A stretch of 64,000 bases of DNA. Origin: Mizuhopecten yessoensis. Its lineage: Eukaryota. The number at the start of each line of letters is the position of its first letter. Positions within the stretch are counted from its first letter, which is position 1. Made by a program: the position numbers and the translations under genes. Below, one piece after another: positions 1 through 64,000 of the stretch. The stretch is taken from contig NW_018405640.1 in assembly GCF_002113885.1 (NCBI RefSeq), positions 193,220-257,219 of the forward strand. Direction: 5' to 3'. The notes beneath the pieces are model-generated. The model was not told the DNA's origin. It saw nothing but the letters and a program-made list of their open reading frames with translations, and did no database searches.

Positions 1-416
1 TCCCTACAGTATACTATAAAATAAAATCTGTCTTTACGTTTTTGTGTTTATTTGGAAAACGGACAATTTTGATGCTTTTCACATATTTACTTTACATAAC
101 AAATAAAACAATTTCTGCTACAAATTAGTTTTGTAAGAATAAGTTAATGTGTTCCATTTCTAGTTATAAAGAGGATAGCTAACGAATGACACACAATTGA
201 TACTAATTCATTTGTGTGAGCTTATGTTCAAGCAAAATGCACGACTTTTAGTGAGGCAAATGTGTTTGGAATCAACTTACGTGAATGAATATAGATATAA
301 ACAGATCATCACACAAATTGGAAAGTTTGTTCATTTCATAACCAAAAGCGCAAATAAAGTTATTGTTGCGTAACCATAGGAACCAAACAATAACAAAGGA
401 CATAGTAATGACGTAC

Positions 417-807
417 TACGTGTTCCATTTAGCGGAACATTCCAGTTGTGTTAATACGGAACGAACCAGCTCATCGGGAACATCTTATTTCAGGGCACCG
501 AGTTGGATCCAATATGGCGGCCAATGAAAAGTCTTAGTTTCCGATCTTCACAACGTTGTAAATTGGTTAATGTGTGACAAATTAAACTCTATTTAATAAG
601 CCTTAACAATAATTACCGACTTCGAGTGACGTCACAGTTTGTAAACGTTTGAAACAGTAGTGCATGGGTTGTTAAGGCGGTAAACCGCATTGATTCACAT
701 TTTTTACGCCGGAACCGGAAATCGTTCCTTTTTTATATTAGTTTAGGGACGCGCTGACCAATTCTAAGTTGGTACAACGGGAACGTTCCGCGAAATGGAA
801 TGCACTA
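417..807. mobile_element. Degenerate MITE-like element with ~30 bp imperfect terminal inverted repeats
   Basis: GTGTTCCATTTAGCGGAACATTCCAGTTGT (420-449) is an imperfect reverse complement of ACAACGGGAACGTTCCGCGAAATGGAATGCAC (774-805). No coding capacity between them. Confidence 0.5.
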
Positions 808-3800
808 TTGCAGTCATAGCACTTATAGAAGGCATGTTAGAAATCTGGATTTATAGGAAATGTGTACTTGCCGAGATTAATGCAAAGCAGTCGATGCTTT
901 ATAGCGCTGCACTCATCGGAATGTAGCGTCTTAAATAAAATATAATTAAAAATGATACAGCGTCAACAGATAACTTTACAGAAAAAAATATTCTGGAAAA
1001 CATTTATATTTCTGATAAGATAAGGAACCTACCACATAATCACCGTCCTAGAAATTCTAGGGGTCACGCTCACTTAAGTTATCTGCACGCCTGGGATATT
1101 TAATGACAAAATCGAAGACACGAGGTTAGCTATTTAATTGATTTCAGGTAAAAAGAAACCTTACTAAACGCAAGTCTGATACCTGTCCTTTGAAGAACAC
1201 CCGACGTAATAGCAATTCGTTTTTACCGTTTTGCTGCTGCGCAGTTCCTTTAATGTACATCGAATAAGTTAACTAGTCTTTTCTTATCATCTAACAAGGT
1301 AGCGCGCACAAATACTTTGATTTCGTCATGACATATTGCAGGGGAGCAGGGAACGTAAGAGTTGCATACTCATCACATGAGGAGGAAACACGAACACAAG
1401 TTCAACAAAAACTAAAACAACTGGACCAGAGGAGGCATCAAAACAAGAGGGAAGACATCATGGTCCTTTATAAACAAGGACCGGAAGTGAAATTGTGTGC
1501 TCCGGAAACGGACACCTCTCCAGCACCACATTGGGCACCTGTTTGGATAACTGTCAAGTCTAGCAAAGATTGTCGGTCACGATGGTCACCAACCAGCTTA
1601 ACCCCTCTGAAAAAGTCTTGATGAATTTAAACATCATCCGGAAATCGCATAGTGGAAAACAGCACGTGATGTTGACTGTTACATTTCTTCAATGTAGATT
1701 GAAACCTTTCTGAAGGAATGTTACATATTGCTTTCAAGCGTAACCACTTCCAGTGTGTTATCATATAATAAACGTAGTTTTATTGGGTGCAAGTAGCCAT
1801 GAAGTCTTGCTGCTAATTACATTAAAGAAGCACAAGTACGTTGATATCTGTTAACGTTTGTATGAAAGGAGAAAGAAACTCTATTGTTGCACGAAGTTTC
1901 GAGACGGAAAATACTAAGGGTGACGTATTTAATTTAAGTTTTCAAAAAAGCTCCGAAGAGGTAGGTTTTATAAAAGATTAATCACGTTAATACTTGCGCG
2001 CATCCCAGTTCAACATATAATTACACTGCATTGGCCTAACTTTTTATCTTAATGACCTGCAATGAGTTTTGGTGAATAATAAACAGAGACAGAAGAATTT
2101 ATTATATGTCTATTGCACAATAAAACACATACTTCCGTTCACAAAGGTGTGTTATTGCCGTAGATAAGAGACTTTCACAAACAAACGTCTACATATGTCA
2201 TGGTTTATCGTTTCCTACAGAAATGTTCCGAATGGAAAAGCAAGATAGCGCGCCTTGCATGTTTTCCCTATTAGTACAGAAGTACTAAAGTACAGAGTCA
2301 AAAGAAGGAAATACTCTACAGGTTCGGACAACTTAATTGGCCTGTTGTATATCAGTGCATGCTTCTGTGAGGCGACCTATGTGACCTCCCTGCAAAACCG
2401 GAAATTGTGGCATTGCATCTATAAAAAAAAAATCTCCGACACCCCTTGCATTACTGGGAACATTTTATTTTCATTTTCGGTTTGGTTTCCCAAAATTGTT
2501 GATTTCAGTATCCTATTCCATGAATACCTACCGTAAATTAATTTCTACCACATGTTTCTGGAAGACGTTAGTGTGTTTAGGTTTAGCAGTTTAAACAGAA
2601 ATAAATAACAGATGGCGTCAACTATCAAAGTATATAAATGTAATTCTTACTTGATGCAAAGTTAGTTTTACATGTCTTGATGGGAAATTAGCGTTCTGAT
2701 AATGTTTATTTTTTTTGAGTAACTAAAGTCACACCATTGATGTTGGCATTATACCGAGGTTGGGCGATGAATTGAAGGAAAATTGAAGACAAAAAGGAAT
2801 CTTAAGAAAAAATGGAAAAATAGGCCTTGAGATTGGTTGGCAGTAAGTGAGGTTGCAAATGAAAGAAAGGGCATTTTTATCGAGGCTTTACTGTATATAA
2901 AGAAATAGTAGAGGAATTACTGGGGCACCTACTGTTACCTTCGGACTGATATTCTGGTATCTAAATATCTCCTTAGTTCTAATACACAATAGTGAACTCA
3001 AAATCATCCCGTTAAACACGAAATTAATTAATTGTTCAAAAATTGTTATCACTTTTTCTGTGGTGTTTCGAGTTCTAAGTATATTTAATGTTATGAATCC
3101 TAGCAGCCTTAAGGTATTAATCAAACAATTTGTGACAATGAAATATTTTCTACCTCAGCCGAAGTAGTTGTAAAGGAGACAGTTCAAATAGCTAAATCAA
3201 CAATGCATTGATGCAGATGGAAGCAATTAACATGTAGAACGTTTGTTCCCAGAACACGGATCATTTATCACTTTATTCAAAACTCACAAAGCATCTGTAA
3301 GCAATTCGAAATTAGATTCATCAGTTTGGTACGAATAATTAAGGCTAGGTGCTAGAGTACTATATTGGGCGAAATGTCTCTACGATTTTTGACAGCTGAC
3401 TTTACTTGATTCGGCCCACTGTGGCTTAGTAAGTTGTTTTCAGCGGTTTAGAGTCGAGACACCGGTCATTTACACTCTTTGCTTGACAGAGGAAACAGAC
3501 GTTTTTGAAAACTCGCAAAATAAGTTTGCAATTCCTGTTTGAGTTCAAAACAAACTTAGTTTTTATTGTCTATAACAAACTCAATCCGGAATGTTTATAC
3601 GTTTTTTCTTCATATCTTCAGTTCTGTGACCTCTATTCTACCATGTCAAAACTTCTTATTTCAAAGAAATTGGGAACGTGGACACATTTATGAAAAACAG
3701 GACCTTTTTTATTTATATATTTGAGTTTAACTAATAGCATTGGACCGATAATGGACTTCAGGATACAAAAAAAAAATATCTGCGTTCATAATTACGACTT

Positions 3801-4077
3801 CGCCAGTAACACCATGTCTCTTGTCAACCACAAGTAAGAAAAAGATAGCGACAACAGCAGAAGCCGATTCCAGAACTTGTTTATATTATTGAAATCTCTT
3901 TAGTGCGGACATATTGGTTTTGGTATTAATTCAAAATTTATTCCATCTTCAATAAATCGCTATTGAACACCCACCTATTTACTTTAACAGTGTTAGTAAA
4001 ACTCATCCCCCCTAAAATAAAGGAAAGATCACTTATAAACGATAAAATCAAAAATAATATCGAAATGTTCGGCTTAC

Positions 4078-4373
4078 CTCGGACATGTAGGTAAGCCGCT
4101 GTTGCAGCCCATCCTTCGGAATTCTCAGCACGGCACTGATAACATCCCTGATCTTTCTGCGTGACCTTCTCAATAATCATCGTGATTGTTCCGTCAATAG
4201 AATAATCGAATTCATATCGATTATCGGTCGTGATGTCACGGCCATCTTTCCACCACGTGATGTCTGGCCGAGGATAGCCAATTACACGACACTCGAAATG
4301 TTTGCATCCTCCAAACGAGGCTCTCGTCGTCTCCGGCATGTTGATGGCGGTTTGATGTTAACGTTCACATCAT
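4078..4373 (-). CDS. Exon encoding an immunoglobulin I-set domain (titin/twitchin/obscurin/MLCK-like Ig repeat); gene continues beyond the left edge of the window
   Basis: Translation FECRVIGYPRPDITWWKDG...DQGCYQCRAENSEGWA has the I-set C...W...DxGxYxC pattern. Acceptor TTTTTTATTCAG before 4373; phase-1 donor G|GTAAG at 4078/4077. The 5' end of the exon is out of frame (see findings). Confidence 0.85.
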
Positions 4374-6194
4374 CTGAATAAAAAAGGACAAATGTGAATA
4401 TGTTGACAGACATTTTAAAATAGTGTAGAAGATAGCTTGTATGTCAGGTTCTTAAATTATTACTAAAATCATTTATATGCCCCTCCCCTTTAGTGAGGGT
4501 CAAAGGTCACTGGCAAATCATCTGTTCGTAATAAAAAGCATGTTGTGAACCCCAGAACACATTTAGTTGATATTAACACATAATTGTGGTAATACATGGT
4601 CATCGGTCAAGGTTAAAGGGTCAAAGGTCACTAGCAAAAATAGCTTATTTATACACTGATTACAGACTACATCTTGTACACCGTTTCTGAATGAGTGGGG
4701 ACAGGGTGAGGAAATGGGTGAGGGGTTGGGGGTATATCTATGTGAGCCTTATTTTTATTGTTTTGGGACTGTAAGATTTTTAATGTTATAACTCTATATA
4801 TATGACTGTATATGTGACTGTATCGTTATGTTTTTAAGCATAGTATCTTATTTTGTATATGTCTAGCATTCAAAATTGAAGAGTCAATACACACAGTTGC
4901 TTTCTGTTATAAACTTTTTAACAACCTATTTAAAAGTATGCATTTTCTGCGCTTAATTGACTGATTTATATCATAAAACAGTTCAAGAGATCCTTTCAGG
5001 AAGTCGCCATTATCTTTTCAAACGTTCTTCTATCCACTGAAGATCTATAGTTGAAAATCATATCATAATGCCGAACGTAGACTTTTACAACGTAGATTGG
5101 TACCTCTCCATTAGTAAACCCCTGCTACATAATTAATTCGTTAGCATAACTCGTATATCCAGCTAAAATCGCATAATTAGAACATATTTAAGACTCTATA
5201 AGTTACTACAAAAAGTCGCCAGATTGACCGAAAAGTGACCAATATAGATAAATCTGAAGAAGATAGATATATGGCATCGTTAACGTCATGCCAAAAGATG
5301 AAAAAGATGCATATATAGTACTCGAAATATTTTTTGTTCAAGGACAAAGCTTCATTAATGTATATGAATGTATGGTCAACAAATTTGGGCAGGGGTTCGG
5401 GTAAGTGTCCATTCAGCTTTCTTCAACATTAAACTGTTTTAAATCTCAACAATATGAAATGTACAAGTGTATGTTAAGATGATTTTTGTTTAAAGGGTTA
5501 TGTCGTTCCTGCTGTGATGTTTTAACCACACACGATCACCCGATTTTCTTTGAGCAGTAAACAGATAAATAAGTATATGATAATAAACGGCCTACAAACA
5601 AAATCTGTATCAGTACGTAAATAAATATACGTAATCATGATACCCTAAATTTCGTTTATGAGAGAACATCTCGATATTTTTTCTGAAATTTCAGAAAATT
5701 CTGGAATGACGCCACAAAAGCCATTTTGGAACTATCTTGGCATCTAGCGATCAACGGTGCAGTGATACAAACCAGCACGCGTGTTTAGAGAAGGTATACT
5801 GACCATTAAAACGTTAATTTACGAAGTGTGCCAAAACACGTATTCCAAGTGAATTGGACATAGAACAGAAACACGCATGAACGCCAAAAGGTGAAGAGTT
5901 TCACGAATGCTGTTTTGAATGAGCAGCGTGCACGTGGGCGCCTACAAGTATTGTCAACGTCATATATTTACATTCTTGATGTTTGTTCTGTACATGAATC
6001 TACCAACTGAAAACAACCGCCATTAGACCATGAATACAACGATTCTCGTGCAACCGGTCAGCTGATTTCACACACAATGACAAATTATATTACTACGACG
6101 CATAGCACCGTTTCCGAGAAGAGTTACCTCCCCTTCTCCGAGATACCGTAGTTGCGATAAATGATACTAAACATTAAAAAAATCATAAATGGTN

Positions 6195-6235
<41 letters not shown>

Positions 6236-6491
6236 GTTTGAAATGTATAACATTGTCATATTTAATATCGACTTCCAACTCGCAATCGGTTCCTCGTGGT
6301 CAAGAACTTTCTAACACCCAAACGTCCGCCTGGGTAATCCCCGTGACATCAACTTGCACATTAAACCCAGAGAAGTTTGTAATGTCACCGGGTACTTCAT
6401 CAATCAATTTATTATCATCTACATCTGCAGTTTTTTTTGGCAAACATCGTATTCGATGGCTGTACATTTTTCTTCAAATAAGCTCAATGCC

Positions 6492-6763
6492 AAGGGGCGG
6501 GTCCAGGTGAGGGCGTAATGGGCGTACAAAAAAACTATCGTTATCTGCTAATATTGTATTGAATATGGCAATTTATTATATTCATTAATTAAACACGTAA
6601 ACACCCTGACACTTTAACTATAAAATATATATGCTCAAAGTCAGGAACCGTTACATTAGTGCATTTCACAATTATTTTATGTTTTTTAGCAAAAAAAAAG
6701 GTCCAAAAGGTCCAAAAATTTCATTCTACGACCCCTCTTTCAAATATCCTAGAAACGCCCCTG
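6492..6763. mobile_element. Non-autonomous DNA transposon (MITE) with (C)AGGGGCG...CGCCCCTG termini and 5-bp TSD ATGCC
   Basis: Near-identical inverted copy at 50659-50930. ATGCC flanks both ends (6487-6491 and 6764-6768). Confidence 0.85.
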
Positions 6764-7449
6764 ATGCCTACTGCCGACGGGTGTCCTGGATGGTTACTAT
6801 GGTGACCGATGATTTGAAATAGTGCGGACATAAACTTTTTAAAATATATAATATGAGGTGTTTAATAAAAAAAAATCCCCCAAAAAACACCTAAAAACAT
6901 CAAATAAAATCAACTTTCAAAAATGAAAGGAATATCAAGTGTTGGTTATTACTAGATCATAGATATATATATATTCGTTTCAACAAAATCAGCTGATCGG
7001 CGGAAGTTGAACATTTGAAGTTTGTGTGTAGGCTGGAGTCCTGGCTGTTCCTTTTTATGGTTTTCTCTCCGATACTATTAGCAAAAATAATAAATTCACA
7101 AAAAGTGTTGCAACTTTTTTATTGTAGTTCACCGTAACGTAAATATATGAATTGAATGGGTTTTTTCATGTACATTGCGAGAATGAATAGCAGTAGCTGA
7201 TCTTCATATCTTCTGAGGGGCGCTTACGCGCTCAACAGGATATACATGTACAGACTTGTGCCAAAAGTGAAGATAATTTCAAGATGGCTGCCACATACAG
7301 TTGTCAAGAACCTGTCACTTGTCAACCTTTGTAATTATATTAATAATATATTGCCGAAATGTACATGAATAAAATCCACTCAATCCCTATGTGAATGTGA
7401 TCATGCGTAGTTCTTGCCTACTGAAAGTTTAAAGGATCCCTGTCCCATT

Positions 7450-7529
7450 CACCGTCGGATACCCACGGTTGATTTCGCTTCGGTACTTACTCATACCGAA
7501 GCGAAATCAACCGTGGGTATCCGACGATG
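7450..7529. mobile_element. 80-bp palindromic MITE with 9-bp TSD TGTCCCATT
   Basis: Arm CGTCGGATACCCACGGTTGATTTCGCTTCGGTA and its exact reverse complement surround the loop CTTACTCA. TGTCCCATT occurs at 7441-7449 and 7530-7538. Confidence 0.85.
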
Positions 7530-10500
7530 TGTCCCATTGTACTGGGGTGTTTGTTTCGTATATACAGTAGCCTCCCCTTAATTTCGTTTTGGACATAACT
7601 GAAGCTCGGTCGGTCCTGACACTTTCGTTGAACAGTTATCTCAGTCTGTTAGAGCGACAGTATAAAACATTTGAGCTCCTGGGTTCGAATCTTGGTCTTG
7701 CCACGCTAATTATTTCACACAAAAAAACACTACTGGTGATTATTTCGTTTGTTTATTCCAACTTTATTATTGTTTATAAAAGTTCCAAAAGGATGGGTTT
7801 CTTTCAGAAAGATTACAAAATCTATAGCCATACCGGAAAAAAATAAGTTCCGAATGCATAGTGTCTGGTAGTGGTACGGCAATCCTTAAGAAAAATATTC
7901 TAAAATGATGTATTCATCATATATCTAAGTGATATATATCAAATTAAACCATTTTTCTGTTGCTAGATTTTTCAAGTTGCCATAAAAACTTATTTCTATA
8001 GAATTCCAAATCTTTTTACTGGTTAAACCGATTAATTTTAGAAAACAATAACTATTCTGTCTGCACTGCCAAATACACCATCTCATTATGATGTGCAGCA
8101 TGATTGTCAATTATAAGTGATATCAAAGGGATAGGCTTGTTTCTATATTAAGAACTTCGTGGGGTGTGCTAAAACAGGATAAAAGGGTCTGACGGTCCGG
8201 AATATCCCTTGCATGTTTATTGCAGATAATAATTGTATTGGAGTGTGATGATATGTACTTGGAGGTGATGCCCCTCCATATCTTATCACTGTTCAGAAGG
8301 TATTTGTTTAAGCGTTTCTCGTCTGTCGTACATGCTATTCGCAGAGGAGGATTTATCTTACATAAAGACCGCTTCTTTCTAAAATATTAATTCGGATAGA
8401 AATAAATGTATTCAGATGGTGGGCGTTTTTCGTGCCTAAAATCGACTCTGCCTGCCAAAAACTTATCTTAAACGTCATCACCAGCGACGTTGCTGCCACG
8501 ATCGTAATAATACTCATTTATACGTACAATGCGCAATAAACACGTCGAGGACGCTAATTGATCTGTATTATCTTATTAAGTCGTTAGCTACATTTGACTG
8601 GCTATCATCGATCGTACTCGTAAGAGAAGGGTTCAAACACTGAATGAAGATATTTGTAATATATAGGTACCTATAAGTGACGGTTTGTTGTCACAGTTTC
8701 TCCAACTGAAGTTAATTGACCAATCTGAGTGACAGTGTATTGTCATACTTTCTCCAATTGAAGTTAGTTCACAATCATTCTCACACATCGGCGATGTGAC
8801 GATACTTTTACTGGTTAATAGACATGTAATATTGGAAAATGATATATGCATTATGTATAATATAATTGGATGATCTAGGTCACGTTGTCTTACAGGTACT
8901 ATTACATTTTCTATGTGGTAGAATAGATATAATCAACACATGTTTGTATATTATGATAGAATATGTAATTCGAAATTAGAAAAATTTGGGAAAATGGATG
9001 AACTCAGGCCGCAGCGGCCACCGTTAATTTACCTTACCCACATTTTCCGATCTTCGTTATATATTCCACCATAATGCACGCCCACATGTTGGTTATTTAT
9101 TAAATTAATCCCCTTTCTCGAATATGGGATAAACATTTTAACACAAAACAGTCCATCACAGTTTCAGTGATATATAAATGCTCATTAAATTACTAATTTC
9201 GGCCCAACATACAATATTTCCATTTTGCTACGTCACAGACAGTGACGTCGCCATTTTGGTTTCTGCCATTATTCATTGTTTGTCGCCGATTTGGCAGTAG
9301 GGCCAGATTTTATTTGCGATGAATAAAATACAATTTGCGCAGTGAAACTTTCGTCCTTCACCTGTCATTCCGTCCTTCACATTAGAATTGATATCAGAAA
9401 TACTGCTGATCTGTATGTATTGTAAGCTGTATACTAGTATTCGCCCTCGTGGAAAATGGTTCTAATTATTGAGGGCGAAACGGGCGAAAATTAATCTGCA
9501 GCCACTGTTTCCCAGTATACAGTTATTAAATTGATACAAAATGTAAGTTTTTTTTAAACTTTATTTCGGACTTGTAATATAGGAGATACTTTCGTCACAG
9601 GCACGGCCATTTTGAATGACCACTTTTACTATAAATAAAACATTTTTTTAACAAATCTGTGATTTCTTAATCCAAACAAATACAGTGTTCTATAACAATT
9701 CATATATGACCATAGACTTGATTAGCATCGGGTAAAACAGTTATGTGAGTACCATAGTATTCATGATAACAAAAAAAGAAGCTTTTGAAACGACAACTCG
9801 ATAACGAGGCTAACGCTAAAAGTGACATGAATAACACGGGAACCAAGTCTAAATTATCAATCTGTGAGGTGTACACACCTCCTTAGATATCGGTTAATAT
9901 GCCTCAAGATTGTTTTCTAAGAACGGTGATCTGGAAAAAACATTCAGGGAAAGTGCACAGGTGAAATATATCTATGTATATATAATTCCCTCTCCCTTTA
10001 TTAAGAAGAATAGTGTTAAATTGGTGTTATTTCTCCTTGCAGTATTGATATAGTCAAGAAAAATGAAAATAAAGCTCTGAAAATTTCACCAATATTTTAT
10101 CTACATTGTAAGTCATACTCAAATTGCCTTCTATTCACATAGAGTCCAGATAAAAAGTAAACCACAAATATTGAAAAAACACCAAGACAATAGGAAAGAT
10201 ATAACGAACTCCTGTAATAATAAAAGTGTGTAAGCGATGTACTATGGTAGGAAGCGAGTTTCCAACACCACATGTGGCAAAAGTGACGATGTTTCCTGTC
10301 GAAGATATGTCTCTCCTCAAATATTAACCGTTTTCATTGCCCAATAGATAGAAAAATCTTCCCTGTCAGTACGCGTACATTCGATGCATGTTTGTCAAGT
10401 CTTATCACCTTCACTAATAAAATTGTTCAAGATAGATATTAAACTTCAAAACATAAGCATAATTATGTTTCACATATTTTCAAAGGTGACAAGGACATAT

Positions 10501-11818
10501 AGTAACTTCTTACACTTTCTAAGTAGGTATGCATAAACAAAAAACTTACCTGGGTACGAGTTTTCAGGTGAATTACGGGTGCATTCAAGTTGAAATCCAA
10601 TTGAAATGAACTATTTCGGGATGAAATCCAGTCTCTTCTACTTTCCTACAGATGATGCATTTGCTGGCGGTGATGATTTTCTTACGTTATACCGTACACA
10701 CCTGTACTCCTGGTTCTCCTTCTTCTCACTGACCTCTGTTACACACCAAAACTTCAAATGTAAACTTAATCACAGAGAGGCTCCCTGCGGGAGAATCCAT
10801 TTTTTAACAGTCGTTATCCAAATTTTCCTCGCCAGCTGCAAAGCATTTCATTCATATAACTACAATCGCATATCATATATACGTGATGTTTTTCAAATCT
10901 TCAGTTTTCTATTTTCTCTTATAATGTGAATCTGCTTAATTTAAATGAAATGATGTATTTCTGTTACTTTTGAGACTGATATCAAGAATTTCTCTTTCGT
11001 GATCTTAAAAGATGTGAAGAGATTCACGGTTTTCTACTGTTATAAAATACGAGATACAACAAAAGGCTAAATTTCAGCAGTTGACAGGCATTATTTATAA
11101 AAAATGGAAATCACTCACACTGAAATCTATTCTGAAATATAGGTGTATAACGTATATTTGAATTTAGATATTTGAGTAAAACAATAGTTTATTTAGGCAG
11201 TCATACAGTATAGTTCTGAACGTATGGTTACAACTTAAGTGATATATTGAGCTGTTTGTTCTTGTTTCATCAGTGTTGTAGACGTCAGTATATCGGTAGG
11301 CTAAAACGGACGGGCGCTTCCTCTGACGTCAAAGCACTTCTTCAAAAAGTTCCTACATATACCCCTTTGGGGGCCTCCTAGTGATGCTACAGCAGTAAGC
11401 ACACAGAACGTTAAGGCAGAGTTAGTTACACTTTTTGACGAGTTAAAACACCAATACTTCATATGAACCCAGAGATAAATGTATATCAACATATATCTTT
11501 CATCTGTACACATTTACACATGGCGACATTGTGTCTATCTGATGTGCTGAACCGCCTCGATTTATTTGCCTTAGATATAATACGAATATATCATAATCCT
11601 ACTGGGATATAATGTCTTGTTTCGTTTTTACAAAACTCGAAAAATTTGAAGTCGTTACTATAATTTTGTATATCCTTATCTATTTTGCCTTCTGTGGAGA
11701 TAAATAATGTATCGTAATGTTTTTAAGGGAACTATGTTGTTCGAGCCAGTAGCATAAGATGCAAAATAGCAATTAATACAAGAATGTTTTCAACAGAATG
11801 TAATAATAGGTTTATTTA

Positions 11819-12159
11819 AAGATTAACTTGAATATATTATGTTATGGAGATATAACACACAAAAAAACCGAGCGTACTCTAGGTTTAAGATGAGAGTACA
11901 CTCCGTTTTTTTGTGTGTTATAGCTCCATAACATAAAAAATATATTCAAGTCAATCCTTATAATTTAAGCTACTATACACAATCCCTGTGGAAACCCAAT
12001 TTTATTGATGGACTCTTTTCTCTTGGAAATTATTACGCCGATGTATCAGCCAATCAAAAACGACGCTACAAACGGCGACGTCACTTTTTTTACGTTATGG
12101 GCTGATAACATATCTTTTTAAGCCAATGAAAATGCGTGTTATAAGCAAGAATAAATTAT
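11819..12159 (+). mobile_element. Dispersed non-autonomous element with long terminal hairpin (family H1, copy 1)
   Basis: Palindrome at ~11820-11960 followed by a ~200 bp body. Homologous to 16927-17279 (inverted) and 25363-25663. Confidence 0.75.
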
Positions 12160-14036
12160 TTCATCAACAATACAATTAAACATGGAAAACCATTTTGTTA
12201 CTATTGTATACCTATTGTGTATTCAACCAATTTGTAGCGTCCTATGTTACAACGCGCGCAGAGGGCTATATTAACCCTTTTTAACGGAGACATTACGACG
12301 AATCTCGCCTATGATACAGGAAACCCTACATTTCAGATTACATGTACTTTGTTTCCTAGTGTATAGCGTTTACCGTTTTGTTTTGTTGTCTCCTGAATTT
12401 TTGTTTAGAATATCTTTTTATTTGTACAGTGTCTTTGTGTATTGATGATGTGGTACATTATTATCGACTTATATATCGGATTGTTTCTGGATGTAATTAT
12501 GATTTGTCATGGTTTTTTTTTCATTTTATTCAAAAATCTTCATTTTAATGTAGAACAACACACTTACTAATTATACATGTATCACAAACTCGTGTGCTGA
12601 TGAGAAACCCTATTCTTAGACATGTGATTTATTTTGTTATTGAAGAACCACACCATTTCTGACTTCAGTTCAGTACGCAGTGAAGTTCTAGTAGCTCAGA
12701 AACAACTTATCTGCACAAAGCCAAATTTATGAATGGAGCGGTCGACCAAAGAATACTGATAATGTTTATAAACATAGATTTAGCGCTGAAAGCCTGTGTA
12801 CGTATGTTTATACATACGTGTGTCTGGCAGTGAGTGTATATCTGGGTTTGTGTAGTCATCCCCATCAGACTTCCCGTTATAGTTTCTGGGGATTGCTATA
12901 GGAAATATTTAAAGATTCCTATCGTTATCACTCACGTTAGACCATACAGTGGTTTTCCTAGCACATTCATACGGTAAATGTTACTTTCTCATTTACGAGA
13001 AAATAATGAACCTATATAGGATTAACAAGGTAACAACTAAGGTCTCTCAGTGAGTGACTTCTTTTCCAACGAATATAATTTGGACCGTTACGTTTGTACT
13101 GATGATTCTTTGATTATGTGATTGATGATGTAACAATTGATATATATATATATATATATAGATAGATTATGCATATGTGTAATTCTGAATGGTACAATAT
13201 TGAAAATAAGCATTGTAGGGTCAATCATTCTACAATAGATTATATATAAGTTATATGGACAAATCCTTAGACCCTTAGACGGGAGACATTCAACGGGAAC
13301 TGGGAACCGTCGGTACTTTAATTTCCGTAAACGAGACGGAAAGTGCCGACGGTTGCCGATTGGGGGGACATTATAAAGAGCGCCACCTGTGGTGTAGGAA
13401 TTGAAGCGTTCACAACTCTGAAATATATGGTTTAACTCCAGGTTTTTTTGTATCCTTTCATAATGTCATTATTCTGGGTTTTTTTGACTCCTCAGTGTTC
13501 TGTTCTTGGATTTTCACATCGAATATCCGGCTTGATTTTGTCGTATTTGTCATATTTTATAGTTTACTTTTTGATACATTTAGCAACAGAACAGTGTGTC
13601 ATTTCGATACATTTTAAAGACCCTGCCTCTTGTTTAACAAAAGAAATAAAATATATATCGTTTAGAAAAATGCTTGTGGAATTATGGCAAAAAACACTAG
13701 GATGGTGTTAACATATAAGTCGTTTTAGAATCAAAATAAATATTGAAAATATTTTACCAGAAATACAATAGAGAGTTATTATAACCATATTATTCATAAT
13801 GATTGTTTGATATTATTTCTTCAGAAACACACTGTGGCGTTACTCTTACCATTTTATTAATTGAAGAATCATGAATAGAATTATATTGATATTATTTCTA
13901 CAGAAATATAATGTAGCGTTAAGTCTTACAACGCTACTCGTTTAAGAACCCTTTATATAATTATTTTGATATTATTTCTACAGAAATACAATGTAGCGTT
14001 ATTCATACCACACTACTCGCTTACGAATCATTTATA

Positions 14037-15194
14037 TACTAGCGGAAAAAAGAAATTGTGCATGCCTAAAATGTGTTATAAAAATAAATTTGTATGACGT
14101 AGAACAGCAAGGTTTTCAGGGACAATTTATTTGTTATTTATTAACAGTTGCATTCCATTTTACACGTTATGGAATCAATAAGTTCTCCTCAGGAGTGACG
14201 TAAACACAGCAGGAGTCAATACTGAGTTCACAAAGTTAATATCTCGTATGTCCACCATTTACCTGAATTCAAATTTCCGTTAACAACCATCAGAGGCGTT
14301 CTCTCGTTGGCTGTGATGCCGCCCCAAATCATAACGCTGCCTCCGCCGAAAGAACATCGTTGTACCACACACGCGTCACGGAAACGTTCTCCAACGCGAC
14401 GATACACTCTGGAACGGCCGTCACTACTATCCAGGTGGACTCGCGACTCGTCCGTAAACAAAATGCCGGCCCAATCCCGTCGAGTAAATCGCAGATGCCT
14501 TATGCACCAGTCCAGACGTGCTACACGATGACGTGGCAGAAGAACTTGGCGGATTGCAGGACGTCGCGGACGGATAGCTCGTTCACGCAATCGGTTCCGT
14601 ACAGTTCTCGGGCTTATTGGTAGCAACCCATGGATTGTCCGTGCAGTCAAACTTGCCGTTTGGAAGCGATTTCTCAAATGGACAAGCCGAATATGGTTGT
14701 CCTGCTGACGTGACGTCACACGTGGACGTCCCGCACGAGGTCGATCGCCAACGTGGCCAAACTGTTGATGTCGTCTCCACAAATCCCGGATTGTGTTTCG
14801 ATGGACATGAAAACGTGTGGAGACAACGGCTTGGCCCATACCAGCTTGAAGCATACCAATAATCCGGAGGCGGTCATTTTCATTGAGCCTCGGCATAGCA
14901 TTAATCAAAAATTAAAACGTTATAAGGCTGTTTTTACTGTTCACTGGTCTCAACAGAGTGACTCAACAGTTGACAAATAAACTTTTCTTGTCGAATTGGA
15001 TGGCTGGACGAGAAAAACGTGCAAACTGGTCAACGCCTATAGAGAGCAAGCTGCACAGGAAAAACGGTCAATGTCACACGGATAGTGTGTATGTGTCATA
15101 TTCGGTCATGTGTGTGAATTTTCATGTATATACAGTTGGTAATACATGTTCTATAACAATTTTTCGTATGCATAGTTTCTCTTTTCCGCTAGTA
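14037..15194 (-). mobile_element. Tc1/mariner DNA transposon, internally deleted (non-autonomous)
   Basis: TIRs TACTAGCGGAAAA...TTTTCCGCTAGTA with TA TSD. Contains the transposase ORF at 14228-14908. Confidence 0.93.
14228..14908 (-). pseudogene. Truncated Tc1-family transposase
   Basis: Paired-like HTH, GRPRVT AT-hook, first catalytic Asp in ILFTDES, and SVMIWGGI. After NGNLNS the sequence jumps, in another frame, to the typical C-terminus VNGGHTRY*, so the second D and the E of the DDE triad are missing. Confidence 0.9.
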
Positions 15195-16926
15195 TATAAT
15201 TATATTGATAGTATTTCTACAGAAATATAATGTAGCGTTAAGTCTTACCACACTACTCGTTTAAGAATTATTTATATAATTATTTTGATATTATTTCTAC
15301 AGAAAATATAATGTAGCGTTAAGTCTTACCACACTACTCGTTTAAGAATTATTTATATAATTATTTTGATATTATTTCTACAGAAAATATAATGTAGCGT
15401 TAAGTCTTACCACACTACTCGTTTAAGAATTATTTATATAATTATATTGATATTATTTCTACAGAAAATATAATGTAGCATTAAGTCTTACCTCCGTACT
15501 CGTTTAAGAATTATTTATATAATTATATTGATATTATTTCTACAGAAAATATAATGTAGCATTAAGTCTTACCTCCGTACTCGTTTAAGAATTATTTATA
15601 TAATTATATTGATATTATTTCTACAGAAAATATAATGTAGCATTAAGTCTTACCTCCGTACTCGTTTAAGAATTATTTATATAATTATTTTGATATTATT
15701 TATACAGAAATATAATGTAACGCTAAGTCTTACCACACTACTCGTTTAAGAATTGTTTATATAATTATATTGATAGTATTTCCACATACTGTCATGTAAA
15801 TACAATATTAACGGCATAAAGAGAGACAACCCAAAAAAAACAAAGTGTATCACAAAATTTTATTTCACAAATAACAGTGAATATTATACTTTGTAACAAT
15901 CAATAAAAATAACTTTCTAAATCTTATCATAATATTTAACACGTTATATTATCGAAGTCAAATAGTTTAGGCTAGCACCAAGGTGTATATTGATGACAAT
16001 GAAATTAGGATAATGTTATATAGATAGTGTTTTCTTTCTATTGAAAATATGTTTTGTAGTATTCCTTAACGACACGATTAAAACTGTAAATATGTCAAAA
16101 TTACCAGCTAACATACTTCCTGCTCGTCATTATGACACCCTCACAAAACTAGAAACGCAAATAATTACTGTCAAAACAACTGTAGAACCAAGCTTCACAA
16201 GGATTCTTTCTTACCTTCCTCTATTGACCTATGGAATACACTTCTCAATTATATAAAGCCTAACCCGTTGCTGACTAATCTTAAAAAGCTTTCGAATGCC
16301 TTCTACCTTCTACTGTATGGACATTCTGATATGCTAGTTAAATATAATGAGATAAGATAATGTTTGACTGTGTCCAACATTTCATCAACCAATCGTGAGA
16401 GAATTGGGTATCTGATCATATTCACATCATTTAAGCTGAATTTTCACCACTTCAAATTACGCTAATATAATGCCTCATATTTCAGGTATACACACTTTTT
16501 TACAAAGCAGTACCAATGTCCATTTATATATGATAACCCCCATTAATAAACCTAATTGCCTAAATCCGTATTTTGATCTCACAATTCAAATTGTACGAAG
16601 ATTGAAATCGTAAAAATATTTATAAAGTATGAGAAAATCATGTCTAATTGTGTTCAGATTGTACAGTTTGTCTATCTTGATTTCTTTAAAGTGTTTGTAA
16701 TAAAATTAATTTTTTATACAACTTTTCTCTCCATACATTCAGACAATAATACTTTAAAAAGCGTTATTGCAATATACAATATACCATTATAATATTTCAC
16801 AACACATTTTTCACATTATTATACACGTTTTTGTAAAATATTTTCTTTGGTTCCAGTCACGTTATAATTTTATAATGCATTACATACAGTAATTTACTTA
16901 ATTATTTGTAAACATTATATTTATAT

Positions 16927-17279
16927 ATAATTTAATCTTCCTTGTAACAAGCATTTCCATTGGCTTAAAATTTTATGTTATCATTCCATAACGTAAAAAA
17001 AATGACGTCGCCATTTGTAACGTCGCTTTTGATTGATTGAAAGCGCAATAATTTCTAAGAGAAAAGAGTCCATCAATAAAAGTGGATTTCCACAAGGATT
17101 GTGTATAGTAGATTAAACTATAAGGATTAACTTGAATATATTTTTCATGTTATGGAGCTATAACACAAAAAACCGGAGTGTACTCTCATCATAAACCGCT
17201 TCGCGGTTTATTTAGAGTACACTCCGCTTTTTTGTGTTATATCTCCATAACATGAAAAATATATTCCAGTTAATCCTTA
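16927..17279 (-). mobile_element. Hairpin element family H1, copy 2 (most intact)
   Basis: ~160 bp palindrome at 17121-17279 with central AAACCGCTTCGCGGTTT. Body is homologous to the other two copies. Confidence 0.8.
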
Positions 17280-17307
17280 AATAAATTTGTATATATATAC
17301 GGTTTTG

Positions 17308-17343
<36 letters not shown>

Positions 17344-18150
17344 GCGTATAAAAAGTTTTTTGTTGTGTTAAAATATCAAATCAGGCATTCACAACTCTAT
17401 AAAAATACATTGTTCATAAAATGTATCAAAACAATAAATGTATAATTTGTTATATAATTATGTAACAAAATAATATATATTCGCTATATTATTATACCAT
17501 GATATAATCAGTGTATAAAAAGTATCATGTTATAATTGTATAATATTTTTTTTTTTTAATGTAATCGTACAAAAGTACCATATTATGTGATCGTTGGGTC
17601 ATTTTGAATTCAGATATATTAAAGTTTGTGATTCAGGTGACAGATTCGACTAATGGATTAGTGAGCATGAAAGGTCTAAAATATTGTAGTATTTCTGAAA
17701 TAAATGTTTAAAAAGAATATGTACATTTCCTCTGCTGATGAGATTTTACTATGTAACACGATGAATTAAAACATTATCGTATGAGTAGGTTGATCAACTA
17801 ACGTTTCGACATAAATCTTTATATCAATACATTTTTACTGTGAAAATATTCATCGAAATTAACTTTCAATTTTGATACTGCTTTAAATACTATTCTTCAA
17901 CCTTAATTAGTTGTACAATATTGTCTCAAAAGTCCATCAGGACGGAAAAACAATATTATATGGAAGCAAGTTCCATTCTATTCCTCGACCCTCTCGGAGA
18001 ATTTGTGCAAGCTTAGTGAGATCCCTCGTCTTTTAATGTTGATCACAGATTTAATACTTTGATACACAACCTTATTTAGTGCTGGTTAAATCTCAACCAT
18101 TGTATATTTTCACAACTTCTAAAAACACTCACAACTTGTGTACATAAAAG

Positions 18151-19938
18151 TTAACTCCATAAGATTAAATGATTATATATTTTTAACATTACAGCAGTAT
18201 CAGATGAACTATATGGCAAATATATCTCTCCTAGAACAATAAGACCATTGTCACACCCAACCCACACTCTTTCCTGACTGTCAGTTGCAATGCAACGCGG
18301 CCCCATTGCACGCCTCTTCTTGTCCAATAACACCTTCGCCCTGCAGCCATCTTTTGATAGGGCATATATTTTGTTGTACGATTCATCAACTATAAGGCAA
18401 ACCTTCTTGTTTCCAATAGCTGTGATATCCAACGGATCTGTATCACCCACCCCTTCTCCTCTCCACGTGTACATATATCTGCCCCTTTTATCCACACAAA
18501 CAACGCGATGGTCATCCGGAGCTCTATCAACGACTAGAATCTCACCAGTTGAGAAGGCAGTAACCCTGTATGGGAGCTGGAACACTTCCGGGTCATGGCT
18601 ATCCAATCTTATCTCCTGTAGTATACTCCCAGCTGCAGATAGTCTCAAAACTACGTTCTTACTCTTTTCCACCAATCCAGAAGAATAAGGAGCATTTCCA
18701 CACACGATTACCTCTGCTCCCCCCTCCTGTACACATACACTTCTAGCATAATTTGGGGACAAGTCTGCAAAATTTGTCAACTTCTTACCATTACATGAAA
18801 GCTTTCGGATGCAAGTATCCATGAAACAGGTGATTAGGATTTCCTTTGATTTAAACAAAGCCATGTTGACAACTTCCCGATCAATTTGACATGATCTGGC
18901 TTTTTCGTGCAGGCTTTTGTCTATGAGAACAAGTTGTCTCCCCTTGTTTTCATGTCTGGTCCCTTCGGCGTCGTCGCCATTGCTGCTATAGGAAAGCCAT
19001 GCCGACCCGTCGTCAAGGGGGCACAGAGCAATGATCTTCTTTCGTACATTAGTCTGAAGGTGTGTCACCTTGAGGTTCAACGACAAATCGTTAAACGCAT
19101 TTATATCTTCTGGTGTTTTCAACATTCCAAACATGGCAACTAATTTTTGTTTCTGAAATGATGCCTTTTCAAATGAAGGAGGTAAAACTCTGTATTCTTC
19201 TGGTGTTTGGAAATCCGAAGATTTTGTTTTCATTTCCTTCGAAAGAACGTGAAGATGGAAAATATTGTTTAATCTTATTTCTTTTTCTATGTCATCAATC
19301 GATGTTTTAAGTTCCTGAGTTTCAGAGGAGTATTTTTTGTGTTTGGATTCATAACGTGATTTCTCCTTCGATTCTATTGAATTGATTTCATGAAGATAAT
19401 CATTCCTGAGACTCATAGTTTCCTCGCAAATCATGGTTGCCACGTCATTAATACTTTGCTTACAGTCGGCAAGCCTTTTGATGATGAATTCATGCATTGT
19501 TCTGTCCTTTTCTTCCACATCGCGATATTTTGCTAGTTTTTCATTGAAATTCTGTATCGTATCACTCAAGGCAGTTTTTAACGATTTAATGCTTCGTTCT
19601 TTGGTGTTCCACTCATGAGATCGATGGTTTTCAGATAAGCAGTCTTGACATATAGTATCATCACATGTCTCACAAAAAAAGTCGAGCTGTTTATCCCCAT
19701 GTCTGACACATGTGTTGTGGTCGTTCTGGTTTATGACCTCGACGTTTTCCCTGGCGTCTCTGATAGATACGATGTTGTCATTCTGTAACTTCTTGTTTTT
19801 AAGATGGTGTGCTCTACACTTTTCACAAAGGCGTTCCTGACAATCGATACAGTACCATTTGACCTCCTCTTCCGATTCACACATTTCACAATTTCCACTT
19901 AACATATCATTTTCGTCAACAGTGTTCTTGTCCGCCAT
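18151..19938 (-). CDS. RING-less tripartite-motif-like protein: two B-box zinc fingers, coiled coil, NHL-like beta-propeller (595 aa)
   Basis: CEMC..WYCIDCQERLCEKCRAHH (B-box 1) and CVRH..FFCETCDDTICQDCLSENHRSH (B-box 2), a heptad-rich middle, and propeller repeats ending GPRCIATDSQERVWVG. Uninterrupted ORF; probable 5'UTR acceptor TTTTACAG near 20004. Confidence 0.9.
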   Translation of the reverse strand: MADKNTVDENDMLSGNCEMCESEEEVKWYCIDCQERLCEKCRAHHLKNKKLQNDNIVSIRDARENVEVINQNDHNTCVRHGDKQLDFFCETCDDTICQDCLSENHRSHEWNTKERSIKSLKTALSDTIQNFNEKLAKYRDVEEKDRTMHEFIIKRLADCKQSINDVATMICEETMSLRNDYLHEINSIESKEKSRYESKHKKYSSETQELKTSIDDIEKEIRLNNIFHLHVLSKEMKTKSSDFQTPEEYRVLPPSFEKASFQKQKLVAMFGMLKTPEDINAFNDLSLNLKVTHLQTNVRKKIIALCPLDDGSAWLSYSSNGDDAEGTRHENKGRQLVLIDKSLHEKARSCQIDREVVNMALFKSKEILITCFMDTCIRKLSCNGKKLTNFADLSPNYARSVCVQEGGAEVIVCGNAPYSSGLVEKSKNVVLRLSAAGSILQEIRLDSHDPEVFQLPYRVTAFSTGEILVVDRAPDDHRVVCVDKRGRYMYTWRGEGVGDTDPLDITAIGNKKVCLIVDESYNKIYALSKDGCRAKVLLDKKRRAMGPRCIATDSQERVWVGCDNGLIVLGEIYLPYSSSDTAVMLKIYNHLILWS

Positions 19939-20634
19939 TTTAGTTTACAGGCGTGCTTTTACTGTCACTCCCAAACAGTAGTTCACACTAGGGAGCCGGT
20001 GCTCTGTAAAAGTAGCTAACAATAACACCGAAACATAGTATACATAACAACACTGTACATATATATGACTGGAGTAATGCTATATGTAACATCATTTGTA
20101 CATAAATGTGAAAATAAATATACATATAAGAGACCATATATAAATTTGCCTTTTAATCAGGCTGGCTATACATCATTGAAAGATGAATATTTATATGTCT
20201 TTTTAAACTGTGTCCATCTCAGATAAATCTCTTCCATATTGTGTATATAACATTAGCTTTTTTCAATAAGGTATATCATACGTTTTTGTGTACATTTTTT
20301 AAGACGTTAGATATATATTCCATTTGTTACACTATTCGCACTACGAAATACAAGTACTGTATACTTAGCAGTGAATGTAATTTCCACACGGCTAAAAATA
20401 GATATTTAAAATTCGGTCATCCACCGTCAATTTAGCTTGAGACTTGCACAAGTTAATTTCCGAGACACCTTTAACACATGTAGTAATATCCTTCCACTAC
20501 TCTTGACACCACCAGATAAGTCGATCCAGACGATGATTTATACAATCTACACCAATATTAATACAGATTTATATACAAAATATATATAAGTATTTAGGCA
20601 GTATTATACAGTTTATATACATAATATTCATCCA

Positions 20635-20868
20635 GGGGCCCGCGGTGGCCAAGTGGTTTAATTAAGACGTCTGACGTTCTGCTACCACTAGCCCTCCACC
20701 ACTGGGTCGCGGGTTCGAGGCCTACGTGGAGCAGTCACCAGGTACTCGCCGTAGGTCGGTGGTTTTTCTGCGGGAACTCCAGCTTTCCTTCACAAATAAA
20801 ACCTGGCATGTCCTTAATTGACCCTAGCTGTTAATAGGGCGTAAAACACAAGCAAACCAAACCAAACG
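20635..20868 (+). mobile_element. tRNA-derived SINE with V-domain-like core and (AAACC)n tail
   Basis: Box A-like GGTGGCCAAGTGG and box B GGGTTCGAGGCC; core GGTGGTTTTTCTGCGGGAACTCCAGCTTTCCTTCAC resembles the V-SINE domain; tail AAACCAAACCAAAC. Confidence 0.75.
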
Positions 20869-21349
20869 AATATGCATGAATTAGGAAAATATAGCATAAT
20901 CTAACAGCAATTGGGAAGATATTCCTAAATTTTCCAAATTTTGGGAAAATATGCACTTTTTGCCAGGGGAAGCAGCCTGTATTCGAATGTAAAAGTATGC
21001 AAAATGGTACTCTGTATCTATATATACACATAGATGCAACATAAACTTTATTTATTTGAAAACGATATCAATGTACGAGTTTCCTATGTTATTTATCATG
21101 TTATGATGGCCCGGATTGAGACGGGAGAGAATTTACGGAAACTGAAGAAACAAGAAAAAAACCTTACGTGAACAATGGAATGATATAGATTTACATTATA
21201 TGTACAGCTTATATAAATTATCCCTACCAATAAAAACAAAGATAGATTTGCATGAGACTGTATTTTAGCATTAATTATACCATAGAAATATCTTGCACTT
21301 ATAGAGCAAAACAGTTAACATTTATCATACTCTGCAATGGTTAAAATGA

Positions 21350-23900
21350 ATATACACCTCTAGTACTATATCATTTTTATAACTATAACCTCCAAAGTAA
21401 TAAATATGTGTTTATATGTCCCGTACTCTATAATTTATATCATTATAAGCTCCAAAGTAATACATATGTATTTACATCACCAGTACTATACAATTTATAA
21501 CACTATAACCTGTAAAGGAATGAATATGTATTTATATCTCCCGTACTGTATAATTGATATCATTATAAGCTTAAAAGAAATGAATATGTATTTATATCTC
21601 CCGTACTCTATAATTATCAACTTAATAACCTCCAAAGAAATAAATTTGTATTTTTACCTCCTGTTCTACATTGTTTCGTAATTATAATCTCCAAAAGAAT
21701 AAATTTGTATTTTTACCTCCTGTTCTACATTGTTTCGTAATTATAATCTCCAAAAGAATAAATTTGTATTTTTACCTCCTGTTCTACATTGTTTCGTAAT
21801 TATAATCTCCAAAAGAATAAATTTGTATTTTTACCTCCTGTTCTACATTGTTTCGTAATTATAATCTCCAAAAGAATAAATTTGTATTTTTACCTCCTGT
21901 TCTACATTGTTTCGTAATTATAATCTCCAAAAGAATAAATTTGTATTTTTACCTCCTGTTCTACATTGTTTCGTAATTATAATCTCCAAAAGAATAAATT
22001 TGTATTTTTACCTCCTGTTCTACATTGTTTCGTAATTATAATCTCCAAACGTATAAATACGTATTTTTACCTCCTGTTCTACATTGTTTCGTAATTATAA
22101 TCTCCAAACGAATAAATATGTATTTTTACCTCCTGTTCTACATTGTTTCGTAATTATAATCTCCAAAAGAATAAATTTGTATTTTTACCTCCTGTTCTAC
22201 ATTGTTTCGTAATTATAATCTCCAAACGTATAAATACGTATTTTTACCTCCTGTTCTACATTGTTTCGTAATTATAATCTCCAAACGAATAAATATGTAT
22301 TTTTACCTCCTGTTTTACATTTGTACATTGTTTCGTAATTATAATCTACAAATGAATACATATGTATTTTACCTCCTGTTCTACATTTTTTCGTAATTAT
22401 AATCTATAAATGAATAAATATGTATTTTACCTCCTGTTTTACATTTGTACATTGTTTCGTAATTATAATCTCCAAACGAATAAATATGTATTTTTACCTC
22501 CTGTTCTACATTGTTTCGTAATTATAATCTCCAAACGAGTAAACATGTATTTTTACCTCCTGTTTTACATTTGTACATTGTTTCGTAATTATAATCTACA
22601 AATGAATACATATGTATTTTACCTCCTGTTCTACATTTTTTCGTAATTATAATCTATAAATGAATAAATATGTATTTTACCTCCTGTTTTACATTTGTAC
22701 ATTGTTTCGTAATTATAATCTCCAAACGAATAAATATGTATTTTTACCTCCTGTTCTACATTGTTTCGTAATTATAATCTCCAAACGAATAAATATGTAT
22801 TTTTACCTCCTGTTTTACATTTGTACATTGTTTCGTAATTATAATCTACAAATGAATACATATGTATTTTACCTCCTGTTCTACATTTTTTCGTAATTAT
22901 AATCTATAAATGAATAAATATGTATTTTACCTCCTGTTTTACATTTGTACATTGTTTCGTAATTATAATCTCCAAACGAATAAATATGTATTTTTACCTC
23001 CTGTTCTACATTGTTTCGTAATTATAATCTCCAAACGAGTAAACATGTATTTTTACCTCCTGTTTTACATTTGTACATTGTTTCGTAATTATAATCTACA
23101 AATGAATACATATGTATTTTACCTCCTGTTCTACATTTTTTCGTAATTATAATCTATAAATGAATAAATATGTATTTTACCTCCTGTTTTACATTTGTAC
23201 ATTGTTTCGTAATTATAATCTCCAAACGAATAAATATGTATTTTTACCTCCTGTTCTACATTGTTTCGTAATTATAATCTCCAAACGAATAAATATGTAT
23301 TTTTACCTCCTGTTCTACATTGTTTCGTAATTATAATCTCCAAACGAATAAATATGTATTTTTACCTCCTGTTTTACATTTGTACATTGTTTCGTAATTA
23401 TAATCTACAAATGAATACATATGTATTTTACCTCCTGTTCTACATTTTTTCGTAATTATAATCTATAAATGAATAAATATGTATTTTACCTCCTGTTTTA
23501 CATTTGTACATTGTTTCGTAATTATAATCTCCAAACGAATAAATATGTATTTTTACCTCCTGTTCTACATTGTTTCGTAATTATAATCTCCAAACGAATA
23601 AATATGTATTTTTACCTCCTGTTCTACATTGTTTCGTAATTATAATCTCCAAAATAATAAATTTGTATTTATACCTCCTGTTCTACATTGTTTCGTAATT
23701 ATAATCCCCAAACGAATAAATATGTATTTATACCTCCTGTTCTACATTGTTTAGTAATTATAATCTCCAAACGAACGAATGTGTATTTATACAAATATAT
23801 ATAAATTTGTATTTATACCTCTTGTTCAACATTCTTTCGTAATTATAACCTCCAAAAGCAAGAATATGTATTTTTACCTCCCGTACTCTACTGCTTAATT
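21350..23900. repeat. 59-bp satellite array (~40 units) with an internal 250-bp higher-order repeat
   Basis: Unit ATTATAATCTCCAAAAGAATAAATTTGTATTTTTACCTCCTGTTCTACATTGTTTCGTA. The 250-bp period shows as near-identical spurious ORFs at 22410, 22660 and 22910. Flanking units are diverged. Confidence 0.95.
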
Positions 23901-24759
23901 ATATAATTATATAATTATTACCTCCAAATAATAAAGATGTTTTTATGATTATAATCTCCTAAGTAATGAAGATGTATTGATATTTATAACCTCCAAAGGC
24001 TGAAACATGTTTGTATACCTCCCGTACTAAAGCGTTTGAAGACATCTGTTTTTTTTTTTTATATTTACATACAAATTCAATGTGTGTACGGATGATACTA
24101 TCGTCAATATATGCATGAGCAATAGAAGCCAGAAATTTCAGTTTATCGTTGTCTGTTCGACGAGTCTGTATGTAATTAATACGCCATTAGCTTTGCTTTT
24201 TATCACAGAAACTTAAATATCTGGACCATTTTTAACGATATTTAACTGCGTGTTTTTAAATCCATTTAGAAAGCTGTTCATTTCAGCTATTTGCCATCCT
24301 GTTTAGAGCTAAGCTTTGTAAACAGAGTACGTGTGGTTTTGTTGGTCTGCATTGTTAGCTTGATATTATGTAAACGCCTTTTGGATTTATTACAATACTA
24401 AAAAAATGTAACTTCATTAGCTATTCTAAATGCCCCCCTGAACACATAAACCAAGACAGGAGGTGTGTCATATAACATTGAAAATGTTCATGCTTGATGT
24501 GTTGTAACATTTCAGTTGAACACAAGTCAGCAATCTGATGAAATACAACACCCGGAAGTTTATAGTGTGTACACTGACATTTGAGGTCGGATCACACTGC
24601 ATCGGTGCGTGACATATTTTGAAGTGGTGGTTGTCCTAAGGATTCTCACTTGTATGGAAGCCTAGCGGCATCGCAGGGGAAATATGACAGTTATATCATA
24701 CGGCGTCAATACACATTGCTGATACATGTACTGAAACTCAAGAAAACGAAATGGCAGAA

Positions 24760-25100
24760 GTGTGTTGTAAACCCTAAATGTTTGTATTTGTAGATTGTTT
24801 TTTACCCTAGATTTGTATTTGTACTTAACACCGAATGTAATCTAGACGTTTGTTTTTGTACTATGTTGTGAACCCTAGATGTTCATATTTGTGCTAAGTT
24901 ATGTTACCTTGAGTTGGTATTTGTGCTGGGTTGTGTAACCTTGAGTTTATATTAGTGCTAACTTTTGTTACCTTATTATTTTAATATGTGCTTAGTTGTG
25001 TAACCTTGGTGTTTTAAAATGTGCTTAGTTGTGTAAACTTAATATTTGAATTTGTGCCTATTTCTGTAACCTTTGTGTTTAAACGTGTGCTTAGTTTGAA
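24760..25100. repeat. Degenerate ~39-bp tandem repeat
   Basis: Recurrent TTTGTGCTWAGTTGTGTAACCTT-type units. Confidence 0.55.
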
Positions 25101-25362
25101 ACAAACAAAGTTAACATTTATACTGCATCATATATCAAATTCTGTCTTACCAGGATGATTTGAGTACAAATGAAAGGAACTCTGTTTTCTTAAGTGGTTT
25201 GCAACAAATAAATATTCTGTTGGTGTTATTATCTTAATACCTATACAAATGTATACGTTGTCTGTCCCTGCTTTAGTTTCTAAGTGTGTAAAAGTATCGA
25301 AATAAAATATATAGCATTCATGCACAATCACGAACTCGGACATCAATGATGATACTTATTCA

Positions 25363-25663
25363 CGGAGTGTACTCTAAATAAACCGCGAAGCAGTTTATGA
25401 TGAGAGTACACTCCGGTTTTTTGTGTTATATCTCCATAACATGAAAAATATATTCAAGTTAATCCTTATAATTTATTCTACTATACACAATCCCTGTGGA
25501 AATACACTTTTATTGATGTACTCTTTTCTCTTAGAAATTATTGCGCTGCTGTATCAGCCAATCAAAAGCGTCGTTACAAACGGCGACATCATTTTTTTTA
25601 CGTTATGGGCTGATAAATTTTTAAGCCAATGAAAATGCTTGGTACAAGCAAGATTGAATTATT
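25363..25663 (+). mobile_element. Hairpin element family H1, copy 3 (left arm truncated)
   Basis: CGGAGTGTACTCT...AACCGCGAAGCAGTTT...AGAGTACACTCCG followed by the same body as 11960-12159. Confidence 0.75.
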
Positions 25664-26642
25664 ATAAATGACAACATGTGTGAATAGAAGAGACACCAAA
25701 ACAAAAGGAAAGGAAACACAAATCTAAAATAAAATCCGGAGGTTGAACGAATAATATAAAAGGTTTTGTATTTGCCTATATATATCAAATCTAGTTCGGA
25801 CCACATTTTTGTAATAAGTTAGTGTTTGCCTCTTGCTTCAACGTCAATGAATTATGTACTTATGAATATTATTATATCGTTATGGAATATATAAAGAAGA
25901 TAAAGCATCAAAAAGGGTATTTTCTTTTGGCTCAAAGTCTTTTTTCTTGTCAAGGACAGCTATGATTTCTAGTTACCAACATTCATAAGGTATATGACTG
26001 ACCTTTTCAGGTCATGAATTCAACCTCTGCATTATATATTTATAAAAAAATCTTTTAATCATATATTTATTTTAAACAAATGCAATCATGTAATTTTTAT
26101 TTTTAACATATCTGTAGAAAATAATTTCTTTAACCATTTCATATAGCCTTATTGGTAATACGTTATTTTAACTGGATACTTTCTTTACTGGAAAGGACTC
26201 AGCTTTTGAGCTAATAACGTTTATATTTGAGGTTCAACGCTAGTGACAACTGTCTTGATTCATTACATACCTGACAAAGGCTTCAAAAGACATTGTTGGC
26301 GGGTTTAATGGCACATAAGTGCGCTACAGGCGTCTGCTTTGAAAACCAGAAATTTAAAAGCCAAACCAGTGAAGTTGAACGGGAGCGCCCCCTGACATTT
26401 GACCCCATATCGATCCGCCTTCACATATTAAAATCTGCTAAAACTATACATTTTCTTAAGTTCAATATCTGTAGATTTCATTCAATGTAAAATATGACAA
26501 CAAATACCCATTTTAGTTTTCAGAGGCACTGTATTTGACCGGAACAAATTTTAGGTAGGGAATACAATCGTATGAAACACTTGCTGGTTGGCTGATTGAG
26601 TTGTGTGATTCCTAAAGGGATTCCNTATATATATATATATAA

Positions 26643-28295
26643 ATGGCGTCCGAGGACGTGTGTGATGGGGACACTACTTTGTCTCTGCTGTTGTGCAGCG
26701 ACTGTGAAACTGAGGAACATGTTAACTGGTTCTGTCAGGAATGTCAACACAACTTTTGTGATAAGTGTAAAGATCATCATTTAAGAAGAAAGAAATCGAG
26801 AACGCATTCAATTGTTCCGTTTCGAGAAGCCAAATACAGACCGGTATACATTAACAAGGCCTTGTGTGGCGTGCATCCGGGTGAATCCCTTGACTACTGG
26901 TGTGAGGACTGTGATGTTACAATTTGTGTGAAATGTATACCTGATCGACACAAGAAGCATAGCTGGTGCACTGTGGACGATTTCAGGTGCCGTGTCCAGG
27001 TAAATATCCATAGTAAAATAGACGAGTTCAGAGAAACATTGCTGAAATACAGAGGTGTGATGAACGATGATTCAAAATTCTCAGAATACATGAACTGTTG
27101 TATAGATCATCTCAAGGAAGATGTGAACAACCAAGCAAGCACCTTATGTCTAGAGGTAAACAAAAAGAGAGACGAAGTTTTGAACGAAGTCACCATTTTC
27201 GAGAATAAAGCAAAGATACAACAAAATCAAAGTAAGCTCAAGATGACTGAAGATATGGCAGCTTTAAATGAATTAATCACAAACACAGAACAATCCCTAA
27301 AAGGTTGTGAATCTTCGTCGTCTCTGTCTGTTTTATTGAAAACTATTGAAGATACTTCTGGGTGTTTCCAAAGTCCTGAAAGCGTTCGACGCCAACCGCC
27401 AACTTTAAGTAAACCAGAATATGTTGACCAATCAAAGTTGGTGTCACTGTTTGGTCAGCTGGAATATCCATCCTCCCAAAAACTAGAAGAGAGAGTGAAA
27501 TACGAGGTGAAAACAAAATACTTAAAAACAAAAACAATAAGGAAGATCCTGGCCCTCTGTGTTCTAGACAATGGTAACATCTGGGTTTCATTTGACGGGA
27601 ATCGGTTTTTAATGTTAATAGACGGATACTTGAATGCGATAAAGAAATCCTGTGACACAGAGAAAGGAGTGGTCAGTATGGCTCTTTATAAAAACACAGA
27701 CTTAGTGTTCACGCGATTCATGGACACTAGCGTGCAGCGAATCGGTTGCCATGGCGACAAAATGGTAACTATTGCTGATCTCGATCCTTACTACACAAAG
27801 GGCATAAGCGTAAACAATGAAAACAGACTTTTAGTCTGTGCTGTAACTACGACATGTAGCAAAATTGTGAAAATGACAGGGAGGGGTCAAATTCTCTTAG
27901 AAATACCAATCGACCGGAACGACATTGAAACACTTACTCGACCATATAGAATTACCAGTTTTGATACCGGTGAGATGTTTGTAGTTGACACAGCAAAAGA
28001 CGACCACCGTGTAACGTGTTTAGCTAAGCAAGGGGAACGTTTGTTTTCGTGGTCTTGGCGAGGTGAAGGAGTCGGTACAGTGGAACCGTTGGGGATAACC
28101 AATGACAAAACGGCGTGTTATATTACAGATGAAAAAAATAATAGGATTTACGTGTTACCAAAGAACGGAAATACAGCAGCCGTGTTGCTGGACGAGAGTA
28201 GCCGACAGACAGGACCAAGATGCATAACTATTGACCGGAAGGGATGTTTGTGGGTAGGGTGCAATAACGGTGTCATTCTAAAGATTGAGAGATAA
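26643..28295 (+). CDS. RING-less tripartite-motif-like protein, paralog of 18151-19938 (550 aa)
   Basis: CSDC..WFCQECQHNFCDKCKDHH and CGVH..YWCEDCDVTICVKCIPDRHKKH B-boxes. Shares DDHRVxC, WRGEGVG, GPRCI and WVGCxNG with the first copy. Probable 5'UTR acceptor TTTTCAG ending at 26523. Confidence 0.9.
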   Translation: MASEDVCDGDTTLSLLLCSDCETEEHVNWFCQECQHNFCDKCKDHHLRRKKSRTHSIVPFREAKYRPVYINKALCGVHPGESLDYWCEDCDVTICVKCIPDRHKKHSWCTVDDFRCRVQVNIHSKIDEFRETLLKYRGVMNDDSKFSEYMNCCIDHLKEDVNNQASTLCLEVNKKRDEVLNEVTIFENKAKIQQNQSKLKMTEDMAALNELITNTEQSLKGCESSSSLSVLLKTIEDTSGCFQSPESVRRQPPTLSKPEYVDQSKLVSLFGQLEYPSSQKLEERVKYEVKTKYLKTKTIRKILALCVLDNGNIWVSFDGNRFLMLIDGYLNAIKKSCDTEKGVVSMALYKNTDLVFTRFMDTSVQRIGCHGDKMVTIADLDPYYTKGISVNNENRLLVCAVTTTCSKIVKMTGRGQILLEIPIDRNDIETLTRPYRITSFDTGEMFVVDTAKDDHRVTCLAKQGERLFSWSWRGEGVGTVEPLGITNDKTACYITDEKNNRIYVLPKNGNTAAVLLDESSRQTGPRCITIDRKGCLWVGCNNGVILKIER

Positions 28296-29529
28296 ATCAA
28301 CCTTGGAACAGGTCGAGGCCACCAAAATACAGAGGAAGACGTCATGAACCCCGATAAAACAATGGTTTGTGAGGGATTGTGTTACACGTTACTGCTGGTA
28401 CCTTTGTTACAGTAATGTCTGTATTCATGAAATCCTATTAGTAATGCTTATGTAAGGGAGAAATGCAAACGCACAGTTGAAGTATTAAGATTAATCATGA
28501 ATTGGTAAGGTTAACAGTACATACATATACAAAATACGTTGGAGATAATAGAATTCAATATATTCTCGTGCGTAAATGTATTATCAAATTAATGAATGAT
28601 TCGATCAAACTAGGTACCGTTACAATAGGAGCAAGATTATGTGTAAAGCTGAAAGATCAACTTGTACGGTGGAAGGAGGCCGATAATTCATCAAAAAGCG
28701 TTACGTTAAATTATTTCTGCATGATATTTAATGACTGCATATCAATGTGTTTTGATAAAGTGCCAATGTGTACTAATGTATCCAATGACTCATATGTCTG
28801 AAACTGTTATGATTTACGTTGTCTGTTAATTAAAGCAGTTGAATTTTATGTTAGCCTTTGTGATCATTTCCAGTCCTTTTTATATCTAATATATATTTAC
28901 AAATCTCACCCCTAGGAGATAAAACGTGTTATATTTGCTGAAAAAAAACAGTGCTTTGTGTATTTTTGGATTTCGGCAAAAATACCGTAGAAAGAGTTGT
29001 CCAGACAAGATTGTGTTTATGGACAGACAGACAGACGACCTGATTCCAGTATAACTTCGCTGCGTGGGGTATAATACCTTGTCTTGTCTCATGGGTTGAA
29101 TATATATATATGTATATTTTTTATATAAATTTATCAAAATATGTTTGCCACTCGTGAAATATAAAAATAATTTATCAAGAAACCTAGAGTATCCCGTAAT
29201 GATACTAGTGTCTGATTCAGCTGAAATTAAGTATGCATATATGTATGACGCAGTTTGGCACTTAGCAAATAGTGGACGGACTCTCCAGTGAAACACTGGG
29301 TTTCCGTTTTACACAATTGACATATCCTGTTTCCTCAATCCGTTAGTATTTGATATGTATACCGGAAGGATAAAGAAACGTATGGTAAACATTCGAGGTG
29401 ATTTAATGTGAAGTATTTGAATGTTATATACAATACATTTATATAAGTATAATAAAAACAACTGTAATGAACAAATTACCAAAATATCATTAAATTTTGA
29501 CCGATAATTCATGAGTTATTGAAGCACAT

Positions 29530-30130
29530 TTGACAGTACCCCCAAGATCGCCAAGTGAAATCGAGTGAGAGGTAGACCAACTAACGGACGACGAGTGTGC
29601 AGACCAACCTCGCGCAATCGGTTCCTTGCAGATTGCATACCGTATTAATAGCGGTTTCAATGACATCAACGTGGCGATTACGCAGATGGGCAAGACGAAT
29701 AGCCCTGTCCTGACGTCGCGTCGTTACGCGCGGACGTCCCGATCGCGGTCGGTCGGCAACCCTTCCGGTATCTCTCGGACGACGGTCAAGACGTTCTATG
29801 GAAACATTCACACCGAACTGCATAGCAACATGTTGTTGCATTTGACCTTGCATTAGCAGTGCAATAGCCTGGCCCCTCTGAACTTACGTCAGCCGTACCA
29901 CGATTGCAAGAGATTCAAATTGACTTTAAATAGCGGAAAGCGGTGTATATACATCAATAGTATCAAGTGGTAAGACAGGATGTGTTGACGAATTTGTCAT
30001 CACTATTCTGCACGTGTTTTTTTTTTTTTTTTTGCATTTTACCATTTTCACTATTTGGCACACACAATTGAGTAACTTTAGACAACGGTTTGAGTGCACA
30101 GTGACCAAGAAACTCGTCTGACTGGTTTTC
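29530..30130 (-). mobile_element. Degraded Tc1-family transposon remnant
   Basis: Translation ..QGQMQQHVAMQFGVNVS..TGRVADRPRSGRPRVTTRRQDRAIRLAHLRNR.. is homologous to the N-terminus of the 14228-14908 transposase. Contains a stop and frameshifts; the ends are uncertain. Confidence 0.8.
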
Positions 30131-32133
30131 ATAATTTAAGGCCAAGCAATTAAAATTGTGTTACCATGCGTTGCTTTATCCTTTCAGTATATAATAGTCG
30201 TGAACAAAAATGTAGTCGTGCGTTTTGTTGACCAAGACATTGGATTGACAGTTGTCTATGCCAGAGACATCCACAATGGGGAGTTGATATGTACGCCCTC
30301 ACAAACTTACCGATATCATGACCCAAAACATACACATTTATCTTAAGGATATATGTCCCACTGCAGGGAAAACGCTAGATATTCAATTGTAGTTTTGGGT
30401 AAAGTCAGTAACCTCCCCTTAACCTCGTTTCGAATATGACTACAGTCATAATTCTTGCACGACTAGGCAAGAATAATATCATGGACCAGGATGTTTGGTT
30501 GGTCAATGATCGGAGGTCACGAGTTCGAATCCTGGTCTGACCCCTGTTGTATTCTTACCCTCAGACCGCTGTTGTTAATGTTTTGTTCTAGTTTTCTGCC
30601 ATCTTCATTATATTTTCGTTTGTTTTAACTCTGCAAGGTATGGTTTCCTTTTCCAAAATGACTTATCGAAGCTGTAGTCATTCCCGGAAAAATACAATGC
30701 ATAACTACACTTTTTGACAGTGTTAAATGAATCCGTATAGTGTTGATGATCAAAATGCGGTTACGGATTCAACAGGAGACACGAAGGGATATTTAGCATG
30801 AAGTGTAAGAAACATATTCAGCAGTGCTGGTTTCGCCTCCCGTTTACGTGCGAAACCCATGTTGTGTTTCTTTTTATTTTGGCGTGATTTTTGTTTCTAC
30901 TCCTTCCTATCTCTAAGGGTTTAGATTCTGTCTCACTTGTAAGTTTTCACTGTAGAAATCTTGAACCTTAATTATGATATGTCTTGCATATACAGAATGT
31001 AATACCTAAGTGTATATTTCACATTGGACATGGCACAAGTTTTTATCTTTTTATTAATTAGAATACACGAAAAAGATATTGATATATATATATAATGTAT
31101 ATGTTCAAAACCCCATCATTTCCTGCATAATAATTTGTAGGAACGGCATGTGGCAGGTTCTTCGGGCTTCTCCATAGCAAACGCGAAAAAAATGGATGTC
31201 CCTTTTTTTACTTTGAATTTTCTTTTTTGTTCCTGCTAATGTAAGCATATTCTGCGGGGTTTTTTTCATTTGATATAGCAGATACAAAATCAAAACATTT
31301 GTTTTATAAACATTCCAAAATTTCGAAGCGTAACGGTATAAAATTGTAAATATATCTATGTAGCATGTGCTATAAAAAAAGATTCGCACAGAAACTAGGC
31401 GCGTAATGACGTCGTTCAATGATAACGACGGAAGAGATCATTTATCATTGTACAGTAACGGAAGTGATTGCAAACTGACTGCCTAGGTAATATTGTAGAC
31501 TAAACATTGTCGATATACAACGTGAAGTACGTTGTTGTTAAGTTTGTTCTAATTAGTTAATTCGCCGATTTTGTCTCTATGACCCAGAAGCTGGTCACCC
31601 GATGCTACATCTTATATTATACTCGTAGAAAATTTCATTCATCAAGATATAGACTTTTACAGCTTTGATGCCTGATTCTTAGTTTTAAATAAGGGGTAAC
31701 TAAACTAGTGGAGGAATGCAACTGACAATTCTTTACAAAAGTTTAGATGCTGGTAGCCAGTTTGATCCGATATATACACGCATAATGGAATGTCTTTGAA
31801 TTCAACTGTGTTGCATACCATTATCTATGTTTGTAAAAGACATTTCGATCTTTAAATACCATTTTAAAAAGAATTCAAAGCACGTGATGAAAATAAAATC
31901 AAACTTTGTACCATTTCATCTGAAATTTAAGCGTATAAAATAAAACTCTAACCAACGGAAAAATCGTTTTCGCATAAAATCGTTTTATTTTCTAACGCTA
32001 CTTTAGCAGGCTGGTGTTTATTTCAAATGTGAATAAAATAGTGCATTTCGGAGGAGTAAAAACAACAATCACTTTCCCTTTTGTTTGCTTTATTTTCTGA
32101 ATCAAATGCTCACAAATATTTATCTCCTTTGAT

Positions 32134-35100
32134 TTACCCAATGGTCCCCTGGCTGTAGTCGTTTCTGAAACATAAAGATATTAATGTTACTCTAGAAGGA
32201 TAAAACAGTGTTTATATTACTAAATTTTAAAGGTGAAGTCACTTGTGCGTGTGTCTTTCTTCTTTCCATATACAAGGTGCTAAATTCGGCTGGTGAATTT
32301 GTTAGTCCCCGAAGTTTGCCGTAACCTTGATGGACACCATTATCTCTTTTGAGTAGTGTCACGCTTCATAATATAACACTTTTCTCATTATCAATATGAC
32401 ACTGAACTTTCTCCTCTTATTTTTGAAACTTATATGATTAAGAGGATTGTGTATCTCCCCTCTCTGGTTCAACAGTAGTTAAGACCAATTTGGATTTCCA
32501 CTCTGTTGGCCCTGCCGCCACCGATGATTCATAGAAAGAAGACACAGATGCATGGAGCCCCGTACTTCATTTTGGCATACTGTATCAATTACCAAATTGT
32601 ATGGAAGCAATCACAAACATAATTCTGAAATACTTTTAGTTTTGCGTTAAAGTAATAAACAGTCTGTGAACACCATACCATCGTACGAAGCCGCATGGCA
32701 GCAAGTCCACGGTAGGTGTACAAACAGAGACAATGTGGTAAAGATATTCAATAAATATCAACAGATCGTCTACACAGTTCACCAATGTCAATTAACCACC
32801 TTCATTTTCACGAATATTAGTAGATCACCTACACATTTTCACGAATATTTGTAGATCACCTACACATTTAACAAATATCAATTGACCACCTACATTTTCA
32901 TGAATATTAGTAGATCACTTACACATTTAACAAATATCAATTGTCCACCTACATTTTCACAGATATTAGTAGATCACCTAAACATTTAACAAATATCAAT
33001 TGACCACCTACATATTTCATCAATATTAATAGTTCACCTACAAATTCAGGAGTAGCAGTAGATCATTCACAAATCATCTAACGATGGCTCTAAACGTTCT
33101 TAACATTTCTATGTCTAGAACAGAATGTACCCTGTCACTTTCATCACAAAGTTATTTTTAGATGAAGGTGACAGTGCATATCGAACTAGTCCTCGAAACG
33201 CTTCATTGGTTGTGCTAAAAGAAACTGTATGCAATATATCTAACGATGCTTGATAAATTGCTAAATGTGTAGATAATCTGTTACAAGTATATGTCAAGTT
33301 TATATGAAACTGTAAAAAGTCTTACTCAATTTCACAGACAAACGGAAGTGACGTATTGCATGGAACATCGTTCCAAAAACCTGACAGTGTTAAGGCCAAG
33401 CAATCCTCCCTCCCGTAATGGTCGTTTGGTTCCCCGGGACCCCAGTGCGAGTTGGTGATTGAATCAAATGAACTGGCCCACTCCCATTCTCCTTCAACAA
33501 AGAAGTCGGCCCCTCCTAAATAGTATTCACCTTGGGTTACTGAAATGACAGGAACAAAGCTATGACAGAAATGTGGAAAGATAGCAAAACCATATTTGTG
33601 TCTTTACGAGTGAAAGCACGTGACGTGTTTTGTGATCTGTTGTGACCTGTTGTGCTTTCAGCTAAATGTTCCAATAGACAATTGATGAACACATAACAAT
33701 AAAAATGTGTTTGCCAGAAGCGATGTCTAAATAATTTCGAAAATACAATTGTTGAAATACGGAAAAATGCCTTATAAACACTTTACGGCATTACAAGTTT
33801 ACAACATTTTGCGACTAGAGATAATATATTCTCAGACTAACATTTCATGTTAGCTGGGCTGTGTCAGAATAAATTCAAGCCACAAGCATGGAATATGTTT
33901 GTTAAAATTTAAATTTTGTTATTATAATTATGGTTTGCTAATAAGAAATTTTGGAAAATCAGGCCTTTTTCTGACACTTGTTTACTTACCATGTTTATCT
34001 CTAACCTCTCCGTCTAGGAAAACTACATCTATTGAATCTCTCGGTTCTGCAAGTTTTCCGCGGAAATTTCGACAGTAACTCTGTAAAAATGATAAATTAA
34101 AGCATATGAATTTGGAGAAACAAAACGTGCACGTGTCTATCAATATTTCTATCGAATTATGCTGATTTTTTAAGTTGCAATAGTTTTCAGAAATATCTTA
34201 CCTTATTAAATATTACTTATACATGAATAACGTATATCCTTTAAATCATACAGATACTTAAAGGACAAATTTATGATGAAACTTTAATAAAGGGCACATT
34301 TGTCTTGGCTTATTTAGCTTGAGGGTTCCTATAATCCAGATAGCCATGTTCGAAAAGCAATACAGTAAGCCATGTGTTTTATTACCAGTTTGTTGCTTTT
34401 TGCTCAGTGGACATAGTTTAAATGGTTTAAAGAATACAAATGAATGTTTCACACAAAATCATTGAGGCAGGGCCTGCTGGAAAATTATTTCGCTACGATA
34501 TCTGGACTCTTAAGATATTCAGTTCTCATTATTATATAGAAAAATCCTCCAAGCGCACGATTCTTGCAAGATTCTTGTTAACATCAGTATTACTCCCTGC
34601 ATAGCAAAGTACTGTTTTAGACAAACATTCGTGAAAATGGAATGCAATGGCCAACAAGAGAAGGACGCAAACATATATTTACATATATTCATGGATCACG
34701 TCTCAAAATTTTATATGTAAAGATGTGGAGAAAACTAAATCCTTGTATATCATGGTATATTTTCATATGGTGCAAAATGATCAAAATTTCCATCACTTTG
34801 TACCAAGGCACACCAGGATATAAAATAGTATCTTCCTGTCCGGTCGCTGTCGGTCATTGTAATGAAATGATATAAAGAGTTAACTCACACCAGCGTCGGC
34901 CCAAGATCCTACCACCACGCTGAAGAAGTAGCAACGTTCTCCGTGTGCAGTCCAACCTGACGGACACGCTACAACATACATAACCATATTATTCGGCAAA
35001 TGAACTAGTGGAAACATTCAGTTTGAACATGAGAGAAAAAAAAGAAAAACAACAACAAGTACAGATGTGTAAACAACCCTAAACAAGCTCAAAATCGATA

Positions 35101-35813
35101 AGCTCATAGCAAATAGGGAAAGGATCTGTACATCTATACAACTTCTGTATGGGAACCTAAAACAAGAGAGAATAAAAGAGAATAGGATCAAATGTTCCGA
35201 AAGGTTAAGTTTCTTCTGCTATATCAACGACATCTGGTATGTAAATCTAGGTCTTATCGTAGCCATGGCACGTCCTGAGAGCGAGTCCTGGAAACGTGAC
35301 AGAGAAACAATAAGGCGTGTTAATGAGCAAACTCAAAAAAACGTAATTAGTATCAACAAACATATTAATTAATTATGGCATTAACGAAGGACAAAAACTG
35401 AATCACAAGAACAGGAACTGATTATTAAGGAAGAACACAGTGAACGCTCATTAACACTCCTGCACCACTGTGGCACCCGTTCAGATGTAGCGTTATCAAA
35501 TCTTGAAACATCTAAATTATTATTGATGTAATGCAATGTACTGGAATTCCACAAATAGAAATTGGTCAAGATAGAGACTATTCAATTACAACTCTTGCGA
35601 CGTCACTGTTTTAGCTTTAGACTCAACGTTGTTACATTATACTAGCTGTGACAGTGAATGATTTTTTCTAAACCAAATGTGTGTCAATATTGGATTATAT
35701 TTTAGCTAAAACAATATTTCAATACCAGTTTACAAGACAGCAGATATCCGATTAAAATTACCTTGGATCAGCGCCCCTACTATATTTAAAAGGAGCAGTA
35801 TGTTCCCTATCAT
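32134..35813 (-). CDS. Secreted single-domain C-type lectin (perlucin-like), paralog B, 155 aa, 5 exons
   Basis: Exons 35762-35813, 34889-34968, 33990-34080, 33326-33539 and 32134-32164 are all GT-AG and in frame (468 nt). Signal peptide MIGNILLLLNIVGALIQA, then CPSGW..CYFF, WGPGEPND, EDC, WNDVPC, FVCE, ending NDYSQGTIG*. AATAAA at 32089-32094 (minus strand). Confidence 0.93.
32780..33065. repeat. Intronic tandem repeat of ~29-30 bp subunits
   Basis: Recurrent AATATTAGTAGATCACCTACACATTT / AAATATCAATTGACCACCTACATTTT units in intron 4 of lectin B. Confidence 0.75.
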
Positions 35814-38209
35814 GCTGGCTGTTTAGTCGCCTGTCCGATTGTCCTTGATGTGTAAAAGGTTTGTTTTCTTATCACATAACGCGTAGACCATTGGTTGTCG
35901 TCAGTCTAGCTGTGCTGTGAATTTCCGAGATCACACCTACGGTCAAGACCACAGACGATAAATTGTTACCAGTTGTTTTACCCACAGTTCATTGTAATTG
36001 ATGTTCGTATGAAAACTTAGGTAAAAATAGAAAGGTTCAAATATTTTGTTACAAACATCAAAAATCATATACCTACTAATTAATGTTTTCCTTGTGCATT
36101 AAATGTATGTGTCTCCTATGCCCCTTTCTAATGAAGGTATACCTCCTGCAGTTTAACTTTCCTGGATGTCCAGTGAAAGTCCTGTTCTTCCTTTAGAAAT
36201 ACCCTACGACATTACATTTTTATTATCAGTAATTATATATAACAGTCGACTGGGAAACATTTAAAAAATATGACTATCCATTTTTTGTGGAACATCGTTT
36301 TATCTTAGATACATAATTATGTGGGTCATACCGCCATAAAATCTGTTTAAAATTTCTCTTGGAGAAAAACTAGCTATGCCCCGGCATCGACTGCAGAAAC
36401 CAATCGCAAATCTCACATTTGCATCCATCGCAACTGTGCTCAATATTTACGAAAGTACGTAGTATACATGAGGGTAGCAAAGTGATTCCCTGTACCACAA
36501 TTCTCAATTATGTATTGCTACCAGTTATGCCATTTTTCGTTGTTTTGTTATGGGTAAAACCCAAAGATTGATGCAAAAAATAAAGCTACTCAATTTATTT
36601 TCATGTACGGGGTAAAAAAAAATCACTAAAAATGCAGAGAGCACCTAATTGAGAATTGTTATAAAGATGTTTTCAGAATCGGAAAGCCAAATAAAGTAAC
36701 CTATTAACGGCAAAGCATGGTCATTTCATCCATTTAGGACTGGTCAGTTGGACTTAAGGTCAGAAGAATCACTACCCAAAACGGGACACTTGTGGTCAAA
36801 CGGCCCAAGAAACTGTCGTGAAGTGCAAAGAAGTACTTTTATGTGTGCAGTTTTCACTTGATGATGCTTTTATGACAAATTAACTGTATATAAGCTGTTT
36901 TGGGGGCTGAATATTGTTAAATGGACAATTAGAGGTAAGAATAATTACCAAAACACAACTTTCGTGATTTTTATATGGATATCATTTTCAAAAGTAACGC
37001 TAGTTTCGTGAAGAAATTTTATCAGAACTCCTCCCTTTGACTCTAAAATATTTGAACTATGTATAATTTTCTTCTGATATTGATTAGCCAAAATACCAGT
37101 GTCTCTTTCAGGGTACAGTTACACCTGTTTAACGGCGTACATGACCCCGAAAGTATTTGCGCGTTCTTTTTATAGAACAACGTGCCAGAAATACCAAATT
37201 GTATTAGAAATGAAAAGTGAACGGTATCTTTTTATGAAAAAAAGGCACAAATATGTTTTTTGAATTAATAGTATGGTATAAAATACATGGACATTTATTC
37301 GCTTAAAGTATTCCAAAAAATACTGCTAAATAGGAAAAGTGTCAATATAACCCTTTATGACGGTAAAAATGTACAACTTCATGCTGTAAACAGACAATGT
37401 ACACTTAAACTAGTATTTCACGTAAACTGTGCCAGTACTAACTCAGTAACAAGGCTATTAATTATGAAATAATAAATAACCAACAAGAATATAAATCTTG
37501 AATTAGAAAGAAGACACTCTGACGGGACACACGTGTGGTGCAATATATACTCACACTTCCGGAACATCCGCTTTTTTTTATTTAGGATCTTTGAAGTCCT
37601 TCCTGTTGCTTTAATGACTTCTCCGTTTCTATCGTTTTGACTTTGAGTTCAGTTTCTGTACCCGTGTGTTGACACTTATATTTTACTGCTATATTTTCTT
37701 TATTTTTATTTCAGAGCTTGGTGACCGTTCAACGATCTTACCCACAGGAATCAAGTCTTCAGTTGTGGTAGTCGCTCAGATCTCCATGTTTATATTGTGT
37801 AGTAATTAATTGGAGGTTGCTTTGGAAGCATGATTAAATAAAACAAAAGTGAACCAAGGCGAAGTTGAAAATGTGAAATATACACGAAGGAAAATAACAG
37901 GAATTTAGTAGGCATTAAAACGAATGAAATTACTACATGACTGTTTTAAACGAAAAACTTGGCCGTTATTCTAAGGGTGTCGTGGCGTAAAACGAAATAT
38001 TGTATTGGAAATGTCTTTAACTCGTTAGAAAAGACTACGTGTGGTTTACATAAATGACGCTTCATTTTGTAATAAAAGTGGCATTATCATCAATCAATAT
38101 ATTTCAGTGAAGAGAATTACAAACATAAAACAATTGATTTCTTTAAAGCGGGTTTATTTCATACTTTGAATATACAAAAAAAAATGCATCTATGTTACTT
38201 TGGTATGGT

Positions 38210-41200
38210 CTATCCGATTGTTTCCTGGCCGAAGTCATTTCTGAAATAAACACAGACTTGCAATCAGTGCTCTATTATATACAAGAACGTGTTAGTACAT
38301 CATTAATGGCTGTCTAGCAAGATACGTGTACTAGAACGTTTCTACATAAAAGGAAATGGTCAATGGTCAATCTGGCAAAACTCGCTCAATTGGTAACGGG
38401 ACACTTGCATACTTTGTCAAAACTGACTCAGTCTTCATGAACATTGGGGAAAATCGTATTTGAATAAAATCGAGGCAGATTCATTTAATGTAATCTAATA
38501 ACGGTTGAAATATTTTGCTTCAATTTCCGAGCGACAATAAGTTTCAATTGTTATTTTGAACATTTATAACGAAGGTCAACCAATTTGGTGGTGAAAGAAG
38601 GGAATTTACACAAAATTGTTTGGAGCATTTCGTTTAGGAATCATGTTAATGCAATGATAATAATAAAATTACAGTAATGAAAACTATTTCGGCTTTTTGC
38701 ATAATACCATATCTTCAGGTGTGACATTGAATAATATTTTCAAGGCAAAATAAGTGTTGTATCCATGTGACTCATGACTCATTTAAACAGCAAATATAAA
38801 TCAAGTGTGATCTTATTATACTACAAATGACAGTTCGACTGAGCACCGTAAGTACTTACTCAAGTTCGCACACAAACGGAAGTGATATATTACAGGGAAC
38901 GTCATTCCATAAACCACTTAATACCACACCCAAACAATCCTCTCTCCCGGCTAAGTCATTTGGTTCCCCTGGTGACCAGTTGGCATTAGTGATTGGCGAC
39001 AAAGTGCTAGCCCAAATCCATTCTCCTTCAATGAAGAAGTCACCTCCTCCTAAATAGTATTCACCAATCCTTGCTGGTTTGGCAACACAAGAAGAAAAAT
39101 ATACCACAATGTATACAACACCTTAATTCAAAATCAAAATCGACGAAACTAGAGTTAATTAAGAGTACATGAATACTTACACAGAGATAATAAATAACAC
39201 CAATAAGACCACATGTTCCTAAAGGGTAAGCGTCCTTTGATGAAGTAGGTCAAAATATAATACCATTTAGCCGGGTTTTTTGCTGGATTTGTATATTTTT
39301 TTTATTTCGCTGTGAATACATTTATTCGCGAAAACAGAATTCTTGTAATAATATGGCACGAGTAATTATAATCCACGTTATAAAATACAATGCAGTCTAG
39401 TATTGCAACTGGATCAGGATCGTCCTTATCAAGCATGTATGTAAGTTCTCAAGCGATCCAGGAATATCATTCGCTAAGCGTTATTATTTAAAACAGTATA
39501 GTAAACATTTGGATAAGTTTATGTTTATGTACAGATGATACATTGATATTTGTTTAAAAATAAAACCAAGAGAATTTCAGAAGTGTACCGGAATATATGT
39601 TAAAAAGTTGACATCGGGACAATATTTATACTAAAACACTCCATATCTGCAAATCACTAAATTTGAAAGCGTGTGAATTAAATTTTCGTGTTGGAGTAAA
39701 AAATTAGAATATTTAAAGCCGGGAGAAAAGCGACCTATATAGTAATGTCACGCTCTCAAAGAGGGAGATTGGGCAGTGACAACGGAATAACAAGGCACAC
39801 AAGGAAATAGAATGAGAACATAATGGCAAATTTATCTCATATCGGAGATCAAATTTCAATTTTGATTAATGAGTTAATTGAAAAATAGTTTATATTGACA
39901 TATCAACTTACGATGTGTGCTTTTTACCGCTGTGTCAATGAAAACAACGTCAGCGGCTTCCATAGGTTCTGCAAGTTTTGCGTTGAAATTCCGGCAATAA
40001 CTCTACAAAATTGAAAACAAATAAATATTTAACTTAAATGAGGAATTATCAACTTTAATACAATGGCACTGGTATCAGATACGATAAAAAATATGTGTCG
40101 AACATAAAATGAGGTTCCTGTACAAAGATGGGCGAAACGGTGAGAACATGTAGTGCAGAAAAAAAGGGTTTACTTTGTTTGCCTTTCGGCATCGGTTTAC
40201 TTATTATAAGATATGTTTCCTTACTCCGTGTTTCTGTTGATTGCCAACCAGGGTAAGATACTAACTATTAAATATGTTTCCTACTCAGTGTTTCTATTGA
40301 TTACCAACCAGGGTAAGATACTTACTATTAAATATGTTTCCTACTCAGTGTTTCTATTGATTACCAACCAGGGTAAGATACTAATAATCGAATATGTTTC
40401 CTTAATCCAGGTTTAGATTGATTACCAACCAGGATAAGATACTTATTATTAAATATGTTTCCTTACTCCGTGTTTCTGTTGATTACCAACCAAGGTAGGA
40501 TACTAATTATCAAATATGTTTCCTTACTCCGTGTTTATATTGATTACCAACCAAGGTAAGATATAAATTATTAAATGTGTTTCCTTACTCCGTGTTTATA
40601 TTGATTACCAACCAAGGTAAGATATTAATTATTAAATATGTTTCCTTACTCAGTGTTTCTATTGATTACCAACCAGGGTAAGATACTAACTATTAAATGT
40701 GTTTCCTTACTCCGTTTTTATATTGATTGCCAACCAGGATTAGGTACTTATTATAAAATATGTTTCCTTACTCCGTGTTCATATTGATTACCAACCAGGA
40801 TAAAATACTAATTATTGAATATTTTTCCTCACTCCGTGTTTATATTGATTTCCAACCAAAGTAAAATACTAATTATTAAATATGTTTCTTTATTCCGTGA
40901 TTATATTGATTGCCAACCAGGATAAGATACTAATTATCTAATATGTTTCCTTACTCCGTGTTTATATTGATTACCAACCAGGATAAAATACTAATTATTG
41001 AATATGTTTCCTTACTCCGTGTTTATATTGATTACTAACCAGGATAAAATACTAATTATTGAAAATGTTTCCTTACTCCGTATTCTATGGATTACCAACA
41101 AGGATAAGATACTAAGCGATAAATTTGCACGAATTCATTCGAGAAAAATGTCGACAAAATATTATTTCTGGAGACTCTAGCTTAAAGGTATATGCTTTTT

Positions 41201-42756
41201 TTTAAGTTGACTTAAAATACTCCAAGCCAAAAGAGTTCTATTGTGATTATCAACTTACGAATTGTAATTTTAAGGATCAGCCCATGAAATTTGTGCTTAT
41301 ATTGTGTTATTGAGGAATAGTTTAGGCCAAACAAATAAACATGTTTGTTTCCTGTATCATGTGTGAAAAATAATCAGTTGGTGGGTAACAAATTGTATTT
41401 TTCATTATATTTCAATAAACATGTATTTTGTTAAGGCTTATAAAGAGTAATATGGAGTTTACCAGTGCATCCTTGAAAACTGCCAAAAAGGGTTAAGGGT
41501 AGGCACAAAAAGTAGGGTAGGAAGGGTAGGTAATTTCTACTAAGAATATTAGCCCAAGGGTGATAACTCTTATACCAATCCCACATAGAGTGGGTATGAT
41601 AAAACATGTATTTCTTTAAATTCGAAGATTCACTTGTCAGAAAAATGTGTATGTCAAAGTCTGTTAACTTTTCCTGCAATGGTGTCTGATTAAAAGATTT
41701 GCCTTTTAATTATTCATCCTGAATTGAACGGAAACTTGAAATTCTCTACAAAGTAATGATACAGTGTTCTCACAAAAGCGTCAGCCCATGACCCTGTCCA
41801 AATACTGAGGAAAAGGGAATAATACACAATTAATTAACAGGCAACGTCCTCCAACGACGATGTACAAAAACTGAACAAAATGAACAAACAATTCACTCAC
41901 ACCGGCGTACGCCCACGTCCCTGTTTCTAAACTGAAGAAGTAACAGTGTTCTCCATTTTCTTTCCATCCTGGGGGGCATGCTAAAAAATATAATAAGTAA
42001 ATCACGAATTAATGAAATACAGTAACGTCTGGTTGGTCCTGATAAATTCAGAAAAAAAGGAAAAACCGAGAGAGAAAAAAGTATGTAAGCACACGAATGC
42101 AACATGGGCATCATCAACCTCTACCCCAGGGAATGAGAGCAGGGTCTGTAATCATGCTCGACTAGGCCAATTATCTTGGGTCAGTGATAAATCAATAAAC
42201 GGACATTTTGTCATTTGGCTATACATGTTGACTATGCTGCATGATTTCCTATGAGTTAGAACAGTTATGTATCAGCGCTTACAGAACTGTTGAGCGTAAA
42301 AATGGTTTCAAGAACACGGGGTAAGGTTTCACCTCAAACATTTTGTAGTGGTCCAGGATATTTTTATTTTTGCTTTGTTGACTCCTCAATTCATTTCTCG
42401 TTTTTTTTCGACTTTGATTTCATACTTTGTGCTTATCTATTGAAACTGTGCTTGTATATATAAAAGAAATGTGATCAATAAACACATGAAATAAATGTGA
42501 TAAGTGAACATAAGTACTAATGATACATATGTATCGTAAATGTAATTCATGAACGTAAGTATTTAACGTAAGCAATGAGCATACATCCTAAACGATACAA
42601 AAACGAACCTATATCAGAACCGTTACAAGTATTAAACAAAAATATATATATAAACTACGTGACACATCAACATATGTATAAAGAATGTCAAAATAACATT
42701 TTACCTTGAATCAACGGTGCCAACACAGTTATAAGTGATAATATGCTCCTCATCAT
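38210..42756 (-). CDS. Secreted single-domain C-type lectin (perlucin-like), paralog A, 155 aa, 5 exons
   Basis: Exons 42705-42756, 41901-41980, 39912-40002, 38860-39073 and 38210-38240, with the same sizes as paralog B (52/80/91/214/31). MMRSILSLITVLAPLIQA signal; WSPGEPND, WNDVPC; ends NDFGQETIG*. AATAAA near 38153-38158 (minus strand). Confidence 0.93.
40200..41120. repeat. 59-60 bp minisatellite (~15 copies) in intron 2 of lectin A
   Basis: Unit AATATGTTTCCTTACTCCGTGTTTATATTGATTACCAACCAGGATAAGATACTAATTATTA. Confidence 0.92.
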
Positions 42757-42817
42757 GTTGCTAGTGTATGCCAAGTGTTGTTCTCGAAGTATGAAGACTA
42801 TATATTTCCCTACAATA

Positions 42818-42828
42818 CCTATATATAG
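42818..42828 (-). promoter_or_regulatory. Candidate TATA box of lectin A
   Basis: CTATATATAGG on the minus strand about 65 bp upstream of the CAACATG start. Positional inference only. Confidence 0.35.
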
Positions 42829-42935
42829 TAGTTACTGCATCGACAACGTAGACAATCAGTCTAGATAACGTTCAAAAGTAAGCTACACAAGACAACACTT
42901 ATATAGGTCATGACCTGGATCCCAACATGTTCGGG

Positions 42936-45692
42936 ATTGTAGTATCTATCATGTTTATCGTATCTTAGATATCTGGAGACATAAATGAAGACTTTCCAGA
43001 ATTCAACGAAAAAATGTCATGGCTGGTGCCACATACATAATAAAAATACTTCGTACATAGTCGTGAAATCATACTTTTGTTATAACATGCTATACATTTA
43101 TATTAATCAATCCTATTGGACCGGGTGTGTGGTATTGAATCACATGGAATAAAACCGGAATACTCTGAGAACCAAAACGTGACCGGTCAGATGGTCCAAT
43201 ACCTTTTCATGTCCAATCGGGGAATCGAACCCCACTCCATTTTATCAAAAGATGATTTTGATCAATTTTGAATGTACAGTAAGGTGCCCATGAGCGCGCG
43301 ATGCTATTTAGACCTAACACGAGTACATTAACTTTACCACAAATTTGACAACAAATATAGCAAAGAACAGATAAACATTTTGTATGATATGTTAAGAGTT
43401 TACAAAACAATAAAAATAAATTAGTATATTGGTAAATCACATAATCAAACAATGTCCTCATAAGTACTATGGCAGTCGACTATACAAAGTCGGTACAGAA
43501 ACATCAAGGACCAGGGAAACATCAAAGCAAAAGGGAAGACATCGTAATATCCATTAAGGATGTCCTGAGGCTGTGTGAGGTGTCCGCCATTAAGGATTTA
43601 TACCTCGGTATGGCTTGAAGTTAAACTTCTTTGTTTGTTGATCAGCTTGTAGAAAAAAAATATGGTCGAACTCGGCAGCCTCCATAATGTCATCATACAA
43701 GTCGCCTCCCATCCCCGTTCTGGCTTGTCGTAGGAGGCTTCTTGGGTTCTATTGGCTGTGACAATGTCTACGGTTGGTAAGTTTCCGAAACCAGGTGAGC
43801 CAATTTCTTACTGCTTTTGGTACGTCTATGCTTGGGAATACTATCTTACGTAGATCGGACGGCGGAACCGTAAAACAACCCAAATCACTACCTCAACAAA
43901 ACGGCCGTGCCTCGACCAGCACCCATTGGAAAGACACACAGATAGATATGCTGAGGATAATGATGCTGACAGGATGCCCTCTAATCCACAAGAGCCAACG
44001 CAGAGAGCTGCAACAACAAGCCCCGACACTATGGACATAATTATTGCCATTCTGAACGTTCAGAACATACAAGCCAACAACGTCTGCATCAAAACCTGCT
44101 GCATGCACACCAGATCATATGCATCCAGTAGCACTGGCTGTTCCAGTATGAACAGCTGGACAAATACATAAACACCTGACGATGGAAACAGTTGAGTAGC
44201 AGTCATCTGTCTTACTTCAACTCCAACACCCCTCCATCTGTATAATCAACGTTTACTTGCCTAGCAGAAACAGCAAGGTTAGCAAGGAGGACTATGCCGA
44301 AACGGCGGACACAATTCACGAGCTAGTTACCAAATACAGCGCCAAACATAGAGTTATGTTCATGGGGACCTGAACGAATCCCTGTACCGTGAACCTGCCA
44401 ACGAGTATGACAGACTCCTTCGAACTTTTGTAAAAAAAGCACAACCTCCTTCCACCAACCTGTTATCCGACCTCGATACCTTTTTCCCATCACGACGGAA
44501 AAAAACAGCGCACAGCTGGACAACATATTACACCTGGAAAGCAGTAATTTCCAACTGAATGTAAAGAACATAGAAATAGACCCAACCAACACATCGGATC
44601 ACACACCCGTATCAACAAGCATATCTATAAATCCGACAGGATATATAGCCGCCAGTAATCGATCAGCAACCTCCACGTTAACCACACCACAATGGAAGAA
44701 GTGTAGAATCAACACATTCAAAAACACTATGGAAAAACTGTTAGACAAGAACTCGTATAAGGCAACGTGTATAGACATCACACTAAAAGTTGTCTAACAA
44801 TTGGCCTTCACCAGGCAATGGAAGATAGTATTCCCAAGCATTGACGTACCAAAAGCAGTAAGAAATTGGCTCACCTGGTTTCGGAAACTTACCAACCGTA
44901 GACATGGTCACAGCCAATAGAACCCAAGAAGCCTCCTACGACAAGCCAGAACGGGGATGAGAGGCGACTTGTATGATGACATTATGGAGGCTGCCGAGTT
45001 CGACCATAATTTTTTTCTACAAGCTGATCAACAAACAAAGAAGTTAAACTTCAAGCCATACAGAGGTGTTAATCCATAATGGTGGACACCTCACACAGCC
45101 TCAGGACATCCTTAATGGATAGTATGAAGTCTTCCCTTTGGGTTTGGTGTTTCCTTGGTCCTTGATTTTTCTGTACCGACTTTGTATAGTCGACTGCCAT
45201 AGTAATTATGAACACATCGTATGATTATGTGGTTTACCAATATACTAAATTATTTTTGTTGTTTTATAAACTCTTAACATATCATTTATCTGTTCTTTGC
45301 TATATTTGTTGTCAAATATTGTGATAAAGTTAATGTACTCGTGTTAGGTCTAAATAGCATCGCGCGCTCATGGGCTCCTTACTGTACATTCAAAATTGAT
45401 CAAAATCCTCTGTTGATAAAATGGAGTGGGGTTCGATTCCCCGAATGGACATGAAAAGGTATTGGACCATCTGACCGGCCACGTTTTGGTTCTCCGAGTA
45501 TTCCGGTTTTATTCCATGTGATTCAAGATCAAAAACCTGGTCCAGTAGGATTGGTTAATATAAATGTATAGCATGTTATAACAAAAGTATAATTTCACGA
45601 CTATGTATTTTTATTATGTATGTGGCACAAGCTATGATTTTTTCCGTTCAATTCTGGAAAGTCCTTATTAATGTCTCCAGAGATACTACAAT
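42936..45692. repeat. Long inverted duplication: arm A 42936-43847, arm A' 44822-45692
   Basis: Continuous reverse-complement similarity with scattered substitutions and indels, e.g. GGTAAGTTTCCGAAACCAGGTGAGCCAATTTCTTACTGC versus GCAGTAAGAAATTGGCTCACCTGGTTTCGGAAACTTACC. Confidence 0.93.
43850..45125 (+). mobile_element. Degraded LINE fragment: apurinic-endonuclease domain and EN-RT linker
   Basis: Frameshifted motifs IIAILNVQNI, IINVYLPS, VMFMGDLN-like, QLDNIL, NTSDHTPV, followed by FYKLINKQR..DILNG. Confidence 0.75.
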
Positions 45693-46253
45693 GCGTCGAC
45701 TTCTTGCAGTTCAGCCCCAACCTTCCATTATGGCTCCCTTCCCTCCCCACCTCATACCCTCTACAAATCCAGGATCCGCGCCTGACATGACTTGTAATAA
45801 GCCGACAGAGTATTTGTATATTATAAGAAATTAAGAATACAAGACATGAATGTAATTTCCGACTATGGTAAGGTTCAATTCTCTTAATTTAGAATTTGCG
45901 ATCACAACACAGTCACTTACATATTTTGTTGTTTTAGAGTTAGTGACTGTACTACATCTGAATAAACAAAGTCTTACTCCAGTTCTGTTGCGTGACTATC
46001 TGTAGGTCTGTTTAGTGACTGTAATTTTATTGTGAATATATACATCTTTCAAGTATTTGTCTGTACATCTGTCCATCATACGAATTACAGACGTTTCGCC
46101 CCAAAACCGGTCCGCCCCAGACCATTTCGCCCCAACTTTATTTCACATAGCCTCAATTTTCACTTCATTTCGCCCCAAGTATGACAACCATATCGCCCCA
46201 AAATTTCTTTTCACCCCAAAAACCGTTTCACCCCTAAAACTATATCGCCTCAA

Positions 46254-47088
46254 CATGGGGTATGCGTATCAATGCCAAGAAGTGTTACATCATGAGCATT
46301 AACTGCAAGTCACAGCACTTCTACCAGCTTGACAACCACATCCTACAGCAAGTGCAGGAATCCCCATATCTTGTAATCATTCTATCAGAAGATCTTAGAT
46401 TTTGTCCATAAAATCACCAAGATAGTAAAGAAGGCTAACTCCACTCTAGGGTTTCTGCGGCGAAACCTTAAACATTGCTCAGCTTCATGTCGACAAACAG
46501 CGTTCCTCGCCCTAGTTCGATCAACTGTAGAGTATAGCTCTGTGGTCTGGGACCCCTATCTCGGCAAGACATCGACCAGCTAGAGCGCATCCAACGCCAG
46601 AGCCCGATTCATCACGAGAGATTACACCTCCGGGGGATCAGGTTGTATCATCCAGATGCTCCAGGACCTGGGCCTGTCCTTACTTCAAGAGAGAAGGAAG
46701 CAGAACCGACTAGCATTCTATTATAAAGTGGTCGAGGGGCTTGTGCCAGCCTTGCACTGCCAGGACTAGTTAACACCACTCCGAAGGAAACGGAACATTA
46801 GAGCCAAACGTTTTACAGACTGTGTCACAAGAAAATATTATAGAAAACCAAGAAACCAACGACTCTGGGTGCTTTAAAACTACAAACTGTAACACTCCTG
46901 TCTACAAAAACTCATTCTTTCCCAAAACGACCATCGACTGGAATCAGCTTCCAGACAGCGTTGTGTGTGCAGAGTCACTCAAGTGTTTAAAGTTAGCCCT
47001 GCAACTGCACGACTAAGCGCCTCTAACACTCTCTCCTTCGATGAGTTTAGGCCTGAGAAGGCCCTACATCGTATATATCCAGACCCAG
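46254..47088 (+). mobile_element. 5'-truncated LINE 3' end (RT C-terminus), degraded
   Basis: WGMRINAKKCYIMSI..YQLDNHILQQVQESPYL..KKANSTLGFLRRNL..LVRSTVEYSSVVWDPY..KNSFFPKTTIDWNQLP; short CCAGA-repeat tail. Confidence 0.85.
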
Positions 47089-47439
47089 AAATCGTTATCG
47101 CCCCAACCACTACGAACGTATATTGAACGATTTCTGATCATGTGAAAGTGGCGGTAATTATTGCCAGTTTCACTTGAATATTAATGATTAGGAGGAACAC
47201 GTAGCCTCAAGTCTCATTCATTTTTTTAAAATGTTCATGTAATGGGTTTTTTAATGTTATTGTGTGATGAGTTATCAGTTTGAGTATTGATGAAAGAGAC
47301 AGTCAGTCAATTTGTGAAAAATAAAAGATATGCCGAATGATGTGCCATTACACAATAAGCATTTTGGCCCGGCCTTCATCAGTTGAGAAGTAAAAATACT
47401 GTTCTTACTCTAAACATTTGGCATATCAGCATGAATATC

Positions 47440-49905
47440 TTTTCATTTCAGAATATTTTATTGTACTGATCTTATGTACAAAAGGAATTGGGCAACAGGC
47501 ATAGCCTATATAAGCCCTCTCCTTACAAAACATAACAGTATATACATATCATATAAATGTTACTTTTACAGATGTTTCTTTAAGTATTAAAATAAGAGAT
47601 TATTTGTACTTTGAATTTGATTTGACAATACATATTTCAAATATCACAATTGTTATAAAAGAGATTATTTTACAAAGTTATTTGAGAATCTAATAAAAAC
47701 GTCTAGTGTCTCTAATGTAATTCTGAACCGTCTCCACAATATTTATATTCATATTTACGTCTCGTGATTGGAAACCATAAATAAAAGTTTGGGTATTGAG
47801 TGGAATAGCATCACTCATCGCTGACAGAGAGTTAAGTAATATTAGTCGTTGGTTAGTATAAAAAGGACAGTGCAGGAAAAAATGATCACGATCTTCGAAG
47901 GGGGAGCCACATATACAAGCAGGGCTATCATTTAGATGTGCATTAAATAAATCTGAATTTAAATTACTTGCAGAATTTCTTAACTGACATAATGTTATGT
48001 TAATTTTTCTATCACCGTGATATTTACAAATGTTACTACATATTGGGTGAACATCATCCATATGGGATGAACGTAAACATTCCTTTTTCAGAGCTCCAAG
48101 AGATGTCATAGTGGGAAACAGACAGGCTGGATTGTTCCATTCTGACATCAGTTTTGGAAAATAACTAGAGTTATATAAATGCGTTCTTGGTACTGGAATG
48201 TCAAATAACCTATTGTGTCGAAAGTTGTAATGTTCAAAGTTATTAAGAAAGGGCAGTATCAAGTCTGAGACATGAGATGGACAATTGTTATTAAAGAATT
48301 TAAAAAATGCAATATTTTAATGTAAATGTCTTCTTTTACTAAGTTTAACAAAGCCAGTCTCTCTATATAAAATGTTATGGCTCGTTCCTCGTCTTAAACC
48401 AGAAATAATGCGTGCTGCTTCAAGTTGGATTGACTCTAAGACGTTGCACTCTCTCTGGGAACAGTTAGCCCATACAATATCAGCATATTCGAGGATTGGA
48501 CGAACATATGATATATATATTGTTTCAAGGGATTTTCTATCAATCTTAAATTTTAACATTCTAAGTATATTCAGTCTTTTATATGCTTTTTCATAAATAT
48601 AATTTATATGAGTTGACCAGTTGGCTTTGCCATTGAAAATAAGACCAAGGTGTTTATGATCAATAACGTTACAGTATTAATAACTGCATTATTAAAAAAT
48701 AGATTAGGATGCAACGTCTCAGAGTCGACCCGCCTTGAGAAAAGTAGAGCCTCCGTTTTATCCGGATTGAAGATGATACCCCATTTATCAGCCCAGATAG
48801 AGATTTTACGTAAGTCTTCATTTAGTATGTCAGCAGCTTCCTGTCTGTTTCCCTCTATCAATGCATATAACGATGTGTCGTCAGCGAAAAGCTTGACATT
48901 AGAGATTAAAATTTCTCCGATATCATTTATGTACAGTAAAAATAAAAATGGCCCTAAAACTGACCCCTGTGGTACCCCCGCCTTTAACGTTTTCCAGTTA
49001 GATTTAAATCCATCAAAGACCACACTCCGTCTCCTATCAATTAAATACGAAGAAAACCATTTCAAAATATTACCACAAAACCCATATTTTTTAATTTGAA
49101 AATTAAACCATCATGCCAGACCCTGTCGAAAGCTTTGCTGATGTCACAAAATATCATTCTAGCCTCTTTACCTTTATCCAAGTGCTTTACAATTGCATCA
49201 TATATAACTAATAATTTATAGACAATTGAATCTTTAGGTAGAAACCCTGATTGATTCTTAGAATCAATATTATATCTTGAGAGATAATTAAACATATATT
49301 TAAAAACATTTTTTTCAAGAATTTTACTAAAAATAGGAGTAACAGAGATTGGTCTATAATTAGATGGGTTACTTCTTGCACCCTTGTACGTGTACACGGG
49401 TGTAACATGAGCATTGTTCCATGCAGAAGGGAGAATACCGGAGGAAATAGATTTATTGAAGATAAGTAAGAGAGGTCTTAATATAGATTGAGATACCCCT
49501 TTAATAAATTTTGGAGGGATGGAATCAGGGCCTTGGAGTTTATTAGTATTGAGTAGGTGAAACTGGTCAATGATGTCCTGTTCTGTAATGTCAAATGTCG
49601 AGAAGCTGTGCTCTGGCCGGTTACAGTCGGTTGGCAAATCATCAGCATTCTTTCCGGTCTCAGATATTGATGAAAAATAATCGTTAAAAGATTCAGCTTT
49701 GTCGACGGGATGTATTTTGAGTATGCCATTAATAACCAAAGGAGAGTCAATTTCACATTTATTTTTAAGATTCATAACAGATTTTGCAACACGCCACCAT
49801 TTCCTCGGGGGTATGGATTTGTCTATTAGAGAAGATTGTAATTTTGAAAGATATTTTTCTTTGGCCTCACGTATTGATAAAATTACTTCATTCCGAATAG
49901 TTCTG
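47440..49905 (-). mobile_element. 5'-truncated CR1-like LINE with frameshifted reverse transcriptase; 9-bp TSD ATGAATATC
   Basis: ORF pieces contain NYRPIS, DISKAFDRVWH, GVPQGSVLGPFLFLLYIND, LFADD and a C-terminal CxC..H..C motif. AATAAA plus (TGAAA)n tail. ATGAATATC at 47431-47439 and 49906-49914. Confidence 0.93.
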
Positions 49906-50549
49906 ATGAATATCAGCTGTTTCAATTTTTCCACAATGAAGAACGAAACTGATAAAGTTGGTTTGAAATAGTACATATATACAATTGTACGTCTCCGGTA
50001 GAATGTAACTAGGCAGAACACGATTGTTTTGTTTTTTTATAGTTTTGTTTTTAATTTGTTAATGAAAAATGAAAATATTACTTATACAAATATAAGTACA
50101 CACTCTCTTTTGCAACACACATATAGCACAATGGATCTTGTTGGATGTTTTGTTCAATCTACTGCACGCGTGTATAATTATAACCTAATTATCTTATACA
50201 CTTATACATATTATCTAAAATATACAAATACATGCCTTCAATACATACTATAGATATGGTAAGTTATCGATCTACGGCACAAGAATTATGTCCCAAACTT
50301 CAAGCGAATTGCAACAGATCTTATTTTTTTCATTTCTATCTTTACGAATATTACATAAAAAGTAGATATTTTACTTTAAAATTTGTCAAATAAGTGACTT
50401 TCGTGAAAGAAATTTGGGGGGGGATGTTTTTTGGGGCGAAATATTTGGGGCGTAATAGATGTTTGGAGCGAATTGGTTTGGGCGATATGAATCAGCTTGG
50501 GGCGTTTCGGTTTTGGGGCGAATCGTCAGATGTTTCGGCCCCAAAAACG

Positions 50550-51240
50550 CTGTGCAACTGTCTGTACGTCTGTCACGTATGTTGCGCGTCTGTTTGTACG
50601 TCTATCATGTATCTGTCTGTGCGTCTGTCACGTTTGTGTCTACATGTGTTGCGTGTCTCAGGGGCGTTTCTAGGATATTTGAAAGAGGGGTCGTAGAATG
50701 AAATCTTTTTGGACCTTTTTTTTTGCTAAAAAACATAAAATAATTGTGAAATGCACTAATGTAACGGTTCCTGACTTTGAGCATGTATATTTTATAGTTA
50801 AAGTGTCAGGGTGTTTATGTGTTTAATCAATGAATATGATAAATTGCCATATTCAATACAATATTAGCATCTAACGAAAGTTTTTATTTTTTTTGAAAAG
50901 GGTTTACGCCCTCACCGGGACCCGCCCCTGTGTCTGTCTGTAAGTCTGTTACGTATATCTGTCTGTACGGTCTGTCACGTAGATGTACGCACGTGTGTTA
51001 CGCATATGTCTGTACACCAGTTGCTGTGTATCTGTCTGTACGGTCTGTCACGTAGATGTACGCACGTGTGTTACGCATCTGTCTGTACACCAGTTGCTGT
51101 GTATCTGTCTTTATGTCTAGTGTTACGTATCTGTCGTTATGTCTGTTGCATGTTTGTTGTTCATCTGTCTGTACGTCAGTTACATATCTGTCTAGACATT
51201 TGTTACACAGCAACTGACTTACAGACAGATACCACGGACT
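50550..51240. repeat. Low-complexity TCTG/TGTACG-rich tandem region
   Basis: Repeated TATCTGTCTGTACGGTCTGTCACGTAGATGTACGCACGTGTGTTACGCA units, interrupted by the MITE at 50659. Confidence 0.7.
50659..50930. mobile_element. MITE, second copy of 6492-6763, with 5-bp TSD TGTCT
   Basis: CAGGGGCG...CGCCCCTG termini; TGTCT lies immediately on both sides. Confidence 0.85.
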
Positions 51241-51870
51241 TAGATAGCATCTAATCTAATTCCGTGCAGATACGTAACAAACGAACAGACAGATATGTAG
51301 CATACGTACATTCACAATAAAATTACAGTCACTAAACAGGCATAAAGACAGTTACGCAACAGAACTTGAGTTAGACTTTGTTTATTCAGATGTAGTACAA
51401 AGTCACTAACTCCACGGAATTAGATCTAAGTCCGTACGCGTGCTAACTCTGAATATTCTGAATTAAAAGTATTGAACCATAACATTGAAAATTACATCCA
51501 TGTCTTGTGTTCTTAATTTCTGATAAAATACAAATACTCAGTCAGCGTATTACAAGTCATGTCAGGCGCGGATCCTGGATTTGTAGAGGGTATGGGGTGG
51601 GGAGGGAGCCATATAGTAGAAGGTTCAGTGGAGTCGGGGGCTGAACTGCAACGGAGGTAACAAATGTCTAGCTGTTATTACGAATTATATTTTGAAATAA
51701 GGAACGGATACGGTATATCATATGAGTAGGGTGTTCTCTTTTTGTCATGACTATTTTCATTGATAGAAACAAATGCCTGTGATCTATATATGGGTATACA
51801 TCAAATCCGATTGACATGTGTAACTGAGTTACCTCCCTTCGATGAGCTCTCGTTAAACAACATTAAAAAA

Positions 51871-54800
51871 ATGGAGGCTGTGCCTCGGATGCCGATGTTA
51901 TCGTTTGAGTTGAAACAAAGTCCAGAATATGTCGATTTCGGTCCGGTTTTAAAACAGGTGAGAAACTTAAGAGTTAACTCTCGAGTTTGATGTCAAAGGT
52001 GACACGTTTTTCTTGCTCGATATCTTCCTCTCACTTAAAACAACATCGATGTTTTGAGGTTGTTGACATCCCAATATTTTGACGTAAAACGCTAATGTGT
52101 CATTTTTGGGTGTTTGTATCACGAACGCCTTCTTAAGAAGTCTTTAAACGTAAATTCGCACTTAGATCACTATTATATAATTATGAACTTAGATTAGAGC
52201 GTTATTGGATCATTGCATGCAATTTTGCCGACGAATATGACTCATTATCATGCCGGTTGAATTACGTGAATTACACCTAATACTATTCCAGTCATATCCT
52301 AATAGTCATGAGACTAGTGTTGCCTCGGGCTCAGGAAGTTAACATTTGAACTCTTTTCATTTAGAATAAGATGATTATTTCAATTGTGTTATGACGTTTT
52401 TTTCTGTTAGAATGACGAGATTCTCCATTTGGTTCACTAACAAATATTCATTCTATATATTTATATAAAATGTTACAATTTTTTACAGACCATAACAGAT
52501 GACACAAAAATAAGTAAAACCAGTGTCAACTGACCCCTGTTTAATCCGGATGCATGTCTATTCCGGCTTTGATATCTGGTCCCATTATTTCCTTTCTTAG
52601 AAATAACACTCTTGAAATCAAACAAAACTATTTATCAATTTGCAGCGTGGCACCATGCTCCTAGAATTTCTTGCCATGCTGCTATCCTAGATCTTCTCTA
52701 CTATATATTCATAGTAAATCTCAAGTAACCAAGCTGCTTTAATTAAACACATAGAGTGCTGCTTTAACAGAAATATTGAAACACCATGCTTCTAGCTTTC
52801 AAATCATTCTGGGGAGAACACTGATCTTGTTGTATATATAATGTTATATAAATAATGATTAATATGCCCTACATTTATTCTGGCCTTTCTATTTTCCTCA
52901 CTCTTCTAGATCTGTCCCTGTAAAAGTCTTTCCCAGATGTAAAATATACAATATGTTGACTTTTGTTTTAACATATTGCAAATAATTAAACATTACTATG
53001 AAATATCTTCTTTATTTTCTGTTCTCACATCAGTGCTATATTTATTTCAAATATTTTAACTTACATAGTTAACAGGCGAGAGAGTAGTGTGCTTCCACCG
53101 GCGATTGAACCCGCAATCCCAGACTTAATAATCGGACGCTCTACCACTGAGCTAATTAAGGGAAACTCCCTGTAGTGCAAAGCTAGAAGGTGACCGTTAT
53201 CATATGTACAATAAGAATCTGTGACACTATATATAGATTCCCCCTTTTTTAAATGTGTTCATCCTCAAACACCACAACAACCCAGGTTCTAACTCCCTGT
53301 CTGACACCACAGGGAGGGCCACGGACCCCATTTGTAACAGGAAATAGAGTTGTGTGCTAGCTTCCTCCAGGGATTGAACCTGCAATCCCAGACTTTCTAG
53401 TCGGATTCTACCACGAACTAAGGGAAATTCTCTCAAGTGCAAAGCTAAAAGGCCACCGTAATCATATGTACAATAAAAATCCGCCACACATATAATGTTT
53501 AAAATGTTGATACCCAACTATAGCAGTGTGGTGAACCAGATTAATAAGGTGGCAGATGAAGAAGTTCATTCAGAAAATTTCTGTCGAAAACAATTTCAGT
53601 ATAACAGTCAATGACATGCTAGATTTTTGAACACTAAAAATATATATGCAAGACCACACACTTGTGTTTTTCTAACGAATCAGAAAGCACGAGTTTACTG
53701 CGCGGATGTATATATTCGTCCGCGCAATAAGTGAGTGCTTTCTGATTCGTTAGAAAAACACAAGTGTGTGGTCTTGCTTTTATCACATACCTTCCGTATT
53801 TTGTAGAGATCGATACAAAGATTTAATAAACTTTGTTGATATTTTTTGCAAATACCGGGAACTTTTCAGTTCTCCATGACAAGGGGATTCCCATAAAAAG
53901 TAGTTCAAGCTAGTAGGTAAATACAACATTCGGTATTGCACGTGTGTAATACAGAACGTTGTATTTCATGGCCTGAAAATTGGTTGTATTACTATAACAA
54001 GATTCAACAGGTATGTGATAAAATGTAATATTATATTATTCGGGCAAATTCTTTTTTTGGACATGTGAATCAATGCAGGGGTGTACAATATCATATTTAG
54101 AATAATAGCCCTCGGGTTGATTTTAAAAAGTTACACAAAGTCAAACTATATTTTAACTGTAAATTTTGAACATTTCCCCTAGCCACAATGTAAAACCTAC
54201 CAGCCATGGGTGTCAGCTGGCTATTGGTGGAAATGTACGTGGAAATGTACACCCCTGAAATGTTTAAACAATTTTCCAAGGCACTGATAAAACCACGTTT
54301 GGAATATATGCAACAAAGTGTTTTGAATAAGATTCATACAAGTTAAAAGACATCCAAATGGTAGAATATATATGTACAATGATGAGGATACCTGGATTCA
54401 AAGAACTTTTGTATGGAGAACACCTAGAAATGATGCAGTTCCCAACAACGAAGTGCAACCGGACAGGGTTAGACACTCAATATACATATAAGTCACAAAA
54501 ACGATCTTTTTCTCACGTTTCTTTTTTTTTTAGTACATTCGTGATAACTATGGAGAAGACCCAGCCCAGTACAACAAGGCGTGTAACGACTTGGAACAAC
54601 TCAGACAGGTAAGATATAGCATATACCTGTGACATCATACGTAACTGATCTAAGACACATATATGATAATATGAGATTGTGATATCAAAGATAATGCTAA
54701 TAACTCCTGTTTTTGGTTGCAGTAATAATTCATCATTTGGGGTAGTTTCAGTATGTAATAATCAAGGAATAAAGGAATCTCAACCCCACAAGGACGTTTC

Positions 54801-57800
54801 GTGTTATGTACGGTCTACATGTTTCGGCCTGCTATACGTATACGGCCATCATCGGGACCCTGTGATGTAATGAATAGAAGATTTAGTGTTTTTTTCTCGG
54901 CGATTATACATGGTACATTTCACTAATGTAGAATATATGTAGAATAATTTTCATTTGTGCTTTGTAACTGTGAAAAATTTCTGTATTCTACCGCATCTTA
55001 CGTACTCATGAAATTAATATGGTATTCAATGATCAGAAATCATTGAATATTGTTTTTATATCAACTCCATGGTGACTGTTCTACCTTCATTCCATAGCTT
55101 GTGCTATTTTGATGAGGAAAATATTTCACATTTTTACAACAATGGAAAAATATGTATTTCCTCACAACAAAACATAACTATCAGACCTTTTGTCAAAGTG
55201 TTTAATATACATGTATAGCTAGAAAATGGTTTGTATGTGGTGAAATAAATGCATTTTTGATTTGTAACATTTTTTTTTTTATTTTTTTATCTTATTACAG
55301 GAAAATATAGCTGAAAATTATTGAGAAGAAAAGACCAAAATTTGCCCAGAAATATACACATGTACAAAAATAAATAATAACAATTTTGTATTATGTAAAA
55401 TTACAGAGTGCTGTCCATGTTTCGCATGACTTCATGGGATGTAGTACTCTAAAGAAATACTATGCACAGCTACAGTTCCTACAGGGGCGGTTCCCTATGG
55501 GGGAGGGAGGAGAAGCAGCGATACCATTCACCTGGTAAGTACAGTACATTAATGGGGGAGGGAGGAGAAGCAGCGCTACCATTCACCTGGTAAGTACAGT
55601 ACATTAATGTGGGAGGGAGGAGAAGCAGCGATACCATTCACCTGGTAAGTACAGTACATTAATGTGGGAGGGAGGAGAAGCAGCGATACCATTCACCTGG
55701 TAAGTACAGTACATTAATGTGGGAGGGAGGAGAAGCAGCGATACCATTCACCTGGCAAGTACAGTACATTAATGGGGGAGGGAGGAGAAGCAGCGCTACC
55801 ATTCACCTGGTAAGTACAGTACATTAATGTGGGAGGGAGGAGAAGCAGCGATACCATTCACCTGGTAAGTACAGTCCATTAATGGGGGAGGGAGGAGAAG
55901 CAGCGATACCATTCACCTGGCAAGTACAGTACATTAATGGGGGAGGGAGGAGAAGCAGCGATACCATTCGCCTGGTAAGTGCAGTACATTAATGGGGGAG
56001 GGAGGAGAAGCAGCGATACCATTCACCCGGTAAGTACAGTACATTATCTTCTCCCCTACATTAAGGATCATAAAAAAGTATGGCACCTAATCAAAATGAT
56101 CCATTAGATTCTTAACCAATGCCATGAATGTTCAGATTGACACTTTGTGAACAATTAGACTGGAAAGGATTTATAAAGCTGAATGGAAACATTTTAGAAG
56201 TAGGAAGTTTTTATCAGAATCCAATAACTGGTGCATTACAGAAAACATCTATTCTCTAAAGGTTTGGTAGTACACATATTATGGTCAACAATTTCTCTAT
56301 GTATGTAAGATACCCTTTTTCTCTTACCCTGGACAGGTGTATCCACACTTTTACAGGTGTGAGATATCCTTGCCTTTCCCTAGGATTGAAACAGGGGATT
56401 CCCCAATTCATAACAATTGTATGACTGACGTCACGTCAACAATGCATCAACGTCATGTCAACAATGCTTTGAGTCTGTAATGTTAACATTCATTACGTAT
56501 ATGATAGGGTCCAAAGGGTAAAAGAAAAAGACCTATTCTCCCCCTTGAGGTGAGATTAGGAATCTTGACCCTCAACACCCTTAAAGTTTGTGTTTGGAAA
56601 CTGAAGATTCCCCTATCTCACCCACAAGGGGGCCAAAGATTCTGTTAAAGAACAGTCATATGAGTTACATATAACTTTGTCTATACTGCATGGTTGCACT
56701 CAATGGCCTTTATTATTCCCTCGTAACGAAAGTTCCAGGGGATATAGGATTCAGCCTGTATGTACGTATGTACATATGTCACTTCATGTTTCAGGTTACT
56801 GTGTTAAAGGTCAAGGTCAATTTTACTATTTTTATAAAAACTTTGTTATTGCTCTATCAACTTCATTCCTGGTTACTGTGTTAAAGGTCAAGGTCACTTT
56901 TACTATTTTTAGAAAAAATCTATTATCCATCAGAGAATGCAGTCACTAGAACAGATTCTGATACATCATTGAATTTTTATTCATTTCTTCATACGTATGT
57001 TGCACAATCACTTATGATGCCTTGCAATTGTCATACCATGACATCACAATCAGATGAAACCATCTTAAGTATATGAACATCAGTATTATGGCACCAGCTT
57101 GCACTGAAGGTCTTTCACAGATCTCTAACATTGAGTATTATACCTTTGGCTGCTCTTTCCAAAAATAGTCATAGTTTGTGTATACAGTAGGCTTTGCTGA
57201 GTGCTTATCTTCAAAAATCTTATCCCAAGGTCAATATTTCTCTGTCTACATCACACAGGAATGATTGATTATTTTTCTCCCACACTTTTCTACAGTAATA
57301 ATTACAATATAAACCAACATCACTGTGAGCCTTACTTAGCCGGTGTAATGAGTCGGGAGTTCTATTTTCAGGGAGGACATCCACCTCGGCAGAGAGATCA
57401 CGATCGGTGATGTCAAGTTTGAGCAGGCGTGCATCTTGTACAACATCGGAGCTCTCCACGCTATCCTGGGAACCATGGAAACCAGACAGAGTGCTGATGT
57501 AGGTATTGGGATGAGGGATGGTGTGATAGAGCAATTAACCCTAGTATTTTATGCATTGTTTTACTTGGTGACACTTTAATCGACTTCAATTCAACTCACT
57601 CACCCCTGAAATTTCATAATCAACTATTCCAACCTTTGAACTGGAAGAGTTCACATGTGTCTCCAGGGGTGAATGAGTTAAACAAGTTATCAAAAAGTTC
57701 TTTGCAGTATATAGGTTAAAACTGAAAAGCAGTTGTCTATGTTAGAATATTTAATAAGCATTCAAATTTGTATGGGAGAGAGACTGGAAAATATAGAAAA

Positions 57801-60800
57801 TGTACTTCATTGACTCCTTTTGGACAAAATAACTTCATCAAATGTCATAGTTTTAGATTTTCAGTGCAATGACAAAATTCAAGAAAAATGCAAAATGCAG
57901 GAAATTCTACTACTTTCCAAAGTCCAAGATGAAGGTGAAGATACCCTTAAAATCTTGACTGCAAATTTGAAAAATTGATTTATTAGGTAACCAATATAAT
58001 TAAAGGGAGTTAACTCTGCCACAAATTATAGATAATGTTTAAGGTAACATATCACCTTAACTATGACTCCTTCTAACACTGTTTTTCAACTGAAATTTGT
58101 AAACAGCATTGATTGATATTCCCTAAAATAATTTCTGTTTTTAGGGTATGAAAGTATCGTGTACTCACTTTCAGTGTAAAATGATTTCTATTTTTAGGGT
58201 ATGAAGGTATTGTGTACTCACTTTCAGTGTAAAATGATTTCTATTTTCAGGGTATGAAATTATTGTGTACTCACTTTCAGTGTAAAATGATTTCTATTTT
58301 TAGAGTATGAAGGTATTGTGTACTCACTTTCAGTGTAAAATGATTTCTATTTTNNNNNNNNNNNNNNNNNNNNNNNNNNNNNNNNNNNNNNNNNNNNNNN
58401 NNNNNNNNNNNNNNNNNNNNNNNNNNNNNNNNNNNNNNNNNNNNNNNNNNNNNNNNNNNNNNNNNNNNNNNNNNNNNNNNNNNNNNNNNNNNNNNNNNNN
58501 NNNNNNNNNNNNNNNNNNNGTATGAAGGTATTGTGTACTCACTTTCAGTGTAAAATGATTTCTATTTTTAGGGTATGAAGGTATTGTGTACTCACTTTCA
58601 GTGTAAAATGATTTCTATTTTCAGGGTATGAAATTATTGTGTACTCACTTTCAGTGTAAAATGATTTCTAATTTTAGAGTATGAAGGTATTGTGTACTCG
58701 TTTTCAGTGTAAAATAATTTCTATTTTCAGGGTATGAAGGTATCGTGTACAATCTACCAGTGTAAAATAATTTCTATTTTTAGGGTATGAAGGTATCGTG
58801 TACAAACTACCAGTGTAAAATAATTTCTATTTTTAGGGTATGAAGGTATCGTGCACACACTTCCAGTGTGCCTCGTGGGCATTTGAGTACCTACGAGACC
58901 ACTTTGGCTGCTCCCTGATGAGTGCAGATATGTCACACGACCTCTTGACCTTTCAAATGAACCTAATGTTGGTATGTTGGCAAAGTGAATTTATTATAAA
59001 TTAACAGTTATAAGATTTATTTTAGATTGAAAGTCTGTTACTTCAAGGTGACACAGTAAAACTTATAGAATCGTTTTATCAGGATCAGAATTAAAAAATA
59101 ATATATGTAAAAATATAATTCAATAGGTGTAAGTTTCTGCTATAAACTTAATTCAATTTGTTTTAGATAATAACTGGTAGCAAGACCTCATTGAACATGA
59201 TTTTATTTTTTATTAAAAAAAAAAAAAAAAGGAAAAAAAGAGTTTGTGCCTAACTCTCCTTATTCAGATGTTTTAGACTAGTTTATATACAGACAGTTGT
59301 CTGGTCCAGGAGAAATATATCTTTTTATTGAAGGTTTTTTATAAAGTTATAATGATATAAATATAGATAAGGTTTGGGAACAAATTATTTCTGCAAATAA
59401 AGATTTATTACAGAATCAATCGGAAGTTTTTACTTGTTGAACAGTAATATAAATGTTATATTTGAAGGCACAAGCCCAGGAGTGTATTCTGGAGAAGTCG
59501 ATGATTGACAGTAGGAAATGTTCCATCACCGCAAAGGTAGCTGCCCAAATTGTAGAATTCTACCGAATAGCACTGCGTAACCTGGAGACCTGCTATAGTG
59601 ACGGACTCATCAGCTCCAGAAGAAATAAGGTACTGTAGGTTATAAAGCCTTGCTGTTGAGAATATCATTTGGTCATCTATTTCATATATTTGGCATGGAG
59701 CATCCCTTGGCGAAGGAACTTAAAATCTGTTATATAGAAGATTGATATTTTTTTATAAATTTATTTTATAAAATCCCTGTGTTGTCTTTCAAATAGTTAA
59801 AAGAATTATTTTTTTCTATAATAAACAAAGAGTGTGCTTGCTATCATCTTGTCCCTTTCAAAACATTGTAACACAATAGAATGAATATGATTTAACGCTT
59901 GTTTGTAGCAGTGGAAGAAGTTCAATTTTGGACCATATGGGACCTGAAAAGCTGATAAGCTGGTCTTATTCTTTTGATTGTTACATACATCCTTTAAAAG
60001 TGCCCCTTTTCTTTTTTTCCTGTCCGAGAGTGCTATCACTTAATTCATAGTTTGTATCAACTTGCATGTAAAAGGTGCCAAATATAGCATTTTAATAGGA
60101 ATATTGGAAGGTTTGTGTGCTTCTTCTAATTTTCCCGAATTGCTGAGAGCCCCAGGCACTTTTAGATCAGATATGGTAAGAGACCTCCTTGCAGGCAGAG
60201 GGGGGTGCACAGGGACAAGAGGAGTAAAATGCAAAAATTCTGCTCTTTACAGATAAATAGTCAAGCATCCCTTGGCCTAAAAGATTGATTTTCCTCTTTT
60301 AGGAGAAAGTGATTATATCGGCTTTGTTTGTTGTCTCTCCGTTTGATTATTATATAGATAACAAGATTTGTTGATTTTTTTTTATAATAAACAAAGAGTG
60401 TGCTTGTTATCATCTTGTCCCTTTCAAAATATTGTAACACAATAGAATGAATATGAGTTAACACTTGTTTGTAGGAGTGGAAGAAGCGGATGGACATCAA
60501 GATCATGTTTTATCAGTGCATAACCCACTACTACATGGGACGCCAGGCCGAGGAACAGCAGAAGGCCGGGGAAAACCTCGCCTACTACACTGCCTCACGT
60601 GAAAAACTCAACGAGTGTATCAAACTGGCAAAGGTATAAATAGAGCTGAGAAAGTTGTATTAATTCCTTTGTGCATCTTCTTCTTAGGTCACCTGAGCTT
60701 TGCTCAAGTGACCTATTCTTGTCGCTTTCCGTCCGTCCTCGTCCGTCGTGCGTAAACTTTTTACATTTTCAACTTCTTCTCAAGAACCAGTGGATGGATT

Positions 60801-63800
60801 TTTTTCAAACTTGGTCAGAATCATCCTTGGTAGATGAGGCTACAAAATTCCTACCCCAACCCCTGGGGCCAGGGCAGGGCCCCAAAGGGAAAATAAACCA
60901 ATATTTCAAATATCTTCTTCTCCAGACTCAGAGGTACTACAGTCATTTTCTCTGCATGGAAAGAAAGATCATCAAGGGCTTTACTTAAATTGTAAATTTC
61001 AGGACCCCCAGCTACCCGTTCTCCCTTGGGGAGGGGGTAAAGTTTACTATAGTTTATATAGGGAAATAACACTTTTGGGTATATTTTGACAACTTTCTGT
61101 AGGAAATCATTTTTACTTGGTGAGAATTATCCATGGAGGAAGATGGTTTCATATTGTAAAATTGAAATTTCTACCCCAACCCTAGGAGCCAGGGCAGGGC
61201 CCCAGATGGAAAATTAACCAATATTTCCAAAATCTTCTCCTCCAGACTCAGAGTTACTACTGTCATTTTCTCTGCATGGAAAGAAAATCATCAGGGGCTT
61301 TATTTAAATCGTAAATTTCAGGACCCCCGGGCTATCCGTTCTCCCTTGGGGAGGGGGTAAAGTTTACTATAGTTTATATAGGAAAATAACACTTTTGGGT
61401 ATATTTTATCCATTTTCAGCAGGAAATTACCCAAACTTAGTCAGAATCATCTTTGGTGAATGAGGGTATTACATTGTAAAATTGGGATCCCTGCCCCATT
61501 CCCAGGGGCTAGGACGGGGCCCCAAAGGGAACATTTACCAATATTTTCAAATTCTTATCCATTGATGACATGACAAGTATTGTATTTCACTTAGTTTACA
61601 TGCTGATTTCCACATCACATCTAAACAATAAAATAAAGCTACCAGTACCTGTAATATAACTCAGGTGACCGCTAAGGCCCTTGGGCCTCTTGTTATGATG
61701 AATGTATATATTTGAATTAATTCTAGATCAATATACATAATACAGTTGAACTCGATCAAGACGATTTTTGACTCACCGCCACGAAGTAGTGGAAGCAAGA
61801 CTAGGGTATTGGTTTTCCGGCGGCAGCGTCAACATGAAGTTTTTGCGTTTAAATTAATTTCACTGAAAGTATAAGTGCTTGACTAACTAAACTTAGAGCA
61901 TAGATGCATCTTTGGTAATACATCACAACCCATGCATCAAATGCTGGATGCGGCCTACCTATGATGATCCATTGTCTTTGTCAGCATCTCCATTAACATC
62001 ACGTTTTTGCGTTGAAGTGCTATACACTTGTACCAACCAAACTTGACATGTGCATTGATGGTCAAAGTGGAGCACAGGCGAGACATATCAATCTGCATGA
62101 CTTGTAATTAAAAATAATTAATTTAGAAAAAATTAATGCAGTTTATAAGTTTTAATACATTTAAGGGAAAGTGATTTGTAATACATATCTTGACAATTCA
62201 GTATCAAGTTACAGAAAAGATCTCATGTACATCTTTATTTTATTTTGTTGAACTGATTGGTCCAGGAGTCTGCAGGATCCCAATTCAAACTTTTGAAAGT
62301 CTTGGTTTTTGTAATGGTCTAAGTAATGGTAGTGTACAGGCACTTTAAAAAAAGGAAACTTAACTTAACAAAAGATTTAACAGTCTAATGAGTAAGCAAA
62401 TAAAGAATCTGTTCAGTTTAACCCTTAGATGGTGAATTATTTACCTTTCAGAATGAAGGTCAGGACATACAGGAATCTCTGAGGTTCACGAACGATGTTG
62501 TCACTGCAAAGTAAGTGGTCCTGTTCACAGGTATCAATGATACAAGTATGAATCACTTAAGTCTCTGTTTGTTCTTTTAAGGTAGAAAGTCCCAGTGCTG
62601 TTATTGTATCTCTAATGAAGAAGAGTTCCAATGCTTCCCTTTTCTGCCTTGTAGCTATAGGTGTGCGCTCATTTACTATAACAAAGATTCATATTATAGG
62701 TCAGAGGTCAGACATTATAGGTCAGAAGTCACACATTATAGGTCAGAGGTCACATATAGGTCAGAGGACACATAGGAAATATACTTATTTTATAATTTCT
62801 TTTTGACAGCAACACCTCTGCCATGGGAATTAATCCCAGGGTCTCCAGATGATTTTTGTAATTCTCTAAATAAAATATTGAAGTCATACATTTAGGAATT
62901 CAGGTTAAAATATTTACATAAAATTACCGGTACTTATTTTTTGAGGGAAAAGTCAGAAAACTTTAATAAATTTCTGTCGTAACATAACAAGTACATTTAT
63001 GATACAATTGTGATGCCTGCATTCATGTCATGTTTTGTTCTGTTGCAGGTTTACACAGTCTAAAAAAGACAATGATTTTGTGTACCATGAGAAAGTACCA
63101 GCAATGGATACACTGGCAGAGGTCAAAGGTCAGTTCACATAACTCAATATTAATGTCACCCTGGTAAAATACTAGCTGCTTATTACTACCGACTCGGCTA
63201 GGGAGAATTTCTCTTTAGCTCATTCGATAGAGCGTAAGACCAGTAAGTCATAGGTCCAGGGTTTGCCTCCTGGCAGAGGCATTGAAAAAAATAATGACCT
63301 CTGTTACATTGGCGCCCACGCAGGGACCCGGGTAATATTGACAAATATACTCAGTGGTACTTTCAAAAGAATCGCAATGAACCCCGGAAAAAACCTCCAG
63401 ATAAGTTCTTTCCTGTATGGGGAGTATATGTCACCCTGGTAAAATACTAGCTGCTTAATACCGTCTCGGCTAGGGAGCATTTCTCTTTAGCTCATTCGGT
63501 AGAGCGTAAGACTAGTAAGCCAGAAGTACTGGGTTTGCCTCCCAGCGGAGGCATTGAAAAAAATAATGACCTCTGTAACATTGAAATCTGAATTTGTTGG
63601 AGTATCTGTGATATTATATTTTCATTTGTCTGGCTCTGCTGATTTAGAAAATAATATGTACTAAAAATGTCACTCCTATTTTTTTTTTGGAACTATGAAA
63701 ATTCAGTATGATTCTTAAAAAAACTTTGGTAATTGTTATTGTTTTCATCAATTTGACAGGAGCATCATTAGTGAAAGGAATTCCGTTCAATCCTAACGAC

Positions 63801-63874
63801 CCCGAGGTGTCTGGAGCGGACATTTTCCAGAAGTTGGTACCCATGAAGGCTCACGAGGCATCTTCTCTGTACAG
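51871..63874 (+). CDS. PTPN23: Tyrosine-protein phosphatase non-receptor type 23 (HD-PTP), coding exons 1-10 covering the BRO1 domain; continues beyond the window
   Basis: Exons 51871-51957, 54534-54608, 55407-55534, 57372-57498, 58837-58971, 59468-59629, 60475-60633, 62452-62510, 63049-63128 and 63760-63874 are all GT-AG and splice in frame. MEAVPRMPM start, FEQACILYNIGALH, GMKVSCTHFQCA, AQAQECILEKSM, KKDNDFVYHE and DIFQKLVPMKAHEASSLY match vertebrate PTPN23 as I recall it. Confidence 0.96.
53067..53488 (-). mobile_element. Miniature LTR retroelement (TRIM) with tRNA-like LTRs, older and degenerate
   Basis: Direct repeats at ~53067-53226 and 53333-53488 with TG..CA-like ends. Minus-strand box A TAGCTCAGTGGTAGAGCG and box B GGTTCAATC. 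Internal TGGTGTCAGA (PBS-like) and purine tract AAAAAAGGGGGAA before the 3' LTR. Confidence 0.72.
53648..54023. mobile_element. Double-hairpin non-autonomous element (family H2)
   Basis: ~130 bp palindrome GCAAGACCACACACTTGTG...CACAAGTGTGTGGTCTTGC, directly followed by a segment bounded by TTTTATCACATACCT/AGGTATGTGATAAAA. Confidence 0.7.
55497..56046 (+). repeat. 55-bp x10 tandem array of the PTPN23 exon 3 end plus 5' splice site
   Basis: Unit ATGGGGGAGGGAGGAGAAGCAGCGATACCATTCACCTG|GTAAGTACAGTACATTA, period 55 from 55497. Confidence 0.97.
56300..56645. mobile_element. Degenerate double-hairpin element (family H3)
   Basis: TTTTCTCTTACCCTGGAC / GTCCAAAGGGTAAAAGAAAA inverted pair, followed by the CCCTTGAGGTGAGATTAGGAATCTT / AAGATTCCCCTATCTCACCCACAAGGG hairpin. 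Confidence 0.5.
57589..57681. mobile_element. ~90 bp MITE with TTAA-like ends
   Basis: TTCAACTCACTCACCCCTG ... CAGGGGTGAATGAGTTAA. Confidence 0.6.
58126..58869 (+). repeat. 53-bp tandem array (>=11 visible copies, contains an N gap at 58354-58519) of the 3' splice site plus start of PTPN23 exon 5
   Basis: Unit AAAATGATTTCTATTTTTAG|GGTATGAAGGTATTGTGTACTCACTTTCAGTGT; only the last copy (58837) continues into the real exon. Confidence 0.95.
60684..61694 (+). mobile_element. Non-autonomous Helentron/HINE (DINE-like) element with internal ~320-bp tandem repeats
   Basis: 5' TTAGGTCACCTGAG with matching 3' subterminal CTCAGGTGACC, (GTCC)-type microsatellite, repeats starting ~60851/61171/61491, and 3' palindrome AGGCCCTTGGGCCT followed by CTTGTT. 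Confidence 0.85.
62694..62775. repeat. ~21-bp tandem repeat (4 copies)
   Basis: TATAGGTCAGAGGTCACACAT-type units. Confidence 0.7.
63154..63580 (+). mobile_element. Miniature LTR retroelement (TRIM) with tRNA-like LTRs (Helenus-like)
   Basis: LTRs 63154-63308 and 63429-63580, both TGTCA...ACA. PBS TGGCGCCCACGCAGGGAC at 63310; PPT-like GGGGAGTATA before the 3' LTR. Each LTR contains TAGCTCATTCGRTAGAGCG...AGTAA...GGGTTTGCCTCC. Flanks TTAA/TTGA. Confidence 0.88.
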
Positions 63875-64000
63875 GTATGCTACAGTCGAATGGAGTCAGT
63901 CTGTAAAGAAAATGTTGGCCTGTTAGGTTTTAGTAATGGACTGTTCCAAAATCAACTGTAGGGGAGGCAGGGCGGAGGTATTTTCTGAGACACCACTGCC

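What the first reader, a model, noticed from the sequence alone, without database searches (positions are those of the whole stretch)
55497..56046. Ten tandem copies of a 5' splice site: PTPN23 exon 3 end amplified into its intron
Seen: the last 38 nt of exon 3 plus 17 nt of intron are repeated 10 times. Eight copies keep GTAAGT (the last as CCG|GTAAGT) and two have GCAAGT. Reading through the first donor gives TGG TAA, so use of any downstream donor introduces a stop. The spliceosome must pick the first of nearly identical sites in a conserved ESCRT-associated gene. Inference: either strict first-come co-transcriptional donor choice, or a copy-number-tuned NMD rheostat. The GA-rich unit also resembles exonic enhancers.
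Basis: partly seen in the sequence, partly recalled or inferred. Interest (0 to 1): 0.7.

Follow-up and report, generated by a model that had tools for sequence, protein, structure and literature searches.

The report
Splice-donor "mirage" minisatellite in bivalve PTPN23
The end of one exon of an animal's PTPN23 gene and its splice signal are copied ten times in a row into the next intron, yet the assembled transcript uses the first signal; this is likely a tolerated repeat of a kind known from lancelets, chickens and human genes, and in a sample of this genome about 7 in 100 exon ends but fewer than 1 in 100 exon starts are copied this way.

Summary
Observation confirmed: 10 x 55 nt (38 nt exon 3 + 17 nt intron), 8 GT and 2 GC donors; any later donor gives a stop at codon 98. 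The array is real: DNA runs of two studies hold unit-to-unit junctions. An RNA contig joins exon 3 to exon 4 at donor 1; one of four RNA or probable-RNA runs also holds a faint read-through contig, so a small leak is not excluded. This is a known kind: F7/CBS/6-16 boundary minisatellites, amphioxus 'mirages', chicken 'exon stuttering'; this scan noted it in 139 findings from at least 42 genomes, two in this genome. A gene-specific NMD rheostat is unlikely. New here: in three gene families, 29 of 444 donors but 3 of 443 acceptors carry such arrays (pre-stated replication 14/192 vs 0/191); donors exceed, acceptors fall below, the intronic background. I found no report of that polarity. Locus ordinary; polarity worth a genome-wide test.

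The parts
55497..56046 (+). Donor array: 10 x 55 nt (38 nt exon 3 end + 17 nt intron 3 start); copy 1 is the real junction
55407..55534 (+). PTPN23 exon 3 (128 nt), ends in phase 2
55535..55540 (+). Donor 1, the site used in the RNA contig of X13
   Evidence: one contig runs exon 2 - exon 3 - exon 4
55552..56046 (+). Nine intronic copies: 7 GT and 2 GC pseudo-donors, each would give a stop at codon 98
57372..57498 (+). PTPN23 exon 4
58124..58869 (+). Second array, over the exon 5 acceptor: 53-nt unit (20 nt intron end + 33 nt exon start), 4.3 copies + 166-N gap (58354-58519) + 6.6 copies; 9 readable upstream AG copies, all giving stops
58837..58971 (+). PTPN23 exon 5; its acceptor is the last copy of the second array and the only one that keeps the frame
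51871..51957 (+). PTPN23 exon 1, coding part
54534..54608 (+). PTPN23 exon 2
   Evidence: loose ends
59468..59629 (+). PTPN23 exon 6 (further exons follow to the window's end; no array over their sites)

Best explanation
A 55-base piece spanning the exon 3/intron 3 junction of PTPN23 is repeated ten times, likely from one local tandem duplication that then grew and was homogenised like any minisatellite, and it is likely tolerated because splicing uses the first donor and removes the copies with the intron. Shown: the array, its presence in other DNA samples, the donor-1 join, the stops. Inferred: (1) the donor next to the exon body wins by exon definition and by being transcribed first, as shown experimentally for human F7; (2) rare use of a later donor would be cleared by NMD, as a safety net and not a dial; (3) the locus is one of many: this genome makes minisatellites at a high rate (14-25% of sampled gene DNA), and copies of a donor survive far more often than copies of an acceptor, likely because a copied donor lies behind the true site in transcription order while a copied acceptor lies in front of it.
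For: RNA run X13: a single 3363-nt contig covers exon 3 (55403-55535) with exon 2 letters before and exon 4 letters behind, and nothing else lies on the unit. All 4 of 4 RNA or probable-RNA runs (4 studies) show the join to exon 4, with the T of copy 1-9 and not the C of copy 10 seen in the two runs where the letter is listed; in X13, X14 and X11 the depth over the last unit equals that of the spliced contig alone (my arithmetic on its table 2). DNA runs X2 and X9 hold unit-junction contigs. Precedent: F7 uses only the most upstream of 5-9 identical donors, the others being functional when it is removed (PMC1557585, abstract, introduction, discussion); mirages at both boundaries do not disturb splicing by RT-PCR (PMC3087553 passages). 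Genome sample: 29 of 444 donors, 3 of 443 acceptors; 33 vs 4 without TRF; 30 vs 1 of 434 exon cores without any splice-site scoring; 24 vs 3 contigs of 109. Downstream copies are not purged: 276 of 323 keep GT in 29 arrays.
Against: Run X16 (RNA is a guess) holds a 76-nt unit-to-unit contig at depth 3.2 beside 6.9-15 for the spliced path, with no cover of unique intron or of the acceptor array: pre-mRNA or DNA background of a collapsed array fits, but so does real use of a later donor. All runs are contigs, which drop rare forms, and NMD would hide them. In human 6-16 and CBS two pseudo-donors are used besides the real one (PMC1557585 introduction). Donors carry about 2.5 times more arrays than composition-matched intron positions (33 vs 13.1 expected), which simple tolerance does not explain. 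The exon 5 acceptor array shows that the first site made is not always the one taken; that exon 5 uses the last acceptor is inferred from the frame and from no contig on the first acceptor unit in X14 and X16, not from a direct join.
Confidence: 0.8

Rival explanations
1. Copy-number-tuned NMD rheostat: later donors are used at an appreciable rate, the products are degraded, and array length sets HD-PTP dose.
For: All nine later donors give a stop at codon 98, far upstream of later junctions; 7 of 9 keep GT; faint read-through contig in X16; unit make-up seems to differ between individuals; leaky use is known for 6-16 and CBS (PMC1557585 introduction).
Against: No array contig in X13, none beyond the spliced contig on the last unit in X14 and X11; about 7% of sampled donors have such arrays, so nothing singles out this gene; the stop follows from GTAA in phase 2; copies are near-identical to copy 1, as expected of a young or homogenised repeat.
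Confidence: 0.06
2. The extra donors are mildly useful U1 snRNP landing sites (helping define exon 3 or shielding the intron from premature cleavage), which is why donor arrays are over-represented.
For: Donor arrays exceed the composition-matched expectation (33 vs 13.1); mismatch to copy 1 is about 4% at GT against 11-16% at intron positions +4 to +10.
Against: The low GT mismatch can come from constraint on copy 1 and from how copies were picked; only one poly(A)-type hexamer lies between exon 3 and exon 5 (57999); two of the nine PTPN23 copies have lost GT; a mutational hot spot or longer persistence of exon-anchored arrays explains the excess without benefit. U1 shielding is recalled knowledge, not tested.
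Confidence: 0.1
3. Assembly artefact: one junction copied by the assembler.
For: Fragmented assembly (82,659 contigs) with an N gap inside the neighbouring array; exact copy number is unverified.
Against: Units differ at 7 columns; independent DNA runs of two studies hold unit-to-unit junctions at 3-11 times flank depth.
Confidence: 0.02

Closest known systems
Human F7 IVS7 37-bp VNTR, with 6-16, CBS, LAMIN B2 and PDGF cases (Borensztajn et al. 2006, PMC1557585; abstract, introduction and discussion read)
   Same: First monomer spans the exon-intron boundary; a row of near-identical donors follows; the most upstream one is used; 5-25 copies.
   Different: Invertebrate gene; 38 nt of exon in the unit (F7 has 4); a second array over an acceptor in the same gene; pseudo-donor function not tested here.
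Amphioxus 'mirage' minisatellites (Adh3, globins BflGb6/BflGb9, troponin C, PGBD5; passages of PMC3087553 and PMC3902484 read; the Adh3 paper PMC117041 was not held)
   Same: Tandem copies of exon-intron boundaries, at both donors and acceptors, 10-160 nt units, normal splicing, length variation.
   Different: A bivalve-type genome (earlier scan notes say scallop; not checked by me); here a frequency and a donor/acceptor polarity are measured, which the passages read do not give.
Chicken dot-chromosome 'exon stuttering' (Hron et al. 2026, PMC12954441; abstract, passages, second part of section 7, sections 9 and 16 read; supplements not seen)
   Same: Local tandem expansion of an exon edge with its splice site into the next intron; repeat-rich introns; 3.4% of dot-chromosome introns.
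   Different: Here AT-rich genes on many contigs (29 of 125 sampled blocks), not a GC-rich chromosome class; no split by donor and acceptor in the text read (their supplement lists positions and might allow one).
Internal tandem repeats at exon-intron boundaries of human paralogues (De Grassi and Ciccarelli 2009, PMC2812944; passages read)
   Same: Variable tandem repeats at exon-intron boundaries.
   Different: There they often create new introns or alternative forms; here every alternative form has a stop.

Membership tests
Boundary-spanning minisatellite (mirage / F7 type / exon stuttering) | Head-to-tail array whose terminal unit is the real exon-intron junction | tested here: met
   junction confirmed by RNA contig
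Boundary-spanning minisatellite (mirage / F7 type / exon stuttering) | Copies lie only in the adjacent intron and repeat the splice signal | tested here: met
   7 of 9 intronic copies keep GT; a DNA search of G000 with the flank and three units matched only this place (lower bound)
Boundary-spanning minisatellite (mirage / F7 type / exon stuttering) | Main mRNA uses the authentic, exon-proximal site | tested here: met
   X13 contig exon 2-3-4; X16 path through the same nodes; contigs only, minor forms not excluded
Boundary-spanning minisatellite (mirage / F7 type / exon stuttering) | Length or sequence variation between individuals | tested here: inconclusive
   X2 and X9 contig depths exceed what the assembled allele predicts (4.2 and 2.5 fold) and their exit contig lacks the C of copy 10; collapsed contigs give no copy number
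F7-type oriented donor selection | Pseudo-donors are functional and the next one takes over when the first is lost | not testable with these tools
   needs a minigene
NMD-coupled regulatory splicing (poison isoform) | Alternative form carries a premature stop well upstream of a later junction | tested here: met
   stop at codon 98 for donors 2-10
NMD-coupled regulatory splicing (poison isoform) | Alternative form is made at an appreciable, regulated rate | tested here: inconclusive
   no sign in X13, X14, X11; faint ambiguous contig in X16; no raw reads or NMD-blocked data
NMD-coupled regulatory splicing (poison isoform) | Conservation of the element across species | not tested
   G000 has no relatives in the tool

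The most novel reading that the evidence does not exclude
This genome carries thousands of splice-site arrays with a strong polarity, about 7% of donors against under 1% of acceptors, with donors above and acceptors below the intronic background. That would be a genome-wide footprint of transcription order in splice-site choice (copies made after the true site are harmless, copies made before it are purged) plus a duplication hot spot or retention advantage at exon 3' ends, and would give thousands of natural competition tests between identical donors, including arrays whose later copies match U1 better than the first.
Probability: 0.35. Interest if true: 0.6.

Novelty: new member of a known kind. 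Interest (0 to 1): 0.32.

Why it matters
The PTPN23 array itself is an ordinary example of a described repeat type and most likely changes nothing in the protein. What could matter is the genome-level pattern found while testing it: splice-site arrays are common here and strongly favour donors. If that holds for the full annotation, and in other repeat-rich invertebrates, it makes the old question of how identical splice sites are ranked (transcription order, exon definition or strength) testable with ordinary RNA-seq on thousands of natural cases, and it warns that gene models and short-read mapping in such genomes can be misled at about one donor in fifteen.

Tried and rejected
Assembly artefact: rejected. 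Stop codon as a designed feature: rejected, it follows from GTAA in phase 2. A first crude null suggested no excess of boundary arrays in myosins (7 seen, 4.4 expected, p 0.15); the excess shows in kinases, kinesins and the pooled set. An excess of arrays that merely abut exons (-4 to +20 nt) was strong in myosins and kinases (18 vs 5.0) but did not replicate in kinesins (5 vs 4.3), so I do not claim it. G-richness raises the background rate (1.2% to 5.3% across G bins) but does not account for the donor/acceptor gap (13.1 vs 10.4 expected); no direction bias in control positions (2.1% vs 2.5%). No sign of selection on unit length: 7 of 29 arrays have a 3n step. Amplified donors are not clearly stronger than others (p 0.08), nor younger (p 0.11). 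Lack of RNA cover of unique intron in X16 is no evidence by itself. The rest of PTPN23 could not be followed: the contig ends 2.2 kb past the window. Literature searches that found nothing on bivalves or on donor/acceptor polarity: 0 papers; 0 papers; scan look-ups for polarity gave 0. Not held: the Adh3 mirage paper, Gao and Lynch 2009; subscription papers are not searched, and supplements were not read.

Full report
OBSERVATION. The array is as described: 55497-56046, ten 55-nt units, 96% matches, no indels, 48 of 55 columns invariant. Each unit is the last 38 nt of an exon and the first 17 nt of the intron. Copies 5 and 8 have GC at the donor, the other eight GT. The host gene is PTPN23/HD-PTP: four consecutive exons match consecutive parts of Pfam BRO1 (only one passes the whole-protein cut-off alone), and exons 3 and 4 match only human PTPN23 chains in the PDB. 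Exons 1-6 read open for 238 codons with donor 1; donors 2-10 each give a stop at codon 98. The window lies in a 988-Mb assembly of 82,659 contigs. Earlier scan notes call it a scallop; I did not check that.

IS IT REAL. Sixteen of 18 listed runs hold part of the region; all are assembled contigs, none raw reads. I laid 4 runs in each of two calls (6 different runs of the 18), each time on a stretch holding one unit, so the whole array was never laid. DNA runs X2 and X9 (two studies) each give a 55-nt unit contig and a 60-nt contig that joins a unit's end to the next unit's start, at depths 89 and 66 against flanks of 12 and 8, and 221 and 150 against 29 and 45. The tool warns that this is no copy number; it does show several tandem copies. 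The assembled allele would predict only 4.2 and 2.5 fold for those two contigs, and the exit contigs lack the variant base of copy 10, which hints at allelic variation; this is weak.

WHICH SITE IS USED. In RNA run X13 one 3363-nt contig covers exon 3 with exon 2 letters before it and exon 4 letters directly behind it, and no other contig lies on the unit: donor 1. All four RNA or probable-RNA runs (four studies) show the join into exon 4; in X13 and X11 the listed letter excludes copy 10; in X13, X14 and X11 the depth on the last unit is what the spliced contig alone gives. Against a clean picture: X16 also holds a 76-nt contig that reads through the donor into another unit, depth 3.2 against 6.9-15, while unique intron and the acceptor array have no cover in that run. 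Unspliced RNA or DNA from a collapsed array fits; so does some use of a later donor. Contigs drop rare forms and NMD would hide them, so a leak is neither shown nor excluded.

A SECOND ARRAY. The next intron ends in a 53-nt array (58124-58869, 4.3 copies, a 166-N gap, 6.6 copies) made of the exon 5 acceptor and 33 nt of exon 5. Nine readable upstream copies keep AG; each gives a stop, and only the last (58837) keeps the frame (for the fourth copy the position of the stop depends on the gap). X14 and X16 have no contig on the first acceptor unit, X11 has about eleven times flank depth there. So in one gene the first of ten donors and, by inference, the last of at least ten acceptors are used: in both cases the site next to the exon body. 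That points to exon definition together with, not only, transcription order.

WHAT IS KNOWN. Human F7 intron 7 has a 37-bp VNTR whose first unit spans the donor; only the most upstream site is used although the others work when it is removed; 6-16, CBS, LAMIN B2 and PDGF are listed as similar, the first two with two pseudo-donors in use (PMC1557585; abstract, introduction, discussion). Amphioxus 'mirages' copy both kinds of boundary and do not disturb splicing (PMC3087553 and PMC3902484, passages). Chicken 'exon stuttering' affects 190 of 5,572 dot-chromosome introns (PMC12954441; lead from an earlier scan note). This scan already holds 139 notes on donor arrays in at least 42 genomes and 52 on acceptor arrays in at least 13, with two donor arrays in this genome. 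These are unchecked notes and not support.

HOW COMMON HERE. I took exon matches for three Pfam families in G000: 84 of 85 myosin matches, 66 of 135 kinase matches (short, likely internal exons), 125 of 127 kinesin matches, fetched 1.53 Mb around them, found further exons by tblastn between paralogues, and placed splice sites with a rough weight table recalled from general knowledge. Exon cores lying over 70% inside an array were dropped; of 541 cores, 444 got a donor and 443 an acceptor. Arrays (TRF, period 15-250, at least 1.9 copies) cover 25%, 14% and 20% of the three sets. An array that starts at least 5 nt inside the exon and crosses the site was found at 15 of 252 donors and 3 of 252 acceptors in myosins and kinases. 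I wrote the predictions down before fetching kinesins: 14 of 192 donors, 0 of 191 acceptors (Fisher p 1e-4). Pooled: 29 of 444 and 3 of 443 (p 2e-6), against 15.1 expected in all from the rate deeper in the introns; with five or more copies 16 and 1. Checks: recurrence of the 20-mer over the site, without TRF, 33 of 444 and 4 of 443, control positions 2.1-2.5%; without any splice-site scoring 30 and 1 of 434 cores, 4 skipped because their middle repeats; by contig 24 and 3 of 109 (p 5e-5); composition-adjusted expectation 13.1 and 10.4 (p 3e-6 for the donor excess, 0.02 for the acceptor deficit). Limits: three conserved families, predicted junctions, a short-read-type assembly, and a control that may include decayed array interiors. 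Part of the output was cut; the counts come. In 28 of the 29 sampled donor arrays plus PTPN23, 276 of 323 downstream copies keep GT and 22 of 29 arrays hold a copy scoring equal to or above the first.

MECHANISM. Shown: array, reality, donor-1 join, stops, frequency and polarity in the sample. Inferred: a local duplication over the junction, growth and homogenisation by the usual minisatellite processes (slippage, unequal exchange, conversion; established knowledge); tolerance because the exon-proximal, first-made donor is taken; NMD as a net for mistakes. The acceptor deficit is best read as selection, since a copied acceptor is made before the true one. The donor excess is unexplained: a hot spot at exon ends, longer life of arrays anchored to a constrained copy, or a small benefit from extra U1 sites.

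VERDICT. The locus is a new member of a known kind and probably inert; the rheostat reading has little support. I found no report of the donor-over-acceptor polarity in the searches named under Tried and rejected, which do not cover subscription journals or supplements. Interest 0.32.

Noticed in passing
window 58124-58869: Second boundary array in the same gene, over the exon 5 acceptor (53-nt unit, at least 11 copies, N gap inside); units nearest the exon drift from the upstream ones.
   Followed up: partly
L139 (G000:C76746:1037998-1039734, minus strand): Kinase donor array, 62 nt x 28; 23 of 27 later copies score above the first, whose last exon base departs from the usual kinase Gly codon. 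Either a sharp test of the first-donor rule or an assembly error in copy 1.
   Followed up: no
L170 (G000:C2573, 70 nt x 22): Kinesin donor array whose unit is almost all exon (69 nt) plus the donor; 20 of 21 later copies score the same as the first.
   Followed up: no
L152 (G000:C123:668700-670460, minus strand): Kinase donor array of 121-145-nt units that also hold an AG after a pyrimidine run, so each unit looks like a small pseudo-exon.
   Followed up: no
L121 (G000:C3644:133826-134874, minus strand): Two neighbouring kinase exons both carry donor arrays (44 nt x 8.5 and 64 nt x 6.4).
   Followed up: partly
L041-L217: Tandem repeats of period 15-250 cover 14-25% of the sampled gene regions; G-rich intron positions start arrays about four times as often as G-poor ones.
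   Followed up: partly
window 18151-19944 (-) and 26643-28295 (+): Two long single-exon ORFs (597 and 550 codons) with Cys/His-rich N-termini that look like B-box/TRIM-type genes (name recalled, not scanned).
   Followed up: no
window 33322-33603, 38856-39122, 41781-42008 (-): Exons that look like duplicated C-type lectin domains (recalled motif, not scanned).
   Followed up: no
window 14228-14911, 29581-29883 and 47690-50036 (-): Broken ORFs that look like a Tc1-type transposase and a LINE reverse transcriptase (recalled, not scanned).
   Followed up: no
window 15193-15786, 21363-23792, 32753-33046, 40198-41115: AT-rich minisatellites (periods 81, 59, 59/90, 61) with no exon link seen by eye.
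   Followed up: partly
L007:1-781 and L008:4207-10000: A long 114-nt tandem repeat that may be coding on the minus strand (charged residues).
   Followed up: no
window 57588-57686: A short element in intron 4 with a very large number of matching contigs in all four RNA or probable-RNA runs: a high-copy repeat.
   Followed up: no

What the first reader, a model, noticed from the sequence alone, without database searches (positions are those of the whole stretch)
58126..58869. Mirror case: eleven or more tandem 3' splice sites ahead of PTPN23 exon 5
Seen: 20 nt of intron end plus 33 nt of exon start (GMKVxCTHFQC) are repeated with period 53. Every visible copy keeps a pyrimidine tract and TAG/CAG, and only the last runs into the exon. 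Using an upstream acceptor shifts frame into GTA TGA. The first and last copies keep the Ser codon TCG while the middle ones have TTG, an edge effect. Known: acceptor choice usually favours the first AG after the branch point, so exon definition from the downstream donor must override the decoys. The N gap hides the true copy number.
Basis: partly seen in the sequence, partly recalled or inferred. Interest (0 to 1): 0.7.

Follow-up and report, generated by a model that had tools for sequence, protein, structure and literature searches.

The report
Splice-acceptor "mirage" repeat in PTPN23
A 53-base piece spanning the end of intron 4 and the start of exon 5 of PTPN23 in an animal that is likely a scallop is repeated at least 11 times, yet the assembled RNA joins only to the last copy; it is likely a tolerated example of the "mirage" repeats known from lancelets, in the acceptor-side form that was far rarer than the donor-side form in a sample of this genome.

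Summary
The array is real. It has 10 visible intact acceptors, 11 visible exon-start copies and about 14 units if the gap size is right. It also appears in two other studies' contigs. In 4 of 4 RNA contig sets (2 studies; 2 only guessed to be RNA) exon 4 joins the last copy. All 8 readable decoys stop at codon 20, so errors would be hidden by decay. This is a "mirage" minisatellite as described in amphioxus, including an acceptor-type example (BflGb6). The scan has found such arrays before on other DNA (60 notes, at least 17 genomes; two donor-type in this genome). New here: around 412 exon intervals of this genome, 24 of 170 arrays cross a donor and none clearly crosses an acceptor, against 4 to 8 expected per side. 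So this array is the rare form. The same gene also has a 10-copy donor array and a skipped 113-nt copy of the exon 7 acceptor. Likely mechanism: local duplication, repeat turnover, then choice by exon definition. New member of a known kind; interest 0.3.

The parts
58124..58869 (+). 53-bp acceptor mirage array (20 nt intron 4 end + 33 nt exon 5 start); at least 11 units, about 14 by register
58124..58177 (+). First (5' edge) unit; the only one preceded by ancestral intron sequence, with branch-point-like TTGAT at -33/-29
   Evidence: branch-point reading is a recalled consensus, untested
58178..58710 (+). Internal TTG-type units, including a 3-unit higher-order repeat (units at 58198 and 58572 identical; 58251 and 58625 identical)
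   Evidence: pairwise differences
58354..58519 (.). Assembly gap, 166 N
58711..58816 (+). Two exon-proximal decoy units of a second type (TCG kept, CTCAC motif absent; 2 differences between them)
58817..58836 (+). Authentic 3' splice site of intron 4 (TAG at 58834-58836)
   Evidence: RNA contigs join exon 4 to 58837 in 4 of 4 runs
58837..58971 (+). PTPN23 exon 5, 135 nt, Bro1 domain
57372..57498 (+). Exon 4, 127 nt; donor after 57498
55496..56046 (+). Companion donor mirage: 55 bp x 10 (39 nt exon 3 end + 16 nt intron 3); 8 of 10 GT, 2 of 10 GC
55407..55534 (+). Exon 3, 128 nt
59468..59629 (+). Exon 6, 162 nt
   Evidence: joint in 4 of 4 runs
59808..59920 (+). Single 113-nt, 95% copy of the intron 6 end plus 12 nt of exon 7 (60374-60486), 566 nt upstream of it; skipped in RNA contigs
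   Evidence: loose ends match the real exon 7 in 4 of 4 runs
51871..51957 (+). Coding exon 1
54534..54608 (+). Exon 2, 75 nt

Best explanation
The array is a "mirage" minisatellite: a 53-base piece across the intron 4/exon 5 boundary of PTPN23 is repeated head to tail, assembled RNA uses only the last acceptor, and the extra copies are likely tolerated by-products that likely lose out because only the last one is followed by a whole exon and a nearby donor. Steps. (1) Inferred: one local duplication with a 1-nt overlap founded it. (2) The pattern is shown and the process inferred: unequal exchange or slippage expanded and homogenised the middle, giving identical internal units and a 3-unit higher-order repeat, while the edges stayed distinct. 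(3) Shown for the main transcript: exon 4 joins 58837. (4) Inferred: the choice is by exon definition. Both flanking introns exceed 250 nt even with the array collapsed (646 and 496 nt), and the last acceptor gives the shortest exon (135 nt against 188-827). (5) Shown in sequence, effect inferred: any decoy use gives a stop at codon 20, so nonsense-mediated decay would remove the errors.
For: Array anatomy. Present in contigs of two studies other than the possible source: X5 runs 57630-58176 and then goes back 53; X9 runs 57629-58197. Exon 4 end directly before 58837 in 4 of 4 RNA contig sets, with no loose end at 58784; the X15 and X16 contigs (3363 and 3426 nt) pass the junction unbroken. 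A second decoy with 101 nt of intron end before exon 7 is also skipped in 4 of 4, so having the intron signals is not enough. The same anatomy and normal splicing are reported for amphioxus BflGb6 and Adh3 (PMC3087553, section 16). Exon-centric proximity rule in human data (PMC9225289).
Against: Contigs drop rare forms and every readable decoy product carries an early stop, so the error rate is not measured. Only 2 of 10 acceptors were in the stretch and 2 in that. Array-derived contigs occur in 3 of 4 RNA sets. In X12 an unspliced contig across the real acceptor has depth 14.1, against 32.5 for the exon and 3.7-6.7 for other intron pieces (X12 is only guessed to be RNA). In PMC9225289 exon definition reduces, but is not said to reverse, the preference for the upstream 3' site. 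6 decoys have a branch-point-like CTCAC at -31 while the real acceptor has no yTnAy match in -45..-15. Acceptor-crossing arrays are depleted in this genome, which suggests they are often not harmless.
Confidence: 0.78

Rival explanations
1. Leaky decoys: upstream acceptors are used at a sizeable rate and the products are destroyed, so array length lowers or tunes PTPN23 dose.
For: The decoys have equal tracts and 6 have a better branch-point match. 8 of 8 readable decoys give a stop at codon 20. Array pieces appear in 3 of 4 RNA sets and the unspliced path in X12 is raised. Acceptor-crossing arrays are scarce in the sample.
Against: No contig joins exon 4 to the penultimate acceptor. X16 has no array piece and X15's are at depth 2-6.4 against 64.9, which background times copy number can explain. 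About 4 raw reads end at the exon 4 donor and none lies on copy 1 (below the tool's listing threshold).
Confidence: 0.12
2. Nascent intron gain: a 9-nt piece of a decoy (acceptor to the internal AAG/GT) is spliced as a micro-exon to the AAG inside the real exon, giving the same mRNA by a two-step route.
For: 8 of 10 listed units carry AAG/GTAT 9 nt after the acceptor. A related model is drawn in PMC3087553 Fig. 7. Junction sequences cannot tell the two routes apart.
Against: It needs an AAG acceptor 9 nt behind a strong TAG, and a weak donor. No contig with a doubled 9-mer was seen.
Confidence: 0.03
3. Assembly artefact: the copy number is inflated by the same units being placed on both sides of the gap.
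For: Units 58198 and 58572 are identical, as are 58251 and 58625.
Against: The third pair differs at 3 of 53 positions and the first pair also differs. At least 7 distinct units lie right of the gap. Variant units and go-back-53 joints appear in two other studies. At most the count is affected, not the existence.
Confidence: 0.05

Closest known systems
Amphioxus 'mirage' minisatellites: globin BflGb6 (acceptor type) and BflGb9 (PMC3087553; abstract, passages and section 16 read); PGBD5 and troponin C (PMC3902484, one passage read); Adh3 (Canestro et al. 2002, not held, known only through these citing papers)
   Same: Tandem unit spans an exon-intron boundary, splice signals are copied, the middle is homogenised and the edges excluded, and normal splicing is reported. 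BflGb6 has the same intron-end plus exon-start polarity.
   Different: Mollusc-type host (species from earlier notes, untested here). Unit 53 nt against 150-160 nt in BflGb6, at least 11 units against 3-6, and all visible AGs intact. In this genome the acceptor form is far rarer than the donor form.
Human F7 intron 7 37-bp VNTR (PMC1557585; abstract and outline read)
   Same: Minisatellite across a splice site with silent but functional pseudo-sites; the exon-proximal site wins. It matches the exon 3 donor array at 55496-56046.
   Different: F7 is donor-side, where the true site is transcribed first and 5'-to-3' scanning explains the choice. Here the true acceptor is transcribed last, so that rule cannot explain it.
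Exon-centric proximity rule (PMC9225289; abstract, section 9 and part 1 of 2 of the discussion read)
   Same: With long flanking introns, sites closest across the exon are favoured.
   Different: Human alternative events between two sites; for 3' sites the upstream preference is only reduced. Here about 10 near-identical upstream rivals lose.

Membership tests
Mirage minisatellite | Tandem repeat whose unit spans an exon-intron boundary | tested here: met
   20 nt intron + 33 nt exon, period 53; boundary fixed by RNA contigs
Mirage minisatellite | Copies duplicate the splice signal | tested here: met
   10 of 10 visible units keep YAG and the tract
Mirage minisatellite | Regular splicing of the main mRNA is kept | tested here: met
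   4 of 4 RNA contig sets join exon 4 to the last copy
Mirage minisatellite | No aberrant transcripts | tested here: inconclusive
   Contigs drop rare forms; raw runs gave about 2 reads each; array pieces in 3 of 4 RNA sets
Mirage minisatellite | Concerted evolution inside, edges excluded | tested here: met
   Two pairs of identical internal units; first and last three units distinct
Mirage minisatellite | Length differs between alleles or cells | not testable with these tools
   Short-read contigs break in the array; no long reads were listed
F7-type donor VNTR | Unit carries the exon end and the 5' splice site | tested here: not met
   This array is acceptor-side; the feature is met by the neighbouring array 55496-56046
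Regulated alternative 3' splice sites | More than one acceptor used in mature RNA | tested here: not met
   One junction in 4 of 4 sets, for the 2 acceptors in the stretch; minor use not excluded
Recursive splice sites (definition recalled) | Acceptor AG directly followed by GT | tested here: not met
   AG is followed by GG (8 of 10) or AG (2 of 10)
Intron gain by tandem duplication | A donor in one copy pairs with an acceptor in another | tested here: inconclusive
   Internal AAG/GT in 8 of 10 units; the product would be identical to the normal mRNA

The most novel reading that the evidence does not exclude
In this genome splice donors are hot spots for minisatellites (about 5-6% of sampled donors sit in one), while arrays crossing an acceptor are removed by selection because their decoys are transcribed before the true site. 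The PTPN23 exon 5 array is then a rare survivor, a natural ladder of ten intact rival acceptors on which the rule for 3' splice-site choice in an invertebrate can be read directly.
Probability: 0.4. Interest if true: 0.55.

Novelty: new member of a known kind. Interest (0 to 1): 0.3.

Why it matters
The array itself is an ordinary member of a described class. Its value is as a test case. The true acceptor is the last of ten equal ones, so first-come scanning cannot explain the choice. The genome sample shows a strong donor-over-acceptor bias (24 to 0 clear cases) that 8 literature searches did not turn up. If the bias holds genome-wide, thousands of scallop donors sit in such arrays, and acceptor-crossing duplications are under measurable selection. 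That bears on intron-gain models and on annotation errors.

Tried and rejected
Raw RNA runs X19 and X20 (about 19% of each read) gave only about 2 reads each over exon 4 and were swamped by a dispersed repeat at 57590-57685. Their zero depth on copy 1 is too thin to count. Summed contig depth over copy 1 (X5 about 103 against 8-10 beside it) is not a copy number by the tool's own note and is not used. Whether an array-free allele exists could not be read, because 467 loose ends were not shown. The myosin sample alone (4 of 53 arrays at donors) showed no enrichment; it appeared only after adding three families. A hidden-gap bias was rejected: N runs lie beside 0 of 405 acceptor ends and 1 of 405 donor ends. 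GC bias explains part of the donor excess (expected rises to 8.4) but not all. Six other tandem arrays in the window showed no exon overlap on inspection (not tested against proteins). The rest of the gene lies beyond the contig end. 190 kb upstream on the same contig was fetched and not analysed. The original mirage paper is not held. Supplements were not read; Additional file 4 of PMC3087553 holds the BflGb6 alignment and may bear on how many of its AGs are intact.

Full report
Observation. Tandem Repeats Finder reports period 53 at 58124-58353 and 58520-58869, on either side of 166 N. The unit is the last 20 nt of an intron plus the first 33 nt of the next exon. Ten acceptors are visible, all with AG (7 TAG, 3 CAG) and 10-11 pyrimidines in -20..-3. 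Eleven exon-start copies are visible, and only the one at 58837 continues into the exon. Units differ from the authentic one at 3-9 of 53 positions. The register across the gap is 5 periods plus 3 nt, so about 14 acceptors if the gap size is right. TCG is kept in the first and the last three copies (4 of 11), not only first and last. Two internal pairs are identical, forming a 3-unit higher-order repeat.

Gene. Four of four exon peptides tested hit Pfam BRO1 in profile order (three are below the whole-protein cut-off, as expected for single exons). Exon 5 matches human PTPN23 (3 of 3 PDB hits, E 5.5e-13). Coding exons 1-6 have GT/AG ends and give 238 codons with no stop, so 'exon 5' is right for coding exons. 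The host is an animal genome of 988 Mb. Earlier scan notes call it a scallop; I did not test that.

Is it real? Contigs of two studies other than the possible source run from unique intron into the array. X5 covers 57630-58176 and then goes back 53; X9 covers 57629-58197. Both hold variant units (X9 is guessed DNA and X5's kind is not recorded). Existence is secure; the copy number is not.

Which acceptor is used? On 58760-59660, which holds the last 2 of 10 acceptors, 4 of 4 RNA contig sets (2 studies; X15 and X16 on record as RNA, X12 and X14 guessed) show the exon 4 end directly before 58837 and the exon 5-6 joint. No loose end is listed at 58784. Against a clean picture, array-derived pieces occur in 3 of 4 sets. 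In X15 they have depth 2-6.4 against 64.9. In X12 an unspliced piece across the real acceptor has depth 14.1, against 32.5 for the exon and 3.7-6.7 for other intron pieces. Four pieces were not shown. Background DNA or pre-mRNA times copy number can explain most of this, but decoy use is not excluded. Eight of nine decoys give GTA TGA at codon 20 and the ninth runs into the gap, so mis-spliced RNA would be a decay target (established knowledge). Raw reads were too few.

Two more boundary copies in the same gene. A 55-bp x 10 array copies the exon 3 end and donor (55496-56046). The X15 and X16 contigs carry 285 and 360 nt before exon 5, equal to 127+128+30 and 127+128+75+30, so the first donor is used. 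This is an inference from lengths. A single 113-nt, 95% copy of the exon 7 acceptor, with 101 nt of intron, lies 566 nt upstream of it. All 4 RNA sets continue into the real exon 7. A decoy with the full intron end but only 12 nt of exon therefore also loses, which points to downstream exon context.

Mechanism. Birth by one local duplication and growth by repeat turnover are inferred from the pattern. For choice, the decoys are not weaker in tract or AG. Six even have a branch-point-like CTCAC at -31, while the authentic site has no yTnAy match in -45..-15 (consensus recalled). Flanking introns are 646 nt (array collapsed) and 496 nt, above the 200-250 nt switch to exon definition cited in PMC9225289. 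The last acceptor gives the shortest exon. That paper reports that exon definition favours sites closest across the exon, but for 3' sites it only reduces an upstream preference. So exon definition, plus exon sequence missing from the 33-nt decoys, is the likeliest cause and is not shown.

How common? I sampled 670,264 bases in 164 segments around 412 exon intervals found from four Pfam searches (myosin, P450, kinesin, kinase). I left out 30 kinase and 3 P450 loci with large exons of unknown ends (used as seeds only) and the rows I did not fetch. TRF gave 170 arrays (period 15-250, at least 2.8 copies). By eye, 24 cross a donor (22 clear, 2 diverged) and 0 clearly cross an acceptor (1 borderline); several others stop within about 40 nt before an AG. 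A uniform null expects 3.9-5.7 per side. A GC-weighted null expects 8.4 donors and 6.8 acceptors: P(22 or more) 7e-5, P(0) 0.001, P(1 or fewer) 0.009. A TRF-independent test gave 20 of 387 donor ends and 4 of 383 acceptor ends. After inspection I dropped 2 donor hits as ambiguous and 3 acceptor hits as purely intronic, leaving 18 and 1 (Fisher p 6e-5). Limits: four families, approximate exon ends, unblinded sorting, some paralogues. The sample cannot tell biased birth from selection. An unchecked scan note reports equal donor and acceptor counts in another genome (e1-7908560), so the bias may be lineage-specific.

Comparison. [quoted passage not shown] They include BflGb6 with the 3' end of an intron plus the 5' part of exon 2, show concerted evolution with edges excluded, and do not disturb splicing. 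PMC3902484 repeats this for PGBD5, Adh and troponin C. Human F7 is the donor-side case. The defining features that could be tested are met; absence of aberrant transcripts is inconclusive and length instability could not be tested. The scan holds 60 notes with these words in at least 17 genomes and two donor-type notes in this genome. Eight searches found no paper on mirages in bivalves or on a donor/acceptor bias; the library lacks most subscription journals.

Verdict. Observation confirmed, interpretation partly supported, new member of a known kind. Interest 0.3: the class is known, but this is the rare form in its genome and the bias is testable.

Noticed in passing
window 55496-56046: 55-bp x 10 donor mirage at the exon 3 end; 2 of 10 copies have GC instead of GT; first donor used by contig-length arithmetic.
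   Followed up: yes
window 59808-59920 and 60374-60486: Single 113-nt, 95% copy of the exon 7 acceptor plus 12 exon bases, 566 nt upstream; skipped in 4 of 4 RNA contig sets.
   Followed up: yes
G000 myosin, kinesin, kinase and P450 loci (e.g. C2573:369173+1582-3123, 70 bp x 22; C2573:391300+1875-4894, 42 bp x 75; C76639:153000+2105-3934, 55 bp x 33): 24 donor-crossing arrays against 0 clear acceptor-crossing ones among 170 arrays; 14 of the 24 are in kinesin genes.
   Followed up: partly
G000:C5589:2658900+1180-1270: Two-copy, diverged duplication of a kinase exon acceptor; the only genuine acceptor-side case in the second test.
   Followed up: partly
G000:C4496:194500+3-2267 and C5545:539000+7524-8962: Long arrays (38 bp x 60; 53 bp x 27) that end at or a few bases before an acceptor AG and carry AG-containing units; the first may be a diverged acceptor mirage.
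   Followed up: partly
window 57590-57685: About 95-nt dispersed repeat in intron 4 with thousands of matching reads and contigs, some joints on opposite strands; MITE- or SINE-like, unclassified.
   Followed up: no
window 18151-19944 (-) and 26643-28295 (+): Two divergently oriented long single-ORF genes; the second hits B-box and weak NHL-like families, the first looks similar by eye.
   Followed up: partly
window 33322-33603 and 38856-39122 (-): Two similar C-type lectin exons (Lectin_C hit for the second), with 59-61 bp intronic minisatellites nearby that do not appear to cross exon ends.
   Followed up: partly
window 14228-14911 (-), 29581-29883 (-), 47690-50036 (-): Tc1-like transposase fragments and a broken LINE-like reverse transcriptase, judged by eye.
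   Followed up: no
window 3938-4357 (-): Ig-domain-like exon; a kinase-domain match lies upstream on the same contig and strand (C2313:32422-32886); relation not examined.
   Followed up: no
window 57372-57498: Exon 4 (127 nt) seems to equal two human PTPN23 exons, by recalled human exon sizes; not checked.
   Followed up: no
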